The notes beneath the pieces are model-generated. The model saw only the letters and a list, made by a program, of their open reading frames with translations. It did no database searches and was not told where the DNA came from. The translations under genes were made by a program, and so were the position numbers. Positions 1 through 64,000 of a stretch of 64,000 bases of DNA are shown here, piece by piece. This DNA comes from Planctomycetia bacterium. GTDB lineage: Bacteria; Planctomycetota; Planctomycetia; Pirellulales; UBA1268. The stretch spans positions 1,751 through 65,750 of the forward strand of contig JBJTOU010000053.1 in NCBI GenBank assembly GCA_046074725.1, in the 5' to 3' direction. Within the stretch, counting starts at the first letter, position 1. Each line of letters starts with the position of its first letter.

Positions 1-1718
1 CGGGAGATCATCTCGTACACGGCTCGATCCTCGGCCGGCACCGTCGCCAGCGTCAGCCGCGGTCCACCCACCGACTCGACCAGATCGAATGCCCGCCGGA
101 TCGCTGACAGCATGCCCAGCGCGAGGCAATCGACCTTGAGGATGCCGAGTTCGTCGAGGTCGTCCTTGTCCCACTGGATGATCGTACGGCCATTCATCGC
201 GGCCGGCTGGATCGGCACCAGATCGCACAACTCCCCGCGGGTCATCACCATGCCCCCGACATGCTGCCCTAGGTGGCGTGGAAAGCCGATGAGCTGGCCG
301 ACGAGCGTCACGAGCCTCGTGCCGGTGTCACCAGCGGGATCGACTCCCACCTCGGCCAGACGCGTCGGAAGATCTTCCGGCTCATCGCCCACGTCGATCA
401 CGGTGGCCAGGGCATCGACACGATCGAGTGACAGCCCGAGAACCTTGGCCATGTCGCGGACGGCCGATCGCAGCCGATACGAGATCACCTCGGCCGTCAT
501 CGCCGCGCGGCTCCGACCATAGGTTTCGTAGATGTATTGGATCACCTCCTCACGGCGGTCGTGCTCGAAGTCGATGTCGATGTCGGGAGCCTCGCGACGC
601 TCACGGCTCACGAACCGCTCGAAGAGCACGCTCATCCGCGACGGATCGACCGACGTGATTCCCAGGCAATAGCAGACGGCCGAATTGGCGGCGGAGCCAC
701 GCCCCTGGCAGAGAATGCCGCGCCGGCGGGCGAACCGAACGATGTCGAACACGGTGAGAAAATAGGCTTCGTAGCCGAGTTCACCGATGAGCGCGAGTTC
801 GTGCCCGATGAGCCGCCGCACCGTATCGGGGATGCCTTCGGGATATCGCTTCGCCGCCCCCTTCCAGGCAAGATGGTCGAGATGCTCCCGTGGCGAGCGG
901 CCCGTCGGAACGGACGCATCGGGGTATTCGTACCGCAGTTCGTCGAGCGAAAATGTGCACCTCGCCGCGATCTCGGCCGACCGCTCGACGGCGTCGGGCA
1001 TCGCCGCGAATCGCTCCGCGATCCGCCACCGCTCGTGAAGATGCCGCTCGCCGTTGGTGAGCAGCCGATCGCGAAACTCCTCGACCGTGCCCCCATGCCG
1101 CACGGCGGTGAGGGCGTCGAAGAGCGGCATCCGGCTGCGTTCGTGGTAGCGCACATCACCGGCCGCCACGAGCGGCACACGTGCCAGCCTGCCCAGCCGG
1201 GCGAACCACCGCAGACGATCCTCGTCGTCGCCCTCGAGGGCCACTTCGGCGATCGCATGGAGACGGTCGCCGAACACCCACCGCCATTCGAGCAACTGTC
1301 CGACGATGCCTTGATCGTCTTCATCGCCGCCGTGGCAGGGGGCGGAGAGGCATGCCGCAAGCGGCACGCCGGCGAGCAGCCCTCCGGAATGGATCGCGAT
1401 ATCGTCGAGCGAGAGCCGACCTGCAATGTCATGGCCGCGGGTCAGGAGACGGCAGAGGTTGGCATACCCCGTCCGATCGGCCGCCCACACCACCAGTGGC
1501 GCCGCATTGATCGGCTCCAAGGCCGCACCGACGACGAGCTTCAGCCCGGCCTGCGTGGCGGCTGCATGGGCACGCACGATGCCGGCCAGCGTCGCATGGT
1601 CGGTGATCGCCAGCGCCTCGTAGCCCAGCGCATGCGCCGTGGCGACGAGCTCGTGGGGATGGGATCCGCCACGGTGAAAGGAAAAGTTGGTCGTGCAGTG
1701 GAGTTCGGCGTAGCGCAT
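1..1718 (-). CDS. dnaE2: Error-prone DNA polymerase III alpha subunit DnaE2, N-terminal ~572 codons (3' end lies beyond the window start)
   Basis: Own minus-strand translation from ATG 1718-1716 gives MRYAELHCTTNFSFHRGGSHPHELVATAHALGYEALAITDHATLAGIV..., a PHP-domain N-terminus. The frame stays open to base 1 (...LGMLSAIRRAFDLVESVGGPRLTLATVPAEDRAVYEMIS). It is absent from the ORF track because no stop lies in the window. The start overlaps the imuB stop (TGATG). Confidence 0.9.
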   Translation of the reverse strand, partial: MRYAELHCTTNFSFHRGGSHPHELVATAHALGYEALAITDHATLAGIVRAHAAATQAGLKLVVGAALEPINAAPLVVWAADRTGYANLCRLLTRGHDIAGRLSLDDIAIHSGGLLAGVPLAACLSAPCHGGDEDDQGIVGQLLEWRWVFGDRLHAIAEVALEGDDEDRLRWFARLGRLARVPLVAAGDVRYHERSRMPLFDALTAVRHGGTVEEFRDRLLTNGERHLHERWRIAERFAAMPDAVERSAEIAARCTFSLDELRYEYPDASVPTGRSPREHLDHLAWKGAAKRYPEGIPDTVRRLIGHELALIGELGYEAYFLTVFDIVRFARRRGILCQGRGSAANSAVCYCLGITSVDPSRMSVLFERFVSRERREAPDIDIDFEHDRREEVIQYIYETYGRSRAAMTAEVISYRLRSAVRDMAKVLGLSLDRVDALATVIDVGDEPEDLPTRLAEVGVDPAGDTGTRLVTLVGQLIGFPRHLGQHVGGMVMTRGELCDLVPIQPAAMNGRTIIQWDKDDLDELGILKVDCLALGMLSAIRRAFDLVESVGGPRLTLATVPAEDRAVYEMIS

Positions 1719-3451
1719 CAGGCAAACATCCCGTGAAGAAACCAGACTCCGTCGCGAAGCCGGCGAAAAAGCCAATACATCCCCCCCGTTTCCGTCTCGA
1801 TGACGTAGTAATCACGTCGGACGCAGGGCCCCCGCCACCAGGCCGTCTCGATCCGCTCCGGACCATGGGCCCGGGCGACCTGGTGCGTTTCGGAATTCCA
1901 GCGAAATCGCAGCGGCGGCCCGGCATCGACCGACGACAGGCTGCCGCCCGTCGCGGGCACCACCGACACCGTTTCCAGTCGGATCGGCCGCGGCAGCATC
2001 CACACCGGCCGCCGGCCCGCAGCCTTTCCGCCACCACGCGATGCAGAGGACGACGACGCGGAAGACCTCGTGCCGGCGGGCACCCCCACCCAGGCATGCT
2101 CCGGCTGGGCATCGATCACCGGCTGCGGCTCGAATACGGCGCCTCGCCCGAGCCGGCCGGCCAGCCGATCGAGCAGCATGGGCACGTGCAATGCTCGGTC
2201 CTCGGCTGCGTCGCCATCGAGCCCGCTGAAAAGCACCCGCTGCCGGCAGCCGACAACCGCCACGGAAATCACCTCCACGGCGATGCTCTCGATTTCGCGT
2301 GGCATCCGCAGCCTTGCCAGCCGCAGCCGCACGAGCTCCACGAGATGCCCTGCCGAGACGCTCGGACGAAATACGCCGACATCGACCACCACGGGCGCAG
2401 ACGACACGGCCGCCCGCCCCGGATCAAATCGCACCTGCAGCGACGCGATGCCCTTGCCCTGCGCGACCACACCCGCCACGCATGCCCCCACGAGGCACTC
2501 GAGAATCGCCACGATCATCTCCTCCCCTCCATCACGGAGCGAGACGGGAAGCTCAAAGTCGTGAACCGCCTGCGGCAGTTCGGTGGTGGACGATGGCTGG
2601 AGCGGTTCGACGAGCGTGCCGCGGAATTCCGCAAGCCGACGCTCGAGCAACGGCCCGAACCGCGACGCCAGACTCTTCCGCGGAAGACGGAGCAGATCAC
2701 CGATCGACTCGATACCGACGTCACCGACCTCGGCCCGGGTACGGTCATCCAGACGCAATGCCGCCACGGGCAGGTGGGCCAGCGACCGTGAGTCGCCCCT
2801 GGAGACGACCGCCCACCGCCGAGGCCGCCGCCTTCGCACGTCGCGTTCGAAGGGCGTCGCGCCCATCAAAGCCGAAGCACGCTCCGGAGCCGCTTCCCCC
2901 CGCGCCAGCAGATGCGTGAAATGGGCGGCAGCCCAGGCGGCGCCGGGCGTATCGGCGATCGCCACACGGGCGTGGATGCCGCGGGATGCGAGTGTCCAGG
3001 CTGCCGTACGGACCAATGGCTCCTCACCGCCGAAGAAGCCGGCTGTGTTGGTGACATCGAGCATCAGGCATTCGGGCTGGCTTTCCGGATGCGACGGTGG
3101 CTCCATCGCCACGATCGGCGCAAAACGACGGCACCATCGCGACAACGTCTCCAACGCCATCCGGTCTGCACACGGATCATCGTGCTCGACGACGGCTGCC
3201 TGGCAGGCACGGGAACCATGTTCGAGCGACAGCACGGCCATCGCCTCGGCCAACGAAATCCCATCCGGAATTTTCGCCATCGCACGCCGACGGCCGGCGT
3301 GCGACTGCTGCGCCGCCTGCGACCACAGCCACGACACCACCCGCATCACGCCGCGGCCTTCACGGCGGCAGACGAAGACGGGCAGGAATCGCCACTCGGG
3401 ATGCTCGAGCAGACGTCGCTGCACAGGCCATCTCGGCAGCCAGATCGTCAT
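1718..3451 (-). CDS. imuB: ImuB, Y-family-polymerase-like subunit of the imuA-imuB-dnaE2 mutagenesis cassette
   Basis: ORF 1718..3709 contains MTIWLPRWPVQRRLLEHPEWRFLPVFV..., a typical ImuB N-terminus. ATG 3451 forms an ATGA overlap with the imuA stop at 3448-3450. An alternative ATG is at 3463 (MPRIMTIW). The 663-aa track version runs back into imuA and is probably too long. Confidence 0.85.
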   Translation of the reverse strand: MTIWLPRWPVQRRLLEHPEWRFLPVFVCRREGRGVMRVVSWLWSQAAQQSHAGRRRAMAKIPDGISLAEAMAVLSLEHGSRACQAAVVEHDDPCADRMALETLSRWCRRFAPIVAMEPPSHPESQPECLMLDVTNTAGFFGGEEPLVRTAAWTLASRGIHARVAIADTPGAAWAAAHFTHLLARGEAAPERASALMGATPFERDVRRRRPRRWAVVSRGDSRSLAHLPVAALRLDDRTRAEVGDVGIESIGDLLRLPRKSLASRFGPLLERRLAEFRGTLVEPLQPSSTTELPQAVHDFELPVSLRDGGEEMIVAILECLVGACVAGVVAQGKGIASLQVRFDPGRAAVSSAPVVVDVGVFRPSVSAGHLVELVRLRLARLRMPREIESIAVEVISVAVVGCRQRVLFSGLDGDAAEDRALHVPMLLDRLAGRLGRGAVFEPQPVIDAQPEHAWVGVPAGTRSSASSSSASRGGGKAAGRRPVWMLPRPIRLETVSVVPATGGSLSSVDAGPPLRFRWNSETHQVARAHGPERIETAWWRGPCVRRDYYVIETETGGMYWLFRRLRDGVWFLHGMFA

Positions 3452-4221
3452 GATGCGCGGCATGCGACACCTCGCTGTGGAACCATCGGCCGCTGGAGAT
3501 GGCGAGGCACGCCTGGCAGGACATGGCTCCCCACCGCCTCGCGACCACGCGACAGGTCGAGCAGGATCTCCACCGATCGCTCGGACGGGGCATGGCCGAC
3601 AGACATGCCCTCGATCGACCATGGACCGTCGAGAAGCGACAGCCGCATGCGGCGGAGGCCGGATGATCCGGCCGGCGCAGGAGCCACGGCGATTCGATGC
3701 ATCGCCCACGATGGCTCACGACGCGCACGGCCCGGCCGCACGAGCAATCCGACGGCCTGGCTTGATCGAGCCGCCAGCTGCCATCGGCGCATGGCCGTGG
3801 GGTGAATCCGCCGAGGCCACGCCAGCACGGCCGAAACGCCCGGACATCGCAGTGCCTGGTCGATCGCCCATGCTTCATCGTCATCCCGCGCAGGCCTGAC
3901 CACGACACACTGCACATGCGCCCCGTGATCGGAGGCGGGCGACGTCAGCCACGGCATCACGGCCGGTGGATGAAACCGCCCGCAACGATCGACGATCAGG
4001 ATCGTGCCACCGGCAGCCGTGCCGCCTGCCAGCGACACGGCGACGGCGCATGCGAGCGTCGCCGCTCCGGACACATCGTCATCGCACAGCCACTCGAGGA
4101 GACTGCCGCGGGGCACGCCCCCCCGTGGCAAGAGCCGATCCAGCGGCCTGAAGCCGCTTGGCACCACCGATCGCTCCACGTCATGCTCCAGTTTCATCGC
4201 AGGCTTCATGGCTGTCTTCAT
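3448..4221 (-). CDS. imuA: ImuA, RecA/SulA-fold cell-division-inhibitor-like protein of the mutagenesis cassette
   Basis: 257-aa ORF with GFRPLDRLLPRGGVPRGSLLEWLCDDDVSGAATLACAVAVSLAGG. It is the first gene of the imuA-imuB-dnaE2 order, and ATG is confirmed at 4219-4221. Confidence 0.8.
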   Translation of the reverse strand: MKTAMKPAMKLEHDVERSVVPSGFRPLDRLLPRGGVPRGSLLEWLCDDDVSGAATLACAVAVSLAGGTAAGGTILIVDRCGRFHPPAVMPWLTSPASDHGAHVQCVVVRPARDDDEAWAIDQALRCPGVSAVLAWPRRIHPTAMRRWQLAARSSQAVGLLVRPGRARREPSWAMHRIAVAPAPAGSSGLRRMRLSLLDGPWSIEGMSVGHAPSERSVEILLDLSRGREAVGSHVLPGVPRHLQRPMVPQRGVACRAS

Positions 4222-4248
4222 GGCAAGGCCCTTGTAATATGCACGTAT

Positions 4249-4264
4249 GTACAGTATTCGATAC
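4249..4264. promoter_or_regulatory. Candidate shared operator (possible SOS box) in the imuA divergent promoter region
   Basis: GTACAGTATTCGATAC lies in a 68-bp AT-rich gap. It matches GTTCAGTGTTCGTTTC in the recA leader (22660-22675) at 12 of 16 positions. On the imuA strand a TTGACG (4274-4279) -17 nt- TACTGT arrangement overlaps it. Confidence 0.25.
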
Positions 4265-4289
4265 GGAGCAAATCGTCAACCATTCGGAC

Positions 4290-5378
4290 ATGCGAGATTC
4301 GTGCATCCGCCTGATCGCCGTCGCCCTGGCCACGATGGCCACCGCCATCGCCCGGGCCGACGGCCCGCTCGAGGCATTGGATGCATTCCAGCACGGCCTG
4401 TCGCCCGCCGTGGCCGCCCAGCTGGGCCTGGCCCCGAAACACTACCGGCAGATCGAGCCCTCCCTCTACTACCTCGCCGCCGCTCATGCCGCACGGATCG
4501 AGCCGCTGCCCCACGACGAGCAGGTCGAAACGCTCGTCGCCCTGGCCCGGTTCATCGATGCCCGTCGCGATGCCATGGGAGAACGGACCGTGATCGGCAC
4601 GGGGAGGGATGTCATCGGCCTTCTCGACCCAGACCGCGGCCTCGACCCCAAGGAAATCACCACGATCTCCCGTGCGTATGGCGCCAGCCCGACCATCTTC
4701 AAGCGGGCCGCAGAAGGTGACACGATCGAGAGCGTGGCCGATGCCTTTCTCGGCGCCGTGGCACGCGCCGCCTCCGGCACGACGCCGACCACGATCGTCG
4801 TCCTCGGCCACGGCCTCCCCGACCACATCCAGAGCTATTCGATCTCCTGCGACCGTCTCGCCGAAGCCTTCGTGCCGAAAGCTGAAGCGGCGACCGACGC
4901 CGCCGTCGATCTCGCCCATGTCGTCCTCATCTGCGACGACTGCTACAGCGCCGACTTCAGCATCAACCTCGCGGCGGCGATCGAACGCAGATGCCACGAC
5001 TACTCGCGATCACTCGCATCGCTCCCGGTGATGATCGCCGGCACCAACCGCGACTGCGTCGGCCACGCCGATTTCGGCGCGGCATTCGTGCCGCACTTCT
5101 GGAAGGACGTGATCGAGCTCTATTACGTCCGCCGCCCACGGCAGGCCGCCATCACGCTCCGCGATTTCTTCGACAAGGTCGATGGGATGATGTATGGCTA
5201 CGGACGGACCACGACCGTCGGGGCCGACGGCACGGTCAGCTACCGCCTCGTCGATCCGAAACTCTGCCAGGATCCGGTCGTCTTCGTCCCGCTCGACGAA
5301 ACGGACCTGGACGAACTCCGCACGATCCTCAGCCTCCCGGCCGATGCACCCCTGCCGCGACTGCTCGACATCGGCTAG
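4290..5378 (+). CDS. Secreted hypothetical protein with a clan-CD cysteine-peptidase-like His/Cys arrangement
   Basis: ATG 4290 gives MRDSCIRLIAVALATMATAIARADGP, a signal-peptide-like N-terminus. Internally, a hydrophobic strand plus HG (TTIVVLGHG) is followed ~44 residues later by a hydrophobic strand plus DDC (HVVLICDDCYS), then VMIAGTNRDC. GC3-rich codons. Confidence 0.7.
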   Translation: MRDSCIRLIAVALATMATAIARADGPLEALDAFQHGLSPAVAAQLGLAPKHYRQIEPSLYYLAAAHAARIEPLPHDEQVETLVALARFIDARRDAMGERTVIGTGRDVIGLLDPDRGLDPKEITTISRAYGASPTIFKRAAEGDTIESVADAFLGAVARAASGTTPTTIVVLGHGLPDHIQSYSISCDRLAEAFVPKAEAATDAAVDLAHVVLICDDCYSADFSINLAAAIERRCHDYSRSLASLPVMIAGTNRDCVGHADFGAAFVPHFWKDVIELYYVRRPRQAAITLRDFFDKVDGMMYGYGRTTTVGADGTVSYRLVDPKLCQDPVVFVPLDETDLDELRTILSLPADAPLPRLLDIG

Positions 5379-5822
5379 CTGTCCGTGGACAACGTCATCC
5401 CTGACCTTTATCCACGTGGCCGACCCCGTCGTCTCCGCCTCCTGGTCGAGTGGGCCATCGCTACGGTTGCTACCGGGAGCACGTGACGGTTGACATGTGT
5501 CGCTGAGAAGTCCGTGAGGGGCTGCCCATGCTCTCGAGCCGGCGTAGGTGGCCAGCGCAGCCCGGAGGGCGAGAGCGCAGCCAACTCCGAGAGAGCGGAG
5601 GGCAGGGATGCCCGCAGCGAATGTCCGGAGAGAGGGCGTGGGCAGACCCGAGCCACACCAGATACCGATCGACCCGTCACGCATCTGCCGTGCCGAACAC
5701 GATGGCCTGAAAGGCCGACGCGATCGTCCGGCGATGGCACATGAGCAGCCCCGAGCCCTTGCTCACAGTGTCAACTCTTGGATGCTCCCGATCGTATCTC
5801 GGATGCGTTCTCGAGACGGCAG

Positions 5823-7508
5823 TTAGGCCTTGTACCGGTCTCGCGTGGTGTCGGGCTTCACGCCCTCGGGCGTGGCATCGTCCGCGATGTCGAACCACTC
5901 CGGCTTGAACTCGATCCGGGCCTGTGTCGTTGGGTTGGCCAGGGCGATGTTGCTCACCAGCGCGATCACCGCATCGGCGATCGCAACCTCCGGCTTGCAT
6001 CGCGGCTGGTTCTCGGGAGACGGGTTGCGGATGCACCACGCCCAGTGCTCCATCTCCTCCGTGTAGCCACGGGAGGGGGCGGCTTTCGAGTCGCCGCCGG
6101 CCCCGCCCGCCGCGGCCCCGCCGCCGCCACCGCTTTCGGTGGTGTCGAGCGCGGGCGAGCCATCCTTGGCTTTCGTGACCGTCACCCGCGTATCCCTCGC
6201 GGAGTCCTTGTAGAGCATCACGTCGCGCTCGTTTTCGAGGATGAGCGTGCCCTTGGTGCCCATCACCACCTCGCCATACCCACCGAAGCCGTTGCCGTTG
6301 ATCGACGAGTAGGTGACGACCACCTTCTTGTTCTTGTCGTCGTCGTAGCCGGGGGCGGGATACTCGTACATGCAGTAGACGTGGTCCTCGACCTCCCGGT
6401 CGGCCGGGAAGATGCTGCGGTTGCCGACGGCCGTGACCGTGAGCGGCTTTACCTTCTTCCCCTCGCCGTGCATCGCCGAGACGAAAATACCTGCCGCATC
6501 GAGCTGATGGCTCCCGAGCTCGGCCATCAGGCCTCCCCCGGTGCGGTTCCACAGGCGCCATCGGATCAGTTCTTCCAGTGGCGAGCGGGTCGTGCCATTG
6601 GCCATCGTCATCTGCGTGTAGCCATGGGCTGCCGCATCGACGGCTTGATCGGCGATCTGGGCCTCGAGCTGCGCGATCCGCTTGGTCAACGAATCGATCT
6701 CGGAGGGCTTGGCGATCTCGAGCTGCTTTCTCCAGCCGGCAAGCTTCTTCGCCAAAGACTCGTCGCCGGGCAGCGGCGGCTTCCACGAATCGTTCCCGGG
6801 GAGGTTGCCCCGGTGCCACTGGGCACGGATCGAATGAACGTCGCCGATCAGTTTCGCCTTGCCGATCGTGTAGACGGCATTGTCGTAGAGGATGCTGTAG
6901 TGACGCTGATGCCCCGTGGCGAGGATCTTTTTTGTCTCCCGCGACACCCGCCCCATCTCCTTGCACTCGTGGATGCTGTGCCCCATGAGCTTTTCGGTGA
7001 GAACGTGTTTCCCGGCCCGCATCGCCTTGATCGATGCCTCGGCGTGGAGATGGAGCGGCAACGCGATGACGACCGCCTCGATGGTCTTGTCGGCCAGCAG
7101 TTCCTCGTAGGCCCCGTACACCTTCACATGTTTCCGGGCCTGATCCTCGGTGGTCCAGTCATACTTCGCCATCAGGCCGGGGCGGGCCGCGTAGGCGCTC
7201 GCGCTCGAGACGTCGCCATGGAAGCCGCGGAAGACGTTGTAGGGGCGGATGTCGGCGATCGCGACGACATTGAGGTAGTCGGGATTGTGAGCACCCAGCA
7301 GCACGCTTCCCTCGTCACCGGTCCCGAGCACGCCGACGCGCAGCGGGCTGCCCACGCTCCGGCCATAGCCGAAGTAGATCGACCCAAGGCCGGCGCCCGT
7401 GGCCACTCCGGCGGCGACGGTGCCGGCGAGAAAGTCGCGACGCGTCACGGCGACCGCGTTGTCGAAGTTCTCCTTGCCGATCTGCTTCTGCTGTTCGGTA
7501 AGATTCAT
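5823..7508 (-). CDS. Gfo/Idh/MocA family oxidoreductase with twin-arginine signal
   Basis: MNLTEQQKQIGKENFDNAVAVTRRDFLAGTVAAGVATGAG is a TAT motif. It is followed by LRVGVLGTGDEGSVLL (Rossmann) and EAVVIALPLHLHAEASIKAMRAGKHVLTEK. The track start at 7517 is GTG; the ATG is at 7508. Confidence 0.85.
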   Translation of the reverse strand: MNLTEQQKQIGKENFDNAVAVTRRDFLAGTVAAGVATGAGLGSIYFGYGRSVGSPLRVGVLGTGDEGSVLLGAHNPDYLNVVAIADIRPYNVFRGFHGDVSSASAYAARPGLMAKYDWTTEDQARKHVKVYGAYEELLADKTIEAVVIALPLHLHAEASIKAMRAGKHVLTEKLMGHSIHECKEMGRVSRETKKILATGHQRHYSILYDNAVYTIGKAKLIGDVHSIRAQWHRGNLPGNDSWKPPLPGDESLAKKLAGWRKQLEIAKPSEIDSLTKRIAQLEAQIADQAVDAAAHGYTQMTMANGTTRSPLEELIRWRLWNRTGGGLMAELGSHQLDAAGIFVSAMHGEGKKVKPLTVTAVGNRSIFPADREVEDHVYCMYEYPAPGYDDDKNKKVVVTYSSINGNGFGGYGEVVMGTKGTLILENERDVMLYKDSARDTRVTVTKAKDGSPALDTTESGGGGGAAAGGAGGDSKAAPSRGYTEEMEHWAWCIRNPSPENQPRCKPEVAIADAVIALVSNIALANPTTQARIEFKPEWFDIADDATPEGVKPDTTRDRYKA

Positions 7509-7541
7509 CGAATGCACCTTCGGGGAAAAAATCGTGCAGCG

Positions 7542-8522
7542 TCAAACGGGGCACCGGCCACCGGCCGCCCCGCGGCACGATGAGAACGGACAACACCGTT
7601 TCAAAAAGTAGTCGAGGCCGCTCCATCCGCCGGTCGGCATCGCCGCGATCACGAGCAACGCGGCCAGTTCGACCCACTGGTCGTAGGTGGGCTGTGCGCC
7701 GGCGACCCAGAACGGCTGCGACGCGATCACGCTGAGAAGAAAACAGGCGCCGCCCATGGCGTTGAACGCGACGAGAATCCCGAGAACGAGACAGCCGCCG
7801 ATCGTGACGAGCGACCAGCTCACGAACCGGTCCGCCTTCCAGAGCGGCGATGGGGGCCGCGCGGCCGCCGCCCGCATCCGTTCGGCGGCGGACAAGGGCT
7901 CGTCCCACGCCGCGACCAGCTTCTCTCCGATCGCAGCCGCGTCGGCCTGCCAGCCCGCCGCGAGGGCCGCCAGTTCCTTTCGCTTCCTGGCCACACGATC
8001 CCGCTGGAACGGAATCTCCAGGGCCGACGGCTGCCGGGCTTGAGCGTCGAGTCGGTCGATCTGCATCCGATAGTCTTCGAGGTCCTCGACACGGTCCGAA
8101 ACGTAGGCGGCGAGTTCTCGGGAGGCCTCTTCCAGTCGGTTTTCCGCAGTGGCCCGGGCGGCCGCGTCGAGCGGCACCCTCCGCGTCCTGGCGGCCATCA
8201 ATTCACGCCACGACCGCACCACGCTCTCCTGCCAGTCGGCGGCGGCATCGGCCGTGGGGCGACGATCCCTGCCTCCGAGCGTGGCCGACCAGTCGCCCGT
8301 CTGGGGAAGCGAGGATCGATACCAGTCTCCCAGCGGTCCGACGGCGGCCTTTCGGAAGCCCGCGCTCGACCAGGACGGATCGCGGAGATGCGAGAGGCCT
8401 TCCAGAAAAAAATGAAGGCCCACGACGATGCGAAGCATCGCCAATGCCGCCACGACGAGAAGTGTCGATCGCATCACATCCACCAGAAGGAGCACCAACT
8501 CACCGGCAGGGAGGTCGGTCAT
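7542..8522 (-). CDS. DoxX-like integral membrane protein with a long coiled-coil/loop insert
   Basis: N-terminal LLVVAALAMLRIVVGLHFFLEGLSHL and C-terminal hydrophobic helices. It lies directly upstream of the oxidoreductase on the same strand. ATG confirmed at 8520-8522. Confidence 0.6.
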   Translation of the reverse strand: MTDLPAGELVLLLVDVMRSTLLVVAALAMLRIVVGLHFFLEGLSHLRDPSWSSAGFRKAAVGPLGDWYRSSLPQTGDWSATLGGRDRRPTADAAADWQESVVRSWRELMAARTRRVPLDAAARATAENRLEEASRELAAYVSDRVEDLEDYRMQIDRLDAQARQPSALEIPFQRDRVARKRKELAALAAGWQADAAAIGEKLVAAWDEPLSAAERMRAAAARPPSPLWKADRFVSWSLVTIGGCLVLGILVAFNAMGGACFLLSVIASQPFWVAGAQPTYDQWVELAALLVIAAMPTGGWSGLDYFLKRCCPFSSCRGAAGGRCPV

Positions 8523-8648
8523 CCGACACGAACCCCGTCCGACTCAACATATTCCGAACCTCCACGGTCCGCCAGCCGTCGCATCCCCTCCCCACAGCCG
8601 CCGATCCCGGCTTGCCAAACTGCTCCACCGCGTGCCACAACCCTCGCC

Positions 8649-9635
8649 ATGCATTCTTCCCAACGCATCGTGCTCTGCTATCCCGTCGAGCCCCGTCACC
8701 TGGCTGCGATCCGCGCCGCCGCCCCCGAGGCGACGGTCGTCGATGCCGGCCAGGAACGGATCGCCGACGAACTCCCCACGGCCGACATCTACTGCGGCCA
8801 TGCGAAGGTGCCGGTTCCGTGGAAGTCGATCGTCGCCGGTGGTCGTCTCCGCTGGATTCAATCGTCTGCCGCAGGCCTCGATCATTGTCTCGTGCCCGAG
8901 GTGGTCGCCTCCGACATCGTCGTCACGAGCGCCTCGGGCGTGCTCGCCGACCAAGTGGCAGAGCACGCGCTCGGGTTGGCGATCGCATGCACCCGCCGGC
9001 TCCCCCTGTTCTTCGACCAACAACGTCGCAGGGAGTTCGTGCGGCGACCCACGCGGGATCTCACCGGCGCCACGATCGGCATCGTGGGGATGGGTGGCGT
9101 CGGCCGGCGGCTCGTCGAAGTGCTCGCCCCGTTCCGGGTGCGGATCCTGGCCACCGACTGGTTTCCGAGGGACAAGCCGCGCGACGTCGAGTTTCTTGGG
9201 CCTCCGGAGAGCCTACCGTCACTGCTCGAGCAGGCCGACCTGCTCTTTCTTTGCGTTCCGCTCACGCTGAACACCCGTGGCATGATCGATGCCGCGGCGT
9301 TGGCACGGATGAAGCGTGGCAGCATCCTCGTGAACATGGCCCGCGGCCCCCTCATCGACGAGGACGCCCTCGTCGATGCGTTGGAACACGGGCACCTCGA
9401 CATGGCGGCGCTCGACGTGACCCCCGACGAACCGCCCAAGCCGACGAGCCGCCTCTGGACGGCGCCCCGGCTCATCATCACGCCGCACGTCGCGGGCCAG
9501 GCGGCGCGCCGGATTGATGCAATGACCGAATTCTTCTGCGACAATCTCCGAAGGTACCGTTCCGGACGGTCCCTGCGAAACCAGGTCGACAAGCGGCTCG
9601 GCTTTCCGGAGCCGACCACCGAAGCCACAACATGA
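8649..9635 (+). CDS. D-isomer-specific 2-hydroxyacid dehydrogenase family protein
   Basis: ATG 8649 (MHSSQRIVLCYP). NAD fold GATIGIVGMGGVGRRL. Also ARGPLIDEDALVDALEHGHLDMAALDVTPDEP and ITPHVAG. The part of the track ORF upstream of 8649 is antisense to the DoxX gene. Confidence 0.85.
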   Translation: MHSSQRIVLCYPVEPRHLAAIRAAAPEATVVDAGQERIADELPTADIYCGHAKVPVPWKSIVAGGRLRWIQSSAAGLDHCLVPEVVASDIVVTSASGVLADQVAEHALGLAIACTRRLPLFFDQQRRREFVRRPTRDLTGATIGIVGMGGVGRRLVEVLAPFRVRILATDWFPRDKPRDVEFLGPPESLPSLLEQADLLFLCVPLTLNTRGMIDAAALARMKRGSILVNMARGPLIDEDALVDALEHGHLDMAALDVTPDEPPKPTSRLWTAPRLIITPHVAGQAARRIDAMTEFFCDNLRRYRSGRSLRNQVDKRLGFPEPTTEATT

Positions 9636-10756
9636 CTCCCTCCGAAGACTCCTTCTCGACCGCGATTTTCCAGGACGACCGCCCCACGATCTCGTGCGGC
9701 AGCGAGGTCGTGATCCGGTGTCCCGACGAACTGCTCGCACGCTACGGCGAGATTCTCGAGGCTGGCCGTCTCAATTGGACGGAATACCACAACCTCATGC
9801 GGCGGCTGGGGTCGGGGGGGCAGGGCGTGGTCTATCTGACCACCCGCCGAGGCACCGACAACTTCAGCCTTCCGGTGGCACTCAAAATCTTCTCGCCCGA
9901 GCGGTACGAGTCGGAGGCGCACTACGACGAGGCGATGGGCCGGATCGCGGCGGTGGCCTCGAGGGTCGCCCAGATCCAGCAGGACAATCTGATCGATGTT
10001 CAGAACTTCGTCGAGCAGCGGCGGATCCGAATCATGGAGATGGAGTGGATCGACGGATACGACCTCTCGCGTCTGCTCGCCCCCGAACTGCTCGATCGCA
10101 CGCGGGCCAGCGTCAACGAAGACCGCTGGAAGTATCTCAACAACGTGATCGTCACCGCCGGCCCCCGGCAGTCACGGCTGAAGCCGGGCGTCGCGATCTC
10201 GATCGTCCGCGAGTGCCTGGCCGCCCTCGCCGCGCTCCACCGGGAGGGGATCGTGCATGGCGACGTCAAGAGCGCCAACATCATGGTGAAGCGGACGGGC
10301 AACGCGAAGATCATCGACATCGGCTCGGCGATCGCCCTGGACGACATGCCCCCCAACCGGACCTGCACCCCAGCCTACGCGGCCCCCGAGGTGCTCGAGG
10401 GCCGCGAGAACACCCCCCGATCCGATCTCGCGAGCCTCGGCTACGTGCTCATCGAAATGCTCTCGGGGCAGCCCCCCTTCGCCGGCCTGCAGTCGTACCG
10501 CGACCTGCTCGAGGCGAAGCGGTCGCTCGCCCACCGCCTCCCACAACTTCTCCCGGCGGAGGTCGCGGTGAACGAGCTCTTGATGAGTTTTGTGCGAGGC
10601 ATGATCGCGGCCGACCCAGCCAAGCGATTTCCGAGCGCCGAGGACGCCGACCTTCTCAAGGAGGGGGCCGCCAGCTTCCACCGCCAGTTGATCGTGGGAG
10701 GGCTGGCGAGCGAATACGAAAACGAAATCCGAGCCTGGCTGGAGGAGCTGGATTAG
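9632..10756 (+). CDS. Ser/Thr protein kinase, soluble, with variant catalytic motifs
   Basis: G-loop LGSGGQGVVYL, VALKIF, catalytic loop HREGIVHGDVKSANIM, IIDIGSA, TPAYAAPEVLEG. ATG 9632 overlaps the upstream TGA (ATGA). Confidence 0.85.
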   Translation: MTPSEDSFSTAIFQDDRPTISCGSEVVIRCPDELLARYGEILEAGRLNWTEYHNLMRRLGSGGQGVVYLTTRRGTDNFSLPVALKIFSPERYESEAHYDEAMGRIAAVASRVAQIQQDNLIDVQNFVEQRRIRIMEMEWIDGYDLSRLLAPELLDRTRASVNEDRWKYLNNVIVTAGPRQSRLKPGVAISIVRECLAALAALHREGIVHGDVKSANIMVKRTGNAKIIDIGSAIALDDMPPNRTCTPAYAAPEVLEGRENTPRSDLASLGYVLIEMLSGQPPFAGLQSYRDLLEAKRSLAHRLPQLLPAEVAVNELLMSFVRGMIAADPAKRFPSAEDADLLKEGAASFHRQLIVGGLASEYENEIRAWLEELD

Positions 10757-10923
10757 ATCGCACCCCAGATAGCTGTAGCGACGATCTGACAAGCTGAGAA
10801 AGGTAGGAGAGGGGGTCGGCGAATGCTCGAGGAGCGTTGGGCGTATCCTCGCCCCGCGACAATCCGCAGGACCGCCCCGCGGTGACTTTTGCCGCCCCCG
10901 AGCCGGCGATACACGTAGGCCGG
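10757..10923 (+). repeat. Copy 1 of a ~170-nt dispersed intergenic element (sense orientation relative to the kinase gene)
   Basis: Hand alignment to the reverse complement of 31087-31257 gives roughly 90% identity, with about a dozen substitutions and one 4-nt indel. It starts directly after the TAG stop. It contains the hairpin ACCGC-CCC-GCGGT followed by GACTTTTGCC (10871-10893). Confidence 0.85.
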
Positions 10924-10938
10924 CGACATGTCGACGCC

Positions 10939-11769
10939 TCAGCGTGACGTCGTGCGCCCCAGCCGCCTGTAGACCGCGGCGATCAATGCCGTGGTGCCGC
11001 GCGGGGCCAGCCGCTTGAGCCGCCAGAGGGATCGTGCGGTGCGACCGACGACCACGTAGCGTCGATCGCGATCGATGGCACGAACGACGCGGGCCGCGAC
11101 GGCGTCGCTCGTCCAACGAGCCGCGCCCATGCGCCGGCGAGCCTCGTGGGATTCGAGTTCGGCCGAAAAGTGCCACGTGTCGAGCAGCCCCGATCGGAAG
11201 AAGCCGGGGCAGACGACCGTCACGCCGGGCCGGCGTCGGACGCACTCGGCGGCGATCGCATCCGAGAGCGCGATCACGCCCGCCTTGCTCGCCGAATACG
11301 CGGCCATCGACGGGGGAGCGATGATGCCGGCGATCGAAGCGACATTGACCACGTGCGAACGGCTCGGGTGTTCCCTGAGCCACGGAAGGAACGTCTCGCA
11401 GCCGAGGGCGGTCCCGAGAAGATTGGTGTCGAGAACCCGGCGCCAGTGACTTTCCGGGAGCCTGCCGACCTCGCCCGTGGCGCCAACGCCGGCGCAGTTG
11501 ACGAGCAGTTCGAGCGTCGGCCAATCGTTTCGAAGCCGATCATGCACCACCCTCCAGTGGGATGGCTCACGGACATCGAGCGCGAAGGGGATGCCATCCC
11601 CTCCACGACGATCGACCTCCACCCGCACCGCCTCGAGACGGGCCTCGTCGAGATCGGTCAGGCAGATCCGCCATCCCGCGTCGGCCAGTTCCAGGGCGAT
11701 CGCCCGACCCAGGCCGCTCGCGGCACCGGTGACAATCGCCGCGCCCCTCTGCCAGTGCATACGGCCCAT
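10939..11769 (-). CDS. Short-chain dehydrogenase/reductase (SDR) family oxidoreductase
   Basis: AAIVTGAASGLGRAIALEL, NCAG, SMAAYSASKAG. ATG 11769 (MGRMHWQRG) was chosen because the longer track ORF would overlap the tRNA. Confidence 0.85.
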   Translation of the reverse strand: MGRMHWQRGAAIVTGAASGLGRAIALELADAGWRICLTDLDEARLEAVRVEVDRRGGDGIPFALDVREPSHWRVVHDRLRNDWPTLELLVNCAGVGATGEVGRLPESHWRRVLDTNLLGTALGCETFLPWLREHPSRSHVVNVASIAGIIAPPSMAAYSASKAGVIALSDAIAAECVRRRPGVTVVCPGFFRSGLLDTWHFSAELESHEARRRMGAARWTSDAVAARVVRAIDRDRRYVVVGRTARSLWRLKRLAPRGTTALIAAVYRRLGRTTSR

Positions 11770-11789
11770 GAAACGATCGGGGAGAAAAG

Positions 11790-11863
11790 CGAGGGTGACG
11801 GGACTCGAACCCGCGGCCTCCAACGTGACAGGCTGGCGCTCTAACCAACTGAGCTACACCCCC
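11790..11863 (-). tRNA. tRNA-Asp (anticodon GTC), CCA not encoded
   Basis: The minus strand reads GGGGGTGTAGCTCAGTTGGTTAGAGCGCCAGCCTGTCACGTTGGAGGCCGCGGGTTCGAGTCCCGTCACCCTCG. It folds as a cloverleaf: 7-bp acceptor with one GU pair, D arm GCTC/GAGC, anticodon loop CTGTCAC, and T arm GCGGG/CCCGT with TTCGAGT. Confidence 0.93.
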
Positions 11864-11997
11864 GTGTGCCTCGCGGACGACCACGATGCGACGGGAATCT
11901 CTCGCGACCGAAGTTTATCGGGTTTTCCAGGCGGCTCGACAAGCCCCCCGTTTCCCGCCGTCACAACCCGCTTCTCCGAGGCAACCCTGTCCGTCCA

Positions 11998-14900
11998 TCA
12001 CGCCGCACGACCGGTCGGCGACAGTTTGGGCGCGAACCATGGATAGATCGCGGGCACCACGAAGGCGGTCAGCAGCGTGCTGGTGACGATTCCGCCGATC
12101 ACGACGGTGGCCAGCGGCCGCTGGATCTCGGCGCCAGACGACGTGGCCATCGCCATCGGGAGGAATCCGAGGCTCGCCACGAGCGCCGTCATCAGCACCG
12201 GCCTGATCCGCACCTCCGCCGTCATCAGCGCCGCCTCCCGCGGCGAAAGCCCTCCGTCCCGGGCGTGCTCGGCTCCGGCCACCCAGACAAGTCCGTTGAG
12301 CACCGCCACGCCGAACAGCGCCACGAATCCGACCCCGGCGGCGATCGAGAAGGGCATGCCCCGCAGCGCCAGCGCCGCGATGCCCCCCGATGCGGCGACC
12401 GGCACGGCGCAGAAGATCAGCGCCGCGAGCCGGAGCGACTTGAAGCTCGTGTAGAGCAGCAGCGCGATCAGCCCGAGCACCACGGGCGTGATCAGCAAGA
12501 GCCGGCGGCTTGCGCTCACGAGGTTCTCGAAATCGCCCCCCCAGTCGATCGAATACCCGGCCGGAAATTTTACGGAGGCCGAGATCCGCCGCTGCGCGTC
12601 GGCCACGAAACTGGCCACGTCGCGACCCCGCACGTTTGCCGAGACGTAGGTTCGCCGACGGGAGTCCTCGTGCTCGATCGACGGCGGGCTTTCCTCGATC
12701 CGGATATCGGCCAGTTCACCCAGCGGCACCGGGCGGCCGCCGGCGGTCGCCACCGGGATCTGCGGCACGAGCTCCTCGTTCTCGCGCCACGCCTGCGGGA
12801 ACTTCACGACGAGCGGGAATCGCGGCCGCCCCTCGTAGATCACCCCCGTCTGGATGCCACCCATCGCCGAAACCGTCTGCATGACATCGATGCCGTCGAT
12901 GCCATGCCGGGCGAGCTGATCCTGGCGGGCGTCGATCCGCAGCGTCGGCACGTTGGCCTGCCAGTCGGCCCGCACGTCGGCGGCGCCGGGGATTTCCCGA
13001 AGCACACCCTCGATCCGCTTGCCGAGGCTGCCGAGGGTGGCCAGGTCATCTCCATACACCAGCACGGCGACATCGGCCTTCACGCCCGCCACGAGCTCGT
13101 CCACCCGCATCTCGATCGGCTGGCTGAAGCCGAAATTCGCCCCTGGCACCGCGGCGGTGAGGGCGTGCGACATGCGCTCGACGAGGCCGTCGCGGGTCAC
13201 GCCCGGTGGCCACGACGCCCGGGGATGAAGCATCACCCAGACATCGGTCTGCTGCACACCCATGATGTCGTTGGCGATCTCGGGCCGACCGGTCTTGCAG
13301 AAGACCGTCCGCACCTCGGGGAAGTCGCCAAGAACCTGCTCGATCCGCGTGGTAAGCGGGATGGAATCCTCGAGGGTGGCGCTTGGCAGGCGGTTGACCT
13401 CGATCAGCAGGTCTCCTTCGTCGAGCCGCGGCATGAACTCGGCCCCGAGCCGCATCGCGACAGGCAGGCTCGCCGCGACCAGCACTGCGGCGGCGGTCGA
13501 GATCACCACGGGATGATGCACCGCGAAGCTCGCGAGCGGGCGATAGAGGCGATGGAAGACCCGCATGATCATCGGCTCGTGTTCCTCCTCCCGGGAGAGG
13601 ACCGTCGCCGCGAGCACGGGCATCAGCGTGAGCGAGATCACCAGCGACCCGAGCAGGGCAAACAGGACCGTCAGGGCCATCGGGCGGAAGAGTTTTCCTT
13701 CCGTCCCCTCCAAGAACAGGATCGGCAGGTAGACGATGGCGATGATCAGTTCACCGAACATGGTCGGCCCGCGGACTTCGATGGCGGCATCGCGCACCAC
13801 ATCGATCCGGGAGGCGGCGGTCGGCGCCAACCCGAGGCGGCGAACGCAGTTTTCGACCATGATCACCGAGCTGTCGACCACGAGGCCGAAGTCGATGGCT
13901 CCGAGGCTCATGAGGCTCGCCGGAATGCCGACGGCCCACATGATGTTCGACGCGAAGAGCATGGAGAGCGGGATCGCGAGCGAGACGATCAGTCCGGCCC
14001 TCACGTTGCCCAGCAGCACCAGCAGCACCGCGATCACGAGCAGCCCACCCTCGGCGAGATTGTGCAGCACCGTGTCGAGGGTTCGGGCGATCAGTTCGGA
14101 GCGATCGTAGAGGATCTCGATATCGACACCCGGCGGCAGCGACTTCCGCACCTCCTCGAGTTTCGCCTTCGCCGCCGTCACGACGCGACGGCTGTTCTCG
14201 CCCCGGATCATCATCACCATGCCGGTGACGGCCTCGCCACGGCCATCCCGCGTGGCGGCACCCTGGCGGGGCAGGGCACCGATCGTCACGGTGCCGATGT
14301 CGCGGATCATGACCGGCACGCCGCCGGCCGGGCTCCGGACGATCACCCGCTCGATGTCGGCGACATCGCGGAGCAACGACTCGCCACGGATGAATCGCTG
14401 CTCTCCGTTTTTGACGACATAGCCTCCCCCCGTGCTCGTGTTGTTCCGGTCGAGGGCGGCGAGCACCTCGGCAAGCGAGATGCCGTGCGACGACATGCGA
14501 TCGGGATCGATCTGTACCTCGTAGGCTTTCGCGAAGCCGCCGTGGCTATTGATGTCGGTCACGCCGGGCACCGTCCGCATCATGGGAGCGATGTCCCACT
14601 CGAGAATGCTGCGGACATCCACCAGGCTCCGGCCGGCCCCCTTGACCTCGAATTGAAGAATTTCGCCGAGGGCGGTCGACAGGGTGCCGAGCTGGGGATC
14701 GGCCTCGGCCACCGAAATGCCCCCTCGGGCGGCCGGCAGCCGCTCCGCCACCATTTGCCTCGCGCGAAGGATGTCGGTGCCCTCTGTGAAGACGATCGTG
14801 ACCAGCGAGATGCCAAGCCGCGAGATGCTCCGCAGCTCCACGACGCTCGGAAGCCCGCTCATCGCGAGCTCGACCGGATAGGTGATCAGCCGCTCGACCT

Positions 14901-15078
14901 CCATCGGCGGCAGGGTGCCCGCCTCGGTCACGACCTGCACCTGCACGTTGACCAGGTCGGGCACCGCATCGACCGGAATCCGCGTGGCGGCGAAAAGTCC
15001 GCCGAGCGCCATGAGGACGAACAGCGCAATCACCAGCGCCCTGTTCGCCAACGACCACTCGATCACGCCCGACAGCAC
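11998..15078 (-). CDS. RND efflux transporter permease, CusA/CzcA (heavy-metal efflux)-like
   Basis: 1026 aa. N-terminus LSGVIEWSLANRALVIALFVLMALGGLFAATRIPVDAVPDLVNVQVQVVTEAGTLPPMEVERLITYPVE, with 12-TM RND architecture. GTG start at 15078 is preceded by GGAG. Confidence 0.88.
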   Translation of the reverse strand: MLSGVIEWSLANRALVIALFVLMALGGLFAATRIPVDAVPDLVNVQVQVVTEAGTLPPMEVERLITYPVELAMSGLPSVVELRSISRLGISLVTIVFTEGTDILRARQMVAERLPAARGGISVAEADPQLGTLSTALGEILQFEVKGAGRSLVDVRSILEWDIAPMMRTVPGVTDINSHGGFAKAYEVQIDPDRMSSHGISLAEVLAALDRNNTSTGGGYVVKNGEQRFIRGESLLRDVADIERVIVRSPAGGVPVMIRDIGTVTIGALPRQGAATRDGRGEAVTGMVMMIRGENSRRVVTAAKAKLEEVRKSLPPGVDIEILYDRSELIARTLDTVLHNLAEGGLLVIAVLLVLLGNVRAGLIVSLAIPLSMLFASNIMWAVGIPASLMSLGAIDFGLVVDSSVIMVENCVRRLGLAPTAASRIDVVRDAAIEVRGPTMFGELIIAIVYLPILFLEGTEGKLFRPMALTVLFALLGSLVISLTLMPVLAATVLSREEEHEPMIMRVFHRLYRPLASFAVHHPVVISTAAAVLVAASLPVAMRLGAEFMPRLDEGDLLIEVNRLPSATLEDSIPLTTRIEQVLGDFPEVRTVFCKTGRPEIANDIMGVQQTDVWVMLHPRASWPPGVTRDGLVERMSHALTAAVPGANFGFSQPIEMRVDELVAGVKADVAVLVYGDDLATLGSLGKRIEGVLREIPGAADVRADWQANVPTLRIDARQDQLARHGIDGIDVMQTVSAMGGIQTGVIYEGRPRFPLVVKFPQAWRENEELVPQIPVATAGGRPVPLGELADIRIEESPPSIEHEDSRRRTYVSANVRGRDVASFVADAQRRISASVKFPAGYSIDWGGDFENLVSASRRLLLITPVVLGLIALLLYTSFKSLRLAALIFCAVPVAASGGIAALALRGMPFSIAAGVGFVALFGVAVLNGLVWVAGAEHARDGGLSPREAALMTAEVRIRPVLMTALVASLGFLPMAMATSSGAEIQRPLATVVIGGIVTSTLLTAFVVPAIYPWFAPKLSPTGRAA

Positions 15079-15122
15079 GTCAGATTCTCCACTGCGAAAC
15101 GGTTTCGTTCGGCCCGCGCCGA

Positions 15123-16682
15123 TCAGCCCTCGTCCTCGAGGAGAAGTTCACTCTTGAGGACGAAGGCCCCGCGGGCCACGACCTGCTGGCCGGGCTCGAG
15201 ACCACGGGTCACTTCGATGAAACCGTCCTCCTCGATGCCGGTGTCGATATCGACCCGGCGGAAGCCCCCATCAGCGGGGATGAACACGAACGCCCGCCCC
15301 TCGTGCCTCATGACGGCGGCGACCGGCACGGCCACGGCGTCTCGGCTCTCGCCCGACGGAAAATCGACCCAGACGAACATGCCAGGCTTGAAGTGGGCAT
15401 CGTCGTTCGTGAGATCCGCCACGATCGGCACGCTCCGCGATTCCGGATCGACGGTGGCCGCTATGTGGTTGATCATCGCGACGGTACGGTGCTCGGACGC
15501 ACCGGGCACGACCACGCGAACCTCGTCGCCTGGCGCCACATCGACCGTCGTCCATTGGTTCTCGTGGACCTGGGCCCTGACCCAGAGGCGGCTCGTGTCG
15601 GCGACCACGAACATCCGGTCGCCTCCGTTCACCCGTTGGCCACGGCTCACGAAGATCTCCTCGACGACGCCATCGAACGGCGTGCGGAGCGGCAGGCGGC
15701 TGATGGTTTCGCCCGCCATCGTGTCGTCGTCGTCCGCGGAAGGGACGACCAATCGATCGTCCGGCGTGCCGGCATCGAGGCGGCTCCCGACGAGCGTCCG
15801 GAGATTTTCCCGCGAGACCCGCACGAGCCGTTCGGCCTGATCGAGCGATGCCTTTGCCTTGTCTCGTTCCTGAAGCGTGTCGAACTTCGCCTTTTCGCAG
15901 GCTGCCACGAAACTCGCCCGCGCGACCTCGAGGTTGCTCGTGCGCTCATCGATGATTCGGCCGGAGAGCACCCCTCCTTCGCCGAGCTGCTTCGTGCTCG
16001 CAATCACCTTTTCGACATAGAGCAGCCGCGAGTAGGCACCCAGAATCGTCTCGCGATAGTCGCCGAGCACACGATCGCTGAACCGGCCCTCGACGTCCTC
16101 GAGCGGCGGGTGGCGATCGAGGACGCCGAGCAGCGACTGAACGTTGTCGGCGATTGTCGCGGTCCACTCGGCCGCCTTTCGGGCGATCTCGCGATCGTCC
16201 TCACGTTTCCTCACCTCGTCGCGAGCCGCGCCAACCTCGGGGCTCGAGACTTCCGCGAGCGAATCCCCCTTCGTCACCTGCTGCCGCACCTTGACGCACA
16301 GGCGCGACACGATCCCATCCACGGGCGAGTCGTAGTCGATCCGGCTTCGGGCGTCGTAGTCGAGCCTTCCGGGGACGGTCAGATGGGCCCGCAAAGGCCG
16401 TCGCTCGACAAGGGCGAGCCCGATGTCGTCGCCGGCCGATCCCTCGGGGAGCCGTACCATGCCGGGGCCGGTCGATCGGGACTCGGGACCAGCACTCGAT
16501 GGCTCGGCATGATCCGTGCCGCTGAAATGATGCGTCGCGAGCCACCACCATGCCAGTCCGGCAAGCACGAGCACCATGGCGCCGGGAAGGCCGCGCCGCA
16601 CCGACGCCAACGACAGCGACGCTCCCGCAGGGCGATGCTGTCGTCCAGTGAGGCCCTGCGGCTCGTTGCTGCGTGAGTTCAT
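15123..16682 (-). CDS. Efflux RND periplasmic adaptor (membrane fusion protein)
   Basis: 519 aa with an N-terminal TM (AMVLVLAGLAWWWLA), a coiled-coil middle and a beta-barrel C-terminal region. It is immediately upstream of the RND permease. ATG confirmed at 16680-16682. Confidence 0.75.
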   Translation of the reverse strand: MNSRSNEPQGLTGRQHRPAGASLSLASVRRGLPGAMVLVLAGLAWWWLATHHFSGTDHAEPSSAGPESRSTGPGMVRLPEGSAGDDIGLALVERRPLRAHLTVPGRLDYDARSRIDYDSPVDGIVSRLCVKVRQQVTKGDSLAEVSSPEVGAARDEVRKREDDREIARKAAEWTATIADNVQSLLGVLDRHPPLEDVEGRFSDRVLGDYRETILGAYSRLLYVEKVIASTKQLGEGGVLSGRIIDERTSNLEVARASFVAACEKAKFDTLQERDKAKASLDQAERLVRVSRENLRTLVGSRLDAGTPDDRLVVPSADDDDTMAGETISRLPLRTPFDGVVEEIFVSRGQRVNGGDRMFVVADTSRLWVRAQVHENQWTTVDVAPGDEVRVVVPGASEHRTVAMINHIAATVDPESRSVPIVADLTNDDAHFKPGMFVWVDFPSGESRDAVAVPVAAVMRHEGRAFVFIPADGGFRRVDIDTGIEEDGFIEVTRGLEPGQQVVARGAFVLKSELLLEDEG

Positions 16683-16758
16683 CGGGAGTGCATGGAGATT
16701 TCGAGGATGCTACCGGTCTGAACACACGGCACGCAAGGTGAAGGACTCATAGTCTCGA

Positions 16759-17676
16759 TCACATCCGCCCACGCGACGGATCGAAGCCTTTTTTTCTCGC
16801 GATCTCGAAATCCTGCTCGGCCTGCGACTCCAACCCGATGGCCTGGCATGCGAGCGCCCGATGATGGTGCATGACCGCCAGCGACTGGTCGAACCATCTC
16901 AGCCGCTGGGCGAGAGCGACGTCATCGTTTCCGTCGGCCATCTGCATCACCCGCCGTCGCTGACGCTGCAGACCGTCGATCGCCACATTGAGATCATCGA
17001 CCGCCTCCTGCTGGCGGCCGAGCAGATGGAGCACGAAGCCTCGTGTGTCGAGGAATTCAGGCGGCCCGTCGTTCCGGCCCGCCAAGGCGATCTCGATGTC
17101 CGCCATGGCTTCCGAAAGCTCTCGTCCCACCAGCGCCCTGATGTAGGCGCGGTGGTTGACTGCCTCCGGATCGCCCGCTCCCGAAACCTGAACCACCCGT
17201 TCCGCGTCGGCCAGTGCCGCCTCGACGTTGCCGGCGACCACGTGGGCAAGGGCTCTCACCCGTGGCGGCCAGGGGTTCATGGGCGCACGCGCGGCCGCCT
17301 CGTCGGCATCGTCGATCGCACCGGCAGCATCACGGTCCTGAAGTCGAAGCATCGACCGCATGCAGAGCAGGTCGGCATCACCGCCGGACCAGTCGATGGC
17401 ACGGCTCATGGCTGCCACGGCAGCGGGCAGGTCGTCGCGCACCTCGTGGATGGCGGCCCGCTCGAGCGACCATACGACGACCGCTTCGCGAATCGTCGGC
17501 ATCACAGCCGGACCGAAAACCGCCGACAGGATGACGGCTGCGAGGAAAACGCCGACGAGCAGCCGCTTGCCGGCCCCCGCCCGACGCCGGGATGGAGCCG
17601 CCGCTCCAGCCTCGACGGGAGCGTCGAATTCAGCCGGTATCGGAAATCCTTCGCGGTCGTATCGCATGGCACCCAT
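16759..17676 (-). CDS. Membrane-anchored TPR-like repeat protein
   Basis: MGAMRYDREGF...KRLLVGVFLAAVILSAVFGPAV (TM) is followed by Ala/Asp-rich helical repeats. The start is ambiguous (17676 or 17667). Confidence 0.6.
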   Translation of the reverse strand: MGAMRYDREGFPIPAEFDAPVEAGAAAPSRRRAGAGKRLLVGVFLAAVILSAVFGPAVMPTIREAVVVWSLERAAIHEVRDDLPAAVAAMSRAIDWSGGDADLLCMRSMLRLQDRDAAGAIDDADEAAARAPMNPWPPRVRALAHVVAGNVEAALADAERVVQVSGAGDPEAVNHRAYIRALVGRELSEAMADIEIALAGRNDGPPEFLDTRGFVLHLLGRQQEAVDDLNVAIDGLQRQRRRVMQMADGNDDVALAQRLRWFDQSLAVMHHHRALACQAIGLESQAEQDFEIARKKGFDPSRGRM

Positions 17677-17749
17677 TTCAAAGTATCTTATGCCCGCGGC
17701 GAAGGGTGGCACGAATGCCAGCATCGCCGTTTCCGCCGGAGGCAGCCGC

Positions 17750-18076
17750 ATGCCGCTCTTCGAGATCGAGACCGAAGGCCACATCATCATCTCGTGGGCC
17801 GCCGACGAACAGGCTGCCGAGGCCGTGGTAGCCGATGCCTATCCGCACGAGAAAATCGTCCGTCTGACGCGTCGTCCCAGGGATACCTGGGTGATCTCGA
17901 AGTCGGCCCTCGGCCTCACCGATACCCGGCACAACCCGTGCAGCACGGCTCGCGAATGCCTCGCGAAAGCGTCTGGGGACAAGCTCCACGCGATCCGGCT
18001 CTACATGCACGAGACCGGTGATGATCTCGACCGTGCCCGCAAGGTGATCGAGTCCACAATGGTCATGGGCTGGTGA
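17750..18076 (+). CDS. Hypothetical protein (108 aa)
   Basis: ATG 17750 is preceded by GGAGG 8 nt upstream. MPLFEIETEGHIIISWAADEQAAEAVVADAYPHEKIVRLTRRPRDTWVISK... with GC3-rich codons. Confidence 0.6.
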   Translation: MPLFEIETEGHIIISWAADEQAAEAVVADAYPHEKIVRLTRRPRDTWVISKSALGLTDTRHNPCSTARECLAKASGDKLHAIRLYMHETGDDLDRARKVIESTMVMGW

Positions 18077-18098
18077 GGGCAGCCGCCCCCCGGCAGCC

Positions 18099-19070
18099 TC
18101 ACTGCCTGATGGGCTCGGCGAGGCCCTCGAAGCCGGCTGTCCGCACCGCCGGATCCACGGTCGGCTCCCCGACGAGAATCGACCGGCTCGGCCTGTAGCT
18201 CGACGTTCCTCCGGGACGATAGCCGGGGTCCGGGCGTCGCCTCGGGACGGAACCAGGCAGCGTCGATGGCGGCTCGGTCGTCGGCGCTGTGAATGCGGGG
18301 GGAGCGTGGTCGGGGATCATCGGAGGCGTTGGCTGCGGCGCGACCGTGGCTGGCGACGGAGACGACGCGAGGCCGGGACCGGCGAAGCGGCTCGGAGCTG
18401 CATCGCCGTATCGCGATGAGGCCGCGTCGGTCACGGGAACGGAGCCGTCTGAGGAAAACACCGATTCGCCGCCTGCGGCGGATGCCGCAGGCGCGTAGGA
18501 ATCGCCCGCACGGCTGCTTGCGATTCTCGAAGCGGGCATCAGTGGCTCCGATTGGGCTGCCTGGCTGGGCGTCGATGCTGCCTGAGTGGCCGCGGGAATC
18601 GCGGCATACGGGCCGACCTGCGGGGCGGCAGAGCCCTGAGACCCTGATGGCGATGGATAGGTGGAAACCGCCCGCGAGGCTGCCGTCTCGGCCGCGGCCT
18701 GCTGGACGCGACCGTACGTGATGGGCCCGGCGTCGGTGGTGGCGGGATACTGGGCAGGTGCCGCCGCGGCAACCTGCGTCTGTGCCGCGCCGTCCATCGA
18801 GTAGCTCTCGGGCGTGGTCGTGGTGGGGTATGGGGAGGCCAGGCCCGAGGGCTTTGCGACACCACCTTTTGTGGGAGCGGCTTGATCGAACGGTGGCGCC
18901 GTCGCCAGCTTTTCAGCACCGGCCGTCTGACCGCCGCCGAACGTCCACCATGACGGCTTCGAGACTGACATCCCGCTCTTGCAGCCCGTAGTGGACATGG
19001 CCACGCAGGTAGCGGCCACAATCAGCGTCTGAACCCGATGGCCGATGACGCATCCATGCTCCAGGGTCAT
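18099..19070 (-). CDS. Low-complexity Pro/Ala/Ser/Thr-rich putative lipoprotein
   Basis: N-terminus MTLEHGCVIGHRVQTLIVAATCVAMSTTGCKSG has a lipobox-like TTGC. The remainder is compositionally biased. Confidence 0.6.
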   Translation of the reverse strand: MTLEHGCVIGHRVQTLIVAATCVAMSTTGCKSGMSVSKPSWWTFGGGQTAGAEKLATAPPFDQAAPTKGGVAKPSGLASPYPTTTTPESYSMDGAAQTQVAAAAPAQYPATTDAGPITYGRVQQAAAETAASRAVSTYPSPSGSQGSAAPQVGPYAAIPAATQAASTPSQAAQSEPLMPASRIASSRAGDSYAPAASAAGGESVFSSDGSVPVTDAASSRYGDAAPSRFAGPGLASSPSPATVAPQPTPPMIPDHAPPAFTAPTTEPPSTLPGSVPRRRPDPGYRPGGTSSYRPSRSILVGEPTVDPAVRTAGFEGLAEPIRQ

Positions 19071-19180
19071 GTCTCTCTCCGGCTGCGGACGAACGGGGCC
19101 TCACGATCGAGCCGGAGAAATAGGGGGCTCCGTGGGCCCGCGTCAACGCCAGAGCGGACAGGCCGTGACCACGCGTTGCG

Positions 19181-19213
19181 AAAAAGCGGTGGGCGGCATC
19201 GGCCGCCCACCGC
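19181..19213 (-). terminator. Rho-independent terminator downstream of sod
   Basis: Perfect 12-bp stem GCGGTGGGCGGC / GCCGCCCACCGC with a 4-nt loop. On the minus strand it is followed by TTTTT (19181-19185). Confidence 0.6.
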
Positions 19214-19275
19214 TCATGGTTCCGATACGAGGAATCGGCGCAAGACAGGAAAGCCTGGAAGGCTTCCATCGGCGG

Positions 19276-19887
19276 CTATTTGTGCGTCCCGGCGAACCGC
19301 TTGCCAACCGCATCCCAGTCGATGACGTTGTAGAAGGCGGTCACATAGTCGGCCCGGCGGTTTTGGTAGAGCAGGTAATAGGCATGCTCCCAGACGTCGA
19401 TGCCGAGGATCGGCTTGTTCCCGTGCATGATCGGGCTGTCCTGGTTGGCCGTGCTCTCCACGAGCAGTTTGCCCTTCGGATCGATCGAGAGCCAGGCCCA
19501 GCCGCTTCCGAACCGCCCCATCGCGGCCTTGGTGAACTCCTCCTTGAAGTTCGCAAAGCCGCCGAACACGCTTCGCACCGCCTCGCCGAGCTGGCCGGAG
19601 GGCTCGCCTCCCTTCCCCTTGCCGATGGTCTGCCAAAACATCGAGTGGTTGGCGTGGCCGCCGCCGTTGTTGCGGACGACGGTGCGGATCGCCTCGGGGA
19701 CCTTTTCAAGGTCGGCGATCAACGTCTCGACCGGCACCTCGCCGAGCGGGTTCCCCTCGAGCGCCTTGTTCACGTTCGTGACGTAGGCCGCATGATGCTT
19801 GTCGTGGTGGATCTCCATCGTCCGAGCGTCGATGAATGGCTCGAGGGCGTCGAAGGCGTAGGGGAGCGGGGGAAGCGTGTAGGCCAT
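19276..19887 (-). CDS. sod: Fe/Mn-family superoxide dismutase
   Basis: [36 protein letters not shown]...[20 protein letters not shown], 203 aa. ATG confirmed at 19885-19887. The track ORF is over-extended upstream. Confidence 0.93.
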
Positions 19888-20039
19888 CGTGATTCTCTCC
19901 GGGACTGGAAGCCTTGAGGGGTATCGAACGCGACATCTGGCGGGATGGTAGTCAACCTGCCGAGTGTGGGCAAACGGCCATCGCGGCTCGGCCCGTGGCC
20001 GCACCACTCGCGGCTGGAAGGGGACCTGCGAGAACGGCT

Positions 20040-20068
20040 TTGACGCCGACCGGTGCATGGCCGATAGT
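20040..20068 (+). promoter_or_regulatory. Candidate sigma70-type promoter of gltX (very short leader)
   Basis: TTGACG (20040-20045), a 17-nt spacer, then GATAGT (20063-20068). The ATG of gltX is at 20078. Confidence 0.3.
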
Positions 20069-20077
20069 GCTGTCCCC

Positions 20078-21640
20078 ATGAACGTTCGCACCCGTTTCGC
20101 GCCGAGCCCGACAGGGTATCTCCACATCGGGGGCGTGCGCACCGCGCTCTTCAACTGGCTCTTCGCCCGACAGCGCGGAGGGCAGTTCATCCTGCGGATC
20201 GACGACACCGACGTCGCCCGCAACGTGGACGAGGCACTCCAGCCGATCCTGTCGGGCCTGCAATGGCTCGGCATCGATTGGGACGAGGGGCCTGGGGTGG
20301 GAGGGCCGCACGCGCCCTACTTTCAGTCGCAACGGGCCGACCTCCACAAGGCGGCGGTCGAGAGCCTGCTCGCCTCGGGCCATGCCTACCGCGACTTCGC
20401 GACGCCGGAGGAACTCGACGAGGAACGGAAGGCCGCCCAAGCGGCCGGCAAGCCGTTTCTCTACAGCCGCCGCTTCGCGGCGTTCGACGATGCCGCCGCG
20501 GCCCGGTTCGCCGCGGAGGGGCGAGCGAGCGTGGTCCGCCTGAAGATGCCCCGCGAGGGATCGCTCGTCATCGACGACGCGGTCCGCGGCCGCGTCGAAT
20601 TCGCATGGGCCCGCGAGCAGGATCATGTCATCCAACGGGCCGATGGCTCCTGCCTCTACCATCTCGCCAGCGTGGTGGACGACCACGATCTCGCCATCTC
20701 GCACGTCATCCGCGCGGAGGAGCATCTCTCCAACACGCCACGGCAGGCGTTCATCGCGATGTCGCTCGGCTACCCGCTTCCGTCCTACGCCCATCTGCCG
20801 CTGGTCGCCGAGCCTGGAAGCCGCACGAAACTCTCCAAGCGGAAGCTCGCCCAGTATCTCAAGAATCACGACTTCAAGCAGGTGATGGAGCATGGCCTGC
20901 GGATCGCGGAGGCGATCGGCCTGCGGGCCGAGGCCGACACGTTCAACCCGGTGATCGTCGATTTCTACCGCGAGGTCGGCTACCTGCCCTGGGCGATCGA
21001 CAACTACCTCGCCCTGCTCGGCTGGTCCTACGACGACAAGACGGAGTTCTTCTCGCGGGAGGATCTGGTGCGGCATTTCACGCTCGAGCGGATCAACGCG
21101 TCGCCAGCGAGTTTCGATCCACGGAAGCTCTGGGCCGTGCAAGACCATTACATGTCGCAGCTTCCGACCGATGAAAAACTCCGGCTCATGATGCCGTTCC
21201 TCGTGAGGGCGAACCTGTTCGCCGACCCACCCACCCCCTCGGCGGTGCAGACGGTTCGCAGGGTGATCGAGGCTTCGGGGGATCGGCTCAAGGTGGCCGG
21301 CGACATCATCGGCTACGCCGACTTTTTCCTCGTGGACGAGCCCCGCATGGACGATGCCGCCGTGGCCCAACGGCTTGGCAAGCCGGGCGTGCGGGACCTC
21401 CTCGCGTCGTTCTCGGAGGCGATCCGCACGCTCGAACCATTCGAGCCGGCGGGACTCGAGGCGGCCCTCAAACAGGTCGTCGAACAGGCCGGCCTGAAGC
21501 CGGGCGACCTCGTCCACGCGGTTCGCGTGGCCGTGACGGGCAAAACCGTCGGCCCGGGGCTCTACGACTGTCTCGCGATCCTCGGTCGCGAGCGATCGCT
21601 CGCACGGATCGCACGTGCGTTGCCGCTGTGTGCGGCGTAA
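20078..21640 (+). CDS. gltX: Glutamyl-tRNA synthetase
   Basis: [31 protein letters not shown] carries the HIGH motif, and KLSKRK is the KMSKS-type motif. An alternative ATG is at 20057. Confidence 0.92.
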
Positions 21641-21694
21641 GACTTTCCCTTCCATCCCACCCGACCATTTCATATCCCCTGCAAGGAGTGCCCC

Positions 21695-22597
21695 ATGCCG
21701 CTGCTCGTCGTCGGAAGCGTCGCCCTCGATTGTGTCGAGACCCCCTCCGACAGCCGCGATGACGTGCTGGGCGGATCGGCGGTATTTTTTTCCTATGCCG
21801 CGAGCTTCTTTTCGCCGGTAAAGATGATCGGCACGGTCGGAGAGGACTGGCCGCACAGGCACACGCGGTTCCTCGAAGATCGCGGCATCGATACCTCGGG
21901 TATCGAGACCATCGCGGGGGGCAAGACGTTCCGCTGGCGGGGCCGATACCTGCCGAACATGAACGATCGGGAGACGCTCGAGGTGCATCTGAACGTCTTC
22001 GGCGAATTCAAGCCGAGGCTCAACGGCAGCCACAAGGACTCGAAGTTCGTCTTCCTCGGCAACTCGTCCCCGACGACACAGCTCTCAGTGCTGGATCAGG
22101 TGCCAGCCGCGCAGCTCACCGTGGCCGACACGATGGACCTCTGGATCAACATCCAACGGGACGAGCTCGGCGAACTCCTCCGTCGGATCGACGGCCTCGT
22201 GCTCAACGATTCCGAGGCGAAACTTCTGGCGGAGGATGAAAACCTCGTTCGGGCTGGCCACGCCGTGCGGAAGATGGGTCCGAAGTTCGTCGTCATCAAG
22301 AAGGGCGAGCACGGGGCGATGTTCTTCAGCGAACACGAGATGTACGTCATGCCCGCCTACCCGACCCCGCAAGTGCTCGACCCCACCGGGGCGGGCGACA
22401 GCTTTGCCGGCGGCATGATGGGACATCTCGCGTCCCTCGGCCGGTTCGACGCCCGGGCCCTCAAGGAAGCCCTCGCCTACGGCGTCGTCACGGCCAGCTA
22501 CACCGTGGAGGATTTCAGCCTCGATCGGCTGGCCGGCATCGACCGGGCCGACCTCGACCGAAGGCTCGGGGAATACCGGCAGATGCTGAGTTTTTAG
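21695..22597 (+). CDS. PfkB-family carbohydrate/nucleoside kinase
   Basis: ATG 21695 is preceded by AAGGAG. C-terminal PfkB signature VLDPTGAGDSFAGGMMGHL. Confidence 0.85.
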   Translation: MPLLVVGSVALDCVETPSDSRDDVLGGSAVFFSYAASFFSPVKMIGTVGEDWPHRHTRFLEDRGIDTSGIETIAGGKTFRWRGRYLPNMNDRETLEVHLNVFGEFKPRLNGSHKDSKFVFLGNSSPTTQLSVLDQVPAAQLTVADTMDLWINIQRDELGELLRRIDGLVLNDSEAKLLAEDENLVRAGHAVRKMGPKFVVIKKGEHGAMFFSEHEMYVMPAYPTPQVLDPTGAGDSFAGGMMGHLASLGRFDARALKEALAYGVVTASYTVEDFSLDRLAGIDRADLDRRLGEYRQMLSF

Positions 22598-22624
22598 GCC
22601 TGTACGGCCGTCCAGAAAATCCTC

Positions 22625-22653
22625 TTGCATGCGGCGACGCCAGCCGATAGTAT
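22625..22653 (+). promoter_or_regulatory. Candidate recA promoter
   Basis: TTGCAT (22625-22630), a 17-nt spacer, then TAGTAT (22648-22653). This is about 100 nt upstream of the recA ATG. Confidence 0.4.
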
Positions 22654-22659
22654 ACCCGC

Positions 22660-22675
22660 GTTCAGTGTTCGTTTC
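22660..22675. promoter_or_regulatory. Candidate operator just downstream of the recA -10 element (possible SOS box)
   Basis: GTTCAGTGTTCGTTTC matches 12 of 16 positions of GTACAGTATTCGATAC upstream of imuA. Its position overlaps the predicted transcription start. Confidence 0.25.
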
Positions 22676-22750
22676 CGCGGCAAATCGCTCGATTCATGGT
22701 GGCGAAGCAACCACCCCGACGATGTGCCGGGCAACGTGGGAGGCAGCGCC

Positions 22751-23890
22751 ATGATCATGGCAGCAGGAGTGAACGGTCGGATGGCAAAGGCAGCGAAGTC
22801 GGAAAAATCGGAATCGAGATCGAAGGCGGAGTCACGCAAGGGGGAAGGGAAGGGCGCTCCATCGTTCCTCGATGGGAATCCGGCCCTCAAGAACATCCTC
22901 TCCCAGATCGAGAAGGAGTTCGGCGAGGGATCGATCATGCCGCTCGGCAGCGAGGCCCAGGCGCCCATCGAGGGGATTCCCTCGGGAAGCCTTTCGGTCG
23001 ATCTTGCGCTGGGTGGCAAGGGGTTCCCGCGCGGGCGGATCATCGAGGTGTTCGGCCCCGAGTCGAGCGGCAAGACGACGCTTGCCCTCCATGCCGTCGC
23101 CTCGGCCCAGCGAACCGGCGGGATTGCCGCCTTCATCGATGCCGAGCACGCGCTCGACCCGAGCTGGGCCAAGAAACTTGGTATTTCGCTTGAAAAACTG
23201 CTCGTCAGCCAGCCGACCAGCGGCGAAGAGGCGATGCACATCGCGGAAATGCTCATCAAGAGCAACGCGATCGACATCATCGTCGTCGACTCGGTTGCGG
23301 CGCTCGTGCCGCAGAAGGAACTCGACGGCGAGATCGGTGACTCGTTCGTGGGCCTTCAGGCCCGGCTGATGAGCCAGACGATGCGAAAGCTGACCGGCGC
23401 CATCGCCAAATCCAAGACGACCGTGATCTTCATCAACCAGATCCGGGAAAAGATCGGCGTGATGTTCGGAAGCCCCGAGACCACCCCCGGCGGCCGGGCT
23501 CTGAAGTTCTATGCCTCCTGCCGAATCGACGTCCGCCGGATCGGCACGCTCAAGGACGGCGAGGACGTGGTGGGCCAACGTGTCCGCGTGAAGGTGGTGA
23601 AGAACAAGGTGGCGCCGCCGTTCCGGGTCGCCGAGTTCGACATGATGCACAGCGACGGCATCAGCATCGAAGGCGATCTGCTCGATCTGGCGATCGCCGC
23701 CAAACTGGTCGACAAGACCGGCACATGGCTGCGGTACGGCGAGACACACCTCGGCCAAGGCCGTGAGAAGGCCCGCCAGTTCCTCAAGGACAATCCCGCC
23801 GTGGCCAAGGAACTGCGGGAGAAGATCCTGGCGAGCAAGGATGCCGTGATCGCCGTCGAATCCGAGTCCGCGGGCGGCGGCGACGACTGA
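22751..23890 (+). CDS. recA: Recombinase RecA with a Lys/Ser/Glu-rich N-terminal extension
   Basis: GGGAGG lies 7 nt upstream of ATG 22751. [16 protein letters not shown] (Walker A), [36 protein letters not shown]. The track start at 22625 is TTG and is unlikely. Confidence 0.93.
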
Positions 23891-23921
23891 ACCGCCATCC
23901 TGAACGGCTCGTACCCCATCG

Positions 23922-23968
23922 CTGCCCACGCGAGGCCGACCCAAGCGGCCGAGCGTGGGCAGTTCGTT
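23922..23968 (+). terminator. Candidate terminator hairpin after recA
   Basis: CTGCCCACGC-GA-GGCCG-ACCCAAG-CGGCC-GA-GCGTGGGCAG has 15 paired bases with a symmetric internal loop. It is followed by TTCGTT. Confidence 0.45.
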
Positions 23969-24061
23969 GACGGGGCTGGGGCATCGCTGACGGGCGGCCG
24001 TTGCGTGTATAGTGCCACCCGTTCGTCTCTTACCGACACCGTCCCGGGAGCCGCCTGCGAC

Positions 24062-26683
24062 ATGAAGGCCGATGACCTCCGCGAAGCCTATCTCGCATTC
24101 TTCGAATCCAAGGGGTGCGTCCGCCGCCCGAGCGACGTGCTCGTGCCCCGCTGGGATCCGTCGGTGCTCTTCACGCCCGCTGGCATGAACCAGTTCAAGG
24201 ATCACTTCCTCGGAAAGTGCAAGCTGGATTTCACCCGGGCCACGACGTGTCAGAAGTGCCTGCGAACCGGCGATATCGAGAATGTCGGTCGCACTGCGAG
24301 GCACCACACGTTTTTCGAGATGCTCGGCAACTTCAGCTTCGGCGACTACTTCAAGCGTGAGGCGATCCACTGGGCGTGGGAGTTTCTCACATCCTCGCAA
24401 TGGCTCGACATCTCGCCGGAAAAACTCTCCGTCACCGTCTACCACGACGACAACGAGGCCTACGCCATCTGGTCTGACGAGATCGGGCTGCCGTCCACGA
24501 AGATCACGCGGATGGGCGAGGACGACAACTTCTGGCCCGCATCCGCCCCGAGTCACGGGCCGGACGGCGTATGCGGCCCGTGCAGCGAGATCTTCTACCG
24601 CATGCCCGATAGCAGCGACGTCGAAATCTGGAATCTGGTGTTCACCCAATTCAACCGGGTCGGCTCCCCACCGAACAACCTCCAACCGCTCCCCAGCCGC
24701 AACATCGATACCGGCATGGGACTCGAGCGGACCTGCGCCATGCTCCAGGGCGTCGATAGCAATTTTCACATCGACATCCTCCGTCCGTTGGTCGAAGCCG
24801 TGGCAGACGTGTGCGGTAAGCGATACGCGCCGGCCGAGGACGACGGCCGGCGGATGCGTCGGATCGCGGACCACGTGCGGGCCTGCACGTTCGCCATCCA
24901 CGAGAATGTGCTGCCGGGCAACAACGAAGAGAAATACGTCGTCAAGCGACTGCTGCGACGGGCCGTACTCGACGGCCGCCAGATGGGCATGCGCGAGCCG
25001 TTCCTCCACAGGCTTCCCGGCACGGTGGCCCAGATGATGCGAAAGCCCTATCCCGAACTGGCCGAGACCGTCGATCGGGTTGCCGCGGTGATCAAGCGGG
25101 AAGAGGAGTCGTTTCTGGCCACGATCGATGGCGGTCTCGACCGGATCGAGAGGCTCTTTTCGACGATCGGCACATCGGGTTCCGGCAGCGTCCGGGGGGC
25201 CGATGCCGCCGAGCTCTACACGACCTACGGCTTCCCACCGGAACTGCTCGAGACGATTGCTGCGGAGCGGAACTGCGGCTTCGACTGGGACGGTTTCCGA
25301 GCGGCGATGGAGGAGCACGGCCAGCGATCGGGCGCCGGCAGCCGGGTGGAGGTCTTTACGTCGGGTCCCCTCGATGCCCTCAAGAAAACGATGCACGGCT
25401 CGGAGTTCGTGGGCTACGACACAATCCGTTCCGATGGCAGGATCATCGGCATCATCGCCCAGGACCGCCTCTGCGAAACCGTCCGCGAGATCGGCCACGA
25501 GGCACCGGTGACGGTCGTGCTCGACCATACTCCCTTCTACGGCGAATCGGGCGGCCAGGTGGGCGACACAGGCTGGCTGGAGACGACGACGGGCCGCTTC
25601 GAGGTCATCGACACGCAGCGCGAAGGCGGCTTCATGCTCCATATCGGCCATCTGGCGTCTGGGATGCTCGATCTCGGCCAGCCGGTCCGGGCGACGGTCG
25701 ATGCCGACCGCCGCGCCGCGCTGCGGCGAGCCCATTCGGCCACGCACCTTCTCCACGCGGCCCTGCAGCACCATCTCGGCAGCCACGCCGTGCAGCAGGG
25801 CTCCAAGGTCGATGCCGACATGCTCCGCTTCGACTTCTCGCATACACAGGCAGTCGGCCATGAGACGCTCGAGAACATCGAGACGATGGTGAATGGCTCG
25901 GTGCTTGCGGCACTCCCCGTCACGGCACAGCTCCTCCCGCTTGCCGAGGCCCGTCACGCCGGAGCGATGATGCTCTTCGGCGAGAAGTACCCCGACATCG
26001 TCCGGATGGTGTCGATGGAGGGCGTGAGCCGGGAGCTTTGCGGCGGAACCCACGTGGCGAGCACCGGCCAGATCGGCCTGGTTCGAATCGTGGGCGAGGA
26101 GAGCGTCTCGGCCGGCACACGTCGGATCTCCGCCGTCACCGGTCTGAAGGCGCTCGCACGGCTGCGACAGGCGGAGCACACGCTCGCCGAAGCGGCCGCG
26201 ACCCTGAAGGTGCCCGCCCAGGAACTGCCGCACCGTCTGGCCTCGATTCAAAAGGAGATCAAGGATCTCAAGAAGGCGAAGCCGGCCACCACAGCCACGG
26301 CCGCCTCGCCAGACGAGCTTCTCGCGACGGCCCGCGACCTGGGAGGGACGAAGGTCGTGGTGGCGGAAGCGAAGGGAAGTGATGCCGGAGCGATGCGGCA
26401 GTGCATCGACCAGCTGCGACGGAAGGCCAGCCCGATCGCCGTGCTCCTCGCCTCGGCCGATGCCGACAAGGTGACGCTCGTGGCGGGAATCTCCCGCGAG
26501 CTCGAGGCCCGCGGCCTCTCAGCCGGCGTCTGGATCAAAGACCCGGCTGCGATCGTCGGAGGGAAGGGGGGAGGACGCCCAGATCTCGCCCAGGCCGGCG
26601 GCAAACTCGTGGATCAGCTCCCGGCTGCCCTCGATGCCGCTCGTCAGGCGATCGAGACAATGCTTCGGGCATGCCCCGCATGA
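24062..26683 (+). CDS. alaS: Alanyl-tRNA synthetase
   Basis: MKADDLREAYLAFFESKGCVRRPSDVLVP...FTPAGMNQFKD...HHTFFEMLGNFSFGDYFK. It has the editing-domain HSATHLLHAAL and a C-terminal DHHA1-like region. Confidence 0.95.
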   Translation: MKADDLREAYLAFFESKGCVRRPSDVLVPRWDPSVLFTPAGMNQFKDHFLGKCKLDFTRATTCQKCLRTGDIENVGRTARHHTFFEMLGNFSFGDYFKREAIHWAWEFLTSSQWLDISPEKLSVTVYHDDNEAYAIWSDEIGLPSTKITRMGEDDNFWPASAPSHGPDGVCGPCSEIFYRMPDSSDVEIWNLVFTQFNRVGSPPNNLQPLPSRNIDTGMGLERTCAMLQGVDSNFHIDILRPLVEAVADVCGKRYAPAEDDGRRMRRIADHVRACTFAIHENVLPGNNEEKYVVKRLLRRAVLDGRQMGMREPFLHRLPGTVAQMMRKPYPELAETVDRVAAVIKREEESFLATIDGGLDRIERLFSTIGTSGSGSVRGADAAELYTTYGFPPELLETIAAERNCGFDWDGFRAAMEEHGQRSGAGSRVEVFTSGPLDALKKTMHGSEFVGYDTIRSDGRIIGIIAQDRLCETVREIGHEAPVTVVLDHTPFYGESGGQVGDTGWLETTTGRFEVIDTQREGGFMLHIGHLASGMLDLGQPVRATVDADRRAALRRAHSATHLLHAALQHHLGSHAVQQGSKVDADMLRFDFSHTQAVGHETLENIETMVNGSVLAALPVTAQLLPLAEARHAGAMMLFGEKYPDIVRMVSMEGVSRELCGGTHVASTGQIGLVRIVGEESVSAGTRRISAVTGLKALARLRQAEHTLAEAAATLKVPAQELPHRLASIQKEIKDLKKAKPATTATAASPDELLATARDLGGTKVVVAEAKGSDAGAMRQCIDQLRRKASPIAVLLASADADKVTLVAGISRELEARGLSAGVWIKDPAAIVGGKGGGRPDLAQAGGKLVDQLPAALDAARQAIETMLRACPA

Positions 26684-26828
26684 GGGACTGATACGGATTC
26701 TCTTTGATCCGTGCGGGCGAAACGACTGCTGAACCGGCCCAGGGGCAACCCAGCCGCACGAAGCGCGTGACGATCACGTATGTGCCGTACGACGCGGTGC
26801 CCGGCGGACGGGCTCCGCGGCCGGAAGA

Positions 26829-27350
26829 TCAGATCAGTCTCTGCACCGCGGCGAGAGCCGCGTCGTAGTCGGGCTCGCTGGCGACTTCCGTGACGACCTG
26901 GGCGTACTGCACCACGCCCTTTGCATCGAGCACGAACACCGCACGTGCAAGGATCTTGAGCTCGTCGATGAGCACGCCCCATTTGGTGCCGAAGGAACGG
27001 TCCATGTAGTCGCTGCCGCTCCTCATGGTCTTGATGTCTTCGGCTCCGCAGAAGCGGGTCATGGCGAAAGGCAGGTCTAGGCTCACGGTGAGCGCATTGA
27101 CCCTGTCGCCGAGCGACGAAAGTTTCTGGTTGAAGGTCTTCGTCTGCACTTGGCAGACCGGCGTGTCGAGGGAGGGGACGACGCTGATGAAGGTCGGCTT
27201 GCCGAGCAGGTCGGCCTTCGTGATGTGGGTCATTCCGCCCGGGCCGTAGTTCGTCAGGTCGAAATCCGGGGCCGGCGAACCGACTTTGACCGCCTCACCG
27301 ACCAGCGTGAGCGGATTGCCCTTGAACGTCACTGCTCCATGCCGGCCCAT
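26829..27350 (-). CDS. tpx: Thiol peroxidase (Tpx-type peroxiredoxin)
   Basis: MGRHGAVTFKGNPLTLVGEAVKVGSPAPDF...FISVVPSLDTPVCQVQTKTF, 173 aa. ATG confirmed at 27348-27350. Confidence 0.9.
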   Translation of the reverse strand: MGRHGAVTFKGNPLTLVGEAVKVGSPAPDFDLTNYGPGGMTHITKADLLGKPTFISVVPSLDTPVCQVQTKTFNQKLSSLGDRVNALTVSLDLPFAMTRFCGAEDIKTMRSGSDYMDRSFGTKWGVLIDELKILARAVFVLDAKGVVQYAQVVTEVASEPDYDAALAAVQRLI

Positions 27351-27460
27351 GATGTCTCTCCTTCGGGGGTATCGTCGACGTGCAGGCAGTATTGCGACGG
27401 GCTTCGAGCCGACAAGCCCTTTGCAGGCAAACGGCCGATTTTCACGAAACCCGCTCCGCG

Positions 27461-28432
27461 TCACGGCAGGCGGATGTGCAGGAGTTTGGCCGGCATGCCG
27501 CCGGGGGAAATCGCGGTCATCGACTGCTCGCCGGCCGCTGCAGGAATGAGGACGCACGATCCCGTCGCGAGGTCGGGCAGATCCCACCGCGGATCGAGCC
27601 GGATGCCGCCGGAGAGAATCGCGAGAAAGTGGCAGCGATCGTCGTCAGGAATCGTCCATTGATCGGACACCGTGACCTCGTCCAGAAGGAAATACGGGCA
27701 GTGCACGAGTTGCCGCGGTGATGGAGCGACGCTCGTCGGGCACGAAACGGGCGCCACCGGGACGACATGGGTCACCGCTTCCAGCCCGGCGTCGATGTGC
27801 AGTGCCCGAGGCTTTCCGTCCGGACCGACACGGTTCCAATCGTGGAGACGATACGTCACGTCGCTCGACTGCTGGATCTCGGCGACCATCAGGCCCGCGC
27901 CGATGGCGTGCACGGTGCCGGCGGGAATGAAGACGCAGTCTCCGGCGCGAGGCTCGAATGAATGAAGCACGTCGGCACATCGACCGGCCCGCAGCGCCGC
28001 AGCCAGATCCTCGCGGGCCGTGCCCGGTTCGAGGCCGGCGTAGATGCGGCTCCCGGGGAGGGCGTCGATCACGTACCACGCCTCGGTTTTGCCCCGGTCG
28101 GGAGGGCTCAGCCGCGCTGCGCGGGCATCGTCAGGATGCACCTGAACCGAAAGGTCGTGGCTGGCGTCGAGGAACTTGAAGAGCAGCGGAAAGACCGAAA
28201 GCGGGGCATGACGGCCGAGCAGTTCCTGTCCACGCTGGCGGACCAGGTCACCCAGCGTCGAGCCCATGAGAGGGCCGGCGGCCACCACGCTTTGATCGGC
28301 TCCTCGATCGACCAATTCCCACGACTCCGCGTAGTCCTCGCCAGGCGGGAGTTCGCGGCCAAGCATCGTGGCGAAACGGCGGCCGCCCCAGAGATACCGG
28401 CGATAGACGGGCTTGAGGATCAGCGGATGCAT
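27461..28432 (-). CDS. manA: Type I phosphomannose isomerase (cupin)
   Basis: MHPLILKPVYRRYLWGGRR...LLFKFLDASHDLSVQVHPDD...KTEAWYVIDA...VFIPAGTVHAIG. ATG confirmed at 28430-28432. Confidence 0.85.
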   Translation of the reverse strand: MHPLILKPVYRRYLWGGRRFATMLGRELPPGEDYAESWELVDRGADQSVVAAGPLMGSTLGDLVRQRGQELLGRHAPLSVFPLLFKFLDASHDLSVQVHPDDARAARLSPPDRGKTEAWYVIDALPGSRIYAGLEPGTAREDLAAALRAGRCADVLHSFEPRAGDCVFIPAGTVHAIGAGLMVAEIQQSSDVTYRLHDWNRVGPDGKPRALHIDAGLEAVTHVVPVAPVSCPTSVAPSPRQLVHCPYFLLDEVTVSDQWTIPDDDRCHFLAILSGGIRLDPRWDLPDLATGSCVLIPAAAGEQSMTAISPGGMPAKLLHIRLP

Positions 28433-28466
28433 CGATGGCTCCCAGGCTCGCGCGAAACGAGACGGC

Positions 28467-28667
28467 TCACGGTCCGCCATAGCCTTCCAGGATTCGGCCG
28501 ATCCAGAAAGAGCATACGGAGAAGACCAGGAGCATGAGCATCTGGCCAAGCGAGATGGCGTGGTTGAGTTCTAGGACGACGGCGACGGCCGGGAGGCCAA
28601 GGCCGACGAACTGTCCGAGGCGTCCGATACCACGCATGAAAGCTGAGGATGCATGGGCCACGCCCAT
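28467..28667 (-). CDS. Possible small two-helix membrane protein
   Basis: MGVAHASSAFMRGIGRLGQFVGLGLPAVAVVLELNHAISLGQMLMLLVFSVCSFWIGRILEGYGGP has acceptable GC3 bias and ends 35 nt upstream of manA. I recognised no homology. Confidence 0.35.
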   Translation of the reverse strand: MGVAHASSAFMRGIGRLGQFVGLGLPAVAVVLELNHAISLGQMLMLLVFSVCSFWIGRILEGYGGP

Positions 28668-28859
28668 GCTGTGCCGGGGAGCGATCTGAACACACGGAAA
28701 TCTGAAGTAACCGCGAATCATATGCGGTCGCCAGCCGTCCCCCAAAGAGTCGAAGCGAACGTCCGTCGCATGGCATGGGCATCCCAAGCCGGCATGAACC
28801 GTCTTTTTCGCCGGCTTTCTGCCATTGGGCCGCCGTTGGGAGGCTCCTACACTCCCCCC

Positions 28860-29150
28860 ATGCGACGCGGCCGCTCTTCCCGACATGGCACGGTCCTATG
28901 GCTCGTCTTCGGTGGCGTGGCTGCCGCATCGGCCTTCTCGGGCTGCGCGTCGCTCGGAAAGCCGCACTGGATGGCCTCTGGGCCGGCGCCGTCCCAGCGT
29001 CGTCGGGCCGTGCGGTTCGACCCCTACCTGCAGGACGACATCGCCCCCTCCGTCCTGAGGGTCCCGCTCAACGACGGCACCCGCCCTCGCGACTTCGCCG
29101 AGCCGATGCCCGAGGTCGAGCGTTCGAGATGGTGGTCGGCCGTGAGATGA
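28860..29150 (+). CDS. Small putative lipoprotein
   Basis: MRRGRSSRHGTVLWLVFGGVAAASAFSGCASLGK has a lipobox (FSGC). GC3-rich, 96 aa. Confidence 0.55.
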   Translation: MRRGRSSRHGTVLWLVFGGVAAASAFSGCASLGKPHWMASGPAPSQRRRAVRFDPYLQDDIAPSVLRVPLNDGTRPRDFAEPMPEVERSRWWSAVR

Positions 29151-29180
29151 CCGGAACCAGATGGCGTGTATGATCTTCTC

Positions 29181-30206
29181 ATGCCATCCAGCCATTCCTA
29201 CCGTCCCTCACGAATCACCTCCCGTCGCTCCACTCGGTCCGCCACGACCGCTGCGACCAACGCCGCAACGCCCCGCGCTGGCCGCGGACGGTCCGAGGAG
29301 GATGGTCTCGAGCGGCTTCAAAAGGTGCTGGCGGCAGCCGGGCTCGGCAGCCGCCGCAGTTGTGAGGAATTGATCACGCAGGGCCGGGTCGAAGTCGATC
29401 GTCGGGTCGTGTCTGAACTGGGCGCCCGCGTCGATCCACGGAAACAGGAGATCCGGGTCGATGGTGAGCGGCTCCCCAATCCAAAGCGGGTCGTCTACAT
29501 GCTCAACAAGCCCGTCGGCACGGTCACGACGAACTACGACCCGTCGGGCCGACCACGCGTGGTCGATCTCGTGCCCGGCGACCAGCGGCTCTTTGCGATA
29601 GGCCGCCTCGACCGAATGAGCGAGGGCCTCATCCTCGTGACCAACGACGGCGAACTGGCCAATCTGCTGGCGCATCCCCGCTACGGGGTCGAAAAGAAAT
29701 ACCTCGTGCAGGTGGCCGGCGTACCGGGGCCCGACGTACTCGAGTCGCTTCGACGCGGCGTTCGGCTGGCCGAGGGCAGCGTGCATGCCAAGCGGGTCGA
29801 AGTGCGCTCCCAGCACAAGGACAGCACGGTGCTGGAGATGGTGCTCGACGAGGGCAAGAACCGGGAGATCCGTCGCATGCTCGCCCGGCTCGGGCACAAG
29901 GTGCATCAGCTCAAGCGAGTGGCCGTCGGTGCGCTCTCCCTCGGCAACGTGCTCCCCGGGCAGTGGCGGCAGCTGTCGTGGAGTGAGATCGAGTCGCTCC
30001 GGAAAGACGCCGAAGAGGCGGTTGGCCCACAGCGGCCGGGGCGGCGATCACCGCCCCGGGACCGCGCCGGGGTCGGCCCTGGCCGCCACGGCTCGAAACC
30101 GGGGCCCGGGGCACGATCCAGTCGGAGCGGAGCGAAACCGCCGCAGGCGGGTCAGCCCCGCCGGAGACGTCGGCCAGGAAAGGCATCGTCATGGCGGAAA
30201 CACTGA
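29181..30206 (+). CDS. rluB: Pseudouridine synthase, RsuA/RluB family, with an Arg/Gly/Pro-rich tail
   Basis: S4 domain LQKVLAAAGLGSRRSCEELITQGRVEVD. Catalytic region LFAIGRLDRMSEGLILVTNDGELAN. The track start at 29166 is GTG; the ATG is at 29181. Confidence 0.85.
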   Translation: MPSSHSYRPSRITSRRSTRSATTAATNAATPRAGRGRSEEDGLERLQKVLAAAGLGSRRSCEELITQGRVEVDRRVVSELGARVDPRKQEIRVDGERLPNPKRVVYMLNKPVGTVTTNYDPSGRPRVVDLVPGDQRLFAIGRLDRMSEGLILVTNDGELANLLAHPRYGVEKKYLVQVAGVPGPDVLESLRRGVRLAEGSVHAKRVEVRSQHKDSTVLEMVLDEGKNREIRRMLARLGHKVHQLKRVAVGALSLGNVLPGQWRQLSWSEIESLRKDAEEAVGPQRPGRRSPPRDRAGVGPGRHGSKPGPGARSSRSGAKPPQAGQPRRRRRPGKASSWRKH

Positions 30207-31063
30207 TTGACGCGGCATGTCCCGCCATCTGCTACGCCGACACGGCCTCGTATGCGACCGCCTCGATCGTGTCCCATGCCCGGGTCGCGGAGCGCACCTA
30301 TCGCCTCCGACTGAATTGCCCCGAGCTGGCAGGCCGCGCCCTGCCGGGCCAGTTCGCGATGATCCGCATCCCGCATCGCTTCGATCCGCTGCTGGCCCGC
30401 CCTCTGGCTGTCTACGATACCCATGCCGGCGGACAGCACGCCGACTTCCTCTACCTCGTCCACGGCAAGTTCACGACGGCTCTGAAGGATCTGCCTGTCG
30501 GTGAGGAACTTGTCGTCTGGGGACCGCTGGGCAACGGGTTCGACCCGCCCGCTGTCGATCATCTCGTGCTGGTTGCCGGCGGCATCGGCCAAACGGCGGT
30601 CCTGGCGCTCGGACGAGAACGGCTCGGCAACGCCTGCTACGGCAGCCCGGTCCGCAAGGCGCCGCACGCCAAGCGGGTCACCCTGTGCTGGGGGGCGAGG
30701 CACCAGGGCATGTTTGGAGATGTCGATGACTTCCGCCGTGCCGGCATCGACGTGCACCTTGCCACGCTCGATGGATCAGCCGGCCGAAAGGGAACCGTGG
30801 TCGATCTGCTCGGTGACGTCACCCGGGGCGATGAGTCGATGCGGATCGCCTGCTGCGGCCCGGAGCCGATGATGGAGGCCGTGACGAACTGGGCCCGTGG
30901 CCATGGTGTGCCGTGCGACGTGTCGCTCGAGGCGCCGATGGCCTGTGGCATCGGCATCTGCTTCACGTGCGTGGCAAAGGTTCGGGATGCCTCGGGCGGC
31001 TGGGACTACCGTCGCACCTGCATCGAAGGCCCCGTCTTCGACGGCACGATGATCGAGTGGTGA
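30191..31063 (+). CDS. pyrK: Dihydroorotate dehydrogenase electron-transfer subunit (PyrK-like)
   Basis: ALPGQFAMIRI, LVWGPLGNGF, LVAGGIGQTAV, and C-terminal 2Fe-2S cysteines MACGIGICFTCV. It overlaps the rluB end by 16 nt. Confidence 0.8.
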   Translation: MAETLIDAACPAICYADTASYATASIVSHARVAERTYRLRLNCPELAGRALPGQFAMIRIPHRFDPLLARPLAVYDTHAGGQHADFLYLVHGKFTTALKDLPVGEELVVWGPLGNGFDPPAVDHLVLVAGGIGQTAVLALGRERLGNACYGSPVRKAPHAKRVTLCWGARHQGMFGDVDDFRRAGIDVHLATLDGSAGRKGTVVDLLGDVTRGDESMRIACCGPEPMMEAVTNWARGHGVPCDVSLEAPMACGIGICFTCVAKVRDASGGWDYRRTCIEGPVFDGTMIEW

Positions 31064-31086
31064 CGATCTCGGCGGCTAGATCGCAT

Positions 31087-31257
31087 CCGGCCTACGTGTA
31101 TGGCCGGCTCGGGGGCGGCAAAAGTCGCCGATGGGCGGTCCTGCGGATTGTCGCGGGGCGAGGATACGCCCAACGCTCCTCGAGCGTTCGCCGACCCCCT
31201 CGCCTACCTTTCTCAGTCAGTTTGTCAGATTGTCGCTAGAGCGATCTGGAGTGCGTT
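31087..31257 (-). repeat. Copy 2 of the ~170-nt dispersed element (sense orientation relative to rpsT)
   Basis: Its reverse complement aligns to 10757-10923 at roughly 90% identity. It ends against the rpsT stop codon (TAG, 31258-31260). Internal hairpins are at 31087-31107 (CCGGCC N9 GGCCGG), 31126-31137 and 31172-31188 (AACGCTC CTC GAGCGTT). Confidence 0.85.
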
Positions 31258-31524
31258 CTACCCCTTGGCCGCCTTCAGGCGGGCGGAGAGGCGGGACTTG
31301 ATCCGGGCCGCTCGATTCTTGTGAATCCTGTTCTTGCTGGCGGCCTGGTCGGCTTTCTTGGCGACTGCCCGGAACTGCTCCGTCGCGGCGGAGACGTCAC
31401 CGGATGAAACTGACTGCAGCACTTTCCGTATCTGCTTCTTGATCTCAGACTTCGTGGAACGATTCCGCTCACGGTTCCGGAGGTTTTGGCGGTGACGTTT
31501 CTTTGCGCTGGCCGAGTGGGGCAT
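31258..31524 (-). CDS. rpsT: 30S ribosomal protein S20
   Basis: MPHSASAKKRHRQNLRNRERNRSTKSEIKKQIRKV... Confidence 0.92.
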   Translation of the reverse strand: MPHSASAKKRHRQNLRNRERNRSTKSEIKKQIRKVLQSVSSGDVSAATEQFRAVAKKADQAASKNRIHKNRAARIKSRLSARLKAAKG

Positions 31525-31611
31525 TCCAAATCTTTCTGCTGGCTGGGGTTGCAAGGGGCTGGTTCGACAGGAAGATCGCCTGCGGCCGCGAGGCCGGCGG
31601 ACTCCCGACGA

Positions 31612-33048
31612 TCACACCGCCCCTTTATCCTTTCCCGAGGCCAACTTGTCCAGCCGTTGGGCCACGTCCCGGTAGCCGAAGTCGAGCCCGCCGAGCTCCG
31701 AAAGGTATTTCTGGGCCAGGTCGACGTCGCCCGTTGCCATCGACAGGACCCCAGCCCGGTAGAGGGCCCGCTTGCGCAGGTCGATTTCACGGTCGGTCAG
31801 GGTGTCGATGGCGGCCTGGTAGTTCCGTAGCGCCAGCGGGTATTGCTTGATCTTCTGGAAGCACTCGCCCAGTTCCAGTGACACCTGTCCCTTGCGACGG
31901 CTATCCTGGAGCACGTCCTGAAAATGCTTGATGGCCTCAGGCACATTGCCGGCCGCCTTGAGCCGCACCGCCAGCTCGTACCGCCACGTCATATTCTCTG
32001 GATACCGCTGGCACCGGGCCGCGTAGACCTGAATCTCCTGTTGGATCTGCGCCACGCGAAGCTGCTCGAGCGTAGCCCGGTGCGCGGGAGTGTCTTCTGC
32101 CTCGAGATTCTTTTCCGCGACGTGCACCCGGTACCGCCCCCACCGGAGCTGCCGGTCCTCGAGATGCTCACGCACCTTGATGTCGTTGCCCGAAGCCGCC
32201 AACGCCGTGTGCAAAAGTTTTTCCGCTTCCTCGATCGTCGCCTCGGCCTCAAGGATATCGGCGAGCTCGAGATAAGGATCGATCTGGGCGGGGTCGGTGG
32301 CGATGGCTTCCCGCAACTCGGCCAATCGCAACTTCCCTGCGGGCTTCGCCTCTGCTTCCCCCTCATCGACAGCCGAGGTCTTGGAAGCGGGAGCCGCGGC
32401 GGGCCGACCCTCGGTGCCACGCATCCTGGTGGATGTCTTTTCGACCTGAAGTTTCGTGATCTTCCGATCCGCCTCCTCGGCATGCCCCTTGACGGTCTTG
32501 ATCCGCTCCCAGCAGGCAATGGCCTGATCGTATTCGCCACGGGCCTCGAGATACTCGGCACAGACGCGATTCACCTCCGCATCGCCGGGAGCGGCGTCGA
32601 GCGCCGCCCGCAGATACACCCGCTGCGTCTCCTGAAAGTTGAGCTGCTTGCACGCATGAGACATGGCGAGCAGCGTTCCATGATCTCCGGGCGACGATGT
32701 GAGGATTTCGATCCCCTTCTTGAGAACCTCGAGCCATTGCCCTGCGGCGGCCGACTTCTTCAAGCCACCCCTGGCGCCGGCGGAAAACAACACCCCGAGC
32801 CCGCCTGCCTTCTTTCCGGCAAACTTCCTCTTGAGAACGGTGAGCAGCCCCTGAAGGTAGATCGCGTTGGCCGGATCACCGAGAACGCACGCCGTGAACA
32901 TCTCGATCGCGTAGTCCACGTTGGTCGCCGCCTTCTGCTCGCCCGCCAGAAAGCATTTCTGCAGCCGCCTCCGCTCGGACTCCGGAAGAGCCGTCTGGTG
33001 CGACTGCACGACGATCTGACCAGAGGTGGAGGGTGTCGAGTCAGGCAT
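31612..33048 (-). CDS. TPR repeat protein
   Basis: ATG confirmed at 33046-33048 (MPDSTPSTSGQIV). Multiple TPR-like units, for example YLRAALDAAPGDAEVNRVCAEYLEARGEYDQAIACWERI. Confidence 0.75.
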   Translation of the reverse strand: MPDSTPSTSGQIVVQSHQTALPESERRRLQKCFLAGEQKAATNVDYAIEMFTACVLGDPANAIYLQGLLTVLKRKFAGKKAGGLGVLFSAGARGGLKKSAAAGQWLEVLKKGIEILTSSPGDHGTLLAMSHACKQLNFQETQRVYLRAALDAAPGDAEVNRVCAEYLEARGEYDQAIACWERIKTVKGHAEEADRKITKLQVEKTSTRMRGTEGRPAAAPASKTSAVDEGEAEAKPAGKLRLAELREAIATDPAQIDPYLELADILEAEATIEEAEKLLHTALAASGNDIKVREHLEDRQLRWGRYRVHVAEKNLEAEDTPAHRATLEQLRVAQIQQEIQVYAARCQRYPENMTWRYELAVRLKAAGNVPEAIKHFQDVLQDSRRKGQVSLELGECFQKIKQYPLALRNYQAAIDTLTDREIDLRKRALYRAGVLSMATGDVDLAQKYLSELGGLDFGYRDVAQRLDKLASGKDKGAV

Positions 33049-33198
33049 CGTGGACGGACCAATACGCTGCCGCGGCGCACGGGGACGCACACGGGGGCCA
33101 AGGGAACATGAGGAACCAGGATTCTGGCAGTGACCTGCTGCCCCGCCAAGCCCCGGGCCGCCCCACCCATGCCATTTGGCGGTATCATCGGTCCTCGC

Positions 33199-34776
33199 AT
33201 GCAGTCCACGACATCCACGCGCACGTTCGGAAGGGTGATCTTCGTCGGAGCCGGCCCCGGCCATCCCGACCTGATGACGGTCCGTGCGCGGAAGATCCTC
33301 GAAGCGTCCGACGTCGTGGTCCACGACGTACTCGTGCCGAGAGAACTCCTGTCCATGGTGAATCCGTCGGCCGAACTGATCGCCGTGCCACGCGACGTCC
33401 CGGTCGGGAGCGACCCCGGAACCGCGATCGGGACGATGCTGGCCGAACTGGCGGCCTCAGGCCGCACCGTGGTCCGGCTCAAAGGGGGTGATCCGACGGT
33501 CTTCGCCCGCCTCGCCGAAGAACTCCAGCCGTTGCAGCAGGCGGGAATCGCCATCGAGATCGTTCCCGGCGTGACCGCCGTCCTCGCCGCCGCCGCGGCC
33601 GCCGGCATTCCGCTGACCAGTCGCACCACCGCCTCGAGCGCGACGCTGATCACAGGCCACGAGGCCGATGCCAAGGAATCGGCCATCGACTTTAAGGCCC
33701 TCGTCGAACTCACCGGTACGATCGCCGTCTACATGGGCGTGGACCAGGCAGACGCATGGTCCACGGCACTCCTCGATGCCGGCATGCGTCGCGACACCCC
33801 CGTGACGATCGTCAGCCGTTGCTCATGGCCCGATCAGCAGATCGCCGTGACGTCCCTCGAGCGGTGTGCCGCCGATTTCGCCCACCACAAGTGGCGTCCC
33901 CCTGCGGTGGCCATCGTTGGGGGTGTGGCCCATGGGCCGCTGTCCGGACTCGCACGCCATCGACCACTCGAGGGACGGCGGGTCCTCTCGCCGCGGCCAG
34001 CCGGTCAAGGTGAGCCGCTGGGGGCCCTCGTGGCGGAACACGGAGGCTGCTGCATCAACCTGCCCGCCATCCGGATCGAGCCACCGGCGTCGTGGGATCA
34101 GCTCGACGAGTCAATCCGTAGTGCCGACACGTTCGACTGGATCGTTTTCTCGAGCGGCAATGGTGTCAGGGCATTCCTCACGAGACTCCGGGCCCTCGGC
34201 CGAGACGGACGATCCCTCGGAACGGTACGGCTGGCCGCCGTCGGACCGGCCACCGCGCGAGCCCTCGAAGATGGCGGGTATGCCTGCGACCTGGTCCCGG
34301 CCTCGTTCCGCGCCGAAGGACTCGTCGAGGCGTTGGCCGTGGTGGCTGCGGGGGGCCGTTTTCTGCTCGTTCGAGCCGATCAGGGAAGGGACGTTCTTCG
34401 CCACGCCCTCGACGCAGCCGGCCACGACGTCACGGAGGCGGTCGCCTACCGCAGCACGGCGATCGAATCGCTCGATGCCGCCGCGAAGTCGATGCTCGAT
34501 GGCTGCCCGATCGACTGGATCGTCATCACCAGTCCGGCGATCGCCGCGGCCTCAGCCTCGCTCTTCGGCCCGTGGATGAGGGCATGGAACGTCGCGAGCA
34601 TCAGCCCGCTGACATCGGCCGCGCTGGCCCGGGAGGGCTTCCAGCCCACCGTCGAGGCTGCAGAGTCCACGGCCGAGGCGATCGTCGAGGCGATGATCGC
34701 CTGGGAACTTGCCCACGCGGACCAAACGTCACGGAAGGAAGGGTCGTCGCAGGCGACAGGATCGGACACGACCTGA
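33199..34776 (+). CDS. cobA: Bifunctional uroporphyrinogen-III C-methyltransferase / uroporphyrinogen-III synthase (CobA-HemD fusion)
   Basis: The N-terminal half has GRVIFVGAGPGHPDLMTVRA, VRLKGGDPTVFARLAEE and VPGVTAVLAAAAAAGIPLT. The C-terminal half is HemD-like: WIVFSSGNGVRAF, LAAVGPATARALE, WIVITSPAIA. Confidence 0.85.
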   Translation: MQSTTSTRTFGRVIFVGAGPGHPDLMTVRARKILEASDVVVHDVLVPRELLSMVNPSAELIAVPRDVPVGSDPGTAIGTMLAELAASGRTVVRLKGGDPTVFARLAEELQPLQQAGIAIEIVPGVTAVLAAAAAAGIPLTSRTTASSATLITGHEADAKESAIDFKALVELTGTIAVYMGVDQADAWSTALLDAGMRRDTPVTIVSRCSWPDQQIAVTSLERCAADFAHHKWRPPAVAIVGGVAHGPLSGLARHRPLEGRRVLSPRPAGQGEPLGALVAEHGGCCINLPAIRIEPPASWDQLDESIRSADTFDWIVFSSGNGVRAFLTRLRALGRDGRSLGTVRLAAVGPATARALEDGGYACDLVPASFRAEGLVEALAVVAAGGRFLLVRADQGRDVLRHALDAAGHDVTEAVAYRSTAIESLDAAAKSMLDGCPIDWIVITSPAIAAASASLFGPWMRAWNVASISPLTSAALAREGFQPTVEAAESTAEAIVEAMIAWELAHADQTSRKEGSSQATGSDTT

Positions 34777-34923
34777 ACGGTTCTCGGTGACCGTCATGTC
34801 TTTTCCGCCGGTTCATGCGTGGCACCGAAACTGGAGCGGCCGGGCAAGCGGCGTCGATATCCCCGCCGGGCGTCGAGGCCATCAGCGTGGCCGCCGTCCG
34901 GTTTGCAGACGCGGGGAAGACAC

Positions 34924-35655
34924 ATGGCGCGACACTCCACTCCTTCCGTGGCGATCATTCTCTGCCCGATTCCCGACGGCATCACGGCGAGGGAAGTGAC
35001 GGCCTGGCTCAGCCCCGCTGGAACCGACGACGTGCCCGTGACCTGGACCACGACGCTCGAGAAGCTCCCTGCGGTGCGGGATGCAGCCCATGCCTCACTC
35101 CGAGCCTCCACGCCCACGCTCGCACTTGATCTTTCGACGCCGTGGCCGACGACGCGCCAGTCACTCCGGCACACGCTCCGGTCAGCCCGCGCACTCTGGC
35201 CCGGGCTCGATGCCGCGGTGTTTCGTGGTCCGATATCGCTCGAGCACCGCGATGTCCTCGTGCAGGAGGGCATCACCACCGCTGTGGTGGATCGATTCGA
35301 TCCCCAGTCCCGCGGCAGCCGCCGTCCGGCGCCTCGAGGATGGCCATGCCGAAGCGTGGCCTGGGGGCTGTGGGAAGTGTCCCTCGGCCAGGCGGCACGT
35401 CCCCCGCTCCTCACGAGCCTTGTCCGTTGGCGCGGCGGCAGCCGGAAGGGCGGGCTGACCGTCCTGCACGCTGCGCCATCCGGAGATCATCCCTCCGCCA
35501 CCACGATCCGATCCCGCCTGGAGCGGCAGCGTGCCTGGATCCGGCGGCGGTCGCGCGGGGGCTCGGTGCGGCCCGTGCGGCTCTCGGACCTGCCATCGAT
35601 CATCGCCGGGGCGGAGGATGCCACTCTCCGCGGATCGGTGCTCCGTGCCGCCTGA
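34924..35655 (+). CDS. Hypothetical protein
   Basis: ATG 34924 (MARHSTPSVAIILCPIPDGITAREV...). It has the best coding-like frame in this interval. I recognised no family. Confidence 0.5.
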   Translation: MARHSTPSVAIILCPIPDGITAREVTAWLSPAGTDDVPVTWTTTLEKLPAVRDAAHASLRASTPTLALDLSTPWPTTRQSLRHTLRSARALWPGLDAAVFRGPISLEHRDVLVQEGITTAVVDRFDPQSRGSRRPAPRGWPCRSVAWGLWEVSLGQAARPPLLTSLVRWRGGSRKGGLTVLHAAPSGDHPSATTIRSRLERQRAWIRRRSRGGSVRPVRLSDLPSIIAGAEDATLRGSVLRAA

Positions 35656-35686
35656 CGGCTTCGGCACGATGGCCCACCGAGAAAGG

Positions 35687-35911
35687 CTACGCCCCCGTTC
35701 TGTCGATCAGCGACCAACTCAAATAGCCCACGATCAGGCTGCTGACCAGGAAGCCGACATCGGCGGCGATGCTCACCCGGCCGAACGGAAATCCGGCCGC
35801 GAGATCGGCCAGAAAGACGATTCCAACCAAGCCTGCGACGACCATACCGATCAGCGGCAGCAGTTTCGACACGGGCGAATTCCTCGGCTCTGCACACGAA
35901 CGCCGCGGCAT
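35687..35911 (-). CDS. Small hydrophobic membrane protein (74 aa)
   Basis: MPRRSCAEPRNSPVSKLLPLIGMVVAGLVGIVFLADLAAGFPFGRVSIAADVGFLVSSLIVGYLSWSL has two predicted helices. Confidence 0.5.
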   Translation of the reverse strand: MPRRSCAEPRNSPVSKLLPLIGMVVAGLVGIVFLADLAAGFPFGRVSIAADVGFLVSSLIVGYLSWSLIDRTGA

Positions 35912-35997
35912 ACCATAATCGAAGTGGTCGCAGTTCGATATCGCAGCCTTCTCGTCACGCCGTTCCCCGCTGCCACAGCCTGCCGGAGACCCCCATC

Positions 35998-36507
35998 GTG
36001 CCCCCCCTCGGCCCGCCACGAACCGCCGTCTATACGGGCTCCTTCGACCCCGTCACGCTCGGCCACCTCGACGTCATCGAGCGGGCCAGCCGGATCTTCG
36101 ACCGGCTCGTTGTCGGCGTCGGAATCAACCCAGACAAACACTCGATGTTTTCCCTGGACGAGCGGGTGGCCTTGGTGCGGGCCTCGGTGGCCCATCTGAC
36201 CAACGTCACCGTCAAATCCTTCAGCGGCCTGTCGGTGGCCTTCGTGAGAGAGCAGGGATCCAGCGTGCTCCTCCGTGGTGTCCGTTCCCTGACCGACATC
36301 GAGGCGGAGTTCACGATGACGCTCGCCAACCGCAAGCTTGACCCCACGGTCGAGACGGTCTTTCTCATGGCCGACGCGCAGTATTCCCACATCTCCTCGT
36401 CGCTTCTGAAGCAGATCACGCCGCTGGCCGACGACGACGCGCTGCTGCGATTCGTCCCGCGGCCGGTCGTCGCGTCGCTGCGAAGCAAGCTCGCCGGACA
36501 AAACTGA
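35998..36507 (+). CDS. coaD: Phosphopantetheine adenylyltransferase
   Basis: TAVYTGSFDPVTLGHLDVIERAS, then SDIEAEF-type region TDIEAEFTMTLANRKL and ISSSLLKQI. GTG start at 35998. Confidence 0.9.
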   Translation: MPPLGPPRTAVYTGSFDPVTLGHLDVIERASRIFDRLVVGVGINPDKHSMFSLDERVALVRASVAHLTNVTVKSFSGLSVAFVREQGSSVLLRGVRSLTDIEAEFTMTLANRKLDPTVETVFLMADAQYSHISSSLLKQITPLADDDALLRFVPRPVVASLRSKLAGQN

Positions 36508-36740
36508 CACTACAGAATGCAGGTATCGCCGGTGAAGGGCCGCCCACGCACCGTCGCCGGACGTGGGCTACGGCCATCCTGGCCCTCGCTCTCTCGATGC
36601 TGACCGCGCTCCGGCATCCATGCCTGCGCTGGTCAGCAACGCCGGTTCCCGAGGCATGGGCAGCCCTTCACCTCCCGCTCTCAGAGCACCGAGGGCACTT
36701 CCATGAATGGTTTGGGAGGGGTTGCCCGAGCAGGCGTGAG

Positions 36741-37820
36741 CTAATTGTGCTGGGCGAGGCCGCCGGCCTCGCCGCCTTCGAAGTGGCGTCGCAGGTAGCG
36801 GGCCCGCTCGATGTTGCGATCGTTGCTGTCGAGCTCGACCCCGCGGAGCTTCTGCAGGTGGGCCGGCTGGGTGCGAACGAGGAGCGAATTGATGTCGGAG
36901 ATGGTCACATCGCCGATAAGCCCCAGCAGCACCCCCATGCGGACTCGCGAGAGCAGTTGCATCGTCTCCTCGGCACTGATCGTCTGGGCGGTGCGGAGAA
37001 TTCCGTAGGCCCGGCTCACCTGGTCGTGGACGTTCTGCTGGGTTTCACGGACGAGAAACTCGCGGGCGCGCCGCTCGTAGTCGATGAGCACCGGCACGAC
37101 ATCGCCAACCTGCTCGATGAGCTGATCCTCGGTCTTACCGAGCGTGGTCTGGTTCGAGATCTGGTAGAAGTCGCCCATCGCCTGGGATCCCTCACCGTAG
37201 AGCCCCCGAACCGCCAGCGAAATCTTGTGCAGGCTCCGGAACACCTTGTCGATCTGCCGCGTGATGACGAGGGCCGGCAGATGGAGCATCACGCTCACGC
37301 GGATGCCGGTGCCGACGTTCGTCGGGCAGGCGGTGAGGTAGCCCCAGCGGTGGTGGTAGGCGTAGGGGACGACCGTCTCGATCTGCTCATCGACGGCCTT
37401 GATCTGGTCAAAGGCGCCCCGCAGGTCGAGCCCGCTGTGCATGCACTGGATCCTGAGGTGATCCTCCTCGTTGATCATCAGGCTCACCTGCTCGCGGCCG
37501 TCGATGGCCACTCCCCTCGCTCCCTGGGCGTCGGCATGCTCCCGGCTGATGAGCTGGCGCTCGACCAAGAACTGGCGATCGATCTCCTCGAGATGCCCGA
37601 CGTCGATGTACTCGAGGCTGCCCCCCATCGGGGAGGCCGCGATTCGCTCCCGAAGCAGCCGTTCGATCTCGAGACGCTCCTGCTCCGTGGCCCGGCTGAC
37701 GAAGGGAAACTGGGCGAGGTTGCGGGCAAGCCGCACCCGGCTGCTCATCACGATGTCGGACTCCGGCCCGGTACCACGCAGCCACTCACCGACGGACTGG
37801 GCCATTGCATCGATCATCAT
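36741..37820 (-). CDS. mcsB: Protein arginine kinase McsB (ATP:guanido phosphotransferase)
   Basis: VMSSRVRLARNLAQFPF, INEEDHLRIQ, and guanidino-kinase signature GYLTACPTNVGTGIRVSVMLHLPAL. ATG 37820 forms an ATGA overlap with the mcsA stop. Confidence 0.88.
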   Translation of the reverse strand: MMIDAMAQSVGEWLRGTGPESDIVMSSRVRLARNLAQFPFVSRATEQERLEIERLLRERIAASPMGGSLEYIDVGHLEEIDRQFLVERQLISREHADAQGARGVAIDGREQVSLMINEEDHLRIQCMHSGLDLRGAFDQIKAVDEQIETVVPYAYHHRWGYLTACPTNVGTGIRVSVMLHLPALVITRQIDKVFRSLHKISLAVRGLYGEGSQAMGDFYQISNQTTLGKTEDQLIEQVGDVVPVLIDYERRAREFLVRETQQNVHDQVSRAYGILRTAQTISAEETMQLLSRVRMGVLLGLIGDVTISDINSLLVRTQPAHLQKLRGVELDSNDRNIERARYLRRHFEGGEAGGLAQHN

Positions 37821-38386
37821 GGGGTCGTATCCCGTGGGGCGGGCGGAACGGCCGCGGATCCCAGCCAACGCTCCTCGATCGAGCGGATGAGGTCGCGATT
37901 CTCCTTCGCCTTCTCGTAGTCCTCGCTGGCGATCGCATCCTTCATGTCCCGTCGCAGGGCGATGACCCTGGTCAGGTCAGCGGACCCCTCCGGCGGCATC
38001 TCGATGGCGGCCGCCCGCCTCGGCACGCGGCCGATGTGCTCCGTCGCGCCGTGGATGTTGGCGATCAGCGGCTCCAATTCCTTCTCGAAGTGGTCGTAGT
38101 CGTGCGGACAGCCCAGCCGCCCCTGGTTGCGAAACTCGAAGAAGGTGATCCCACACATGTCGCAGGCTTTCTGGTCGAGTGCGGCGAGTTCGTCGGCGGT
38201 CTGGCCGACGCCGAGCGGGCCGGTCAGGGCTCCGCCGGGCTTGCCCTCCGCGGCCTCCGGCCCCCCCTCGGACTGATTGAGATATGACCTCGCATGATCC
38301 TCGCACAGATGAAGTTCGCGGACCGTTCCCGCTTCCAGTTCGGTGATGTGGAAGACCGCCTGGCGGTCACAGTGTTGGCACTTCAT
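37817..38386 (-). CDS. mcsA: McsA-like activator (zinc-finger plus UVR-motif protein)
   Basis: MKCQHCDRQAVFHITE...LHLCEDHA and CDMCGITF...LGCPHDY are Cys clusters. The C-terminal UVR-like motif is ASEDYEKAKENRDLIRSIE. Confidence 0.8.
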   Translation of the reverse strand: MKCQHCDRQAVFHITELEAGTVRELHLCEDHARSYLNQSEGGPEAAEGKPGGALTGPLGVGQTADELAALDQKACDMCGITFFEFRNQGRLGCPHDYDHFEKELEPLIANIHGATEHIGRVPRRAAAIEMPPEGSADLTRVIALRRDMKDAIASEDYEKAKENRDLIRSIEERWLGSAAVPPAPRDTTP

Positions 38387-38496
38387 CTCGCGGCACGCCC
38401 GAAACGTCTCGACTCATCAAACGGCAGGTCGCGCTTCCGCGTCCTCCACGGCCAATCATAGCGGTTCGGGGTCGGGCGGTGGTATCCTCGTTCCCC

Positions 38497-40011
38497 ATGC
38501 CCCACCTCCCCGATTCGCGCCGCTTCGCGGAACTCGCCGGGAACCACCGATTGGTTCCCGTCTACCGTCGCCTGTTCGCCGATGGACTCACCCCCCTCTC
38601 GGCGTTTGCCCGCATCGATGCCGGAGACTGCGGATGCCTGTTCGAGAGCGTTGTCGGAGGCGAGAAGGTGGGGCGGTACAGTTTTCTCGGAGCCGACCCG
38701 TTCCTCCGCCTCGAAGCGAGGGGGACGGCCGTCACGATCATCGGGCCGGACGGTGTCGTGGACACCCTGCAGTCGGAGGATCCGCTAGGCGAGCTCGAGC
38801 GGCGCATGGAGCCCTACAGGCCGGCCCGCCTTCCCGAACTACCGCCGTTCACCAGCGGGGTCGTCGGATACGCCGCGTACGACGCCGTGCGGTACGTCGA
38901 GCGACTGCCCAATCCTCCCCCCGACGATCTCAATCTCCCCGATCTGTCGTTCGCCTTCTATGACCGCCTCGTCGTGTTCGACAACGTCACCAAGTCGCTC
39001 GACGTGGTCGTGCTCGCACACGTGCGCGACACATCGCCCTCCGGCGTCGCCGAGGCCCATGCCGAGGCGGTGAGGCGGATCGACGCGACGATCGAGTCGC
39101 TCTTCCGCCCATCCGACTGGCCGCAGGCGGCCGACATCGGCCCGCGGTCGCTCCCCCCGGGATTTCTCGACGAAACGGCCACGTCGTCGTTTCCACGCGA
39201 GCGTTTCCTCGCCGCGGTCGATCGGGCGATCGACTACATCCGAGCCGGCGACGCCTTCCAGATCGTCTTGAGCCGGCGGTTGGAGGTGCCGTTCGAGGCC
39301 CCGGCCTTGGAGCTCTACCGCACGCTTCGCGTCGTGAACCCGAGCCCGTTCATGTTTTACCTCCGCACGCCCGGGGCGACGCTCGTCGGGAGTTCACCTG
39401 AGATCATGGTGCGGGTCGTCGATGGCAGCGTGACCGTGCGCCCGCTGGCCGGCACGCGGCCGCGTGGGGCGACGCCCGAGGAGGATGCCGCCCTGGCCGA
39501 AAACCTGCTCGCCGATCCGAAGGAACGGGCCGAGCATGTGATGCTCATCGATTTGGGCCGAAACGACATGGGGCGGGTGGCGGCGATCGGTTCGGTCTCC
39601 CTGACCGACGTGATGACGATCGAGCGATACAGCCACGTCATGCACATCACGAGCAACGTCACGGGCCGGCTCGCCCCCGGAATGACCGCGTTCGACGCCC
39701 TTCGGGCATGTTTGCCGGCCGGGACGGTCTCGGGGGCCCCGAAGATCCGCGCGATGGAGATCATCGACGAACTGGAGCCGCGGCGACGGGGTCCCTATGC
39801 CGGTGCGGTGGGCTACATCGACTTCGGCGGAGCCATGGACACCTGCATCGCGCTTCGGACGATCGTGGTCCGGAATGGCAAGGCCTACGTCCAGTCCGGG
39901 GCGGGCATCGTCGCCGACAGCGTTCCTGAGAGCGAGTTCGAGGAAACGCTCAACAAGGCCAAGGGGATGCTCGTGGCCATTGCCATCACGTCCGCCCGCG
40001 TGCGGTCATGA
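38497..40011 (+). CDS. trpE: Anthranilate synthase component I
   Basis: LVPVYRRLFADGLTPLSAF, SPFMFYL, GTRPRG, HVMLIDLGRNDMGRV, GAVGYIDFGGAMDTCIALRT. ATG at 38497. Confidence 0.92.
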   Translation: MPHLPDSRRFAELAGNHRLVPVYRRLFADGLTPLSAFARIDAGDCGCLFESVVGGEKVGRYSFLGADPFLRLEARGTAVTIIGPDGVVDTLQSEDPLGELERRMEPYRPARLPELPPFTSGVVGYAAYDAVRYVERLPNPPPDDLNLPDLSFAFYDRLVVFDNVTKSLDVVVLAHVRDTSPSGVAEAHAEAVRRIDATIESLFRPSDWPQAADIGPRSLPPGFLDETATSSFPRERFLAAVDRAIDYIRAGDAFQIVLSRRLEVPFEAPALELYRTLRVVNPSPFMFYLRTPGATLVGSSPEIMVRVVDGSVTVRPLAGTRPRGATPEEDAALAENLLADPKERAEHVMLIDLGRNDMGRVAAIGSVSLTDVMTIERYSHVMHITSNVTGRLAPGMTAFDALRACLPAGTVSGAPKIRAMEIIDELEPRRRGPYAGAVGYIDFGGAMDTCIALRTIVVRNGKAYVQSGAGIVADSVPESEFEETLNKAKGMLVAIAITSARVRS

Positions 40012-40928
40012 CCGCGATCGAGCACGGAGTCGTCGTCGATCGGGCAACGGTCGTGCGTGGCGCGAGGAGGGTGATCGACGGGCTGTCGCTGCACGTCGCC
40101 CCGGGCCAGGCGATCGCCCTCATCGGCCGGGATGGATCCGGCACATCATCGCTGCTCGCGGCAGTGGCCACGGCGCTTCCGCTGCACTCAGGCGACATCC
40201 GGGTCGATGGCCACTCGGTGCGTTCGTCCCTCGACGCGGTGCGAATGCGAGTCGGGTATGTGCCCTCGGGAATCTCGGCGTGGCCTCACGCCCGGGCCGA
40301 CGAGTTCCTGGAGGTGTTCTCGCTAGAAGCCGGCCTCCGCGGCAAGGCGATGCGCGAGGCGGTGGCCCGGGGCCTGGCACTGGCCGGAATCACCGACCCG
40401 GCGACGGCGGTCGATTCCTTGACGGCGGGACGTGCCGCACGGCTGCTCGTCGCCCGGGCGCTCCTGCACGATCCGCCCGTGCTGGCGACCGACAACCCCT
40501 TTGCCACGCTCGATCCCGCCGGCCGGCGGGACCTCGAACGGCTGATCGAAGACATGCATCTCGGCGGCCGGATCGTCGTCGCCGCCATCGACGACGCGAT
40601 CGTGCCGAGTTGCTTCACGCATGTTGCGGTTCTCGATGCGGGCCGCCTGACCGCGCACGGACCGATGACGCCCTCGGCCTTCCATCGCGACCGCGGGTGG
40701 CGGCACCGGATCGTCTGCCCCGCCTCCGCGGGCGACGCGGCCGCCCTGCTTCGTCGCCTGGCCGTCGATGCCCGTGCGATCGACGACGACACGGTCGAGT
40801 ATCGCCATGATCCCGCCATGCATGCCGGTGGCGATCTTCTCACCGCGATCATGCGTGCGGGGATCACCGTCGAATCGGCCGGCTTCCACCCGCCGTGGAC
40901 CGCCCAACTGGTCGATGACGGGCCGTGA
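40008..40928 (+). CDS. ABC-transporter ATPase homolog (DrrA/NatA-like fold plus C-terminal DUF4162-like region) with degenerate catalytic motifs
   Basis: Walker A position is GRDGSGTSS (no Lys). Q-loop is VGYVPSG (no Gln). Signature is LTAGRAARL. Walker B is VLATDNP (D-N instead of D-E). H-loop position is AAIDDA. The start has an ATGA overlap with the trpE stop. Confidence 0.75.
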   Translation: MTAIEHGVVVDRATVVRGARRVIDGLSLHVAPGQAIALIGRDGSGTSSLLAAVATALPLHSGDIRVDGHSVRSSLDAVRMRVGYVPSGISAWPHARADEFLEVFSLEAGLRGKAMREAVARGLALAGITDPATAVDSLTAGRAARLLVARALLHDPPVLATDNPFATLDPAGRRDLERLIEDMHLGGRIVVAAIDDAIVPSCFTHVAVLDAGRLTAHGPMTPSAFHRDRGWRHRIVCPASAGDAAALLRRLAVDARAIDDDTVEYRHDPAMHAGGDLLTAIMRAGITVESAGFHPPWTAQLVDDGP

Positions 40929-40949
40929 GCCCGGCGGAATTACAAACAG

Positions 40950-41786
40950 CTAACCCGCAATGGCCTCGATGAGGCTTCGGACGTGGGCTTCTATGCCCGA
41001 AACGACTCGGTCGCGTGGCGACGAGCCCGCGGCGTCGAGATGCCTGACGAGCGCCGAGCCGACGATCACGCCATCGGCTGCTGTGGCCACCGCCGCGGCC
41101 TGCTCGGGGGTCGCGATGCCGAATCCGACGAGAATCGGCACGTCGGTCTTCGTCCGCAGCCATCGCACGCGATCGACGAGCCCCTGTGGCAGTGCGGTCC
41201 GGGCTCCGGTCACCCCGGCGACGGAGACGCAATAGAGAAAGCCGGTCGATTGCCTGGCGATCTTCTCGGCGCGGTCGGGGGGAGTCGTCGGGGTCACGAG
41301 GCGGACGAGGGCGAGGCCGGCCTCGCGGCAGCCGCGGTCGAGATCGTCCGACTCCTCGATCGGAAGGTCGGGCACGACAAGCCCGGCCAGGCCGGCTGCG
41401 AGCGACTCGTTCACGAACCGACCGATGCCCCGACGGAAGATGATCGAATAGCTCGCCATGGCCAGGATCGGCGTCGCGACCTTGGCCGACGCCTCCCGCA
41501 CGGTCGCGAAGAGACGGTCGAGGCACATGCCTCCGGCCAAGGCCCGCACGTAGGACGCCTGGATCACGGCGCCATCGGCGATCGGGTCGCTGTAGGGAAC
41601 CCCAAGCTCGATCAGCGTTGCCCCGGCGCGGTCGATGGCGGCGAGAATCTCGCCCGTTGTCTCGGCATCGGGATCCCCCGCCGTGATGAACGGGGCCACC
41701 GCCCCACGACCAGCGGCGGCGTTGGCGGCGAACCGTGCGGCGATGCGGGCGACGCCACTGGCGGGATTGGAGGACGCGGCGTTCAT
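40950..41786 (-). CDS. trpA: Tryptophan synthase alpha chain
   Basis: [46 protein letters not shown] overlap with the trpB stop. Confidence 0.92.
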
Positions 41787-43021
41787 GAGGCGGGCTGCTC
41801 ACCGCTTGGGAGGCCACGGAGACGGGCGATCTCGGCGGCATCCTTGTCGCCACGTCCGGACAGACAGACGACGAGAAGTTCGTCGGATGGGCGACGGGCA
41901 GCCTCGCGGATCGCCCAGGCCAGCGCATGCGATGTCTCGAGCGCCGGAAGGACGCCCTCCCGCTTTGCCACGGTATCGAACGCCTCGAGCGCCTCGGCAT
42001 CGGTGACGCTCGTGTACTCGACGCGGCCGGCATCCCGCCAATAACTATGCTCGGGGCCGACACCCGGGTAGTCGAGGCCGGCCGACACGGAATGCACGTC
42101 GCACGTCTGGCCGTCCTCGTTTTGGAGGACGTAACTCAGGCTGCCATGGAGGATCCCAGGGCTGCCGTAGCTGAGGCTGGCCGCATGGTCACCAGGCTTG
42201 CCCGAACGCCCGCCGGCCTCGACCCCGACCAGCCGCACGGAGCGATGGTCGATGAACGGGAAAAACATCCCGGCGGCGTTACTCCCGCCGCCGACGCACG
42301 CGACGACGGTGTCGGGCAACCGACCGAATTGTCGGTGGCACTGATCGAGAGTCTCGCGGCCGATCACCGATTGGAAGTCTCGCACGATCCGAGGAAAGGG
42401 ATGCGGGCCGACGACTGAGCCGATGATGTAATGGGTCGTTTCCACCGACCCCATCCAGTCGCGCATCGCCTCGTTGATGGCGTCACGGAGCGTGCGCGAT
42501 CCCGTCTCGACAGGCCGCACCTCGGCCCCCATGAACCGCATGTTCCGAACGTTCGGGGCCTGACGGCGGACGTCCTCCGCCCCCATGTAGACGACGCACT
42601 CCAGGCCGAACCTTGCGCACGCCGTGGCGGTCGCCACGCCGTGCTGCCCGGCGCCCGTTTCGGCGATGATCCGTCGCTTGCCCATCCGCATCGCCAAAAG
42701 AGCCTGACCAAGCGTGTTGTTGATCTTGTGGGCACCGGTGTGGCTGAGATCCTCCCGCTTGAAGTAGATCCTCGCGCCACCGGCGATCTCGGTGAGCCGC
42801 TTGGCGAAGAGCAGGGGAGTGGGCCGGCCGACGAAGGCGGAGAGGAGGCCATTGAGTTCCTCGGCAAACGCCGGGTCGGCAACAGCTTCGGCATAGGCCC
42901 GCTCGAGTTGATCGAGGGCAGCCGACAGCGTCTCGGGCACGTAGCGGCCACCGAATCGGCCGAACCGGCCGAGAGCATCGGGCACGACGGTAAGCTTGTC
43001 GGCGGTCGACATGACGGGCAT
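41783..43021 (-). CDS. trpB: Tryptophan synthase beta chain
   Basis: [49 protein letters not shown]. Candidate ATGs are at 43021 and 43012. Confidence 0.93.
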
Positions 43022-43203
43022 CGTACGCGAGATTGTATCCCCGTGCCGCCCGACCGCCATCCAGCACCGGCTTCCTGGCGTGCTTTGGGCCTACCCGAGC
43101 CATTCGCCCATTTTCAGGCGATTTCGGGAGCAGCACGCGGCAGGTTGTGCGACGAGTCTCTACCATGAACGCTTGGAGATTCCTTCCCGTCGGAGGTTTG
43201 CCG

Positions 43204-44238
43204 ATGAACGCACCGATCCACCAGGCTGGCGGCGTGTCGCGTCGCAGGTTTTTCGCCGGCTCTGCCGCCGCGGTCGGCGGCCTGGTCGGCATGTCGCCGC
43301 AGATCGCCGGGGCCGGTGACGCCGGAACATCGACCTCCGCCGAGACGCTCGCGGGGCTGCTCCACGCCTCCCTTTCACCCAAGCAGCGACAGGCGATCTG
43401 CTTCCCGTGGGATTTCGTCCACCCCAAGCACGGCCTGCTTCGAACGCGGGTGGCCAACAATTGGCAGTCCACGGAGCCGGACATCGCCAGCGATTTCTAC
43501 ACCGCCGATCAGCGGAGGCTGATCCGGGACATCTTCGAGCAGCTCATCCGACCCGAATGGCATGCTCGGTTCGACAAGCAGCTCGATGACGACAGCGGCG
43601 GCTTCGGCCACGCCCAGTCGATCGCCCTCATCGGCGAGCCTGGGTCCGGCAGGTTTCAGTTCCTGATCACGGGCCGCCACATGACGCTGCGATGCGATGG
43701 CGATGCCGCGGAGCATGTCGCCTTCGGGGGGCCGATTTTCTACGGTCACGACGCCGGCGGCTTCGACGAGGGCCCTGCCCATCCCGGAAACGTCTTCTGG
43801 CCGCAGGCGGTGGCCGCGAACCGTGTCTACGCCATGCTCGATGGACGGCAGCGATCGCAGGCCCTCGTGGAATCGCTACCGCGTGAAAATGCCATCGCCT
43901 TTCGGGGCAAGGGTGCCGGCGGGGCCGTCGAATGCCCCGGAATCCGTGTCGCCGACCTGTCGCGGGATCAACGCGATGAACTCGACACGGTCCTCTCCAT
44001 CCTGCTCGAGCCATTCCGAATCGCCGACCAGGATGAAACCCGACGATGCCTCGCCACGCAGGGAGGTCTCGACGCCTGTCGGCTGGCCTTCTTCAAGAAG
44101 GACGACCTCGGCGACGACGGGGTATGGGACAACTGGCGGCTGGAAGGCCCCTCGTTCGTCTGGCACTTCCGCGGGGCGCCGCATGTGCACGTCTGGGTGA
44201 ACGTGGCCGATTCCGACGCCATTCCCACCAACGCCTGA
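43204..44238 (+). CDS. TAT-signal DUF3500-like protein
   Basis: GGAGG lies 8 nt upstream of ATG 43204. MNAPIHQAGGVSRRRFFAGSAAAVGG has a twin-arginine motif. LSPKQRQAICFPWD, IGEPGSGRFQFLITGRHMTL and WRLEGPSFVWHFRGAPHVHVW resemble the DUF3500 layout as I recall it. Confidence 0.6.
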   Translation: MNAPIHQAGGVSRRRFFAGSAAAVGGLVGMSPQIAGAGDAGTSTSAETLAGLLHASLSPKQRQAICFPWDFVHPKHGLLRTRVANNWQSTEPDIASDFYTADQRRLIRDIFEQLIRPEWHARFDKQLDDDSGGFGHAQSIALIGEPGSGRFQFLITGRHMTLRCDGDAAEHVAFGGPIFYGHDAGGFDEGPAHPGNVFWPQAVAANRVYAMLDGRQRSQALVESLPRENAIAFRGKGAGGAVECPGIRVADLSRDQRDELDTVLSILLEPFRIADQDETRRCLATQGGLDACRLAFFKKDDLGDDGVWDNWRLEGPSFVWHFRGAPHVHVWVNVADSDAIPTNA

Positions 44239-44257
44239 ATCTCCCGTCCGTCGATCC

Positions 44258-45418
44258 ATGCTCGACTGCTGCATCATCGGAGGAGGCATCATCGGGTTGT
44301 CGATAGCCCGAGAGCTGGCCGGCCGTGGACATTCCGTCCGCGTTCTCGCCCGGGAACGCGAGCGGGATACGGCATCGTGGGCGGGGGCCGGGATCCTGCC
44401 GCCGACACCGCGGCATGCCGCGGAAACATCCGGAGAAATCCTCACAGCGTGGAGCGATTTGCTTCATCGACAGTGGTCCCGCGAACTGTTCGAAGAGACC
44501 GGCATCGACAACGGACTGGCAACGTGCGGCGGACTCCATGTCGCCGGCGATGCATCGCGACTGCGATCGCTCGCTTCGACCGCCAAGGCATGGCGGCGTC
44601 GCGGTGCCCGATGCCTCGAACTCGATGCCACGGGCGTGGCCGAACTCGAGCCGGGGCTGCGGGGAGCCGTCGATCGCGGGACGGTCGTCGGCGGCATCTT
44701 CCTTCCGGATGAGACCCAGATCCGGCCGCCACGACACCTGGAAGCCCTGGTTCGCTCGTGCAACAGCCGGGGTGTCGAGATCGTGTTCGGTGCGACCGCG
44801 GAGTCGATCATCCTCGGTGAGGACCGGATCGAGGGCATCGCGATCTCGCGGGAAGGGGGCGGCCGGGACACCGTCCACGCCGACGCCTACTGCCTCGCGG
44901 CCGGCGCATGGTCGGGCGCACTGGCCGAGCCACTCGGGCTCCGATTCGAGACCAGGCCGATCCGAGGGCAGATCGCACTGTTCCGCTTCCCGGCCCCCGC
45001 GCTCATGCGAGTCGTCAACAGCGGGCTCGACTACCTGCTTCCCCGCAGCGACGGACGCCTCCTCGTCGGCTCGACCCTGGAAGACGTCGGTTTCGACCGC
45101 AGCACGACGGCGGAGGCGATCGACCGGCTCCGCGGCATCGCGACGGCGCTGCTCGGAGACCTGTCTGCCGTGACGCTCGAACAGGCCTGGGCAGGCTTGC
45201 GTCCTGGAAGCATCGACGGGCTCCCGACCATCGGGCGAACGCCGAATTTCCGCAACGGCTATGTCGCCACGGGCCACTTTCGGGCGGGGCTTCATCAATC
45301 GACGGGCACGGCCGCGCTGATCGCCGACATGATCACCGGGGCCACTCCCACGATCGATCCGGAGCCCTTCGCACCAGACCGTCCGCGAAGACTCCTCGAG
45401 AGCCTCATGCCGCGGTGA
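44258..45418 (+). CDS. FAD-dependent oxidoreductase, glycine oxidase (ThiO)-like
   Basis: MLDCCIIGGGIIGLSIARELAGRGHSVRVL is an FAD dinucleotide fold. The overall layout is DAO-family and the length is 386 aa. Confidence 0.75.
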   Translation: MLDCCIIGGGIIGLSIARELAGRGHSVRVLARERERDTASWAGAGILPPTPRHAAETSGEILTAWSDLLHRQWSRELFEETGIDNGLATCGGLHVAGDASRLRSLASTAKAWRRRGARCLELDATGVAELEPGLRGAVDRGTVVGGIFLPDETQIRPPRHLEALVRSCNSRGVEIVFGATAESIILGEDRIEGIAISREGGGRDTVHADAYCLAAGAWSGALAEPLGLRFETRPIRGQIALFRFPAPALMRVVNSGLDYLLPRSDGRLLVGSTLEDVGFDRSTTAEAIDRLRGIATALLGDLSAVTLEQAWAGLRPGSIDGLPTIGRTPNFRNGYVATGHFRAGLHQSTGTAALIADMITGATPTIDPEPFAPDRPRRLLESLMPR

Positions 45419-46079
45419 CGGCGAGCCTTCGGTGGACGAGTTCGATGTCATCGGGCGAGAGCGGCCTCTCGGGACGAATCCCGCCGACCACGCTCGCCAG
45501 TTCCGCCAGCCGCGTCACGGCGGCTGGGATGCCCCCGGTGACCTCGTGAATGGTATCTGACACCGACTCCGCCGCGGCCTGATCGGCCGGCAACGATGCC
45601 CCTGTGATCGACACCACGAGCCGCCGCGTCTCCGCCCTCGAAAACGGGGTGAGGATGGCGCGCAACTGAACGAGTCGTTCCAGGCGAGGCTCCCGGGCGA
45701 TCAGCGTGAGCAGCCGACCGCTGCCGGCGAGGACGATGCTCGCTTCCTTGCGGGCTTCCCACCAATGAGCCACCCGTGCCGCCAGCCGCTCATCACCGAT
45801 GCGGTCGGCATCGTCGATGAGCAACACGTCGAGTGGTCCGTCCGGCTGTGACTCGCCTCCGTCGAGGGCGGAGATCACGCGGGACGTTCGACCAGCCGCT
45901 TCGGAGGCACGGGCCACCGCGTCCAGGACGCTCGTCGTGCCGGTACCCGTCGGCCCGCAGAGCACGGCCAGGGCGCCGGGTCGCTCCGTGACGTAGAGCA
46001 GTTTGGCAACGGCGGCGCACTGAACATCGGAAAGGTCGGTCGTGCGGACCTGGCGGAGGGCGGTGGTGCGAATGGTCAT
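45405..46079 (-). CDS. ExeA-like AAA ATPase homolog with a Lys-less Walker A
   Basis: LAVLCGPTGTGTTSVLDAV has T at the Walker A Lys position. Walker B is DVLLIDDADRI. LAGSGRLLTLIAREPRLERLVQLRAILTPFSRAETRRLV matches the ExeA-type pattern. ATG 46079 forms an ATGA overlap with the upstream stop. Confidence 0.7.
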   Translation of the reverse strand: MTIRTTALRQVRTTDLSDVQCAAVAKLLYVTERPGALAVLCGPTGTGTTSVLDAVARASEAAGRTSRVISALDGGESQPDGPLDVLLIDDADRIGDERLAARVAHWWEARKEASIVLAGSGRLLTLIAREPRLERLVQLRAILTPFSRAETRRLVVSITGASLPADQAAAESVSDTIHEVTGGIPAAVTRLAELASVVGGIRPERPLSPDDIELVHRRLAVTAA

Positions 46080-46744
46080 GCGAGCGTCTCCACTGGACAC
46101 ATCGTCTCCACTTCCCCCACCAGCACGAGGCCGGCGTGCTCGATGGCGGCAGCCCGTGCAGGACTGGGAGACATCGATGCCTGCCTCACGAGAATGACCG
46201 CGTCACACCCTCGGCTCAACGCCTCCACCCGTTCATGACGGATTGGCCCCGGGGGAAACCAGACACCGCCATCGACGATCACCAGCTGTCGCGGATCGCC
46301 ACCATCCGGGGGCGTGGTTCCGAGATGCCCAGCCGTGCCGGTCACGCAGGAGACCTGCCACCCCCGGGCCTCGAGCGTGGCGACGAGCCCCTCAACAACG
46401 GTCGTTCGCCCCTCGCCACGCCTTCCACCGGCAACCGCGATCACGCGGCAGCCGACCGTAGCAGCTCGCTCCACACCGATGGCGAGGGACTCCCATTGAT
46501 CGGGAACTGCCGCCAGAAGCCACTCGCCGAGGGAGCGCTCATCCAGGGAGCGCTCATCCAGGGAGCGCTCTTCCAGCAGGGAACGCTCTTCAACGGGCAC
46601 TGAGGCTTCGGTCGGGGGCGGGTCCGGCGGCGGTGACGAAGCCACAGACGGGGGCTCGTGCCCCGCACGAAGACGGCCCAGAAACGCGGCATCGACCGCG
46701 TCCAAGGCGACGGCACGTCTCTCTGTGACAGCGGACACGCTCAT
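46076..46744 (-). CDS. BY-kinase/ParA-MinD-like P-loop protein with Walker A Lys replaced by Arg and an (ERSLD)n linker
   Basis: RVIAVAGGRRGEGRTTVVEGLVATLEARG, QLVIVDGG, DAVILVRQ. The N-terminal part is Pro-rich plus EERSLLEERSLDERSLDERSL. It has ATGA overlaps at both ends. Confidence 0.7.
   Translation of the reverse strand: MSVSAVTERRAVALDAVDAAFLGRLRAGHEPPSVASSPPPDPPPTEASVPVEERSLLEERSLDERSLDERSLGEWLLAAVPDQWESLAIGVERAATVGCRVIAVAGGRRGEGRTTVVEGLVATLEARGWQVSCVTGTAGHLGTTPPDGGDPRQLVIVDGGVWFPPGPIRHERVEALSRGCDAVILVRQASMSPSPARAAAIEHAGLVLVGEVETMCPVETLA
46531..46593. repeat. In-frame 15-bp tandem repeat (about 4 units) inside the P-loop protein gene
   Basis: GGGAGCGCTCATCCA occurs twice (46531-46560), then GGGAGCGCTCTTCCA, then a degenerate unit with a 3-nt insertion. 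It encodes ERSLD repeats on the minus strand. Confidence 0.85.
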
Positions 46745-47076
46745 TGGGCCGTCCTTGCGCCGGCATCGCGCGACGAAACGGGTTCCTGGGCAATCCTGGT
46801 CGTCCGCAAACCATGACTCGCGACGGCAGACTGTCCTGCTTGGTCGCCGATCCAACGAACGCCGTCCCTGTGGATTGCCAGCGCCCACACCCCGATGGCG
46901 ATCACGGCAAGCACCACGACCGAGCCCATCCGGAACGGGGATGTCGCCGGCCTTGCGGCAACAACCCGACGCGGCGGGGCGGGGGCCGCAGCGGCCTCAC
47001 GAACGTCCGTGCCACGGGCGGGCGATGGACGGGCCGGAAAACGAGCAATCACTTGCACGACAGACTCCTTCCCCAT
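46741..47076 (-). CDS. Small single-pass membrane protein, first gene of the three-gene operon
   Basis: MGKESVVQVIARFPARPSP...FRMGSVVVLAVIAIGVWALAIHRDG has one TM helix. An alternative GTG at 47058 is preceded by AAGGAG. The stop overlaps the next start (ATGA). Confidence 0.5.
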   Translation of the reverse strand: MGKESVVQVIARFPARPSPARGTDVREAAAAPAPPRRVVAARPATSPFRMGSVVVLAVIAIGVWALAIHRDGVRWIGDQAGQSAVASHGLRTTRIAQEPVSSRDAGARTAQ

Positions 47077-47249
47077 CGATCGACGGCCACGGGCCCCGTG
47101 CTTGAGGCCGGCTGGCCAAACGCGGCCGGCCGGGAGCTGGCGTCCACGCCGCCTGCGATGCCTATGCAGTATTCCCGAACCGCCCGTTCGCCTATCATTT
47201 CCCGACACACCCGATCCCCGCTTTCCCGCCAGACCTGGCACGACGCCTG

Positions 47250-50200
47250 ATGCCGAGCCCGAACTCCCCATCCCGCTCCGATCTTCTCCACACTCTCCTC
47301 TCCACACGCATCGCGGTCCTCGACGGGGCCATGGGGACGATGGTCCACGCCCTCGGGCTGGATGAACAGGGATTCCGCGGCGATCGCTTCCGCGACCATC
47401 CCAAGGACCTGAAAAACTGCATCGACGTTCTCGTGCTCACACAGGGAGACGCGATTCGTGGCATTCACGCGGCCTATCTCGAGGCCGGCGCCGATATCGT
47501 CGAGACCAACACATTTGGTGCGACGAGCGTGGCACTGGCCGACTTCGGCCTCGCCGATCGGACCCGGGAACTCAATCTCGCCGCGGTCAAGCTTGCCCGT
47601 GAGGCGGCCGACGCATGCTCGGCCAAAAATCCCGATCGGCCCCGGTTCGTGGCCGGTTCGATCGGGCCGACCAACAAGCAGCTGTCGATCGCCGGCAACG
47701 TGGCCGATCCGGGTCACCGCGACGTGACGTTCGACCAGATGGTGGCCTGCTATCGGGAGCAGGTCGAGGCCCTCCTCGAAGGAGGCGTCGATCTGATCCT
47801 CGCCGAGACGGCCTTCGACACGCTCGTCCTCAAAAGCTGCCTCTACGCGATCGAGCAGGTCTTTCTCGACACGGGGCTTCGTGTTCCGGTGATGGCCTCG
47901 TTCACCGTGTTCGAGGGTGGGCGGACGCTCTCCGCCCAAACCGTGGAAGCATGCTGGCAGAGCATCTCCCACGCCGACCTTCTGAGCGTGGGCATCAATT
48001 GCGCCCTCGGGCCCGAGAAGCTCCGCACGCACCTGGCCGACCTCGCCCGGATCACACCGCGGCTGGTGAGCTGCTACCCCAACGCCGGCATGCCCAACGC
48101 CCTCGGCGGATTCGACGAGACGCCGGAGATGATGGCCCGCGTGCTCGGCGAGTTCGCCCGCGAGGGCTGGCTGAACATCGTCGGCGGATGCTGTGGCACG
48201 ACCCCCGCCCACATCAAGGCGATCGCAGAGGCAGTCGCCCTGCATCCGCCACGGAAGCCCGCCTCCCCTCCGAGGCGATCGCGGTACTCGGGCCTCGAGC
48301 TGCTTGAAATCCGTCCGGAGACGAGCTTCACCATCATCGGCGAACGGACGAATGTCACCGGCTCGCGGGCGTTCGCCCGCCTCATCAAGGAGGAACGCTA
48401 CGAGGAGGCCGTCAGCGTCGCCCGGCAGCAGGTGGAGAACGGGGCGAACATCATCGACGTCAACGTCGATGAGGGCATGCTCGACGGGCCGGCCGTGATG
48501 ACCAAGTTCCTCACGCTCCTCTCGAGCGAGCCCGATGTCTCGCGGGTGCCGGTGATGGTCGACAGCTCCCGCTGGGAGGTGCTCGAGGCTGGGCTCAAGT
48601 GCCTGCAGGGGAAGGGGATCGTCAACTCGATCAGCCTCAAGGAGGGGGAGAATATCTTCCTCCGGCAGGCCCGCACCATCCGCAGATACGGAGCCGCGGT
48701 CGTGGTCATGGCCTTCGACGAGGAGGGGCAGGCCACCGACATCGACCGCCGTGTGGCGATCTGCGGGCGGGCCTACAGGCTGCTCACCGAGCAGGCGGGC
48801 TTCCCGGCAGAGGACATCATTTTCGATCCCAACATCCTCACCGTGGCCACGGGAATGGAGGAGCACAATCGCTACGCGATGAACTTCATCGAGGCCACGC
48901 GGCAGATCAAGGAGGAGATGCCCCTGGTCAAGGTGTCGGGGGGCGTGAGCAACATCTCGTTCTCGTTCCGTGGTAACGACGTGGTTCGCGAGGCGATGCA
49001 CTCGGCTTTCCTCTACCATGCCATCAAGGCGGGCATGGACATGGGCATCGTCAACGCCGGGCAGTTGGCGGTCTACGAGGAGATCGAGCCGGAGCTCCTG
49101 GATCGGATCGAAGACGTGCTGTTCGACCGCCGTCCCGACGCGACCGACCGGCTGATCGAGTTCGCGGAAACGGTAAAGCATCGCGACGCCGGGGATGCCA
49201 CGAAGGCCGACACCTGGCGGGATCTCGACGTCGAGGGGCGGTTGACTCATGCCTTGATCAAGGGGCTCGTGGACCACGTCGAGGACGACATCGACGAGGC
49301 CCGCACGAAGTACGCCACCAGCCTCGAGATCATCGAGGGACCGCTGATGCGGGGAATGCAGACGGTCGGCGATCTCTTCGGTGAAGGAAAGATGTTCCTC
49401 CCACAGGTGGTGAAGAGCGCCCGTGTGATGAAGCGGGCGGTCAACCATCTCCTCCCCTTCATGGAAGCCGAACGGAAGGCGACCGGCGCCGGGGACACGA
49501 AGCGCGGCCGCGTGCTCATGGCTACGGTGAAGGGAGACGTGCACGACATCGGGAAGAACATCGTCGGCGTGGTGCTCGGCTGCAACGGATACGAGGTGAT
49601 CGACCTCGGCGTGATGGTGCCCTGCGCCACGATCATCTCGGAAACACGCGCCCGGCAGGCCGACATCGTCGGCCTCAGCGGGCTGATCACGCCGAGCCTC
49701 GACGAAATGGTGCAGGTGGCCCGGGAATTCGAGCATGAGAGCCTGGGAGTGCCCCTCCTGATCGGCGGTGCAACGACGTCGGCCAGGCACACGGCCGTGA
49801 AGATCGCCCCGCATTACTCGGGCGACGTGGTCCACGTCGTCGATGCCTCTCGGGCGGCGGGAGTGGTCGAGAAACTGCTCAACCCGGCCCTGAAAACGGG
49901 GTTCGTGGCCGGCAATCGTGAAGCGCAGCGACGGGATGTCGAGAACTTCAAGCGACGCCAGGAAACCGTGCTTGTTCCCTACGAGACGGCATGCGCACGG
50001 CGGTGGACCTGCGACTGGGCGACCGCCAGGATCGATCGGCCGGAATGGCTCGGTGTCCGACGGCTCGACGCCGTGCCACTGGCCGACCTGATTCCATGGA
50101 TCGACTGGTCGCCCTTCTTCCTTTCGTGGGAGTTGAAGGGCAAGTACCCGGCGATCTTCGACGACCCCGTCGTCGGCACCGAAGCCCGCAGGCTGTATGA

Positions 50201-50948
50201 CGACGCCCGAACGCTTCTCGATCAGATCGTCCGAGATTCGTCGCTCGTGGCGAAGGGTGTCTACGGCTTCTTTCCGGGCAACGCCGATGGTGACGACGTC
50301 GTGCTCTATACCGACGACACCCGGACCACGGAACAGGCCCGACTCCATACGCTCCGGCAGCAGTGGGAGCGGAAAGGACAGGACGTCTTTACCGCCTTGG
50401 CTGACTTCCTGGCTCCACGGGAGAGCGGCCGCAAGGACTACATCGGCGCCTTCGCCTGTACCGCGGGCCACGGCTGCGACGAGCTCGCCGCCCACTACGA
50501 GCGTCATCACGACGACTTTTCCGCGATCCTCGTGAAGGCGCTCGCCGACCGTCTTGCGGAGGCATTCGCCGAATGGCTCCACGCGAGGGTTCGCGTGGAA
50601 TGGGGCTACGGCGTTGAGGAACGGCTCTCCCCCGAAGCCGTCATCAACGAGCAGTACCGCGGCATCCGCCCGGCCCCTGGCTACCCGGCCTGCCCGGATC
50701 ACACCGAAAAAAGGACGATTTTCTCCCTTCTCGGGGCCGAACAGGCCGCCGGCATGGCCCTCACCGAAAGCTGCGCCATGACCCCCGCGGCCAGCGTGAG
50801 CGGACTCTATTTTGCCCACCCGGAAAGCCGATATTTTGCGGTGGACCGGATCACGCGGCAGCAGGTCGAGGCCTACGCCGCCCGAAAGGGCATGCCGGTG
50901 CAGGATGTCGAGCGGTGGCTGTCGCCGAACCTCGGCTACGAACCGTAA
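47250..50948 (+). CDS. metH: Cobalamin-dependent methionine synthase
   Basis: 1232 aa covering the Hcy-binding domain (LDGAMGT), pterin-binding domain, B12-binding domain ([11 protein letters not shown]) and AdoMet activation domain. Confidence 0.95.
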
Positions 50949-51004
50949 TCGGCGAAACAACCGCGGCCGCCCTCGCCCCCAACGTTCTGAAGCACGAGTG
51001 GGAC

Positions 51005-51988
51005 ATGGCACGGCAAGAGCCACGTGACGAGCGACAATCGCGGCGGCCGCGAACCCGGCGAATTCTCGCCGAAGGTCTGGGGCTCCCTGCCGCAGAGCAG
51101 GGTTCGACCGCGACGCTGGCCCGACGGTTTCTCGAATCCATCCGCCATGAGCGGGCGCTCGCCGACAACACCCAGGCCGCCTACCGGCGCGACTTGGCCA
51201 CGTTTGCCGAGTGGACGGGTGGTCGCAATCCCGCCCTCCTGTCCGTCCGTGATCTTGGCGATTACCTCGCCCATCTCGGCAAACGGGGATTGGCCCGCGC
51301 CAGCATCGCCCGACACGCGGCCACAATCCGAACATTCTACGGTTTCCTGCAACTCGAGGGGCTCGTGACCGAAAGCCCGGCAGACCTGCTGGCCCCGGGC
51401 CGCCGCGACGACACGATCCCGGGCGCCCTCACGCCCGAGCAGGTGGATCGGTTGCTCTCGAGCCCCGAGCCAGAGACGCCCAGCGGCTGCCGTGACCGCG
51501 CCGTGCTGGAGCTGCTCTACGCCACCGGCTGCCGGGCGTCGGAGGTGTCGGCCATGCAGGTGGACGACATCCATCTCGCGGAGCGGTTCTGCACCTGCCA
51601 CGGCAAGGGAGACAAGGAGCGGGTCGTGCCACTCGGGCGGCGAGCGATCACGGCGATCCGATCATGGCTTGACGGGCCGCGACCGGCATTCGCGGTTCGC
51701 GCCGGCCACCCCACGTGGGCGGTGCTCTCCTCGCGGGGCAACCGGCTCTCACGGATGCGGATCTGGGAGATCGTACGGCTCCATGCGGAGCGGGCCGGAG
51801 TGCCACACGACATCGGCCCGCACACGCTGCGGCACAGCTTCGCCACGCACCTGGTGTCGGGCGGCGTCGATCTCCGGCACGTCCAGGAAATGCTCGGCCA
51901 CGCGAGCATCGCCACGACCCAGCGCTACACCCACGTCGATGCCGGCCGCCTCAGGAGCGTCCACGAAAAATTCCATCCCCGGTCGTGA
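51005..51988 (+). CDS. xerD: Tyrosine site-specific recombinase XerD/XerC
   Basis: ALADNTQAAYRRDLATFAEW, LLYATGCRASEV, HTLRHSFATHL, LGHASIATTQRYTHV. It has an Arg-rich N-terminal extension. Confidence 0.85.
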   Translation: MARQEPRDERQSRRPRTRRILAEGLGLPAAEQGSTATLARRFLESIRHERALADNTQAAYRRDLATFAEWTGGRNPALLSVRDLGDYLAHLGKRGLARASIARHAATIRTFYGFLQLEGLVTESPADLLAPGRRDDTIPGALTPEQVDRLLSSPEPETPSGCRDRAVLELLYATGCRASEVSAMQVDDIHLAERFCTCHGKGDKERVVPLGRRAITAIRSWLDGPRPAFAVRAGHPTWAVLSSRGNRLSRMRIWEIVRLHAERAGVPHDIGPHTLRHSFATHLVSGGVDLRHVQEMLGHASIATTQRYTHVDAGRLRSVHEKFHPRS

Positions 51989-52171
51989 ATCATCCGATCG
52001 CTCAGAACTCCGAAGGGGTTGCCCGTGCCCTCGAGCGGGCTTTGGAAGCAAGCGCAGCAAGGATTGCGACGCGCGGCTTCCACCGCAGTGAGCGAAGCCC
52101 AGGATGGGCAGAACGAACGTCCGGCGAGAGGGCGCGGGCGACCCCGACACGACCCACGGAATCCAGATCGT

Positions 52172-52648
52172 CTACTTCTTGACGGGCGTGAACTTGATCT
52201 TCTTGATCAGCTCGATCACCTGGCCATCCTTCCGGGTGCCCGATACCGCGGTGATCGCCCGGACGACGTTCTCGTAGTCGAGGCCGTAGTCGCAGTCGAG
52301 TTCGACTTCCGTATTCTCGGCCGGAGAGTCGGGCCCCCTCGCCGTCCCGACGACGTCCACGATCTTTACCTGCAGGTCGTCGAAATCGCGCACCGGCTGG
52401 CCGTTCATGATCAGGCCCGCGAGTTGCCCATTCGGGGCTGCGGACATCTTCAGACGAATCAACGTCACCATCTGGTCGTTCGGAGCAGCGGCGGCGGCCC
52501 CCAGTGGCATGCGGATGTCGAAGTCGCCCTCCGGTGTCACAACCTTCAGCGTGCACATGAAAAACGACATCAATTGAAACACGACGTCGATCATCGGCGT
52601 CATGTCGACGGCCACCTTGTCGCCGAGTTCCGACTTCCTACGGGCCAT
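52172..52648 (-). CDS. exbD: ExbD/TolR family biopolymer transport protein
   Basis: MARRKSELGDKVAVDMTPMIDVVFQLMSFFM. ATG confirmed at 52646-52648. Confidence 0.85.
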   Translation of the reverse strand: MARRKSELGDKVAVDMTPMIDVVFQLMSFFMCTLKVVTPEGDFDIRMPLGAAAAAPNDQMVTLIRLKMSAAPNGQLAGLIMNGQPVRDFDDLQVKIVDVVGTARGPDSPAENTEVELDCDYGLDYENVVRAITAVSGTRKDGQVIELIKKIKFTPVKK

Positions 52649-52652
52649 GCGA

Positions 52653-53096
52653 TCACTGCCTTTCGTCGTACTGGGCCCGGAGCGCAAACTTCTCGAAGCC
52701 CTTGTCCTGGCAGGCTTTGATCAGTTCCTGTACCTCGCCCGTCTTGGCCCGGCCATCGGCCCGCACGATCACGGTCGCCTCGGCGGGCTCCCGGCCGGCC
52801 TCGATCAGAACCTGCTTCTCCCGCTCGAGATAGCCACCGATATTCGGGACTCGAACCATTTCGCCAGCGTAGATCACGGCACCGCCCTCGGTGACCTGCA
52901 GCGTGATCGGCTTCTCGACGGGCCCCTCCACCGGCTTGGCAAGCTGGCTCAGGGGGAGTTGGATCCGGTCATCCTGCTCGGCCTCGGAGAAGTTCATCAC
53001 GAACATGAAGAACGTTATCAACTGGAAGGTCATGTCGATCATCGGCGTCATGTCGATGTCGGTGTTCGACAGAGCACCATCACGCTTTCTGCCCAT
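52653..53096 (-). CDS. exbD: ExbD/TolR family biopolymer transport protein
   Basis: MGRKRDGALSNTDIDMTPMIDMTFQLITFFMFV...VIVRADGRAKTGEVQELIKACQ. Confidence 0.88.
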   Translation of the reverse strand: MGRKRDGALSNTDIDMTPMIDMTFQLITFFMFVMNFSEAEQDDRIQLPLSQLAKPVEGPVEKPITLQVTEGGAVIYAGEMVRVPNIGGYLEREKQVLIEAGREPAEATVIVRADGRAKTGEVQELIKACQDKGFEKFALRAQYDERQ

Positions 53097-53102
53097 GGTG
53101 GA

Positions 53103-53867
53103 TCACTTCTTCCCGACGGCTTCGAATCGGGACATGAGCCGCATGGCCTCCGTATCGACGTCGCCGGTCAGCTTCTGCAGCCAGTTCTTGAACAGCGCGA
53201 AGCATGCGATCGCCGGAATGGCCAGCCAGAGACCGATGAGCGTGGTGATGAGGGCCTGCGAAATACCCATGGCCAGCTCCGAAGGCTTCGGGGCCGTGGC
53301 CGACTTGGCGATGATCATGAAGCTCGCGACCATCCCATCGACCGTGCCGAGCAGGCCGAACATCGGGGCCAGGGCTCCCAGGAGCGACACGTAGCTGATC
53401 TTGTGCTCCAGGCGCATGGTCTGATCGCCTTCGGCCTCCTGCATCGCCTCCACGGCCGCCGGATACCCAGACTGCAGTTTTCCCATTCCTGCCGCCAGCA
53501 CCTGGCCGAGGAAGGAATCGTTTTCCTTGGTCATCTCGTAGGCCTGTTGAAACTCCTTCTTGTTGAGATGCTCCTCGAATGTCTGGCTGAGGGCCGGTGG
53601 CATGAGCACGGCACGTCGGAGTTCGAGGAAGCACATCACGAGCAGCGACACGAGCGAGAACGACAGCGCCAGGAACACGATCACGTACTTTGTGCCGAGC
53701 GCCTTGTAGAAAAACACGAGCATGCTCTCGCCCTGTTCCTGCGGCGCGTCGGCCGCGGCCCCATCCTGGGCGATGGCGGCCTCCGGCATGCAAAGCACCG
53801 GACCCACAGCCGCCACGCCGGAGCCCAGCATGGTCGCGACCACCACAATGAACCGGGCCACGCTCAT
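53103..53867 (-). CDS. exbB: MotA/TolQ/ExbB proton-channel family protein
   Basis: MSVARFIVVVATMLGSGVAAVG..., GLLGTVDGMVASF, AMGISQALITTLIGLWLAIPAIACF. The start is ambiguous (53867, 53918 or 53924). Confidence 0.85.
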   Translation of the reverse strand: MSVARFIVVVATMLGSGVAAVGPVLCMPEAAIAQDGAAADAPQEQGESMLVFFYKALGTKYVIVFLALSFSLVSLLVMCFLELRRAVLMPPALSQTFEEHLNKKEFQQAYEMTKENDSFLGQVLAAGMGKLQSGYPAAVEAMQEAEGDQTMRLEHKISYVSLLGALAPMFGLLGTVDGMVASFMIIAKSATAPKPSELAMGISQALITTLIGLWLAIPAIACFALFKNWLQKLTGDVDTEAMRLMSRFEAVGKK

Positions 53868-53999
53868 CCGGAAGTCCGACGTCCTGCAGGCTCTCGGCCC
53901 GCCCACACCTCGTTGCATCCTCATCTCCTCGAAAAAGTTCTTGAACGACCCGAAAATCCTAGCCTCTCGGGGCCTCGTCCTGCAAAACAAGCACGATGA

Positions 54000-55100
54000 T
54001 CAAGAGGACGTCCCGGCACCTGCGGCCTTCCTCGCCCACTGGGTCTGCGGGTAGGCGGCCTGCAGAGTCTGCGCCGCATCGTCGGCCCGCTGATCCTGCC
54101 TCGCCTGTTTCCAGAGGGTGATCAGGTGGTAGAGGGCCTCGGCATGGCACTCCGGCACCGTGTTGTAGACGAGATCGACCGTCAGGTACGAGATGAGCGC
54201 ATCCTGGGCCTTCTCCTTGGTCCCGGAGTAAATCCCGCCCAGCACGACATAGGCCCGGGCCATGAGTTCCTTGTCCTCCGCGCTCACCTGCTTGATGAGC
54301 CCATTGACCAGGGCGATGGCCTCCGACTGCTTGCCAAGCCGCGCGAGGCTGCGGGCCTTCCCGAGCGTGGCAAGGCGTTTCCGCGAGAGGCTGGCGTCGT
54401 CGGTCGCATCGATGGCCAGTGCGGCATCGTATTCCCGGACGGCATCATCGAATTTCTGCTGATTGAAAAGCAGCCCTGCCTTTCCGGCACTGGACTGCAC
54501 CTTGAACGAGGCGGGGCCCTTCGCGAGCGTCGCATAGGCCGCCTCGGCCCCGTCGAAACTCCCCGCCTTTGCACGAATCTCCGCCAGCAGTTGCTGCATC
54601 TCGTAGAAGTGGTGGCTGCGGGCGTGCTTTCCGACGAACCCCGCCACCTCCTTGTCGGCCGCGGCCAGCCCATCACCCGTTTGGACCGCGAGCCCTCCGA
54701 CGCCGGCCGCCTTCACGAAATCCATCTCCGCCATCACAAGCGGCGATGCTTCGCTCAACTCCGACTGCTCGACCTTGGCGATTTCATCGATCGCCTCGCT
54801 GGGCCGCCCACCCATGATGAACCGTCTCGCCTGCCTGAGGGAAGGGGGCTCGTCGCTGAACTGCACCTCCTGGATGCGGTCGATCGGCACTCGCTTGATG
54901 TCTCCAGCCTGATCCTCGATTTCGACGTCGTTGGGAGATGTTCCGAGGATCGTGCCAGAGAGCGTCTTCCCCCCAGGAGCGACGAGCGTGCCCGCAGTCT
55001 GCCCCCGCGCGACACCGGATCCCGTGAGCCCAATCAGCAGAGCCACCATCAGCATCGCGACCGGCCATGCGTGGAATGTCGGCGGCATGATCTTGTTCAT
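54000..55100 (-). CDS. Secreted/anchored TPR-like protein of the ExbBD cluster
   Basis: MNKIMPPTFHAWPVAMLMVALLIGLTGSGVARGQ is a signal or anchor sequence. The C-terminal part is helical-repeat. Confidence 0.7.
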   Translation of the reverse strand: MNKIMPPTFHAWPVAMLMVALLIGLTGSGVARGQTAGTLVAPGGKTLSGTILGTSPNDVEIEDQAGDIKRVPIDRIQEVQFSDEPPSLRQARRFIMGGRPSEAIDEIAKVEQSELSEASPLVMAEMDFVKAAGVGGLAVQTGDGLAAADKEVAGFVGKHARSHHFYEMQQLLAEIRAKAGSFDGAEAAYATLAKGPASFKVQSSAGKAGLLFNQQKFDDAVREYDAALAIDATDDASLSRKRLATLGKARSLARLGKQSEAIALVNGLIKQVSAEDKELMARAYVVLGGIYSGTKEKAQDALISYLTVDLVYNTVPECHAEALYHLITLWKQARQDQRADDAAQTLQAAYPQTQWARKAAGAGTSS

Positions 55101-55137
55101 CGGCGTGGTTCCTCGGGTTCTTTCCGGCAAGGCTTCG

Positions 55138-58100
55138 TCACGGGATTCGTGTGCCTGCACCATCGGGCTTCGCAGCGGCGGCCTTGATCGCGGCGAGCCC
55201 CTCGGGATTCTGACCGCGGGCCTTCTGGATATCCTGCAGCAGGTCGTCGAATCGCTGCCGCATCAGCTCACCGCCGAGCGCCGGGGCGAGTTTGTAGGTG
55301 ATCGCGATGGAGGTGGCCGCCTTCTCAAGGAGCGCATCGCGTTTGGACGCATCCTTCTCGGCCCAGGCGCGGTAGCACTCCGACACGCGGAGCCGTGCAT
55401 CGAAAAACTGCTCCTGGGCCCGTTCCGCCCGTTCGCCCGCCCCGGAAAAGGCTGGCCGCACGAGCTTATTGGCGATCCCACCCCACCCCCATGGCGCACT
55501 GTCGCCGCGCTTTCCGCCATTGATCGCCTCGTGAAACAGTTTCGCGGCCTCGACGGGATCGTCCGACGCCTCAGCCTGTGCCTGGGAGATCTCGGCGGCC
55601 CTGAACTGTGCGTCGATCATGTTCTGGCGACGTGCATCCGAGAGAAACCACTCGACATGACCGCGTGCCTTGTCCCATTCCCTGCGATCACGGTAGATGC
55701 CGGCGATCTTGAGCCGAAGGGACGGCTCATATCCACCGAGTTCGGTGGCCCGTTCCCCGAGCAGCCCCTCGTACACCTCGGCCGCCTTCGCGAGGTATTC
55801 CTTGGCCTTCGCCTTCGACGCCGAGGCACCGCTTCCTTCGCCGGAGGCGAGGGCGTCGTACATGCTGGCCACCCACATCTGCGACGCGATCTTGTCGTCC
55901 CGCTTGGCCACCCGGTCGAGAAACATTTCGAATCCGGCCAGGACCGCTGCGGTGCGCTCGCCGGCGGAGGGATCCTTCGACCCGGCCAGGGCCTGCAACT
56001 GCTCCTGCAGATCCCGCCCCATGGAGAGATACATCGACGTGAGCCTGGCGGCGGCGGCTTCGCCCGAGCCCGCCCGCTCCTCGAGCAGGTTCATGGCCTG
56101 CTCCGCTTTCGGGATCTGCTGCGACGCGATGAAGTACCGCAGCGCGAGCGTCAGCACATTGCCGACCGCCGCATCGGACATTCCCTGGGGCAGCGTGCCC
56201 GTGACGGCCGTCCACGGCCCGTATGTCGGATGTTCGAGCAGCTTCGCCACGGTGGCATCGTCGCCATCCTCGATCGCCATCTGGCACCGCGACAGTGCCG
56301 CGGTCACGCTCAATGCGTCGGCCGGCCCACCCTTGGCCACCCGCGCGAGCCCCTCGTCGAGAGCCGACACGGCCCGTTTCCGCATCGCGGCGACGGCTTC
56401 GTCGGAGGATGGGTCCACACCGTCGCGACGTCGGGCCTCCTGGACCTCCCGCGAAAGCCCCATACCCGCCCGTAGGAGCACCTCCTCGCGGCGAGGCATC
56501 TGTGCTGGAATCATGTCGAGCACGGCCATGATGCGGTTCGGCGTATGGGCATCGACGGCCGCGGCGATCACCACGATGGCGGCATCAGCGGCCTCCTTGC
56601 TGTCGGGCCACCCGCGGACGATCGTCTCGGCCGCTGCGCCGCACTTGGCACGTGCGTCGGCCGACCAGTCCGAGTCGGCCTGTCGCTGCAACTGCTGCCA
56701 CGACGCCATGGCGATCATCGCGGCCTGGCTGCTTCCGCGACTGCTCGGATAGCGGTCCGCGAGGAACCCTCCCAGGGTCGCAGCCTCGTGCCAGCGCTTG
56801 CCCTCGTAAAGCAGGAACGTCAGTAGCATGCGAGCCTGGTTGACATCCTCGAGTTCCTCGCCGCGAGAAAGTGACAACGACTTTACAACCACTGCCGTCG
56901 CCTGATCCCGGGCCTCCGTGGCAGCCCGCTCCGCCGCATGCTTTTCATCCTCCTTGCCCTCGGCGGCGGCCTCTCTCGCCTGAAGCTGCTTCTCCTGCAT
57001 GGTGGTGATCGACAGCCGCGCCTGATCCATCATGGACGAGAAGGAAGCATCGTCGGCCGCCACCACGTCGAAGTCGCCCCCCAAGCGGGCCAGCAGATCG
57101 CGTGCTTCGATCGCATGGTCACGGCCGGCTTTTGCGACCTCGGTCGCAAGCTTCCTGGCATTCCGCTGCAGGAGGTCTCGCTTCGCCTTCTCCGAATCTG
57201 GGATCGCTGTCGCCCGGCGGTCGAGCATCAGGGCCGCGCGGTACTTCATGGCGAGTACGTCGGAGTCGACCTTGTCGTCCGGCACCGGAGCCATCGCGAT
57301 CTTAAGCAGGGAGTCGGTCAGGGCGTCATAGTGTTCGGCCGTCAGCCAGCACTCGAGCGACGTGCCGAGGGCCCTGACGCGAAGCGTATCGACCAAGTCC
57401 CCGCTTCCCTCCATCGCCAGCGTGTCAGCCAGCGTCGTGAGCGCCTTCGTGCAGTCGCCGAGGGCCGCGTAGTTGCGCCCCTCGTTGCACCTCGCCAGCA
57501 GGCCGGCACCACGCGTCGGGTATTTTTTGAACAGGTCGGCGTATCGCTTGGTCGATTCGTCGAGGGCCGCCTTCCACGCGGGCGACTTCGGCTCGAGCGC
57601 CCGTGACGAATCGAAATAGGCGTCGGCGATCAGGAGCCGCACCTGCAGAAGTTGGCCCCGGAGCGTTTCGCGACCCTCCTCCATCCGCATGATGGATCGC
57701 ATGTCGGTCTTCGGCATCGCAGGCCGCTTCGTGGGTGCCTTGGCTTCCTTGTCGCCATCGTCGCGAGATTGATCGCCGGCATCGGCGGTGTCTACTTGCG
57801 TCGAGGCCGCCTTGAGCGCCGCATCGACCTCGCGGAGTGCCTTGAGAACGGCGTTCTCAGCATTGTTCACGTCGGTGATCGTCTGATCCTGGGCGGGGGA
57901 TGTCCCCTTCAACACGGCGATGGCCTGTTCGAAGAACGGACCCGCCGCCACTCGCAGCTTTTCGACGTCCGCCCCCGGCTGCCTTGACTTATCGAGCGTC
58001 ATCCTGCCGCGCGCGACGAGCAGCGTGCCCTTTTGAATCAGTGCCTCGATCCGACGATCGAGAGGGGGGTCGGACTGGAGGAAGGCATCCATCGCCTTTT

Positions 58101-58425
58101 GTGCCTGGTCGAGCAGTCCGGCCCGCTTCTCGGGATCGGACTCCGATCTGGTCATCCCGACGAGTGCGGAAGCCCTCCTGAAGGCCACCTCCTGCTTCAC
58201 CTCCTGGCCTGCCGCTGCGTCAGCGGCCACCCTATCGAGAACCCACAGCGCCACGTCGGGCATCCGTTGCTCATCGAGCGCCTTGAGCAGCTTGATGGCG
58301 GTCCTGTCGCCCAGTGCCGGCGGTGGCACGTCCGCAGCCACGCCGCCGGTTGACATGACGGCGAAGACGGCTGCGGCTCCCCACATGATCACCCGCGAAT
58401 GATGATGGAGAGAAACGACGGTCAT
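55138..58425 (-). CDS. Large (1095 aa) secreted alpha-helical/TPR-like repeat protein
   Basis: MTVVSLHHHSRVIMWGAAAVFAVMSTGGVAADV is signal-like. It is followed by long Ala/Leu/Asp/Lys-rich helical repeats. It is the first gene of the cluster ending in exbB-exbD-exbD. Confidence 0.75.
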   Translation of the reverse strand: MTVVSLHHHSRVIMWGAAAVFAVMSTGGVAADVPPPALGDRTAIKLLKALDEQRMPDVALWVLDRVAADAAAGQEVKQEVAFRRASALVGMTRSESDPEKRAGLLDQAQKAMDAFLQSDPPLDRRIEALIQKGTLLVARGRMTLDKSRQPGADVEKLRVAAGPFFEQAIAVLKGTSPAQDQTITDVNNAENAVLKALREVDAALKAASTQVDTADAGDQSRDDGDKEAKAPTKRPAMPKTDMRSIMRMEEGRETLRGQLLQVRLLIADAYFDSSRALEPKSPAWKAALDESTKRYADLFKKYPTRGAGLLARCNEGRNYAALGDCTKALTTLADTLAMEGSGDLVDTLRVRALGTSLECWLTAEHYDALTDSLLKIAMAPVPDDKVDSDVLAMKYRAALMLDRRATAIPDSEKAKRDLLQRNARKLATEVAKAGRDHAIEARDLLARLGGDFDVVAADDASFSSMMDQARLSITTMQEKQLQAREAAAEGKEDEKHAAERAATEARDQATAVVVKSLSLSRGEELEDVNQARMLLTFLLYEGKRWHEAATLGGFLADRYPSSRGSSQAAMIAMASWQQLQRQADSDWSADARAKCGAAAETIVRGWPDSKEAADAAIVVIAAAVDAHTPNRIMAVLDMIPAQMPRREEVLLRAGMGLSREVQEARRRDGVDPSSDEAVAAMRKRAVSALDEGLARVAKGGPADALSVTAALSRCQMAIEDGDDATVAKLLEHPTYGPWTAVTGTLPQGMSDAAVGNVLTLALRYFIASQQIPKAEQAMNLLEERAGSGEAAAARLTSMYLSMGRDLQEQLQALAGSKDPSAGERTAAVLAGFEMFLDRVAKRDDKIASQMWVASMYDALASGEGSGASASKAKAKEYLAKAAEVYEGLLGERATELGGYEPSLRLKIAGIYRDRREWDKARGHVEWFLSDARRQNMIDAQFRAAEISQAQAEASDDPVEAAKLFHEAINGGKRGDSAPWGWGGIANKLVRPAFSGAGERAERAQEQFFDARLRVSECYRAWAEKDASKRDALLEKAATSIAITYKLAPALGGELMRQRFDDLLQDIQKARGQNPEGLAAIKAAAAKPDGAGTRIP

Positions 58426-58535
58426 AGCCCAACAGCCAACGGATCGGACCGGTCGGCACACGCGGAAACCCGAACCGACATTCTGGTAGGCCGATAAAAG
58501 GCAGTCAAACCAGCGAAAGGCTTTTCCCCGCTGAA

Positions 58536-60212
58536 TCAGCCGACCGAGGCGACACGATCCTTGGGCGCAGTCCTCGACGCGGCGCCGCTGGCGGCCAGCC
58601 ACAATGGAAGCCTGCCTGCGGGCGGCAAAACGACTACCCGTGCCGACCGCACACCAGGACAGGCAGCGACCTCGGCTACGGCCTCCGCAGAGGGCTTCTG
58701 GTCGAGATTCAGCACGCCGATCGCGTCGCCGCCGGGAGCCGAGCGGCCGACGGTCATCTGGGCGATGTTCACCCCCATGCGGCCAAACGCGTTGCCGACG
58801 CGGCCGATGATGCCTGGCACGTCGCTGTGCGTGAACACCAGAAGCGTCCCGTCGAGATAGGCTTCGAGGCGATGCCCCTCGAGCTGCACCAGCCGCGGCA
58901 TCGAATGGCCGAAGAGGGTGCCCGCGGCGCGATGCACCCGATCGCCCGACACCATGTCGACCGCCACGACGGAGCTGAACGCCCCCGGATCGGTGCGGCT
59001 CTGCTCAACGACATCGATGCCCCGGTCCCGCAGCAGCACTTCGGCGTTGACGATGTTCACGTCCTCGATGGCCGATTCGAGCAATCCGGCGGCGAACGCG
59101 GCGGTCACGAGTCGGGTGTTTCTCGAGGCGATCTCGCCGCGGTAGGCGATCGAGCAGGATCGCGGCGGGCCATCGTCGAGTTGGGAGAGCAGCAGGCCCA
59201 GTCGCCATGCGAGATCGAGAAAGCCCCGGACGCTCTCCAGAGCTGCCGGGTCGATCGAACTGGAATTGACGGCATGGCGGATGGCGCCGGTAGTCAGAAA
59301 ATCGACGAGCAAGCCGACGCCCTCGACCGCCACCTGCGACTGGGCCTCCTCCGTGCTGGCCCCGAGATGCGGCGTCACGAGCACTCCCGGCATGCCAAAG
59401 AGCGGGCTGTCTGTGCATGGCTCCTTCTCGAAGACATCGAGCGCCACTCCTCCGATGACGCCGCTCGTGAGCCCATCGACGAGCGCCGCCTCGTCGTAGA
59501 TGCCGCCGCGAGCGCAGTTGATGAGCCGAACGCCCTTCTTGAGTTTGGAAAGATCGGGCATCCCGATCAGGTGACGGGTGTCTTCCGTCAACGGCGTGTG
59601 CACCGTGATGTAATCGGCGTGGGGGAACAGGTCCGCGACCCCGGGGAACAATTCGATCCCGAGTTCAGCCGCCCGATCCGGCGAGAGGAACGGATCGTAA
59701 CCGATGACCCTCATATCGAAGGCCCTCGCCCGAGCGGCCACGGCCTGGCCGATCCGCCCGAGGCCGACGATGGCGAGCGTCTTCCCGGCAAGTTGCACGC
59801 CCATGAACTTGTTGCGGTCCCACCGATGGTCACGGAGGCTCGCGTCGGCGGCGGCGATGTTCCTCGACAGCGCCAGGATCAGGGCAAACGCATGCTCGGC
59901 CGTGCTGACGGTATTGCCGGCCGGCGTATTCATCACGACGATGCCCTGCCGGGTCGCCGCATCCTTGTCGATGTTGTCGGTCCCCACGCCGGCACGAACG
60001 ATCGCCTTGAGGCGTTGGTTTCCGGCGAGGGCGTCGGCGGTGATCTTCACACCACTGCGGCAAATCGCCCCATCGTGGGCCGCCAGCGCCTCCCGCAGCG
60101 CGGCTCCGGCGAGGCCGGTGACCACCTCGTAGGTGATGCCCTGGGAGGCGGCCCGATCGAGCAGGGCCAGTCCGTCCGGGCTCAGGGTGTAGAGAACGAT
60201 GATCGATGGCAT
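58536..60212 (-). CDS. serA: D-3-phosphoglycerate dehydrogenase (long form with ASB/ACT domains)
   Basis: MPSIIVLYTLSP..., LAIVGLGRIGQAVAARA, CARGGIYDEAAL, VTPHLGAST. ACT-like C-terminus. ATG confirmed at 60210-60212. Confidence 0.92.
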   Translation of the reverse strand: MPSIIVLYTLSPDGLALLDRAASQGITYEVVTGLAGAALREALAAHDGAICRSGVKITADALAGNQRLKAIVRAGVGTDNIDKDAATRQGIVVMNTPAGNTVSTAEHAFALILALSRNIAAADASLRDHRWDRNKFMGVQLAGKTLAIVGLGRIGQAVAARARAFDMRVIGYDPFLSPDRAAELGIELFPGVADLFPHADYITVHTPLTEDTRHLIGMPDLSKLKKGVRLINCARGGIYDEAALVDGLTSGVIGGVALDVFEKEPCTDSPLFGMPGVLVTPHLGASTEEAQSQVAVEGVGLLVDFLTTGAIRHAVNSSSIDPAALESVRGFLDLAWRLGLLLSQLDDGPPRSCSIAYRGEIASRNTRLVTAAFAAGLLESAIEDVNIVNAEVLLRDRGIDVVEQSRTDPGAFSSVVAVDMVSGDRVHRAAGTLFGHSMPRLVQLEGHRLEAYLDGTLLVFTHSDVPGIIGRVGNAFGRMGVNIAQMTVGRSAPGGDAIGVLNLDQKPSAEAVAEVAACPGVRSARVVVLPPAGRLPLWLAASGAASRTAPKDRVASVG

Positions 60213-60259
60213 CTCGGTTCCTTCCGCAACGGGGACGAAGTGTGGGCTGGGCCGGAACG

Positions 60260-61357
60260 TCAGGACTGGCGGGACCGCTGGAAATCGACCATGTAATCCC
60301 GCAGTGCCTCCACACCCTCGGTCGGCATGGCATTGTAGATGCTCGCGCGGATTCCCCCCACGGAACGATGTCCCTTGAGGTCGATCAGCCCGTGGGCCGT
60401 CGCACCCGCGACGAATTCCTTTTCGAGGTTCTCCGCCGGCAATCGAAACGTCACGTTCATGTCGGAGCGACAATCGGGACGGGCATGGCCGGCATAGAAG
60501 CCGCCCGAGCCGTCGATCACGTCGTAGAGCAGCTTCGCCTTGGCGGCGTTGTGCTGCTGCATCGCCGCGAGGCCGCCCATCGTGTCGCGTGCCCATCGGC
60601 AGACGAGGCCAAGCACATAGACCGCGAACACCGGCGGCGTGTTGGCCCGCGAGCCATTCTTGGCATGGGTGCGGTAGTCGAGCATGGTCGGGAGGTCATC
60701 GCGGCTTCGACCGAGCAGATCCTTGCGGATGATCACCACGGTCACGCCGGCGATCCCGGCGTTCTTCTGGGCGCAGGCATAAATCAGCCCGTATTTTGAA
60801 ACGTCGATCGGGCGGGAGAGAAAATCGCTCGAGCAGTCGCAGACCAGCGGTGCTCCCCCGACGGCCGGCTCCCGCTTCCACTGCACGCCCTGGATCGTCT
60901 CATTGCTGGTCACATGCACGTAGGCCGGCCCTTGGGAGCATGCGATCTCACCGTCGGAGGGCAGCCTGTCATAGCCGCTCGACGCCCCATCCCAGGCCAC
61001 ATGCACGGCCCCCTCACGCCGTGCTTCCTTCGCCCCGGTCACGCCCCAGGTGCCCGTCAGGATGTAGTCGGCGGAGGCCTTCTGGCCCCGAAGAAGGTTC
61101 ATCGGCACCATGGAAAACTGGAGACTGGCGCCCCCCTGGAGCAAGAGCACCTCGTGATCGTTCCCGATCCCGACCAGATCCCGCAGATCGGCCATGGTGC
61201 GGTCGAGGATCGAATCGAACGCTGGGCTGCGATGGCTGATCTCGAGGATCGAGATACCCACTCCAGGCAGCGAGAGGAGCTCTTCCTGGGCCTGCTGCAA
61301 GACCGGCAACGGGAGGACGGCAGGGCCCGGTGAAAAATTGAATACCCGCTCCGTCAC
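60260..61357 (-). CDS. serC: Phosphoserine aminotransferase
   Basis: TERVFNFSPGPAVLPLPVLQQAQEEL, HRSPAFDSI, LLLQGGASLQF. GTG 61357 is preferred. In-frame GTGs also occur at 61381 and 61405 (the track start). Confidence 0.9.
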   Translation of the reverse strand: MTERVFNFSPGPAVLPLPVLQQAQEELLSLPGVGISILEISHRSPAFDSILDRTMADLRDLVGIGNDHEVLLLQGGASLQFSMVPMNLLRGQKASADYILTGTWGVTGAKEARREGAVHVAWDGASSGYDRLPSDGEIACSQGPAYVHVTSNETIQGVQWKREPAVGGAPLVCDCSSDFLSRPIDVSKYGLIYACAQKNAGIAGVTVVIIRKDLLGRSRDDLPTMLDYRTHAKNGSRANTPPVFAVYVLGLVCRWARDTMGGLAAMQQHNAAKAKLLYDVIDGSGGFYAGHARPDCRSDMNVTFRLPAENLEKEFVAGATAHGLIDLKGHRSVGGIRASIYNAMPTEGVEALRDYMVDFQRSRQS

Positions 61358-61478
61358 CGAGCCGACAACGCGCTCCGTCACTGCCTCACTCCCGAATGGG
61401 CACACGCCGCTTCGGTCGCTCCAGCGACCCCGTGAAGCGCCATGTTTTCGACGAGAATAGAACCCACCCGGGGCATGG

Positions 61479-62231
61479 TCAACGGGCGACGGTTCCGGAG
61501 GCGACCGGAGGCTGAGATGCCGTCGGGATCGCGGCTGACGGGACCGGAAAGCCCGTCGGAGGGGGCAGGGCTGCCATGCGGGCGGAGGAGAGTTCGGCGT
61601 TCAGGCTCGCCACTCGGGCGGCGACCGTCGGCTGCTTCGGGTCGATCGCCAGGGAGCGGGAATAGTCGGCCAGCGCCTGGGATGGGTCACCTGCAGATTC
61701 CCTCAATCGCCCGAGCGCCACCAAAGCTCGTGGATTGTTCGGGGCGATCGCCAACGCATCGACGAGATGATTTTCGGCCATCTTCGCATCGCCATGCTCC
61801 TCGCACAGACGCGCCAATTCGATCTGGGGTGTCGGATTCATCGGCTGCCGGCACGACCACGCCTCCATCTGCGCCATCGCCTCGTTGGTCCTGTTCTGCT
61901 CCGCAAGCAGTACGGCCATGGCCCGCTGACAGGCGGCATGATCGGGACTCCGCGCCAGGCAGAGGTGATAATACTGCTCTGCCGTCTTCAGATCCGATGG
62001 CCGATGAAAGAGCTTCGCCTGCTGGTGGTAGGTCGCCCCGAGGTTGTAGAAGCAGTCGGGGTTGCCGGGCTGGCGCGCCAGCGCACCCTGAAAGTGGTTG
62101 ACCGCCCCGAGGTAATTCCCCTGCTGATAGAGTTTCACCCCTTCGGAATTCTCGCTCCGGGCGATCGCCCCGCAGCCACTCGCGGCAGCCATCAGGGCGC
62201 AGAGGGCCGCATGGAAGATGGCCGTCGCCAT
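61479..62231 (-). CDS. TPR repeat putative lipoprotein
   Basis: MATAIFHAALCALMAAASGCGAI has a lipobox (ASGC). TPR units follow, for example YQQGNYLGAVNHFQGALARQPGNPDCFYNLGATY. Confidence 0.75.
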   Translation of the reverse strand: MATAIFHAALCALMAAASGCGAIARSENSEGVKLYQQGNYLGAVNHFQGALARQPGNPDCFYNLGATYHQQAKLFHRPSDLKTAEQYYHLCLARSPDHAACQRAMAVLLAEQNRTNEAMAQMEAWSCRQPMNPTPQIELARLCEEHGDAKMAENHLVDALAIAPNNPRALVALGRLRESAGDPSQALADYSRSLAIDPKQPTVAARVASLNAELSSARMAALPPPTGFPVPSAAIPTASQPPVASGTVAR

Positions 62232-62375
62232 GGGCGGGGAGTCGGACTGGCATTCGGGCCGGATCATGGGGGCGAAACCGTACCTGCCGCGCGCGAACGA
62301 CGGCAAGGCCGGCCAGCCTTCCCAGTCCGCCGGCCTTTCCCGGAGCATCTGCCGATGCCCCCGCTGGTGACGGCC

Positions 62376-62585
62376 TCACACGGCGTCCGACCGAACGTAT
62401 CCGAGGGATCGCACCACTTCGAGAATCTCGCTGCAGGTTGGAAACATCCGGCCACTGGCCCGCTTGTAGGCCTCGAGCGCCCGCATGAATTCGAGTTCAT
62501 CCGGCGCGTAGTCACGTTCGCAGGTGGCGGGGTCGATGTACCGCCGGCGGGCACCGCGAGACAGCGAAGTTCGGCGAAGGCTCAT
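62376..62585 (-). CDS. Small basic hypothetical protein (69 aa)
   Basis: ATG 62585 is preceded by [72 protein letters not shown]. An alternative ATG is at 62633. Confidence 0.45.
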
Positions 62586-62804
62586 CGGACCCTTACGACA
62601 TGCGAAACCGGCTTGAACGGCGGTGGCGGGCATGGGGGTATCTCCGGGTGGGTGTGTCAAACTCTGCTGAAAGTATTGCCGCTGACTGCGGCGAAGACCG
62701 TGCGGGTGGGCGAATCTCTGCCCGATTTCGGCATGGCGCGGATCGGGAAACCCGTGCTGCCCGCGTGACCGGCACGATCGGCACACGCGACACACTGAGG
62801 GGGG

Positions 62805-63425
62805 CTACCGATTGCCGAAGAGCTTCTTGAGCGCCTCGGCCGCGGCCTCGCGTGACGACGCTACCGTCTTCTTCGCTTCCTGCGGCAGCCCGCTCGGATG
62901 GGTCCGGGAGGCTTTCAGTTCGTCGATGTTGATGCGGGTGACGCCGGACCTGTCGGCCTCCGGCGATGCGTGGTCCGGACCGGACGGGTCGACTGGCGTC
63001 GGCACGGCGGAGGTCTGCGTGGTGTCGTGAATGATTCCCGACGCGGTGCTGTCGGCGAGCAGCCACCGCGACACCTCGTCTTCATCGTTCCACGACGCAG
63101 GCGAGGCCGCGGCTGGGGTTTCTTTCCGTTCGGTCCCCCCGGAGACCCTCAGCTCAAGGTTTCCCACCTTGATCACGTCGCCGTCAAACACTTTCGTCTT
63201 CTCGGTGATCTTGTTGCCGTTGACGAACGTGCCGTTGCGGCTTCCGAGGTCCTCCACCCACACGACGTCCGGCTCGATCCTGACCGCACAGTGCCGCCGG
63301 CTCACCTCGTCGCTCAGGGGTCGAACATCACACTCCTCCGCCCGCCCGACGAGGAGCTGATCCCGCTTGATGGCGATCGTTTTCCCGGCGCTCTTGCCCG
63401 ACACAATGACAAGCTTCGTCGTCAT
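62805..63425 (-). CDS. FHA domain-containing protein with a disordered C-terminal half
   Basis: MTTKLVIVSGKSAGKTIAIKRDQLLVGRAEECDVRPLSDEVSRRHCAVRIEPDVVWVEDLGSRNGTFVNG. Confidence 0.88.
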   Translation of the reverse strand: MTTKLVIVSGKSAGKTIAIKRDQLLVGRAEECDVRPLSDEVSRRHCAVRIEPDVVWVEDLGSRNGTFVNGNKITEKTKVFDGDVIKVGNLELRVSGGTERKETPAAASPASWNDEDEVSRWLLADSTASGIIHDTTQTSAVPTPVDPSGPDHASPEADRSGVTRINIDELKASRTHPSGLPQEAKKTVASSREAAAEALKKLFGNR

Positions 63426-63606
63426 GGTTCGCCGCTCCACCGCCGAAATCGATGACCGGTCTCTAGTACCCGTCGCGAACGCCGCAAAGCTCGGACGCTC
63501 TCCCCCGGGGAAACGAATTGTACTCACACCATGGCCTTCTTCCATATCCCCCTTCCGGCCACTCGCAAACAACCTCCTGAGACCATGCCCCAGGAATGAC
63601 GCGGCA

Positions 63607-64000
63607 TCACCGCCGCGACGTCCAGCGATCGGATGCAAACCGCTCCCGGGCTGCATTGAGCCCCGGCCACGCACCGGCACAAAACGGGCCATCCTGCCGG
63701 CTCAAAGGCTGCCCGAGGGCTGCCGCCACGCGGTGGAGCCATTCCTCCACGAGCCCCCTGGCACCTGCGTCATGCGACCAGTCGCCCCCCACGCACTCAG
63801 CCAGCCCCGGATGGCGGCCCGATGAACCGACATCAAGGTTGCGCCGCACGAGCAGGCTGCCGTGCTGGAGGACCGCAGCGGCCAGTCGCCGCTGTGCACT
63901 GCCCATGATTTTCGGCTCATGTGCCCCGGAGAGGGCCGGATGCTCCAACACCAGATCGCCCGGCGATCGCCTGTCGAAACAGAGAAACGGCTCCCCATCG
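63607..64000 (-). CDS. Lipoate-protein ligase / BPL-LplA family protein, C-terminal part (5' end beyond the window)
   Basis: Own translation to the window edge gives ...EPFLCFDRRSPGDLVLEHPALSGAHEPKIMGSAQRRLAAAVLQHGSLLV, which contains the LplA/LipB-family K-x-x-GSAQRR core. Confidence 0.75.
   Translation of the reverse strand, partial: DGEPFLCFDRRSPGDLVLEHPALSGAHEPKIMGSAQRRLAAAVLQHGSLLVRRNLDVGSSGRHPGLAECVGGDWSHDAGARGLVEEWLHRVAAALGQPLSRQDGPFCAGAWPGLNAARERFASDRWTSRR

Follow-up and report, generated by a model that had tools for sequence, protein, structure and literature searches.

A probable TA-targeting MITE family at stop codons of Pirellulales-type Planctomycetota, with a conserved central hairpin

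The window analysed here, a stretch of planctomycete DNA of 64,000 nucleotides, contains two copies of a repeat that belongs to an apparently undescribed family of noncoding MITEs of planctomycete bacteria, the kind of element being itself well known. The reading that we favor, at a probability of roughly 0.78, is that of a TA-targeting MITE family of Pirellulales-type Planctomycetota that rebuilds a TAG where it lands on a stop codon and whose core, at lower confidence, may later have come under constraint.

In essence, the element would be mobilized in trans by a cut-and-paste DDE transposase, presumably of the IS630/Tc1-mariner type, that integrates at TA, favoring CTAG, and duplicates the TA. 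When the TA that is hit belongs to a TAG or TAA stop codon, an in-frame TAG would be rebuilt for a gene that reads in from either side, and the protein would be unchanged; surviving copies would concentrate on stop codons, these being among the few harmless targets in a TA-poor, coding-dense genome. After insertion, the ends would decay while the GC-rich central hairpin would be retained with compensatory changes. The core may serve as a 3'-end stem-loop between close convergent or tandem genes, by analogy with the REP, ERIC, and Correia elements; alternatively, it may be a DNA- or protein-recognition structure.

Such a mechanism would explain how copies of a dispersed repeat come to stand in one and the same register behind genes that are unrelated: where TA is scarce, genes are dense, and GC content is high, stop codons would be safe landing pads for a TA-targeting element that begins with G and ends with C. 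There are also consequences for the annotation of planctomycete MAGs, where repeats of this type interrupt assemblies, give rise to spurious small ORFs, and set the ends of genes. Furthermore, the question is raised of whether the choice between TGA and TAG/TAA as stop codon is shaped by elements of this kind.

The repeat pair in the window

The first-pass annotation had described 10757-10923 (+) as roughly 90% identical to the reverse complement of 31087-31257, with about a dozen substitutions and one 4-nt ACTG duplication in the second copy. Comparison by blastn bears this out, giving 91.1% identity over 169 columns (E 3e-65), with 12 substitutions and the one ACTG tandem duplication in copy 2, which is private to that copy and missing from all 39 other full-length family members in the alignment. 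Beyond the pair, blastn of the window returned nothing better than E 0.1, and a repeat search, which aligned 130 nt of the two copies without gaps at 95% complementarity, identified them as the sole substantial dispersed repeat of the 64 kb. A covariance model (R1), run over the window with filters off, found just these two copies, at 97.7 and 94.3 bits, the next match scoring 18.5.

The flanking genes had been called unrelated and both gaps convergent, and the Pfam domains agree. Copy 1 lies between a Ser/Thr kinase gene (Pkinase, 9632-10756, +) and an SDR gene (adh_short, 10939-11823, -), directly after the kinase TAG; copy 2, on the minus strand, lies directly after the rpsT TAG, between rpsT (Ribosomal_S20p, 31258-31524, -) and a PyrK-like gene (DHODB_Fe-S_bind, 30191-31063, +). 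Two limits of the pair required revision. The element had been taken to begin one base past the kinase TAG, but the family alignment starts at the TAG itself, so these bases belong to the repeat; and copy 2, previously ended at 31087, reaches 31076, where ATGCGATCTAG is its 3' inverted repeat. The parts of the two copies and the adjoining genes are as follows.

9632..10756, +: Ser/Thr protein kinase gene (Pfam Pkinase), its TAG forming the 5' junction of copy 1
10754..10768, +: copy 1, 5' terminal inverted repeat TAGATCGCACCCCAG (family alignment boundaries, kinase ORF); its first three bases, 10754-10756, are the kinase stop codon, and the TA at 10754-10755 is the presumed target duplication
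10769..10801, +: copy 1, 5' arm of the subfamily A type (GCTGTAGCGACGATCTGACAA...) (alignment)
10802..10908, +: copy 1, conserved central core, long form of 107 nt, an imperfect rod-like hairpin closed by GGGGG.CGGCGAA/TTTGCCG.CCCCC with the apex loop TATCCT (R1 94.3 bits, E 3.6e-18; covariation counts)
10863..10883, +: copy 1, optional 21-nt side hairpin P4, lineage-specific variant TCCGCAGGACCGCCCCGCGGT (alignment)
10909-10923, +: copy 1, 3' arm (family alignment)
10924-10934, +: copy 1, degenerate 3' inverted repeat CGACATGTCGA (family alignment)
10939-10941: SDR stop codon, beyond copy 1
31061-31063: stop codon of the pyrK-like gene, 12 nt past the end of copy 2
31076..31101, -: copy 2, 3' arm and 3' inverted repeat (family alignment)
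31076-31090, -: copy 2, intact 3' inverted repeat CCGGATGCGATCTAG, ending CTAG
31102..31208, -: copy 2, conserved central core, long form (R1 97.7 bits, E 6.7e-19)
31127-31147, -: copy 2, P4 insert
31209..31245, -: copy 2, 5' arm with the private ACTG tandem duplication (within 31212-31225)
31246..31260, -: copy 2, 5' terminal inverted repeat TAGAACGCACTCCAG (family alignment); its TAG, 31258-31260, is the rpsT stop codon
31258..31524, -: rpsT (ribosomal protein S20; Ribosomal_S20p), its TAG forming the 5' junction of copy 2

Both inverted repeats are thus intact in copy 2, and the 3' one is lost in copy 1. An insert occurs at the P4 position in 17 of 51 distinct cores, and the variant TCCGCAGGACCGCCCCGCGGT is common to copy 1 and, in diverged form, copy 2 only. 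Since the two share this private version of the 21-nt hairpin, the comparison indicates amplification within the window's own lineage.

ORFs that cross the two copies have different starts and stops and share only the element-encoded peptide SRGEDTPNAPRAFADPL, exactly as first noted. One might therefore ask whether SRGEDTPNAPRAFADPL belongs to a small protein gene or, as with the Rickettsia palindromic elements, to a coding insert that stays in frame, and a reverse-strand frame does run open through the whole element in 14 of 40 copies, with the 21-nt insert keeping the frame. At ~70% GC, however, about a quarter of 70-codon frames are open by chance. No conserved ORF was found in the element: the starts and stops of the reverse-strand frame are inconsistent between copies, copies that are conserved in other respects differ in core length by +1, -1, +4, and -5 nt, so that the indels are not multiples of three, and no copy lies inside a called gene. 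A coding role is scarcely credible on these grounds.

Two minor features of the window are recorded here. A 64-nt direct repeat of 78% identity (52545-52608 and 52993-53056, 448 nt apart) probably reflects adjacent paralogous genes. Close to copy 1, a tRNA (70 bits) at 11790-11863 (-) covers the initial 34 nt of the SDR gene's longest ORF, 10939-11823 (-). Because of this overlap, and because orthologous SDRs have 267-281 residues compared with 294 for the window ORF, the true SDR start probably lies further downstream.

Family members and their ends

The family was collected with an exact 23-mer from the longest identical block of the pair, followed by iterated nhmmer. The 23-mer occurs at 61 loci in about 14 species-representative MAGs, and nhmmer recovered 71 copies in the window and these loci, or 76 after the addition of syntenic loci, with just two of them in the window. 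Nearly all carrier MAGs are labelled Planctomycetota, Pirellulales, or Planctomycetia, metagenome contigs also carry copies, and up to about 18 copies are present in one incomplete MAG. The neighboring proteins are unrelated between copies in all-against-all BLASTP. The elements are 70% GC and span 160-186 nt, with a short form of ~160 nt and a long form of ~182 nt that includes the 21-nt extra hairpin, and they fall into two main subfamilies distinguished by their arms.

A few carriers (L004-L058, L043) are labelled Candidatus Kuenenia, Chitinophagaceae, or Acidimicrobiales, their loci having a GC content of 60-69%. Members of the DUF1501 family are expanded in Planctomycetes, and the contig of L043, labelled 'Acidimicrobiales', encodes a DUF1501 protein, which makes that label doubtful; transfer across phyla was accordingly rejected for this locus. 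The taxonomic labels or the binning of the Kuenenia, Chitinophagaceae, and Acidimicrobiales carriers look unreliable.

The ends of the element were defined by alignment of 41 full-length copies with 30-nt flanks. Conservation begins and ends abruptly, at C-TAGAnCGCATnCCGG on the left and CCGGATGCGnTCTA-G on the right, and these two sequences constitute terminal inverted repeats of ~16 bp (search pattern TA-GAnCGCATnCCGG). The flanking TA lies in the context Y-TA-R, the outside base being C or T on the left in 36 of 41 copies and G or A on the right in 35 of 41. When the left and right 4-mers within each copy are compared, only TA agrees; the outer bases do not match. A duplication of 4 bp (YTAR, as in IS5-like elements) or of 3 bp (TAG) can be set aside, since neither the first nor the last base of the two 4-mers co-varies. 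As only TA is common to both sides, the flanks in their CTAG-like target have the likely signature of a 2-bp TA duplication. Judged by these sequence features, the element is a MITE with a presumed TA target duplication, as in IS630/Tc1-mariner. The first-pass annotation had offered a REP/MITE-like repeat among its candidate explanations and had looked to terminal inverted repeats and target-site duplications to decide the matter. The ~16-bp repeats and the TA on both flanks, together with the many dispersed copies, the subfamilies, and the filled and empty orthologous sites considered below, uphold that candidate.

Comparison with known elements is instructive. Bacterial MITEs are shorter than 200 bp and have inverted repeats, terminal TA, and a target duplication, and one of them, RUP, is linked to IS630-Spn1 (PMC2229807). 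RUP resembles the present family in being short and noncoding, with terminal inverted repeats, TA on both flanks, and many intergenic copies (PMC2229807), but it is 107 bp long and AT-rich, and its inverted repeats match those of a known IS. The family described here has ~160-182 nt, is 70% GC, is located at stop codons, and is more conserved in its core than toward its ends; the window and the fetched loci yielded no parent IS for it. The presumed TA target duplication and cut-and-paste logic would be shared with Stowaway-type MITEs and with IS630/Tc1-mariner elements, which duplicate TA (PMC2170065). The title of Tenzen and Ohtsubo (1991), as it stands in the reference list of PMC2170065, gives the preference of IS630 as TA within CTAG, and so worded it matches the Y-TA-R flanks of the family. 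The assignment of the transposase to the IS630 type is drawn from this TA/CTAG signature and is to that extent putative.

The difference from the Stowaway and IS630 systems is that no transposase gene is linked to the copies in the window or the fetched loci. All-against-all BLASTP of the 722 called proteins from the window and fetched loci revealed no multi-copy transposase-like or RAYT-like gene near the copies. Nor did the window or the ~1 Mb of fetched loci contain an inverted-repeat pair at IS-like spacing; an apparent parent-IS pair in L035 proved to be a tRNA D-arm beside EF-Tu. The viral contigs, plasmids, and phages that were searched held no counterpart of the element.

A different mode of mobility is conceivable, in which the repeat would be a REP/REPIN-type element moved by a RAYT, an IS200/IS605-like tyrosine transposase, rather than by a DDE enzyme. 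GTAG-tagged REPs are, like this family, GC-rich palindromes downstream of genes; they are reported to occur in Planctomycetes, and their terminal TAG often supplies the stop codon of the ORF that they flank (PMC3733652). A conserved hairpin with decaying flanks would also resemble the maintenance of REPs. Against this, REPs measure 20-40 bp, carry GTAG at one end, and have neither a TA duplication nor 16-bp inverted repeats, whereas the present unit of ~160 nt has 16-bp inverted repeats, TA on both sides, and CTAG-type sequence at both ends: of 41 copies, 26 have C immediately ahead of the TAG, 10 have T, and 1 has G. Taken with the lack of a multi-copy RAYT-like gene adjoining any copy in the fetched loci, this renders a REPIN origin distinctly unlikely.

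Orthologous sites and the stop-codon register

Three orthologous sites carry the element in some lineages and lack it in others. The convergent pyrK/rpsT arrangement is kept in 68 fetched loci, in which the two genes usually lie 1-50 nt apart and the stop of rpsT is in most cases TGA. The gap is filled by the element in the window, in L062-64, and in L067, in the same orientation and with the rpsT TAG at the junction, and empty in L065, L066, L070, and most of the 68 syntenic loci. The arms of the L062 and L067 copies differ from those of the window copy at rpsT, and in a rough NJ tree the empty L066 nests among the filled loci; from these two observations, we infer at least two independent insertions at the rpsT stop codon. 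Other sequences also occupy this gap. In L065, it holds an ordinary 33-nt hairpin. An unrelated insert of ~140-180 nt is found in L080 (3401-3584) and L086 (3386-3528), starting exactly at the rpsT TAG (TAGCGA(T)CC..CTCACTGCCCGTGGATAAAGTCATCC...) and ending at the pyrK stop; it may represent a second stop-codon-targeting repeat family. L102 (2077-2261) contains about three tandem units of ~50 nt (…GGAACGGCCCGAAGGGTGCTTTGCAGAAATGGCTCCCGTCCCCATTT…) instead of the element.

The window kinase is 100% identical to a protein from a MAG entered at NCBI as 'Planctomycetia bacterium'. The kinase/SDR gap is empty in L149-151 (~90% amino acid identity), at 12-15 nt and with a TGA stop. The end of the kinase gene reads GAT TAG (Asp, stop) at 10751-10756 of the window and GAG TGA (Glu, stop) at 3120-3125 of the empty L149 and L150. 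In the more distant kinase relative L152/153, a rearranged, degenerate copy lies directly after a TAG stop. This copy (3102-3330) has lost its 5' arm almost wholly and carries an unrelated palindromic insertion of ~95 nt (GCAATTTC...GAAATTGC) in place of the apical hairpin. At both rpsT and the kinase gene, the stop of the empty relatives is TGA, a codon that contains no TA, and an ancestral TAG or TAA in the filled lineages is therefore an assumption.

A third site lies at the stop of a PMI-type gene. In L089, it is filled, reading CCG-TAG|ACCGTGCG, with a second TA after the element; in its nearest relative, L103, it is empty, the same CCG-TAG being followed by unrelated sequence, and the downstream flanks of the two are too diverged to align base-exactly. 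The presumed TA duplication is thus supported by the flank statistics and by this one filled/empty pair. L002 and L004 were rejected as a further clean pair, their gene ends being rearranged.

The relation of the family to gene ends was examined by calling genes from codon usage; the caller, for which the loci served as training set, recovered the window genes, rpsT among them. In 36 of 71 nonredundant copies, one of the element's ends overlaps the stop codon of a called gene, in about 12 cases the 5' end and in 28 the 3' end. Copies sit at gene 3' ends, the contexts being convergent for 27, tandem for 26, and divergent for 2 (chi-square p = 3e-5 versus equal quarters); within tandem gaps, orientation to transcription is unbiased (11 versus 15, p = 0.56). 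It had been remarked that both window copies stand in the same register after a TAG, in the manner of a shared 3'-UTR module, with the further thought that copies might always abut stops in one orientation. The register is genuine, but it is seen at either end of the element and whichever way the element points, and so appears to be a property of insertion rather than of a 3'-UTR. The body of the element has G as its first base and C as its last, so that the left junction reads TA-G and the right one C-TA, which is TAG when read from the opposite strand. The shared register arises because these G...C ends supply TAG at TA junctions.

Why stop codons should be favored is suggested by the composition of the window, which is 66% GC and 87% coding. 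TA occurs 577 times against 1814 expected from base composition, a 3-fold under-representation, and CTAG 10 times against 199, a 20-fold under-representation, two of the ten lying within copy 2. The window stop codons comprise 35 TGA, 10 TAG, and 3 TAA. Because TA and CTAG are rare and coding density is high, only a few TA sites would, we infer, tolerate an insertion, the TAG and TAA stop codons among them, where it regenerates the stop; surviving copies would therefore accumulate exactly on stop codons.

The placement of the copies also bears on the proposal, made at the outset, of a bidirectional intrinsic terminator cassette that is selected between convergent genes, the repeat arising by functional convergence or duplication. 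Half of the classified copies lie between convergent genes, and the hairpin in the empty gap of L065 occupies an equivalent position. A scan of both strands of both window copies, however, found no hairpin followed by a T-run, the only T-run (CTTTTG) falling inside the closing helix. Moreover, ~160 nt with inverted repeats are shared beside unrelated genes in many genomes, which is not convergence, and copies also occur in tandem and, rarely, divergent contexts. A terminator cassette is hence very unlikely, and this part of the first-pass annotation is not supported.

The central hairpin

Consensus identity rises steeply toward the middle of the element, from 65-72% in the inverted repeats through 80-90% in the inner arms to 97-98% in the core outside the search 23-mer (per subfamily consensus). 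This core of 86-107 nt, conserved far above the inverted repeats, is the reverse of the pattern for an actively transposing MITE family. Considered as a helix, the inverted repeats are 62.3% paired compared with 62.4% after shuffling, and 275 of 500 shuffles reach the value; they pair no better than shuffles, so each end decays on its own, like those of dead copies of a transposon. The rod fold of the core, in contrast, is 93% paired, with nine pairs (27 cells) changed on both sides, a result reached by none of 500 shuffles, and slid controls of the fold gave 39-56% pairing.

Below the apical hairpin, GGGCG-TATCCT-CGCCC, which may be accompanied by the optional side hairpin, the inner helix is broken by two tandem G.A/A.G mismatches around a G-C pair. 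The closing helix exists as GGGGG/CCCCC, GAGGG/CCCTC, GGAGG/CCTCC, and GGGAGGG/CCCTCCC and is lengthened on both strands in L040/L046. Other variants turn CGGCG/TGCCG into CGGTG/CACCG, change the pair G33-C64 to C-G in five copies and C30-G88 to U-A in two, and replace the apical hairpin by unrelated hairpins (L055:441, L089:852). A competing fold that forms a local AACGCTC/GAGCGTT hairpin has less support: its pair 26-38 is broken in eight sequences, in which the rod partner compensates.

Most copies were ascertained by the core 23-mer, which inflates core conservation, and those found without it are more diverged in the core (L067 and L089 about 81-84% identical, L152 rearranged). This bias is real, yet it cannot explain the conservation of the core, because a neutral 23-mer at the divergence of the arms would survive in about one copy in 1000. 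Between the orthologous L062 and L067, furthermore, the core is 84% identical, compared with 61% at pyrK third codon positions. That the ends decay while the central hairpin stays conserved with compensatory changes suggests, at lower confidence than the insertion model, that the core is under secondary constraint. Its strand asymmetry is modest, with 67 G.U pairs on the named strand and 13 on the other, mostly from one fixed pair, and conflicts with the lack of orientation bias, so the constraint may act at the level of RNA, of folded single-stranded DNA, or of the DNA duplex.

A structured core raises the possibility that the whole element is primarily a structured ncRNA (an sRNA gene, or a 3'-UTR motif acting in cis) that is multi-copy by chance and for which the inverted repeats form the closing stem. 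Compensatory changes at the nine core pairs, the apical hairpin swaps and two-strand helix lengthening, the fixed G.U pair and tandem G.A/A.G mismatches found on one strand only, and the excess of core identity over pyrK third positions would all argue for such an RNA. The terminal stem is without covariation, however, single-sequence folding z-scores are weak (-1.4 and -2.4), and with random orientation and more stops at the 3' end, the strand bearing the G.U and G.A pairs would often not be co-transcribed. Rfam gave no match even at E<=10, the best sub-threshold score for copy 1 being that of mir-207, at 16.9 bits against a threshold of 88, and only tRNAs passed the gathering threshold in the window and in L017, L041, L042, and L056. 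A sigma-70-like promoter scan found none in either window copy, both of which are also free of terminator-like sites. A transposon, by contrast, would account for both the TA flanks and the filled and empty states of orthologous sites. We therefore consider an ncRNA origin unlikely. What survives of the sRNA or 3'-UTR module first envisaged is a secondary role, with which the conserved, compensating core is compatible; the Rfam search and an insertion-derived register speak against the remainder.

Within the favored MITE reading, a more specific proposal for the core can be made only tentatively, and we hold it to be less probable than its converse. The core may have been exapted, or may be a passenger module of different mobile shells, kept by purifying selection across Pirellulales well beyond the decay of the transposon ends, as a structured RNA or a folded-DNA protein-binding element of a new class, at gene 3' ends. 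Such a module would comprise the rod hairpin with its two tandem G.A/A.G mismatches and fixed G.U pair, a variable apical hairpin, and the optional side hairpin. The proposal fits with three observations: the core is shared by three or more unrelated arm sets, among them a separate repeat of ~500 nt with inverted repeats of its own; the same stops appear to have received insertions independently; and it is the TGA-ending orthologs that stay empty. Should the core turn out to have a function, we would have a case of a structured module, borne by a MITE, that was domesticated at the 3' ends of genes in a phylum with little-explored RNA biology.

Precedents come from the Correia/NEMIS elements of Neisseria and the ERIC elements of enterobacteria and Yersinia, which are likewise inverted-repeat elements, of 100-170 bp, with terminal TA; they are co-transcribed with their neighbors, and their long RNA hairpins affect mRNA processing or stability (PMC2229807, PMC3733652). 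They belong to another phylum and are unrelated in sequence, and systematic supply of stop codons is no described hallmark of theirs. Effects at the RNA level, involving RNase III and RNase E, are demonstrated for them, whereas here they are a proposed analogy.

The core is also met in a larger setting. Together with the 3' arm, it lies inside a repeat of ~500 nt that has inverted repeats of its own (GGCAATCCTGTTCGGCAC...GTGCCGAACAGGATTGCC) and was without an Rfam match in L017, L041, L042, and L056. Its copies are at L017:4323-4830, L041:470-990, L042:5860-6380, and L056:3180-3700, two of them in one MAG.

Follow-up and report, generated by a model that had tools for sequence, protein, structure and literature searches.

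A repeated element separates the convergent pyrK and rpsT genes

The DNA analysed here, referred to as the window, is a stretch of 64,000 nucleotides from a Planctomycetia bacterium, with a G+C content of 66%. Within it, a pyrK-like gene and rpsT converge, and between them lies a 184 bp element that we call copy 2. A second element, copy 1, is found between a Ser/Thr kinase gene, on the forward strand, and a short-chain dehydrogenase gene, on the reverse strand. Features of both sites are listed in Table 1. The nearest homologues of pyrK are in metagenome-assembled Planctomycetota. An exact look-up of the window pyrK product found no identical protein on record. The closest relative, at 96%, is on a 1.2-kb contig that ends inside the element.

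Table 1. Genes, element copies and parts of copy 2, with positions in the window
Feature	Position	Strand	Basis
Ser/Thr kinase gene, left neighbour of copy 1	9632-10756	+	Pfam
Copy 1, long form	10754-10925	+	Covariance model, 46.2 bits; alignment with copy 2
Short-chain dehydrogenase gene, right neighbour of copy 1	10939-11823	-	Pfam
pyrK-like gene, dihydroorotate dehydrogenase electron-transfer subunit	30191-31063	+	Pfam; convergent with rpsT
Copy 2, whole element with both TA, 184 bp	31077-31260	-	Alignment with copy 1; family anatomy; spacer of 4-33 nt in relatives without the element
3' arm with inverted terminus GGATGCGATCTA (31077-31088 on + is TAGATCGCATCC); flanking TA at 31077-31078	31077-31105	-	Family anatomy
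Conserved core, rod-shaped hairpin: P0, tandem G.A, P1, P2, P3 cap, optional module	31106-31204	-	Pair counts in 77 short and 20 long cores; covariance model; compensatory P1 changes
'T-run' CUUUUG (CAAAAG on +), 3' strand of P1 extension, pairs with GAA at 31187-31189	31119-31124	-	Pair counts
Module mini-hairpin 2, the small hairpin of the sequence-only reading; CCG-CCCAU-CGG in family register	31128-31138	-	Long-form pair counts
Optional 21-nt module AATCCGCAGGACCGCCCATCG, two mini-hairpins	31129-31149	-	Long-form alignment; presence/absence in L061/L093
Module mini-hairpin 1, UCC-GCA-GGA	31139-31147	-	Long-form pair counts
P3 cap hairpin GGGCG-UAUCCU-CGCCC	31156-31171	-	Pair counts
Rest of 5' arm, variable in the family, with AGCGAC motif	31205-31247	-	Family alignment
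Inverted terminus, sense 5' end, TAGAACGCACTCC (consensus TAGAGCGCATC)	31248-31260	-	Family anatomy
Flanking TA, sense 5' end; with the first G of the element, forms rpsT stop TAG (31258-31260, CTA on +)	31259-31260	-	Sequence
rpsT, ribosomal protein S20, 88 aa from ATG	31258-31524	-	PF01649, E=6e-23

Copies 1 and 2 are mutually inverted. They align over 174 nucleotides at 91% identity, with one 4-nucleotide indel (blastn E=3e-66; nhmmer E=9e-40), and over 130 nucleotides, free of gaps, at 95%. Besides the indel, there are 12 substitutions. As judged from these alignments, the likeness is far above chance. The covariance-model score of copy 2 is 51.9 bits (E=8e-8). In copy 1, the first bases are the stop codon of the kinase gene (TAG, 10754-10756), and the far terminus is gone after GTAGGCCGG. 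Neither nhmmer nor an unfiltered covariance-model search found a third copy in the window. A sequence-only reading of this DNA had placed copy 2 at 31087-31257, abutting the rpsT stop codon. The contact is closer than described, with the flanking TA contained in the stop itself. The bounds must also be widened to 31077-31260, since the terminus TAGATCGCATCC starts at 31077.

We refer to the strand on which mismatches of the core read as G.U and G.A as the 'sense' strand; this is the rpsT strand. Read 5' to 3' in this sense, the element consists of a TA, the terminus GAGCGCATC, a variable arm of ~49 nt, a core of ~85 nt, an arm of ~26 nt ending GATGCGCTC, and a second TA. The inverted termini of the family are TAGAGCGCATC and GATGCGCTCTA; for copy 2, TAGAACGCACTCC and TAGATCGCATCC are found. 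The motifs TAGAGCGCAT and ATGCGCTCTA keep a constant spacing from the core, of about 49 nt and 26 nt respectively. Both were present at 21 of the 101 cores with enough flank, and only one at 21 more. Where cores are seemingly armless, the arms have diverged and TA is still at the ends. Two forms exist. A short form, lacking the 21-nt module, accounts for 78 of 98 distinct cores. The remaining 20, both window copies included, are of the long form.

The family is widespread in uncultured Planctomycetota

An 18-mer, CTCGGGGGCGGCAAAAGT, is common to copy 1, copy 2 and the version found in the lineage L009. Metagenome contigs were scanned with this search word, and at least 120 loci were detected, nearly all of them full copies. 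With the two copies in the window, this bears out the description of a dispersed element. Using nhmmer, 138 cores were identified in 0.92 Mb, ten of which lack an exact 18-mer. Note that the metagenome copies were picked by an exact match in the 3' half of the core, which inflates conservation there and hides decayed copies. The family is widespread in uncultured Planctomycetota. It is an abundant, and apparently undescribed, repeat family in a poorly studied phylum.

Searches of other collections gave nothing comparable. A 20-mer from the core had seven matches among species-representative genomes, each of 20-21 nt and in unrelated taxa, as chance would give. The plasmid collection and viral contigs held no match to the element, and core strings had none in literature full text. 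Rfam 15, applied to the whole window at gathering threshold, reported tRNA only. At E<=10, copy 2 drew two microRNA models, far under threshold, and a short-form copy (L014) gave no Rfam match. At 184 bp, copy 2 has no coding capacity and a conserved open reading frame is absent. Family members differ in length by indels of 1, 2, 4 and 21 nt, and the P3 hairpin is exchanged; this indel pattern rules out coding potential. A specific gene association, of the riboswitch or leader type, was also ruled out. The 92 neighbouring proteins span 134 Pfam families, and represent unrelated housekeeping genes with no recurrent function.

The window carries an insertion between pyrK and rpsT

In the window, 194 nt separate pyrK from rpsT, and in L009, 156 nt. 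In the latter group (L009-L012), where pyrK is about 76% identical to the window gene (78% by BLASTP), the orthologous spacer holds a shorter version of the element. In three related lineages, all about equally distant from the window, the spacer is only 33 nt (L133), 4 nt (L136) or 5 nt (L137). Hence, the window carries an insertion. Excision of copy 2 with one TA, done on the sequence, leaves GGG-TAG-CCGCCGAGATCG-TCA, in which the spacer is 12 nt, similar to that in the empty relatives. The window and L009 are not a clade of their own, separate from the empty lineages. Furthermore, the rpsT stop codon is TAG in the window and L009, and TGA in the empty lineages. This fits repeated insertion into a TA-containing stop. 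Alternatively, the element may have been present at this site in an ancestor and then lost.

Other sites are also polymorphic. In L136, a degenerate copy lies downstream of a TP_methylase/HEM4 gene, and the close relative L137 is without it. Another junction is filled in L056 and L108, in opposite orientations, and empty in L060 and L118. The opposite orientations indicate that the same gene end was struck independently.

Ends of the element often supply stop codons

Most copies with recognisable termini have TA at both ends. Outside the TA, C is found at 18 of 27 5' ends (67%), and its complement, G, follows the TA at 20 of 27 3' ends (74%), compared to ~33% expected. The junctions thus have the form C-TA...TA-G, as would result from TA duplication within a CTAG target. 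Note that the duplication is read from the ends of the element; at rpsT, the empty relatives have a TGA stop. At the 3' end of copy 2, the C at 31076 completes a CTAG. Correia elements, in Neisseria, also have TA at both ends. IS630, of the IS630/Tc1/mariner superfamily, duplicates TA within a CTAG target (PMC2577343, Table 1). This matches the C-TA...TA-G junctions at about 70% of the ends of the element, a likeness read from the junctions. Unlike IS630, the element was found with no transposase gene.

At 18 of 27 5' ends and 14 of 28 3' ends, an open frame of 60 codons or more is closed in frame by the terminal TAG, whereas about 23% would be expected from base composition. Similarly, the distance between gene end and core peaks at 46-49 nt for the 5' side and at 24 nt for the 3' side. 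The position of copy 2 against rpsT is thus explained, given that neighbouring genes often use the terminal TAG as their stop codon. With G as the first base of the element, a TAG codon entered at its TA is restored to TAG, and insertion there would be silent for the protein. A simple rule, that TA plus G at the ends makes insertion at TAG stops silent, thus accounts for a repeat fused to the stop codon of a ribosomal protein gene. In a tightly packed genome with short spacers and 66% G+C, stop codons would be among the few TA sites tolerating insertion, and might make up most of them.

We conclude that copy 2 is probably a 184 bp non-autonomous transposable element, or MITE, of a family common in uncultured Planctomycetota. 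Movement would depend on a transposase supplied in trans. Such an enzyme would act by TA-duplicating cut-and-paste, prefer CTAG as IS630 does, and place the element in TA sites. A Pfam search of the 92 neighbouring proteins found no transposase. Likewise, no pair of termini enclosing an open reading frame, as expected of an autonomous partner, was present in 0.92 Mb. Orphan terminus motifs were almost all TA-less chance matches. The transposon-like insertion on a stop codon was not seen in the sequence-only reading.

Covariation supports a rod-shaped fold of the core

A rod model of the core was tested on two MAFFT alignments, A2 with 77 short cores and A3 with 20 long ones. The model begins with P0 (GGC/GCC), followed by a tandem G.A mismatch. 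Next is P1, in which GGGGG(U)CGGCGAA pairs with UUUGCCGCCCCC. The inner helix, P2 (GGAGC/GCGAC in copy 2), is formed by UCGAGGAGC and GCGACGAGA, with two tandem G.A mismatches. The rod is capped by P3, a variable hairpin. Paired cells make up 77.6% of A2 and 85.8% of A3, compared to 36-51% when 3' partners are slid by 1-3 columns, and 37-46% for A2 by itself. None of 500 shuffles reached the observed covariation score. Pair 31-62 is GC in 57 sequences but CG in 19 others, and in 12 of 77 sequences G-C/C-G takes the place of the tandem G.A at 29-64/30-63. Of three tandem G.A motifs in the core, two are exchanged for Watson-Crick pairs in some copies. In P3, pair 38-55 is UA in 20, GC in 15 and AU in 6, while pair 39-54 is GC in 35 and UA in 16. 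Elsewhere, the cap is substituted by GGGCCG..CGGCCC, AUGGCC..GGCCAU or GUGGCC..GGCCAC. Note that, for its composition, the full spacer has an unremarkable predicted fold (z = -0.9 to -2.0). Only comparison across the family revealed the structure.

The 3' strand of P1 is fixed by the search word, so covariation there was read only from copies found without it. Three such copies have compensatory changes: CCCGGG/CCCGGG in L099b, GGGGGAG/CUCCCCC in L061b, and an A-U pair with GGAAG/CUUCU in L101b. Other word-free copies are simply decaying.

These data change the picture of three hairpins in the sequence-only reading, for which the quoted strings are all in place. The first, AACGCTC-CTC-GAGCGTT at 31172-31188, is also what RNAfold predicts locally in the window copies (AACGCUC-GAG-GAGCGUU). 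However, two bases of its loop, the middle and the last, covary with positions far away (pairs at 29-64, 30-63 and 31-62), in support of a long-range helix. This long-range covariation excludes the local hairpin as the conserved fold. The second, CCGGCC-N9-GGCCGG at 31087-31107, forms a strong stem in the window copy only; in most of the family the stem there is weak or missing.

The third is a small hairpin followed by a T-run, read as ACCGC-CCC-GCGGT plus GACTTTTGCC in copy 1 (10871-10893) and CGCC-CATC-GGCG-ACTTTT in copy 2 (complement of 31120-31137). Its proposal turned on further copies keeping the hairpins, and for this one they do. In the 20 long-form copies, CCGC-NNN-GCGG is 96% paired, and L099 changes both sides of two pairs. 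In the adjacent mini-hairpin 1 of the module, pair 69-73 is UA in 11 and CG in 9 of the 20 long cores. The pairing, the double changes and this clean covariation together show that the hairpin is real and conserved. It had been reasoned that clustered differences between the window copies preserve the hairpin. The count was correct, with three of 12 differences in 13 nt. Their clustering was not significant (0.9 expected; binomial P(>=3) about 0.06), and so is weak evidence alone. Nor do the differences compensate one another in the family register, in which copy 2 breaks the innermost pair (C-G to C.U), folding only in a slipped register. The small hairpin lies in the 21-nt module, absent from 78 of 98 distinct cores. 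As for the T-run, it has only four T and is not free. The U bases pair with GAA inside the main helix, P1 (pair 21-71 is GU in 71 and AU in 6; pairs 22-70 and 23-69 are AU).

One strand is favoured by the model. On the rpsT-sense strand, core mismatches comprise one G.U and three tandem G.A; on the other strand, they read as C.A and C.U/U.C. Counted over the alignments, G.U occupies 105 cells versus 13 for A.C, and G.A occupies 395 versus 60 for C.U. The asymmetry arises mostly from a few fixed positions. Hence, it is a property of the consensus and not many independent events. The sense fold is the more stable in 89 of 98 cores, by a mean of 5.2 kcal/mol. The asymmetry points to one particular strand as the one that folds, as RNA or single-stranded DNA.

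The core is better conserved than the arms

To avoid the bias of the search word, we considered the 30 core nucleotides outside it. Their identity to the consensus is 95.6%, compared to 59% for the adjacent 3' arm. Furthermore, core identity is 96.3% where the 3' arm is less than 50% like its consensus, and 95.4% where the arm is at least 70% alike. Since core identity is equal with a kept or a decayed arm, there is a constraint on the core that the arms do not share. Its strength is overstated to some degree, since fully decayed cores escape a search by the 18-mer. Either selection or gene conversion among the copies could act as this constraint. L061 and L093 are orthologous copies with surroundings ~97% identical, and the 21-nt module is precisely present in one and absent from the other. 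This switching suggests gene conversion among copies. In ordinary MITEs, the termini are the best-kept part. In this family it is the internal core, which stands against the MITE view, and a cut-and-paste model leaves conservation of the core unexplained. For a MITE, a separate constraint might preserve the core: recognition of its folded single strand by the mobilising enzyme or a host protein, gene conversion, or a role as RNA.

Conservation of an internal hairpin recalls REP and REPIN sequences. The rod could be folded single-stranded DNA, copied by a REP-associated tyrosine (HUH/Y1) transposase, with the TA/TAG ends as part of the element. Strand specificity of the hairpin, due to G.U and tandem G.A, fits a single-strand mechanism of the HUH/RAYT type better than cut-and-paste, and it is the core, not the termini, that is conserved. 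Similarly, module switching between orthologous copies suggests that other copies served as the source. The start of many cores, GGTAGG, is similar to a GTAG tag. REP termini with GTAG are reported to give flanking open reading frames their TAG stops, REPs lie mostly downstream of genes, and REP families are reported in Planctomycetes (PMC3733652). The likeness thus extends to extragenic palindromes downstream of genes, TAG-supplying termini, compensatory changes in hairpins and long persistence. However, a REP is defined as an imperfect palindrome of 20-40 nt with an unpaired GTAG or CGTC tag, and the element falls outside this definition. Its core, at ~85 nt, is far longer, and forms a single rod in place of two inverted REPs. 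A fixed GTAG tag is missing; at that position, G(T/G)AG is found, partly paired, with its last G pairing in P0. There are also extra arms bounded by TA. The terminal TAG is preceded by C at about 70% of ends and by G at only about 15%, which resembles a flanking CTAG target, not a fixed GTAG. Among the 92 neighbouring proteins, drawn from fragments of many genomes, no Y1/RAYT transposase was found. We consider a REP-like origin unlikely.

The core might instead be a functional structured RNA: a protein-binding or stabilising 3'-UTR element, or a small RNA, under purifying selection by the host and spread by, or captured in, a mobile element. P1 and P2 are conserved in sequence across lineages where pyrK is only about 75% identical. 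Also in its favour are the three tandem G.A motifs, two of them exchanged for Watson-Crick pairs, and the asymmetry between strands, with the strand favoured for folding more often in the same sense as the gene upstream. However, a transposase that recognises a folded DNA strand would account for these features too, and gene conversion among copies could mimic selection. No promoter-like site was found in or beside copy 2, no Rfam family matched, and degenerate copies exist (L136, L066b and L132b). This explanation is doubtful in our judgement. A combined form can be put forward tentatively, as a possibility we would not expect to hold. Here, a MITE inserting silently into stop codons would deliver to many gene ends a host-selected module, read on the upstream gene's strand as the 3' end of the mRNA, that serves in protein binding, stabilising or blocking read-through. 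If true, the family would be a mobile 3'-UTR cassette.

Copies adjoin gene ends without terminator hallmarks

The genomic context of 67 copies was counted using our own codon-log-odds gene caller, which is rough, missing rpsT in the window and mis-calling some genes of L009. An earlier caller, based on third-position GC, was set aside as too poor. Convergent spacers hold 27 of the 67 copies (background 52), and divergent spacers only 5 (background 45). In tandem spacers, 24 copies are in the sense orientation and 11 antisense (background 105, both orientations pooled). The bias between the tandem orientations has P=0.04.

According to the sequence-only reading, the element might terminate transcription from both sides, and it could be kept for this purpose between convergent genes. 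Consistent with a two-way terminator, 62 of 67 copies adjoin at least one gene 3' end and the sense orientation is favoured in tandem spacers. Like intrinsic (Rho-independent) terminators, the element places a G+C-rich hairpin near a short U-run after stop codons; in the short form, a hairpin of -19 kcal/mol ends one base before UUUU. The core is also conserved where the arms have decayed. However, insertion at stop codons, together with selection against disruption of promoters, would produce the location bias equally well. A consensus scan of 30500-32000 reported no terminator inside 31064-31257. The run, CUUUUG, falls short of a U-tract of at least five U in eight, and its four U are paired in P1 where a terminator would have them single-stranded. 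What evolution compensates is pairing, not U content: in L099b and L101b, UUCU is matched by GGAAG. On the opposite strand, the family has no U-run after the rod. The module hairpin is only 4 bp (about -5 to -6.6 kcal/mol) and absent in about 80% of copies. In relatives, convergent pyrK and rpsT are 4-5 nt apart with no hairpin. Also unlike intrinsic terminators, the element is conserved in sequence and mobile. Overall, the observations of the sequence-only reading hold, and its terminator interpretation is supported only in part; we regard a two-way terminator as very unlikely. A terminator or mRNA-stabilising effect of the whole rod is possible. An rpsT transcript running into the element would have a very stable hairpin at its end, and, possibly as a by-product, this hairpin could impede read-through or 3' exonucleases.

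A probable new family of bacterial MITEs

Bacterial MITEs include the Correia/NEMIS elements of Neisseria, ERIC, RUP and Nezha (PMC3733652). The family described here shares with them a length of 100-300 bp, lack of coding capacity and terminal inverted repeats. In addition, there are many dispersed intergenic copies, polymorphic insertions, and a long hairpin when transcribed. Unlike these MITEs, to which it has no sequence similarity, the element is without a known parent insertion sequence, its best-conserved part is the internal 85-nt hairpin, and its ends are systematically TAG stops. In our reading, it is a new family of a known kind of element. What is unusual is the silent insertion into stop codons and an internal hairpin core far better conserved than the transposon ends. 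For annotation, note that members can be mistaken for terminators or small RNAs. The point of real interest, which makes the family useful for studying how such elements persist, is that the arms decay, yet the internal hairpin hardly varies between lineages at about the level of genera.

Variation among copies of the element

Orthologous copies of the MITE-like element can differ in the 21-nt module (AATCTGAAAGACCGCGAAGCG), an optional insert within the conserved core, a rod-shaped hairpin of ~85 nt. At metagenome loci L061 and L093, where the surroundings are ~97% identical, one copy has the module and the other precisely lacks it. Comparison of the two sequences points to gain or loss of the module, or to gene conversion between copies. 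Presence of the whole element also varies. Two relatives (L056 and L108) carry it at the same gene junction, in opposite orientations, while L060 and L118 are empty there. In L060, the two genes of this junction overlap each other by ATGA.

Cores can also be arranged as multimers. In L032, the core and a 51-nt spacer are duplicated in tandem, with a period of 136 nt. Inverted dimers, in which a degenerate second core is set head-to-head beside an intact one, were also seen (L024 and L099).

The convergent pyrK-rpsT junction lacks the element in three relatives. The spacer is just 4-5 nt in L136 and L137. The 33-nt spacer of L133 has a plain G+C hairpin, GCGTCGGCCGTGGCCGACGC, with no U-run.

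Other repeats and features of the window

The window contains a further dispersed repeat family, unrelated to the element. Its members combine a pair of direct GCCATCCTGGC boxes with a GGAAACC/GGTTTCC hairpin, in the layout ...CGCCGGACG..GGCCATCCTGGCC.CGCTC.CTCGGAGGAAACC.CGCTTCGCCATCCTGGCTGCGCT.GGTTTCCTACGCCGGCTCC. No Rfam match was found for this family at the gathering threshold. Separately, a 64-nt direct repeat (78% identity, copies 448 nt apart) could represent paralogous coding regions. At its 5' end, the longest ORF for the short-chain dehydrogenase extends into a tRNA (70 bits); the true start of this gene is probably further downstream.

Coordinates of repeats, junctions and other features
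Feature	Locus	Position	Source
Orthologous copies differing in module	L061; L093	7302-7407; 6975-7059	
Junction, filled	L056; L108	about 1860-2060; about 1330-1530	
Junction, empty	L060; L118	about 403-473; about 909-989	
Tandem core	L032	11858-12078	
Degenerate second core	L024	about 1815-1890	
Degenerate second core; neighbouring copy	L099	2203-2273; 2295-2405	
pyrK-rpsT spacer	L133	6616-6648	
Second repeat family	window	36537-36640 (+); 52087-52190 (inverted)	repeat search
Second repeat family	L009; L049; L074; L094	2643 and 2847; 7740; 3994; 667-707	
Direct repeat	window	52545-52608; 52993-53056	repeat search
tRNA	window	11790-11863 (-)	
Longest dehydrogenase ORF	window	10939-11823 (-)

Follow-up and report, generated by a model that had tools for sequence, protein, structure and literature searches.

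Introduction

ABC ATPases have given rise to pseudoenzymes, most of the known ones being the inactive halves of asymmetric transporters. The ABC fold also works without a membrane domain in ABCF/EttA, ABCE1, SufC and UvrA, some of which act as regulatory or sensing factors, and these proteins are catalytically competent, functioning either as tandem NBDs (ABCF, ABCE1 and UvrA) or with defined partners (SufB/D in the case of SufC). The combination of a Walker B Glu to Asp change with deviation in the H-loop is a hallmark of degenerate ABC sites at which hydrolysis is very slow, with Glu to Asp sites that retain Walker A still binding ATP (PMC7756269), while the Q-loop is the element that couples the NBD to the TMD (PMC7756269). 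Genes of other function have been documented inside trp units, with the speculation that they aid catalysis or complex formation (PMC2395257).

Here we describe a degenerate ABC-2-type ATPase homologue of 306 aa, termed ABCx, which is encoded directly behind trpE in a 64-kb stretch of planctomycete DNA (the whole of which is referred to below as the window). A literature search covering trpE together with ABC proteins or Planctomycetes, degenerate and pseudo-ABC ATPases, and NosF R domains found no account of the ABCx family and no report of an ABC-type pseudo-ATPase coupled to trpE. The family is a hitherto uncharacterised, real and conserved pseudo-ATPase.

The trpE-ABCx locus

ABCx lies on the plus strand at positions 40008..40928, the second gene of a two-gene unit that begins with trpE (38479..40011, plus strand), encoding anthranilate synthase component I. 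The trpE product scored 553.6 bits against TIGR00564 (cut-off 517.7) and carries the Pfam domains Anth_synt_I_N and Chorismate_bind, with mycobacterial TrpE being the nearest among solved structures. Reading of the sequence confirmed that the ATG of ABCx (40008-40010) overlaps the TGA of trpE (40009-40011) as ATGA (40008..40011), as the initial annotation had described. The convergence of trpA and trpB on ABCx, reported there as well, was also found, with trpA (40950-41786; Pfam Trp_syntA) and trpB (41783-43060; Pfam PALP) both on the minus strand and the stop codons of ABCx and trpA 21 nt apart. ABCx is predicted to be co-transcribed with trpE, and the ATGA overlap suggests that it is probably translationally coupled to it.

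Upstream of trpE and divergent from it are a mcsA-like gene (37817-38386; Pfam UVR) and mcsB (36741-37868; Pfam ATP-gua_Ptrans), both on the minus strand. The intergenic region between mcsA and trpE (38387..38478) is presumed from the gene positions to hold the trpE-ABCx promoter, but gave neither an Rfam match nor a sigma-70-like match such that this promoter is inferred only. Likewise, no leader, riboswitch or T-box was found by Rfam 5′ of trpE, the sole Rfam match in the window being a tRNA elsewhere. A 440-aa ORF on the plus strand (36597-37919) was discarded as an antisense artefact of mcsB, having no Pfam match itself and lying opposite the ATP-gua_Ptrans reading frame.

Pfam searches of about 50 ORFs across the 64-kb window detected no ABC-2 membrane protein, and no trpG, trpD, trpC or trpF. 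ABC-2 permeases were also absent from the flanks examined in relatives, which bears out, both for the window and for these flanks, the earlier observation that no permease gene is adjacent to ABCx. The closest canonical relative of ABCx, the 804-aa protein P0123, has an ABC2_membrane_2 gene next to it overlapping by 4 nt, and its own chain joins one canonical NBD to a tandem of two degenerate ones. P0123 had been suspected from its length to be a TrpE-ABCx Rosetta-stone fusion, and proved to be a triple-NBD ABC protein without a chorismate-binding domain.

Fold and ancestry of ABCx

ABCx matches PF00005 over residues 24-166 (E = 3.8e-19, 70.1 bits, cut-off 25), and its AlphaFold2 model is confident (pLDDT 93.3, pTM 0.89), establishing the ABC nucleotide-binding fold, a RecA-like core with a helical subdomain, that had been proposed for it. 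A Foldseek search of the PDB with this model returned 1258 ABC NBD matches at E <= 0.001, with the best full-length structural matches being to NosF (TM 0.80-0.82 over 303 columns), to the NBD plus R domain of ABCA1/4/7 and to TM_1403. The C-terminal R domain (40668..40925, plus strand) has the order beta-alpha-beta-beta-alpha-beta in the AlphaFold2 secondary structure and closes with the family motif GFHPPWTAQL, in which W297 and Q300 are invariant. Pfam gave no direct match of ABCx to PF13732; hhalign aligned the family profile to a PF13732-bearing ABC-2 ATPase with a probability of 99.9 over 283 columns, the C-terminal domain included. As such the DrrA/NatA-type C-terminal region of the initial annotation is supported by hhalign and by the NosF and ABCA structural matches rather than by a PF13732 match. 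ABCx is a NosF/DrrA/ABCA-like NBD plus R domain, derived from an ancestor that was the ATPase of an ABC-2-type exporter.

The best NCBIfam matches of ABCx are to NodI (81.5 bits, cut-off 521), CcmA (75.4, cut-off 132), DrrA (73.6, cut-off 312) and GldA (73.5, cut-off 403), all of them far under the equivalog cut-offs, and the models for ABCF/EttA, ABCE1, SufC and UvrA are not among the best 25 NCBIfam matches listed. A role as a defence-system ATPase was considered and dismissed, with PADLOC giving only weak, partial and generic ABC-like matches to mad3 (E = 1.7e-09 over 65 residues) and mad8.

Degeneration of the catalytic motifs

The catalytic motifs were registered by a phmmer alignment to the ABCA4 NBDs and by hhalign to a canonical ABC-2 ATPase, and the residues at each motif position were counted across 121 family members. 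The possibility that the motifs had been misaligned, which would have left a functional set of residues in place, was answered by the agreement of these two independent alignments. All of the motifs that follow lie on the plus strand.

In the P-loop (40125..40151), the window copy reads GRDGSGTSS against the canonical GHNGAGKTT, with Lys46 of Walker A replaced by Thr. In the Q-loop (GYVPSG, 40254..40271), PSG stands opposite the canonical PQH, replacing Gln by Ser87, while the signature (40419..40433) is LTAGR against the canonical LSGGM (LSGGQ). Walker B (VLATDNP, 40479..40499) has TDNP in place of LDEP, keeping the Asp and replacing the catalytic Glu by Asn, and the switch or H-loop region (VVAAIDDA, 40575..40598) has AAIDDA where the canonical protein has STHH, with no His. 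Each of these five changes had been read from the sequence by the initial annotation and each was upheld by profile alignment. To them can be added a further loss at the A-loop, where hhalign placed Arg17 (40056..40058) opposite the Tyr of the canonical ABC-2 ATPase, in the position of the adenine-stacking aromatic residue.

The claim that every catalytic motif is altered holds for the window copy but not for the family, most members of which keep the Walker A Lys and the Walker B Asp. Of the 121 members, 116 have Lys in Walker A, three have Thr and two Arg, while the Walker B Asp is found in 120, the remaining one having Glu. The other elements are lost family-wide, namely the A-loop aromatic residue (Arg in 97/121, with none aromatic among the residues listed), the Q-loop Gln (A, D, S, T or G; Gln in 0/121), the signature (consensus L[PSA]AG[QHR]), the catalytic Glu (Asp in 105, Ala in nine, Gly in three, Asn in two, Thr in two and Glu in none) and the switch His. 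The fold is kept throughout, with the stretches lining the former nucleotide pocket being the most conserved parts of the protein and AAIDDA among the best-conserved stretches of the family. ABCx thus appears from its sequence to be a soluble pseudo-ATPase deprived of the residues needed for hydrolysis (catalytic Glu, switch His and signature). As most members retain these two residues of Walker A and Walker B, the family is probably ligand-binding but non-hydrolysing, with the window copy, in which the Walker A Lys has gone, being an extreme or outlying member.

Distribution, selection and linkage to trpE

The ABCx family was found only in uncultured Planctomycetota, mostly in Pirellulales MAGs of a freshwater lineage, and amounts to only about a dozen 50%-identity clusters in a set of 1.84 billion representatives. 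Its boundary is sharp, with members scoring at least 291 bits and generic ABC proteins no more than 187. All public annotations of the family read either 'ABC-2 type transport system ATP-binding protein' or 'multidrug transport ATPase'. About 60 species-level MAGs carry an uninterrupted ABCx frame, and the invariant residues are still present in members of only 30% identity. The dN/dS across pairs is 0.13-0.28, being 0.165 between the window copy and its closest relative, both of which lack the Walker A Lys. ABCx is under purifying selection. Identity among relatives ranges from 30 to 93% for ABCx and from 70 to 98% for TrpE, such that ABCx evolves several times faster, which is unusual in an obligate subunit and counts against a role as partner of TrpE.

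A survey of trpE neighbourhoods in relatives found trpE directly upstream of ABCx on the same strand at all 58 loci with enough upstream DNA, including those of members at 41% and 30% ABCx identity; wherever the upstream DNA of a member could be read, its gene was next to trpE. Lack of this adjacency in relatives, which the initial annotation had named as grounds for rejecting its reading, was thus not observed. Among 54 locus entries, in which the window and a duplicate contig of 100% identity are counted, the two genes have a spacing of -4 nt in 17 and of at most 20 nt in 41, while the gap is 180-450 nt in a few loci. The downstream side of ABCx has been rearranged repeatedly, with the trpE junction unbroken in every locus examined. 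Adjacency to trpA-trpB is not conserved, with the distance from ABCx lying anywhere between about 20 nt and about 5 kb in relatives and trpA-trpB being absent from one locus (L065) that is 94% identical. The block coaD-mcsB-mcsA-trpE-ABCx is syntenic throughout the clade, and the mcsA-trpE junction is as conserved as that between trpE and ABCx. The conserved adjacency is therefore partly inheritance within one lineage, making it weaker evidence for a functional link than it would appear.

Proposed role and alternative explanations

The loss of the catalytic residues, together with the absence of a membrane partner nearby, suggests that the job of ABCx is probably not transport. The reading that we prefer, tentatively and with more doubt than confidence, is that of an accessory protein with a non-transport job. 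ABCx would no longer power transport and would be made in step with TrpE, and it could then either partner anthranilate synthase, regulating or scaffolding it, or sense a ligand tied to tryptophan synthesis. With the P-loop Lys and the Asp of Walker B in place, most members would still be able to bind a nucleotide or a phosphate ligand, slowly or without hydrolysing it, while the loss of the Walker A Lys suggests that in the window lineage any function would have to be independent of canonical ATP binding. A non-transport role linked to TrpE is plausible from the sequence data. A more specific version would have to be judged unlikely as it stands. In it, this planctomycete lineage would have recruited an ABC-fold pseudoenzyme to anthranilate synthase component I as a subunit that is stoichiometric and translationally coupled. 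The subunit would tune entry to tryptophan synthesis, either by sensing a ligand (e.g., adenylate or phosphate status) in its crippled pocket, whose P-loop remains competent in most members, or by offering its surface as a scaffold.

The window TrpE retains the motifs LFES..S and NPSPFMF, which we take from enterobacterial TrpE to be the tryptophan feedback site, such that an external tryptophan sensor is not obviously needed. The idea that the R domain might be the missing tryptophan sensor is weakened by the presence of these motifs.

Among the alternatives, ABCx could be an orphan degenerate NBD that still serves as a non-catalytic regulatory subunit of an ABC-2 transporter whose genes lie elsewhere, docking on it either by itself or next to a canonical NBD, with co-transcription with trpE being either for co-regulation (for example of tryptophan, anthranilate or indole export) or incidental. 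Both by sequence and by fold ABCx is clearly an ABC-2 NBD of the transporter type with its R domain, the arrangement of P0123 indicates that degenerate modules of the ABCx type can work inside transporters, and Glu to Asp degenerate sites are common in working transporters (PMC7756269). Set against this, the NBDs of known asymmetric transporters each donate canonical elements to one active site, whereas in ABCx the Walker B, H-loop and Q-loop as well as the signature are all degenerate, such that both composite sites would be crippled. In addition, the membrane-contacting Q-loop Gln has gone from 121 of 121 members, and the examined flanks of every locus, like the 64 kb of the window, yielded no permease. 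Such docking is somewhat unlikely. Quite unlikely, on balance, is that ABCx is a hitch-hiker, with a role unrelated to both transport and tryptophan, descended from an ancestral insertion in the trpE unit that was never disrupted in the lineage. That trp operons can contain inserted non-trp genes, often for no evident reason, is well established (PMC2395257), and the syntenic upstream block, the confinement of the family to one planctomycete lineage and the fast evolution of ABCx relative to TrpE are all in keeping with it. Passive inheritance fits less well with the tight or overlapping trpE spacing kept in most loci, with a trpE junction that stays intact while the 3′ side is rearranged many times, and with the failure to find any member with readable upstream DNA apart from trpE.

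Two further readings have very little in their favour. That ABCx is a decaying pseudogene or relic, left functionless by the loss of an earlier transporter ATPase role, might be suspected from the missing cognate permease and from a window copy in which no catalytic motif is intact, the Walker A Lys included. The intact frames across the species-level MAGs, the low dN/dS values, that of the Lys-less lineage among them, the invariant residues of even the most distant members and the confidently modelled fold make decay highly improbable, in effect refuting the pseudogene reading. The chance that ABCx functionally replaces TrpG, the glutamine amidotransferase subunit, in anthranilate synthase is close to nil. 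The argument for it is positional only, in that ABCx follows trpE and overlaps its stop codon as trpG often does, and the window has no trpG. The initial annotation was correct in placing ABCx at the position usually held by trpG, but ABCx has no amidotransferase domain, with PF00005 as its sole Pfam match and a fold that is that of an ABC NBD and not of a GATase. Its conserved Cys202 and His154, rather than forming a new triad, are ancestral, aligning by hhalign with structural residues of canonical ABC-2 ATPases (lCed and LvHDP). As general background, trpG or pabA is often encoded away from trpE. Metagenomes commonly contain trpE without a neighbouring trpG (PMC2395257).

If the preferred reading of ABCx as an accessory protein is correct and ABCx binds or regulates TrpE, it would represent a new type of accessory subunit for one of the best-studied biosynthetic enzymes, and a transporter ATPase module repurposed as the regulator of a metabolic enzyme. 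As a statement of function, the transporter label of the public annotations is almost certainly mistaken for the family, and it inflates transporter counts in these MAGs. ABCx is free-standing and permease-less, degenerate family-wide, maintained by purifying selection and tied to trpE throughout a clade of freshwater planctomycetes that are abundant, which makes it a clean candidate for a non-transport job.

Comparison with known systems

In its two-domain architecture and fold, ABCx is like the ATPases of NosF/DrrA/NatA ABC-2 (type V) exporters and the ABCA1/4/7 modules, differing from the NosF/DrrA/NatA-type ATPases in lacking the A-loop aromatic residue, the Q-loop Gln, the signature, the catalytic Glu and the switch His. 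The ATPase genes of canonical relatives are overlapped by a permease gene, whereas ABCx has no adjacent ABC-2 permease. Most members of the family resemble the degenerate sites of TM287/288, TAP1/2, the ABCC family, CFTR NBD1 and ABCG5/G8, with the Walker B Glu to Asp change and deviations in the H-loop and signature accompanying a retained Walker A. In these asymmetric transporters the other site is canonical and the NBD is fused to the membrane domain or encoded beside it, whereas ABCx is a single free-standing NBD. Furthermore, the degenerate NBD of an asymmetric transporter lends a canonical signature to its partner (PMC7756269), while in ABCx the signature is degenerate as well. Like the non-trp insertions in trp operons, ABCx sits in a trp transcription unit. 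Unlike ABCF/EttA, ABCE1, SufC and UvrA, it is a single degenerate NBD of ABC-2 transporter lineage.

The ABCx gene and its locus

ABCx, a degenerate homologue of ABC-2-type ATPases, is encoded at 40008-40928 (+) as a protein of 306 aa with a Pfam ABC_tran match (E = 3.8e-19). Its ATG overlaps the TGA of trpE (38479-40011, +) as ATGA, read directly from the sequence, with the trpE product scoring 553.6 bits against TIGR00564 (cut-off 517.7) and carrying Anth_synt_I_N and Chorismate_bind domains. From the other side trpA (40950-41786, -) and trpB (41783-43060, -) converge on ABCx, the stop codons of trpA and ABCx lying 21 nt apart. Some 50 ORFs scanned over the 64-kb window included no ABC-2 permease and no trpG, trpD, trpC or trpF, and no ABC-2 permease was found in the relatives' ABCx flanks examined. 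As such the start/stop overlap with trpE, the convergent trpA-trpB pair (40950-43060, -) and the lack of an adjacent permease gene, all claimed in the initial annotation, were borne out. Upstream, mcsB (protein arginine kinase type, ATP-gua_Ptrans) and an mcsA-like gene (UVR motif) at 36741-38386 (-) are divergent from trpE, an arrangement seen in all relatives examined. A 440-aa ORF at 36597-37919 (+) was rejected as an antisense artefact opposite mcsB.

The register of the catalytic motifs was set by two independent alignments, one by phmmer to the nucleotide-binding domains (NBDs) of ABCA4 and ABCA1, the other pairing the family profile with a canonical ABC-2 ATPase by hhalign. Both place the altered residues where they had initially been read, with Walker A as GRDGSGTSS (Lys to Thr), the Q-loop as VPSG (Gln to Ser), the signature as LTAGR, Walker B as VLATDN (Glu to Asn) and the switch region as VVAAIDDA, lacking the His. 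The A-loop adds a further loss absent from the original list, Arg17 standing in place of the aromatic residue. With the ORF, its neighbours, the ABC_tran match and the aligned motifs all confirmed, the initial description is therefore correct.

A bounded family with conserved losses

A protein search recovered 221 relatives of about 300 aa, ranging from 93% to about 46% identity. Every one derives from a metagenome or a MAG with the label Planctomycetota, Planctomycetia or Pirellulales, and their annotation goes no further than ABC or ABC-2 ATPase. Among 1.84 billion cluster representatives a profile search picked up only about a dozen family clusters, after which the hits were generic multi-NBD ABC proteins, and in a second profile search a sharp gap separated ABCx members (at least 291 bits) from all others (at most 187). 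The ABCx family is real and mis-annotated, and no description of it was found in the literature searched.

In an alignment of 121 ABCx sequences the Q-loop Gln is never present, being replaced by A, D, S, T or G, the signature reads L[PSA]AG[QHR], the switch His is absent (AAIDDA), the catalytic Glu is Asp in 105 members and A, G, N or T in the rest, and the A-loop aromatic residue is Arg in 97. The Walker A Lys is kept in 116 of the 121 and the Walker B Asp in 120, with conservation highest in the stretches lining the former nucleotide pocket and in the C-terminal helix. The Walker A Lys is replaced by Thr (GRDGSGT) in the window protein, in its 93%-identical relative P0001 and in P0062, and by Arg in two more members. 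In ABC transporters contact with the membrane domain is made through the Q-loop, and the exchange of Glu for Asp together with a deviating H-loop is the classic mark of degenerate ABC sites that bind ATP and hydrolyse it very slowly (PMC7756269). Given this pattern of residues, the best description of the family is that it is non-hydrolysing and probably still binds a ligand.

ABCx is a live gene under purifying selection. Over 11 pairs dN/dS (Nei-Gojobori) was 0.13-0.28 for ABCx and 0.06-0.14 for trpE, with a value of 0.165 for ABCx between the window and relative locus L065, both copies of which lack the Walker A Lys. Likewise, invariant residues persist in members of only about 30% identity.

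Structure and descent

AlphaFold2, run on an alignment of 26 family sequences, gave a confident model (pLDDT 93.3, pTM 0.89) in which residues 231-302 form a beta-alpha-beta-beta-alpha-beta domain C-terminal to the NBD. Compared with the PDB by Foldseek, it matched best over its full length to NosF of the NosDFY ABC-2 transporter (TM 0.80-0.82 over 303 columns), to the modules of NBD and R domain in ABCA1/4/7, and to TM_1403. Pfam did not detect DUF4162 (PF13732) directly in ABCx; an alignment of the family profile with an ABC-2 ATPase carrying PF13732 (probability 99.9, 283 columns) nonetheless extends through the C-terminus, with the family motif GFHPPWTAQL opposite the C-terminal fsfqPPtlselF of that protein. 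The best NCBIfam matches were NodI, DrrA, GldA and CcmA, all far under their cut-offs. On the strength of the fold, the C-terminal alignment and these matches ABCx is therefore derived from a DrrA/NatA/NosF-type exporter ATPase. The DrrA/NatA-type character proposed initially thus stands as descent and not as membership, ABCx qualifying for no named functional family.

The trpE junction and the variable side downstream of ABCx

With one genome scanned for each GTDB species, 60 planctomycete MAG loci with ABCx were identified, and by tblastn trpE lies directly 5' on the same strand in every locus with enough upstream DNA, so that the survey of relatives proposed at the outset found the adjacency conserved. 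Two divergent members, P0126 with 41% identity and P0142 with 30% and a contig of 50% GC, are likewise linked to trpE, their neighbouring TrpE proteins still being 70-75% identical, while the contig of P0130 (36% identity) ends too early to show the upstream gene. Spacing between trpE and ABCx, from heuristic start-codon calls in 54 locus entries (the window and one duplicate contig counted among them), was -4 nt in 17, at most 20 nt in 41 and above 150 nt in 6. The upstream block of coaD-like, mcsB, mcsA and trpE genes is syntenic clade-wide, and part of the adjacency is therefore common descent in a single lineage.

The 3' side is unconserved, with trpA-trpB at distances between about 20 nt and about 5 kb and the intervening insertions including a Na/H exchanger, an Rrf2 regulator, PEP-CTERM proteins and an oxidoreductase. 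L065 is 94% identical to and collinear with window positions 29958-40937, synteny ending 9 nt past the ABCx stop and giving way to unrelated genes.

In 44 relatives' loci the next gene 3' of ABCx, often 10-30 nt away, is a conserved one that is convergent with it and codes for about 168 aa without a Pfam match (for instance L011 6905-7411, L067 2297-2836 and L073 1277-1783, all on the minus strand). Even the copy in the deep-branching L067 has 51% identity, so that this gene is better conserved than ABCx. It occurs nowhere in the 64 kb of the window, and L065 and at least eight more loci long enough to hold it lack it as well.

Two copies of a dispersed intergenic repeat, about 175-180 nt long and with short inverted repeats at its ends, lie in the window at 31075-31255 (+) and 10754-10923 (-) and share 91% identity; relatives have copies at L065 10942-11118 and L019 2446-2578. 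In L065 the copy at the rpsT site is absent and one lies directly past the ABCx stop, at the synteny breakpoint with the window. The repeat had no Rfam match and a folding z-score of only about -2.2 on either strand, and looks MITE-like or like a recombinogenic element.

Nine ABCx loci (L002, L003, L004, L012, L020, L022, L038, L040 and L052) come from records labelled 'Candidatus Kuenenia' or 'Chitinophagaceae'. Their TrpE proteins are 77-84% identical to that of the window, the range in Pirellulales-labelled MAGs being 74-87%, and the taxonomic labels of the nine look unreliable.

Other features of the window

Large ORFs with coding-like GC3 and no Pfam match lie at 55138-58602 (-; 1154 aa), 1718-3709 (-; 663 aa), 58827-60296 (+; 489 aa) and 4158-5378 (+; 406 aa), the 489-aa ORF having an unusual codon-position profile (GC1 0.82, GC3 0.70). 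A XerC/D-type tyrosine recombinase gene (50915-51988, +) shares 34 nt with the 3' end of metH (47250-50948), and beyond it GC dips locally to 0.62 at 52-54 kb across an exbB-exbD-exbD cluster. A tRNA gene (11790-11863, -; 70.2 bits) overlaps the annotated start of an SDR-family ORF (10939-11823), the true start of which is therefore further downstream. Two overlapping small genes at 45405-46888 (-), downstream of a DAO-family oxidoreductase, encode 231 aa with weak AAA_22/AAA_30/nSTAND matches and 270 aa with none; neither matched in PADLOC, and a 451-kb contig of a relative has a similar pair in the corresponding position.

Possible roles of ABCx

ABCx is a transporter-derived protein of NBD and R domain (the C-terminal domain following the NBD) in which the hydrolysis and coupling residues are all gone and the fold and pocket are conserved, and with trpE it forms an operon-like unit, often with stop/start overlap. 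Such a protein would no longer power transport, and our tentative reading is of a probably soluble accessory protein that is produced in concert with TrpE and might serve as a regulator, scaffold or ligand sensor. We infer this mechanism from gene order within one clade; the observation itself is solid. Against an obligate partnership, ABCx evolves several-fold faster than TrpE, and the window TrpE retains LFES..S and NPSPFMF, which we take from enterobacterial TrpE to be the feedback-site motifs.

That ABCx instead belongs, as a subunit without catalytic function, to a transporter with its genes elsewhere is rather doubtful, with some support from the tandem degenerate NBDs of a related protein, P0123, and it is unlikely to be a hitch-hiker with an unrelated role. 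A decaying relic is very improbable, being contradicted by the selection data, and substitution for TrpG, the gene usually found in this position, is scarcely credible given the contrary domain and fold evidence.

Comparison with known systems

Trp operons with inserted non-trp genes are documented and unexplained (PMC2395257). P0123, the closest canonical relative (L074 6001-9311; 804 aa), has three tandem NBDs, the first two with degenerate catalytic motifs and the third canonical, and is a possible model for the origin of degenerate NBDs in the ABCx lineage. An ABC2_membrane_2 gene follows P0123 with a 4-nt overlap, whereas ABCx has no adjacent permease, the one respect in which it resembles soluble ABC proteins. 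In its way of working ABCx comes closest to the degenerate NBDs of asymmetric ABC transporters but cannot be counted among them because its signature is degenerate too and a membrane domain is absent. ABCx is a free-standing ABC pseudo-ATPase.
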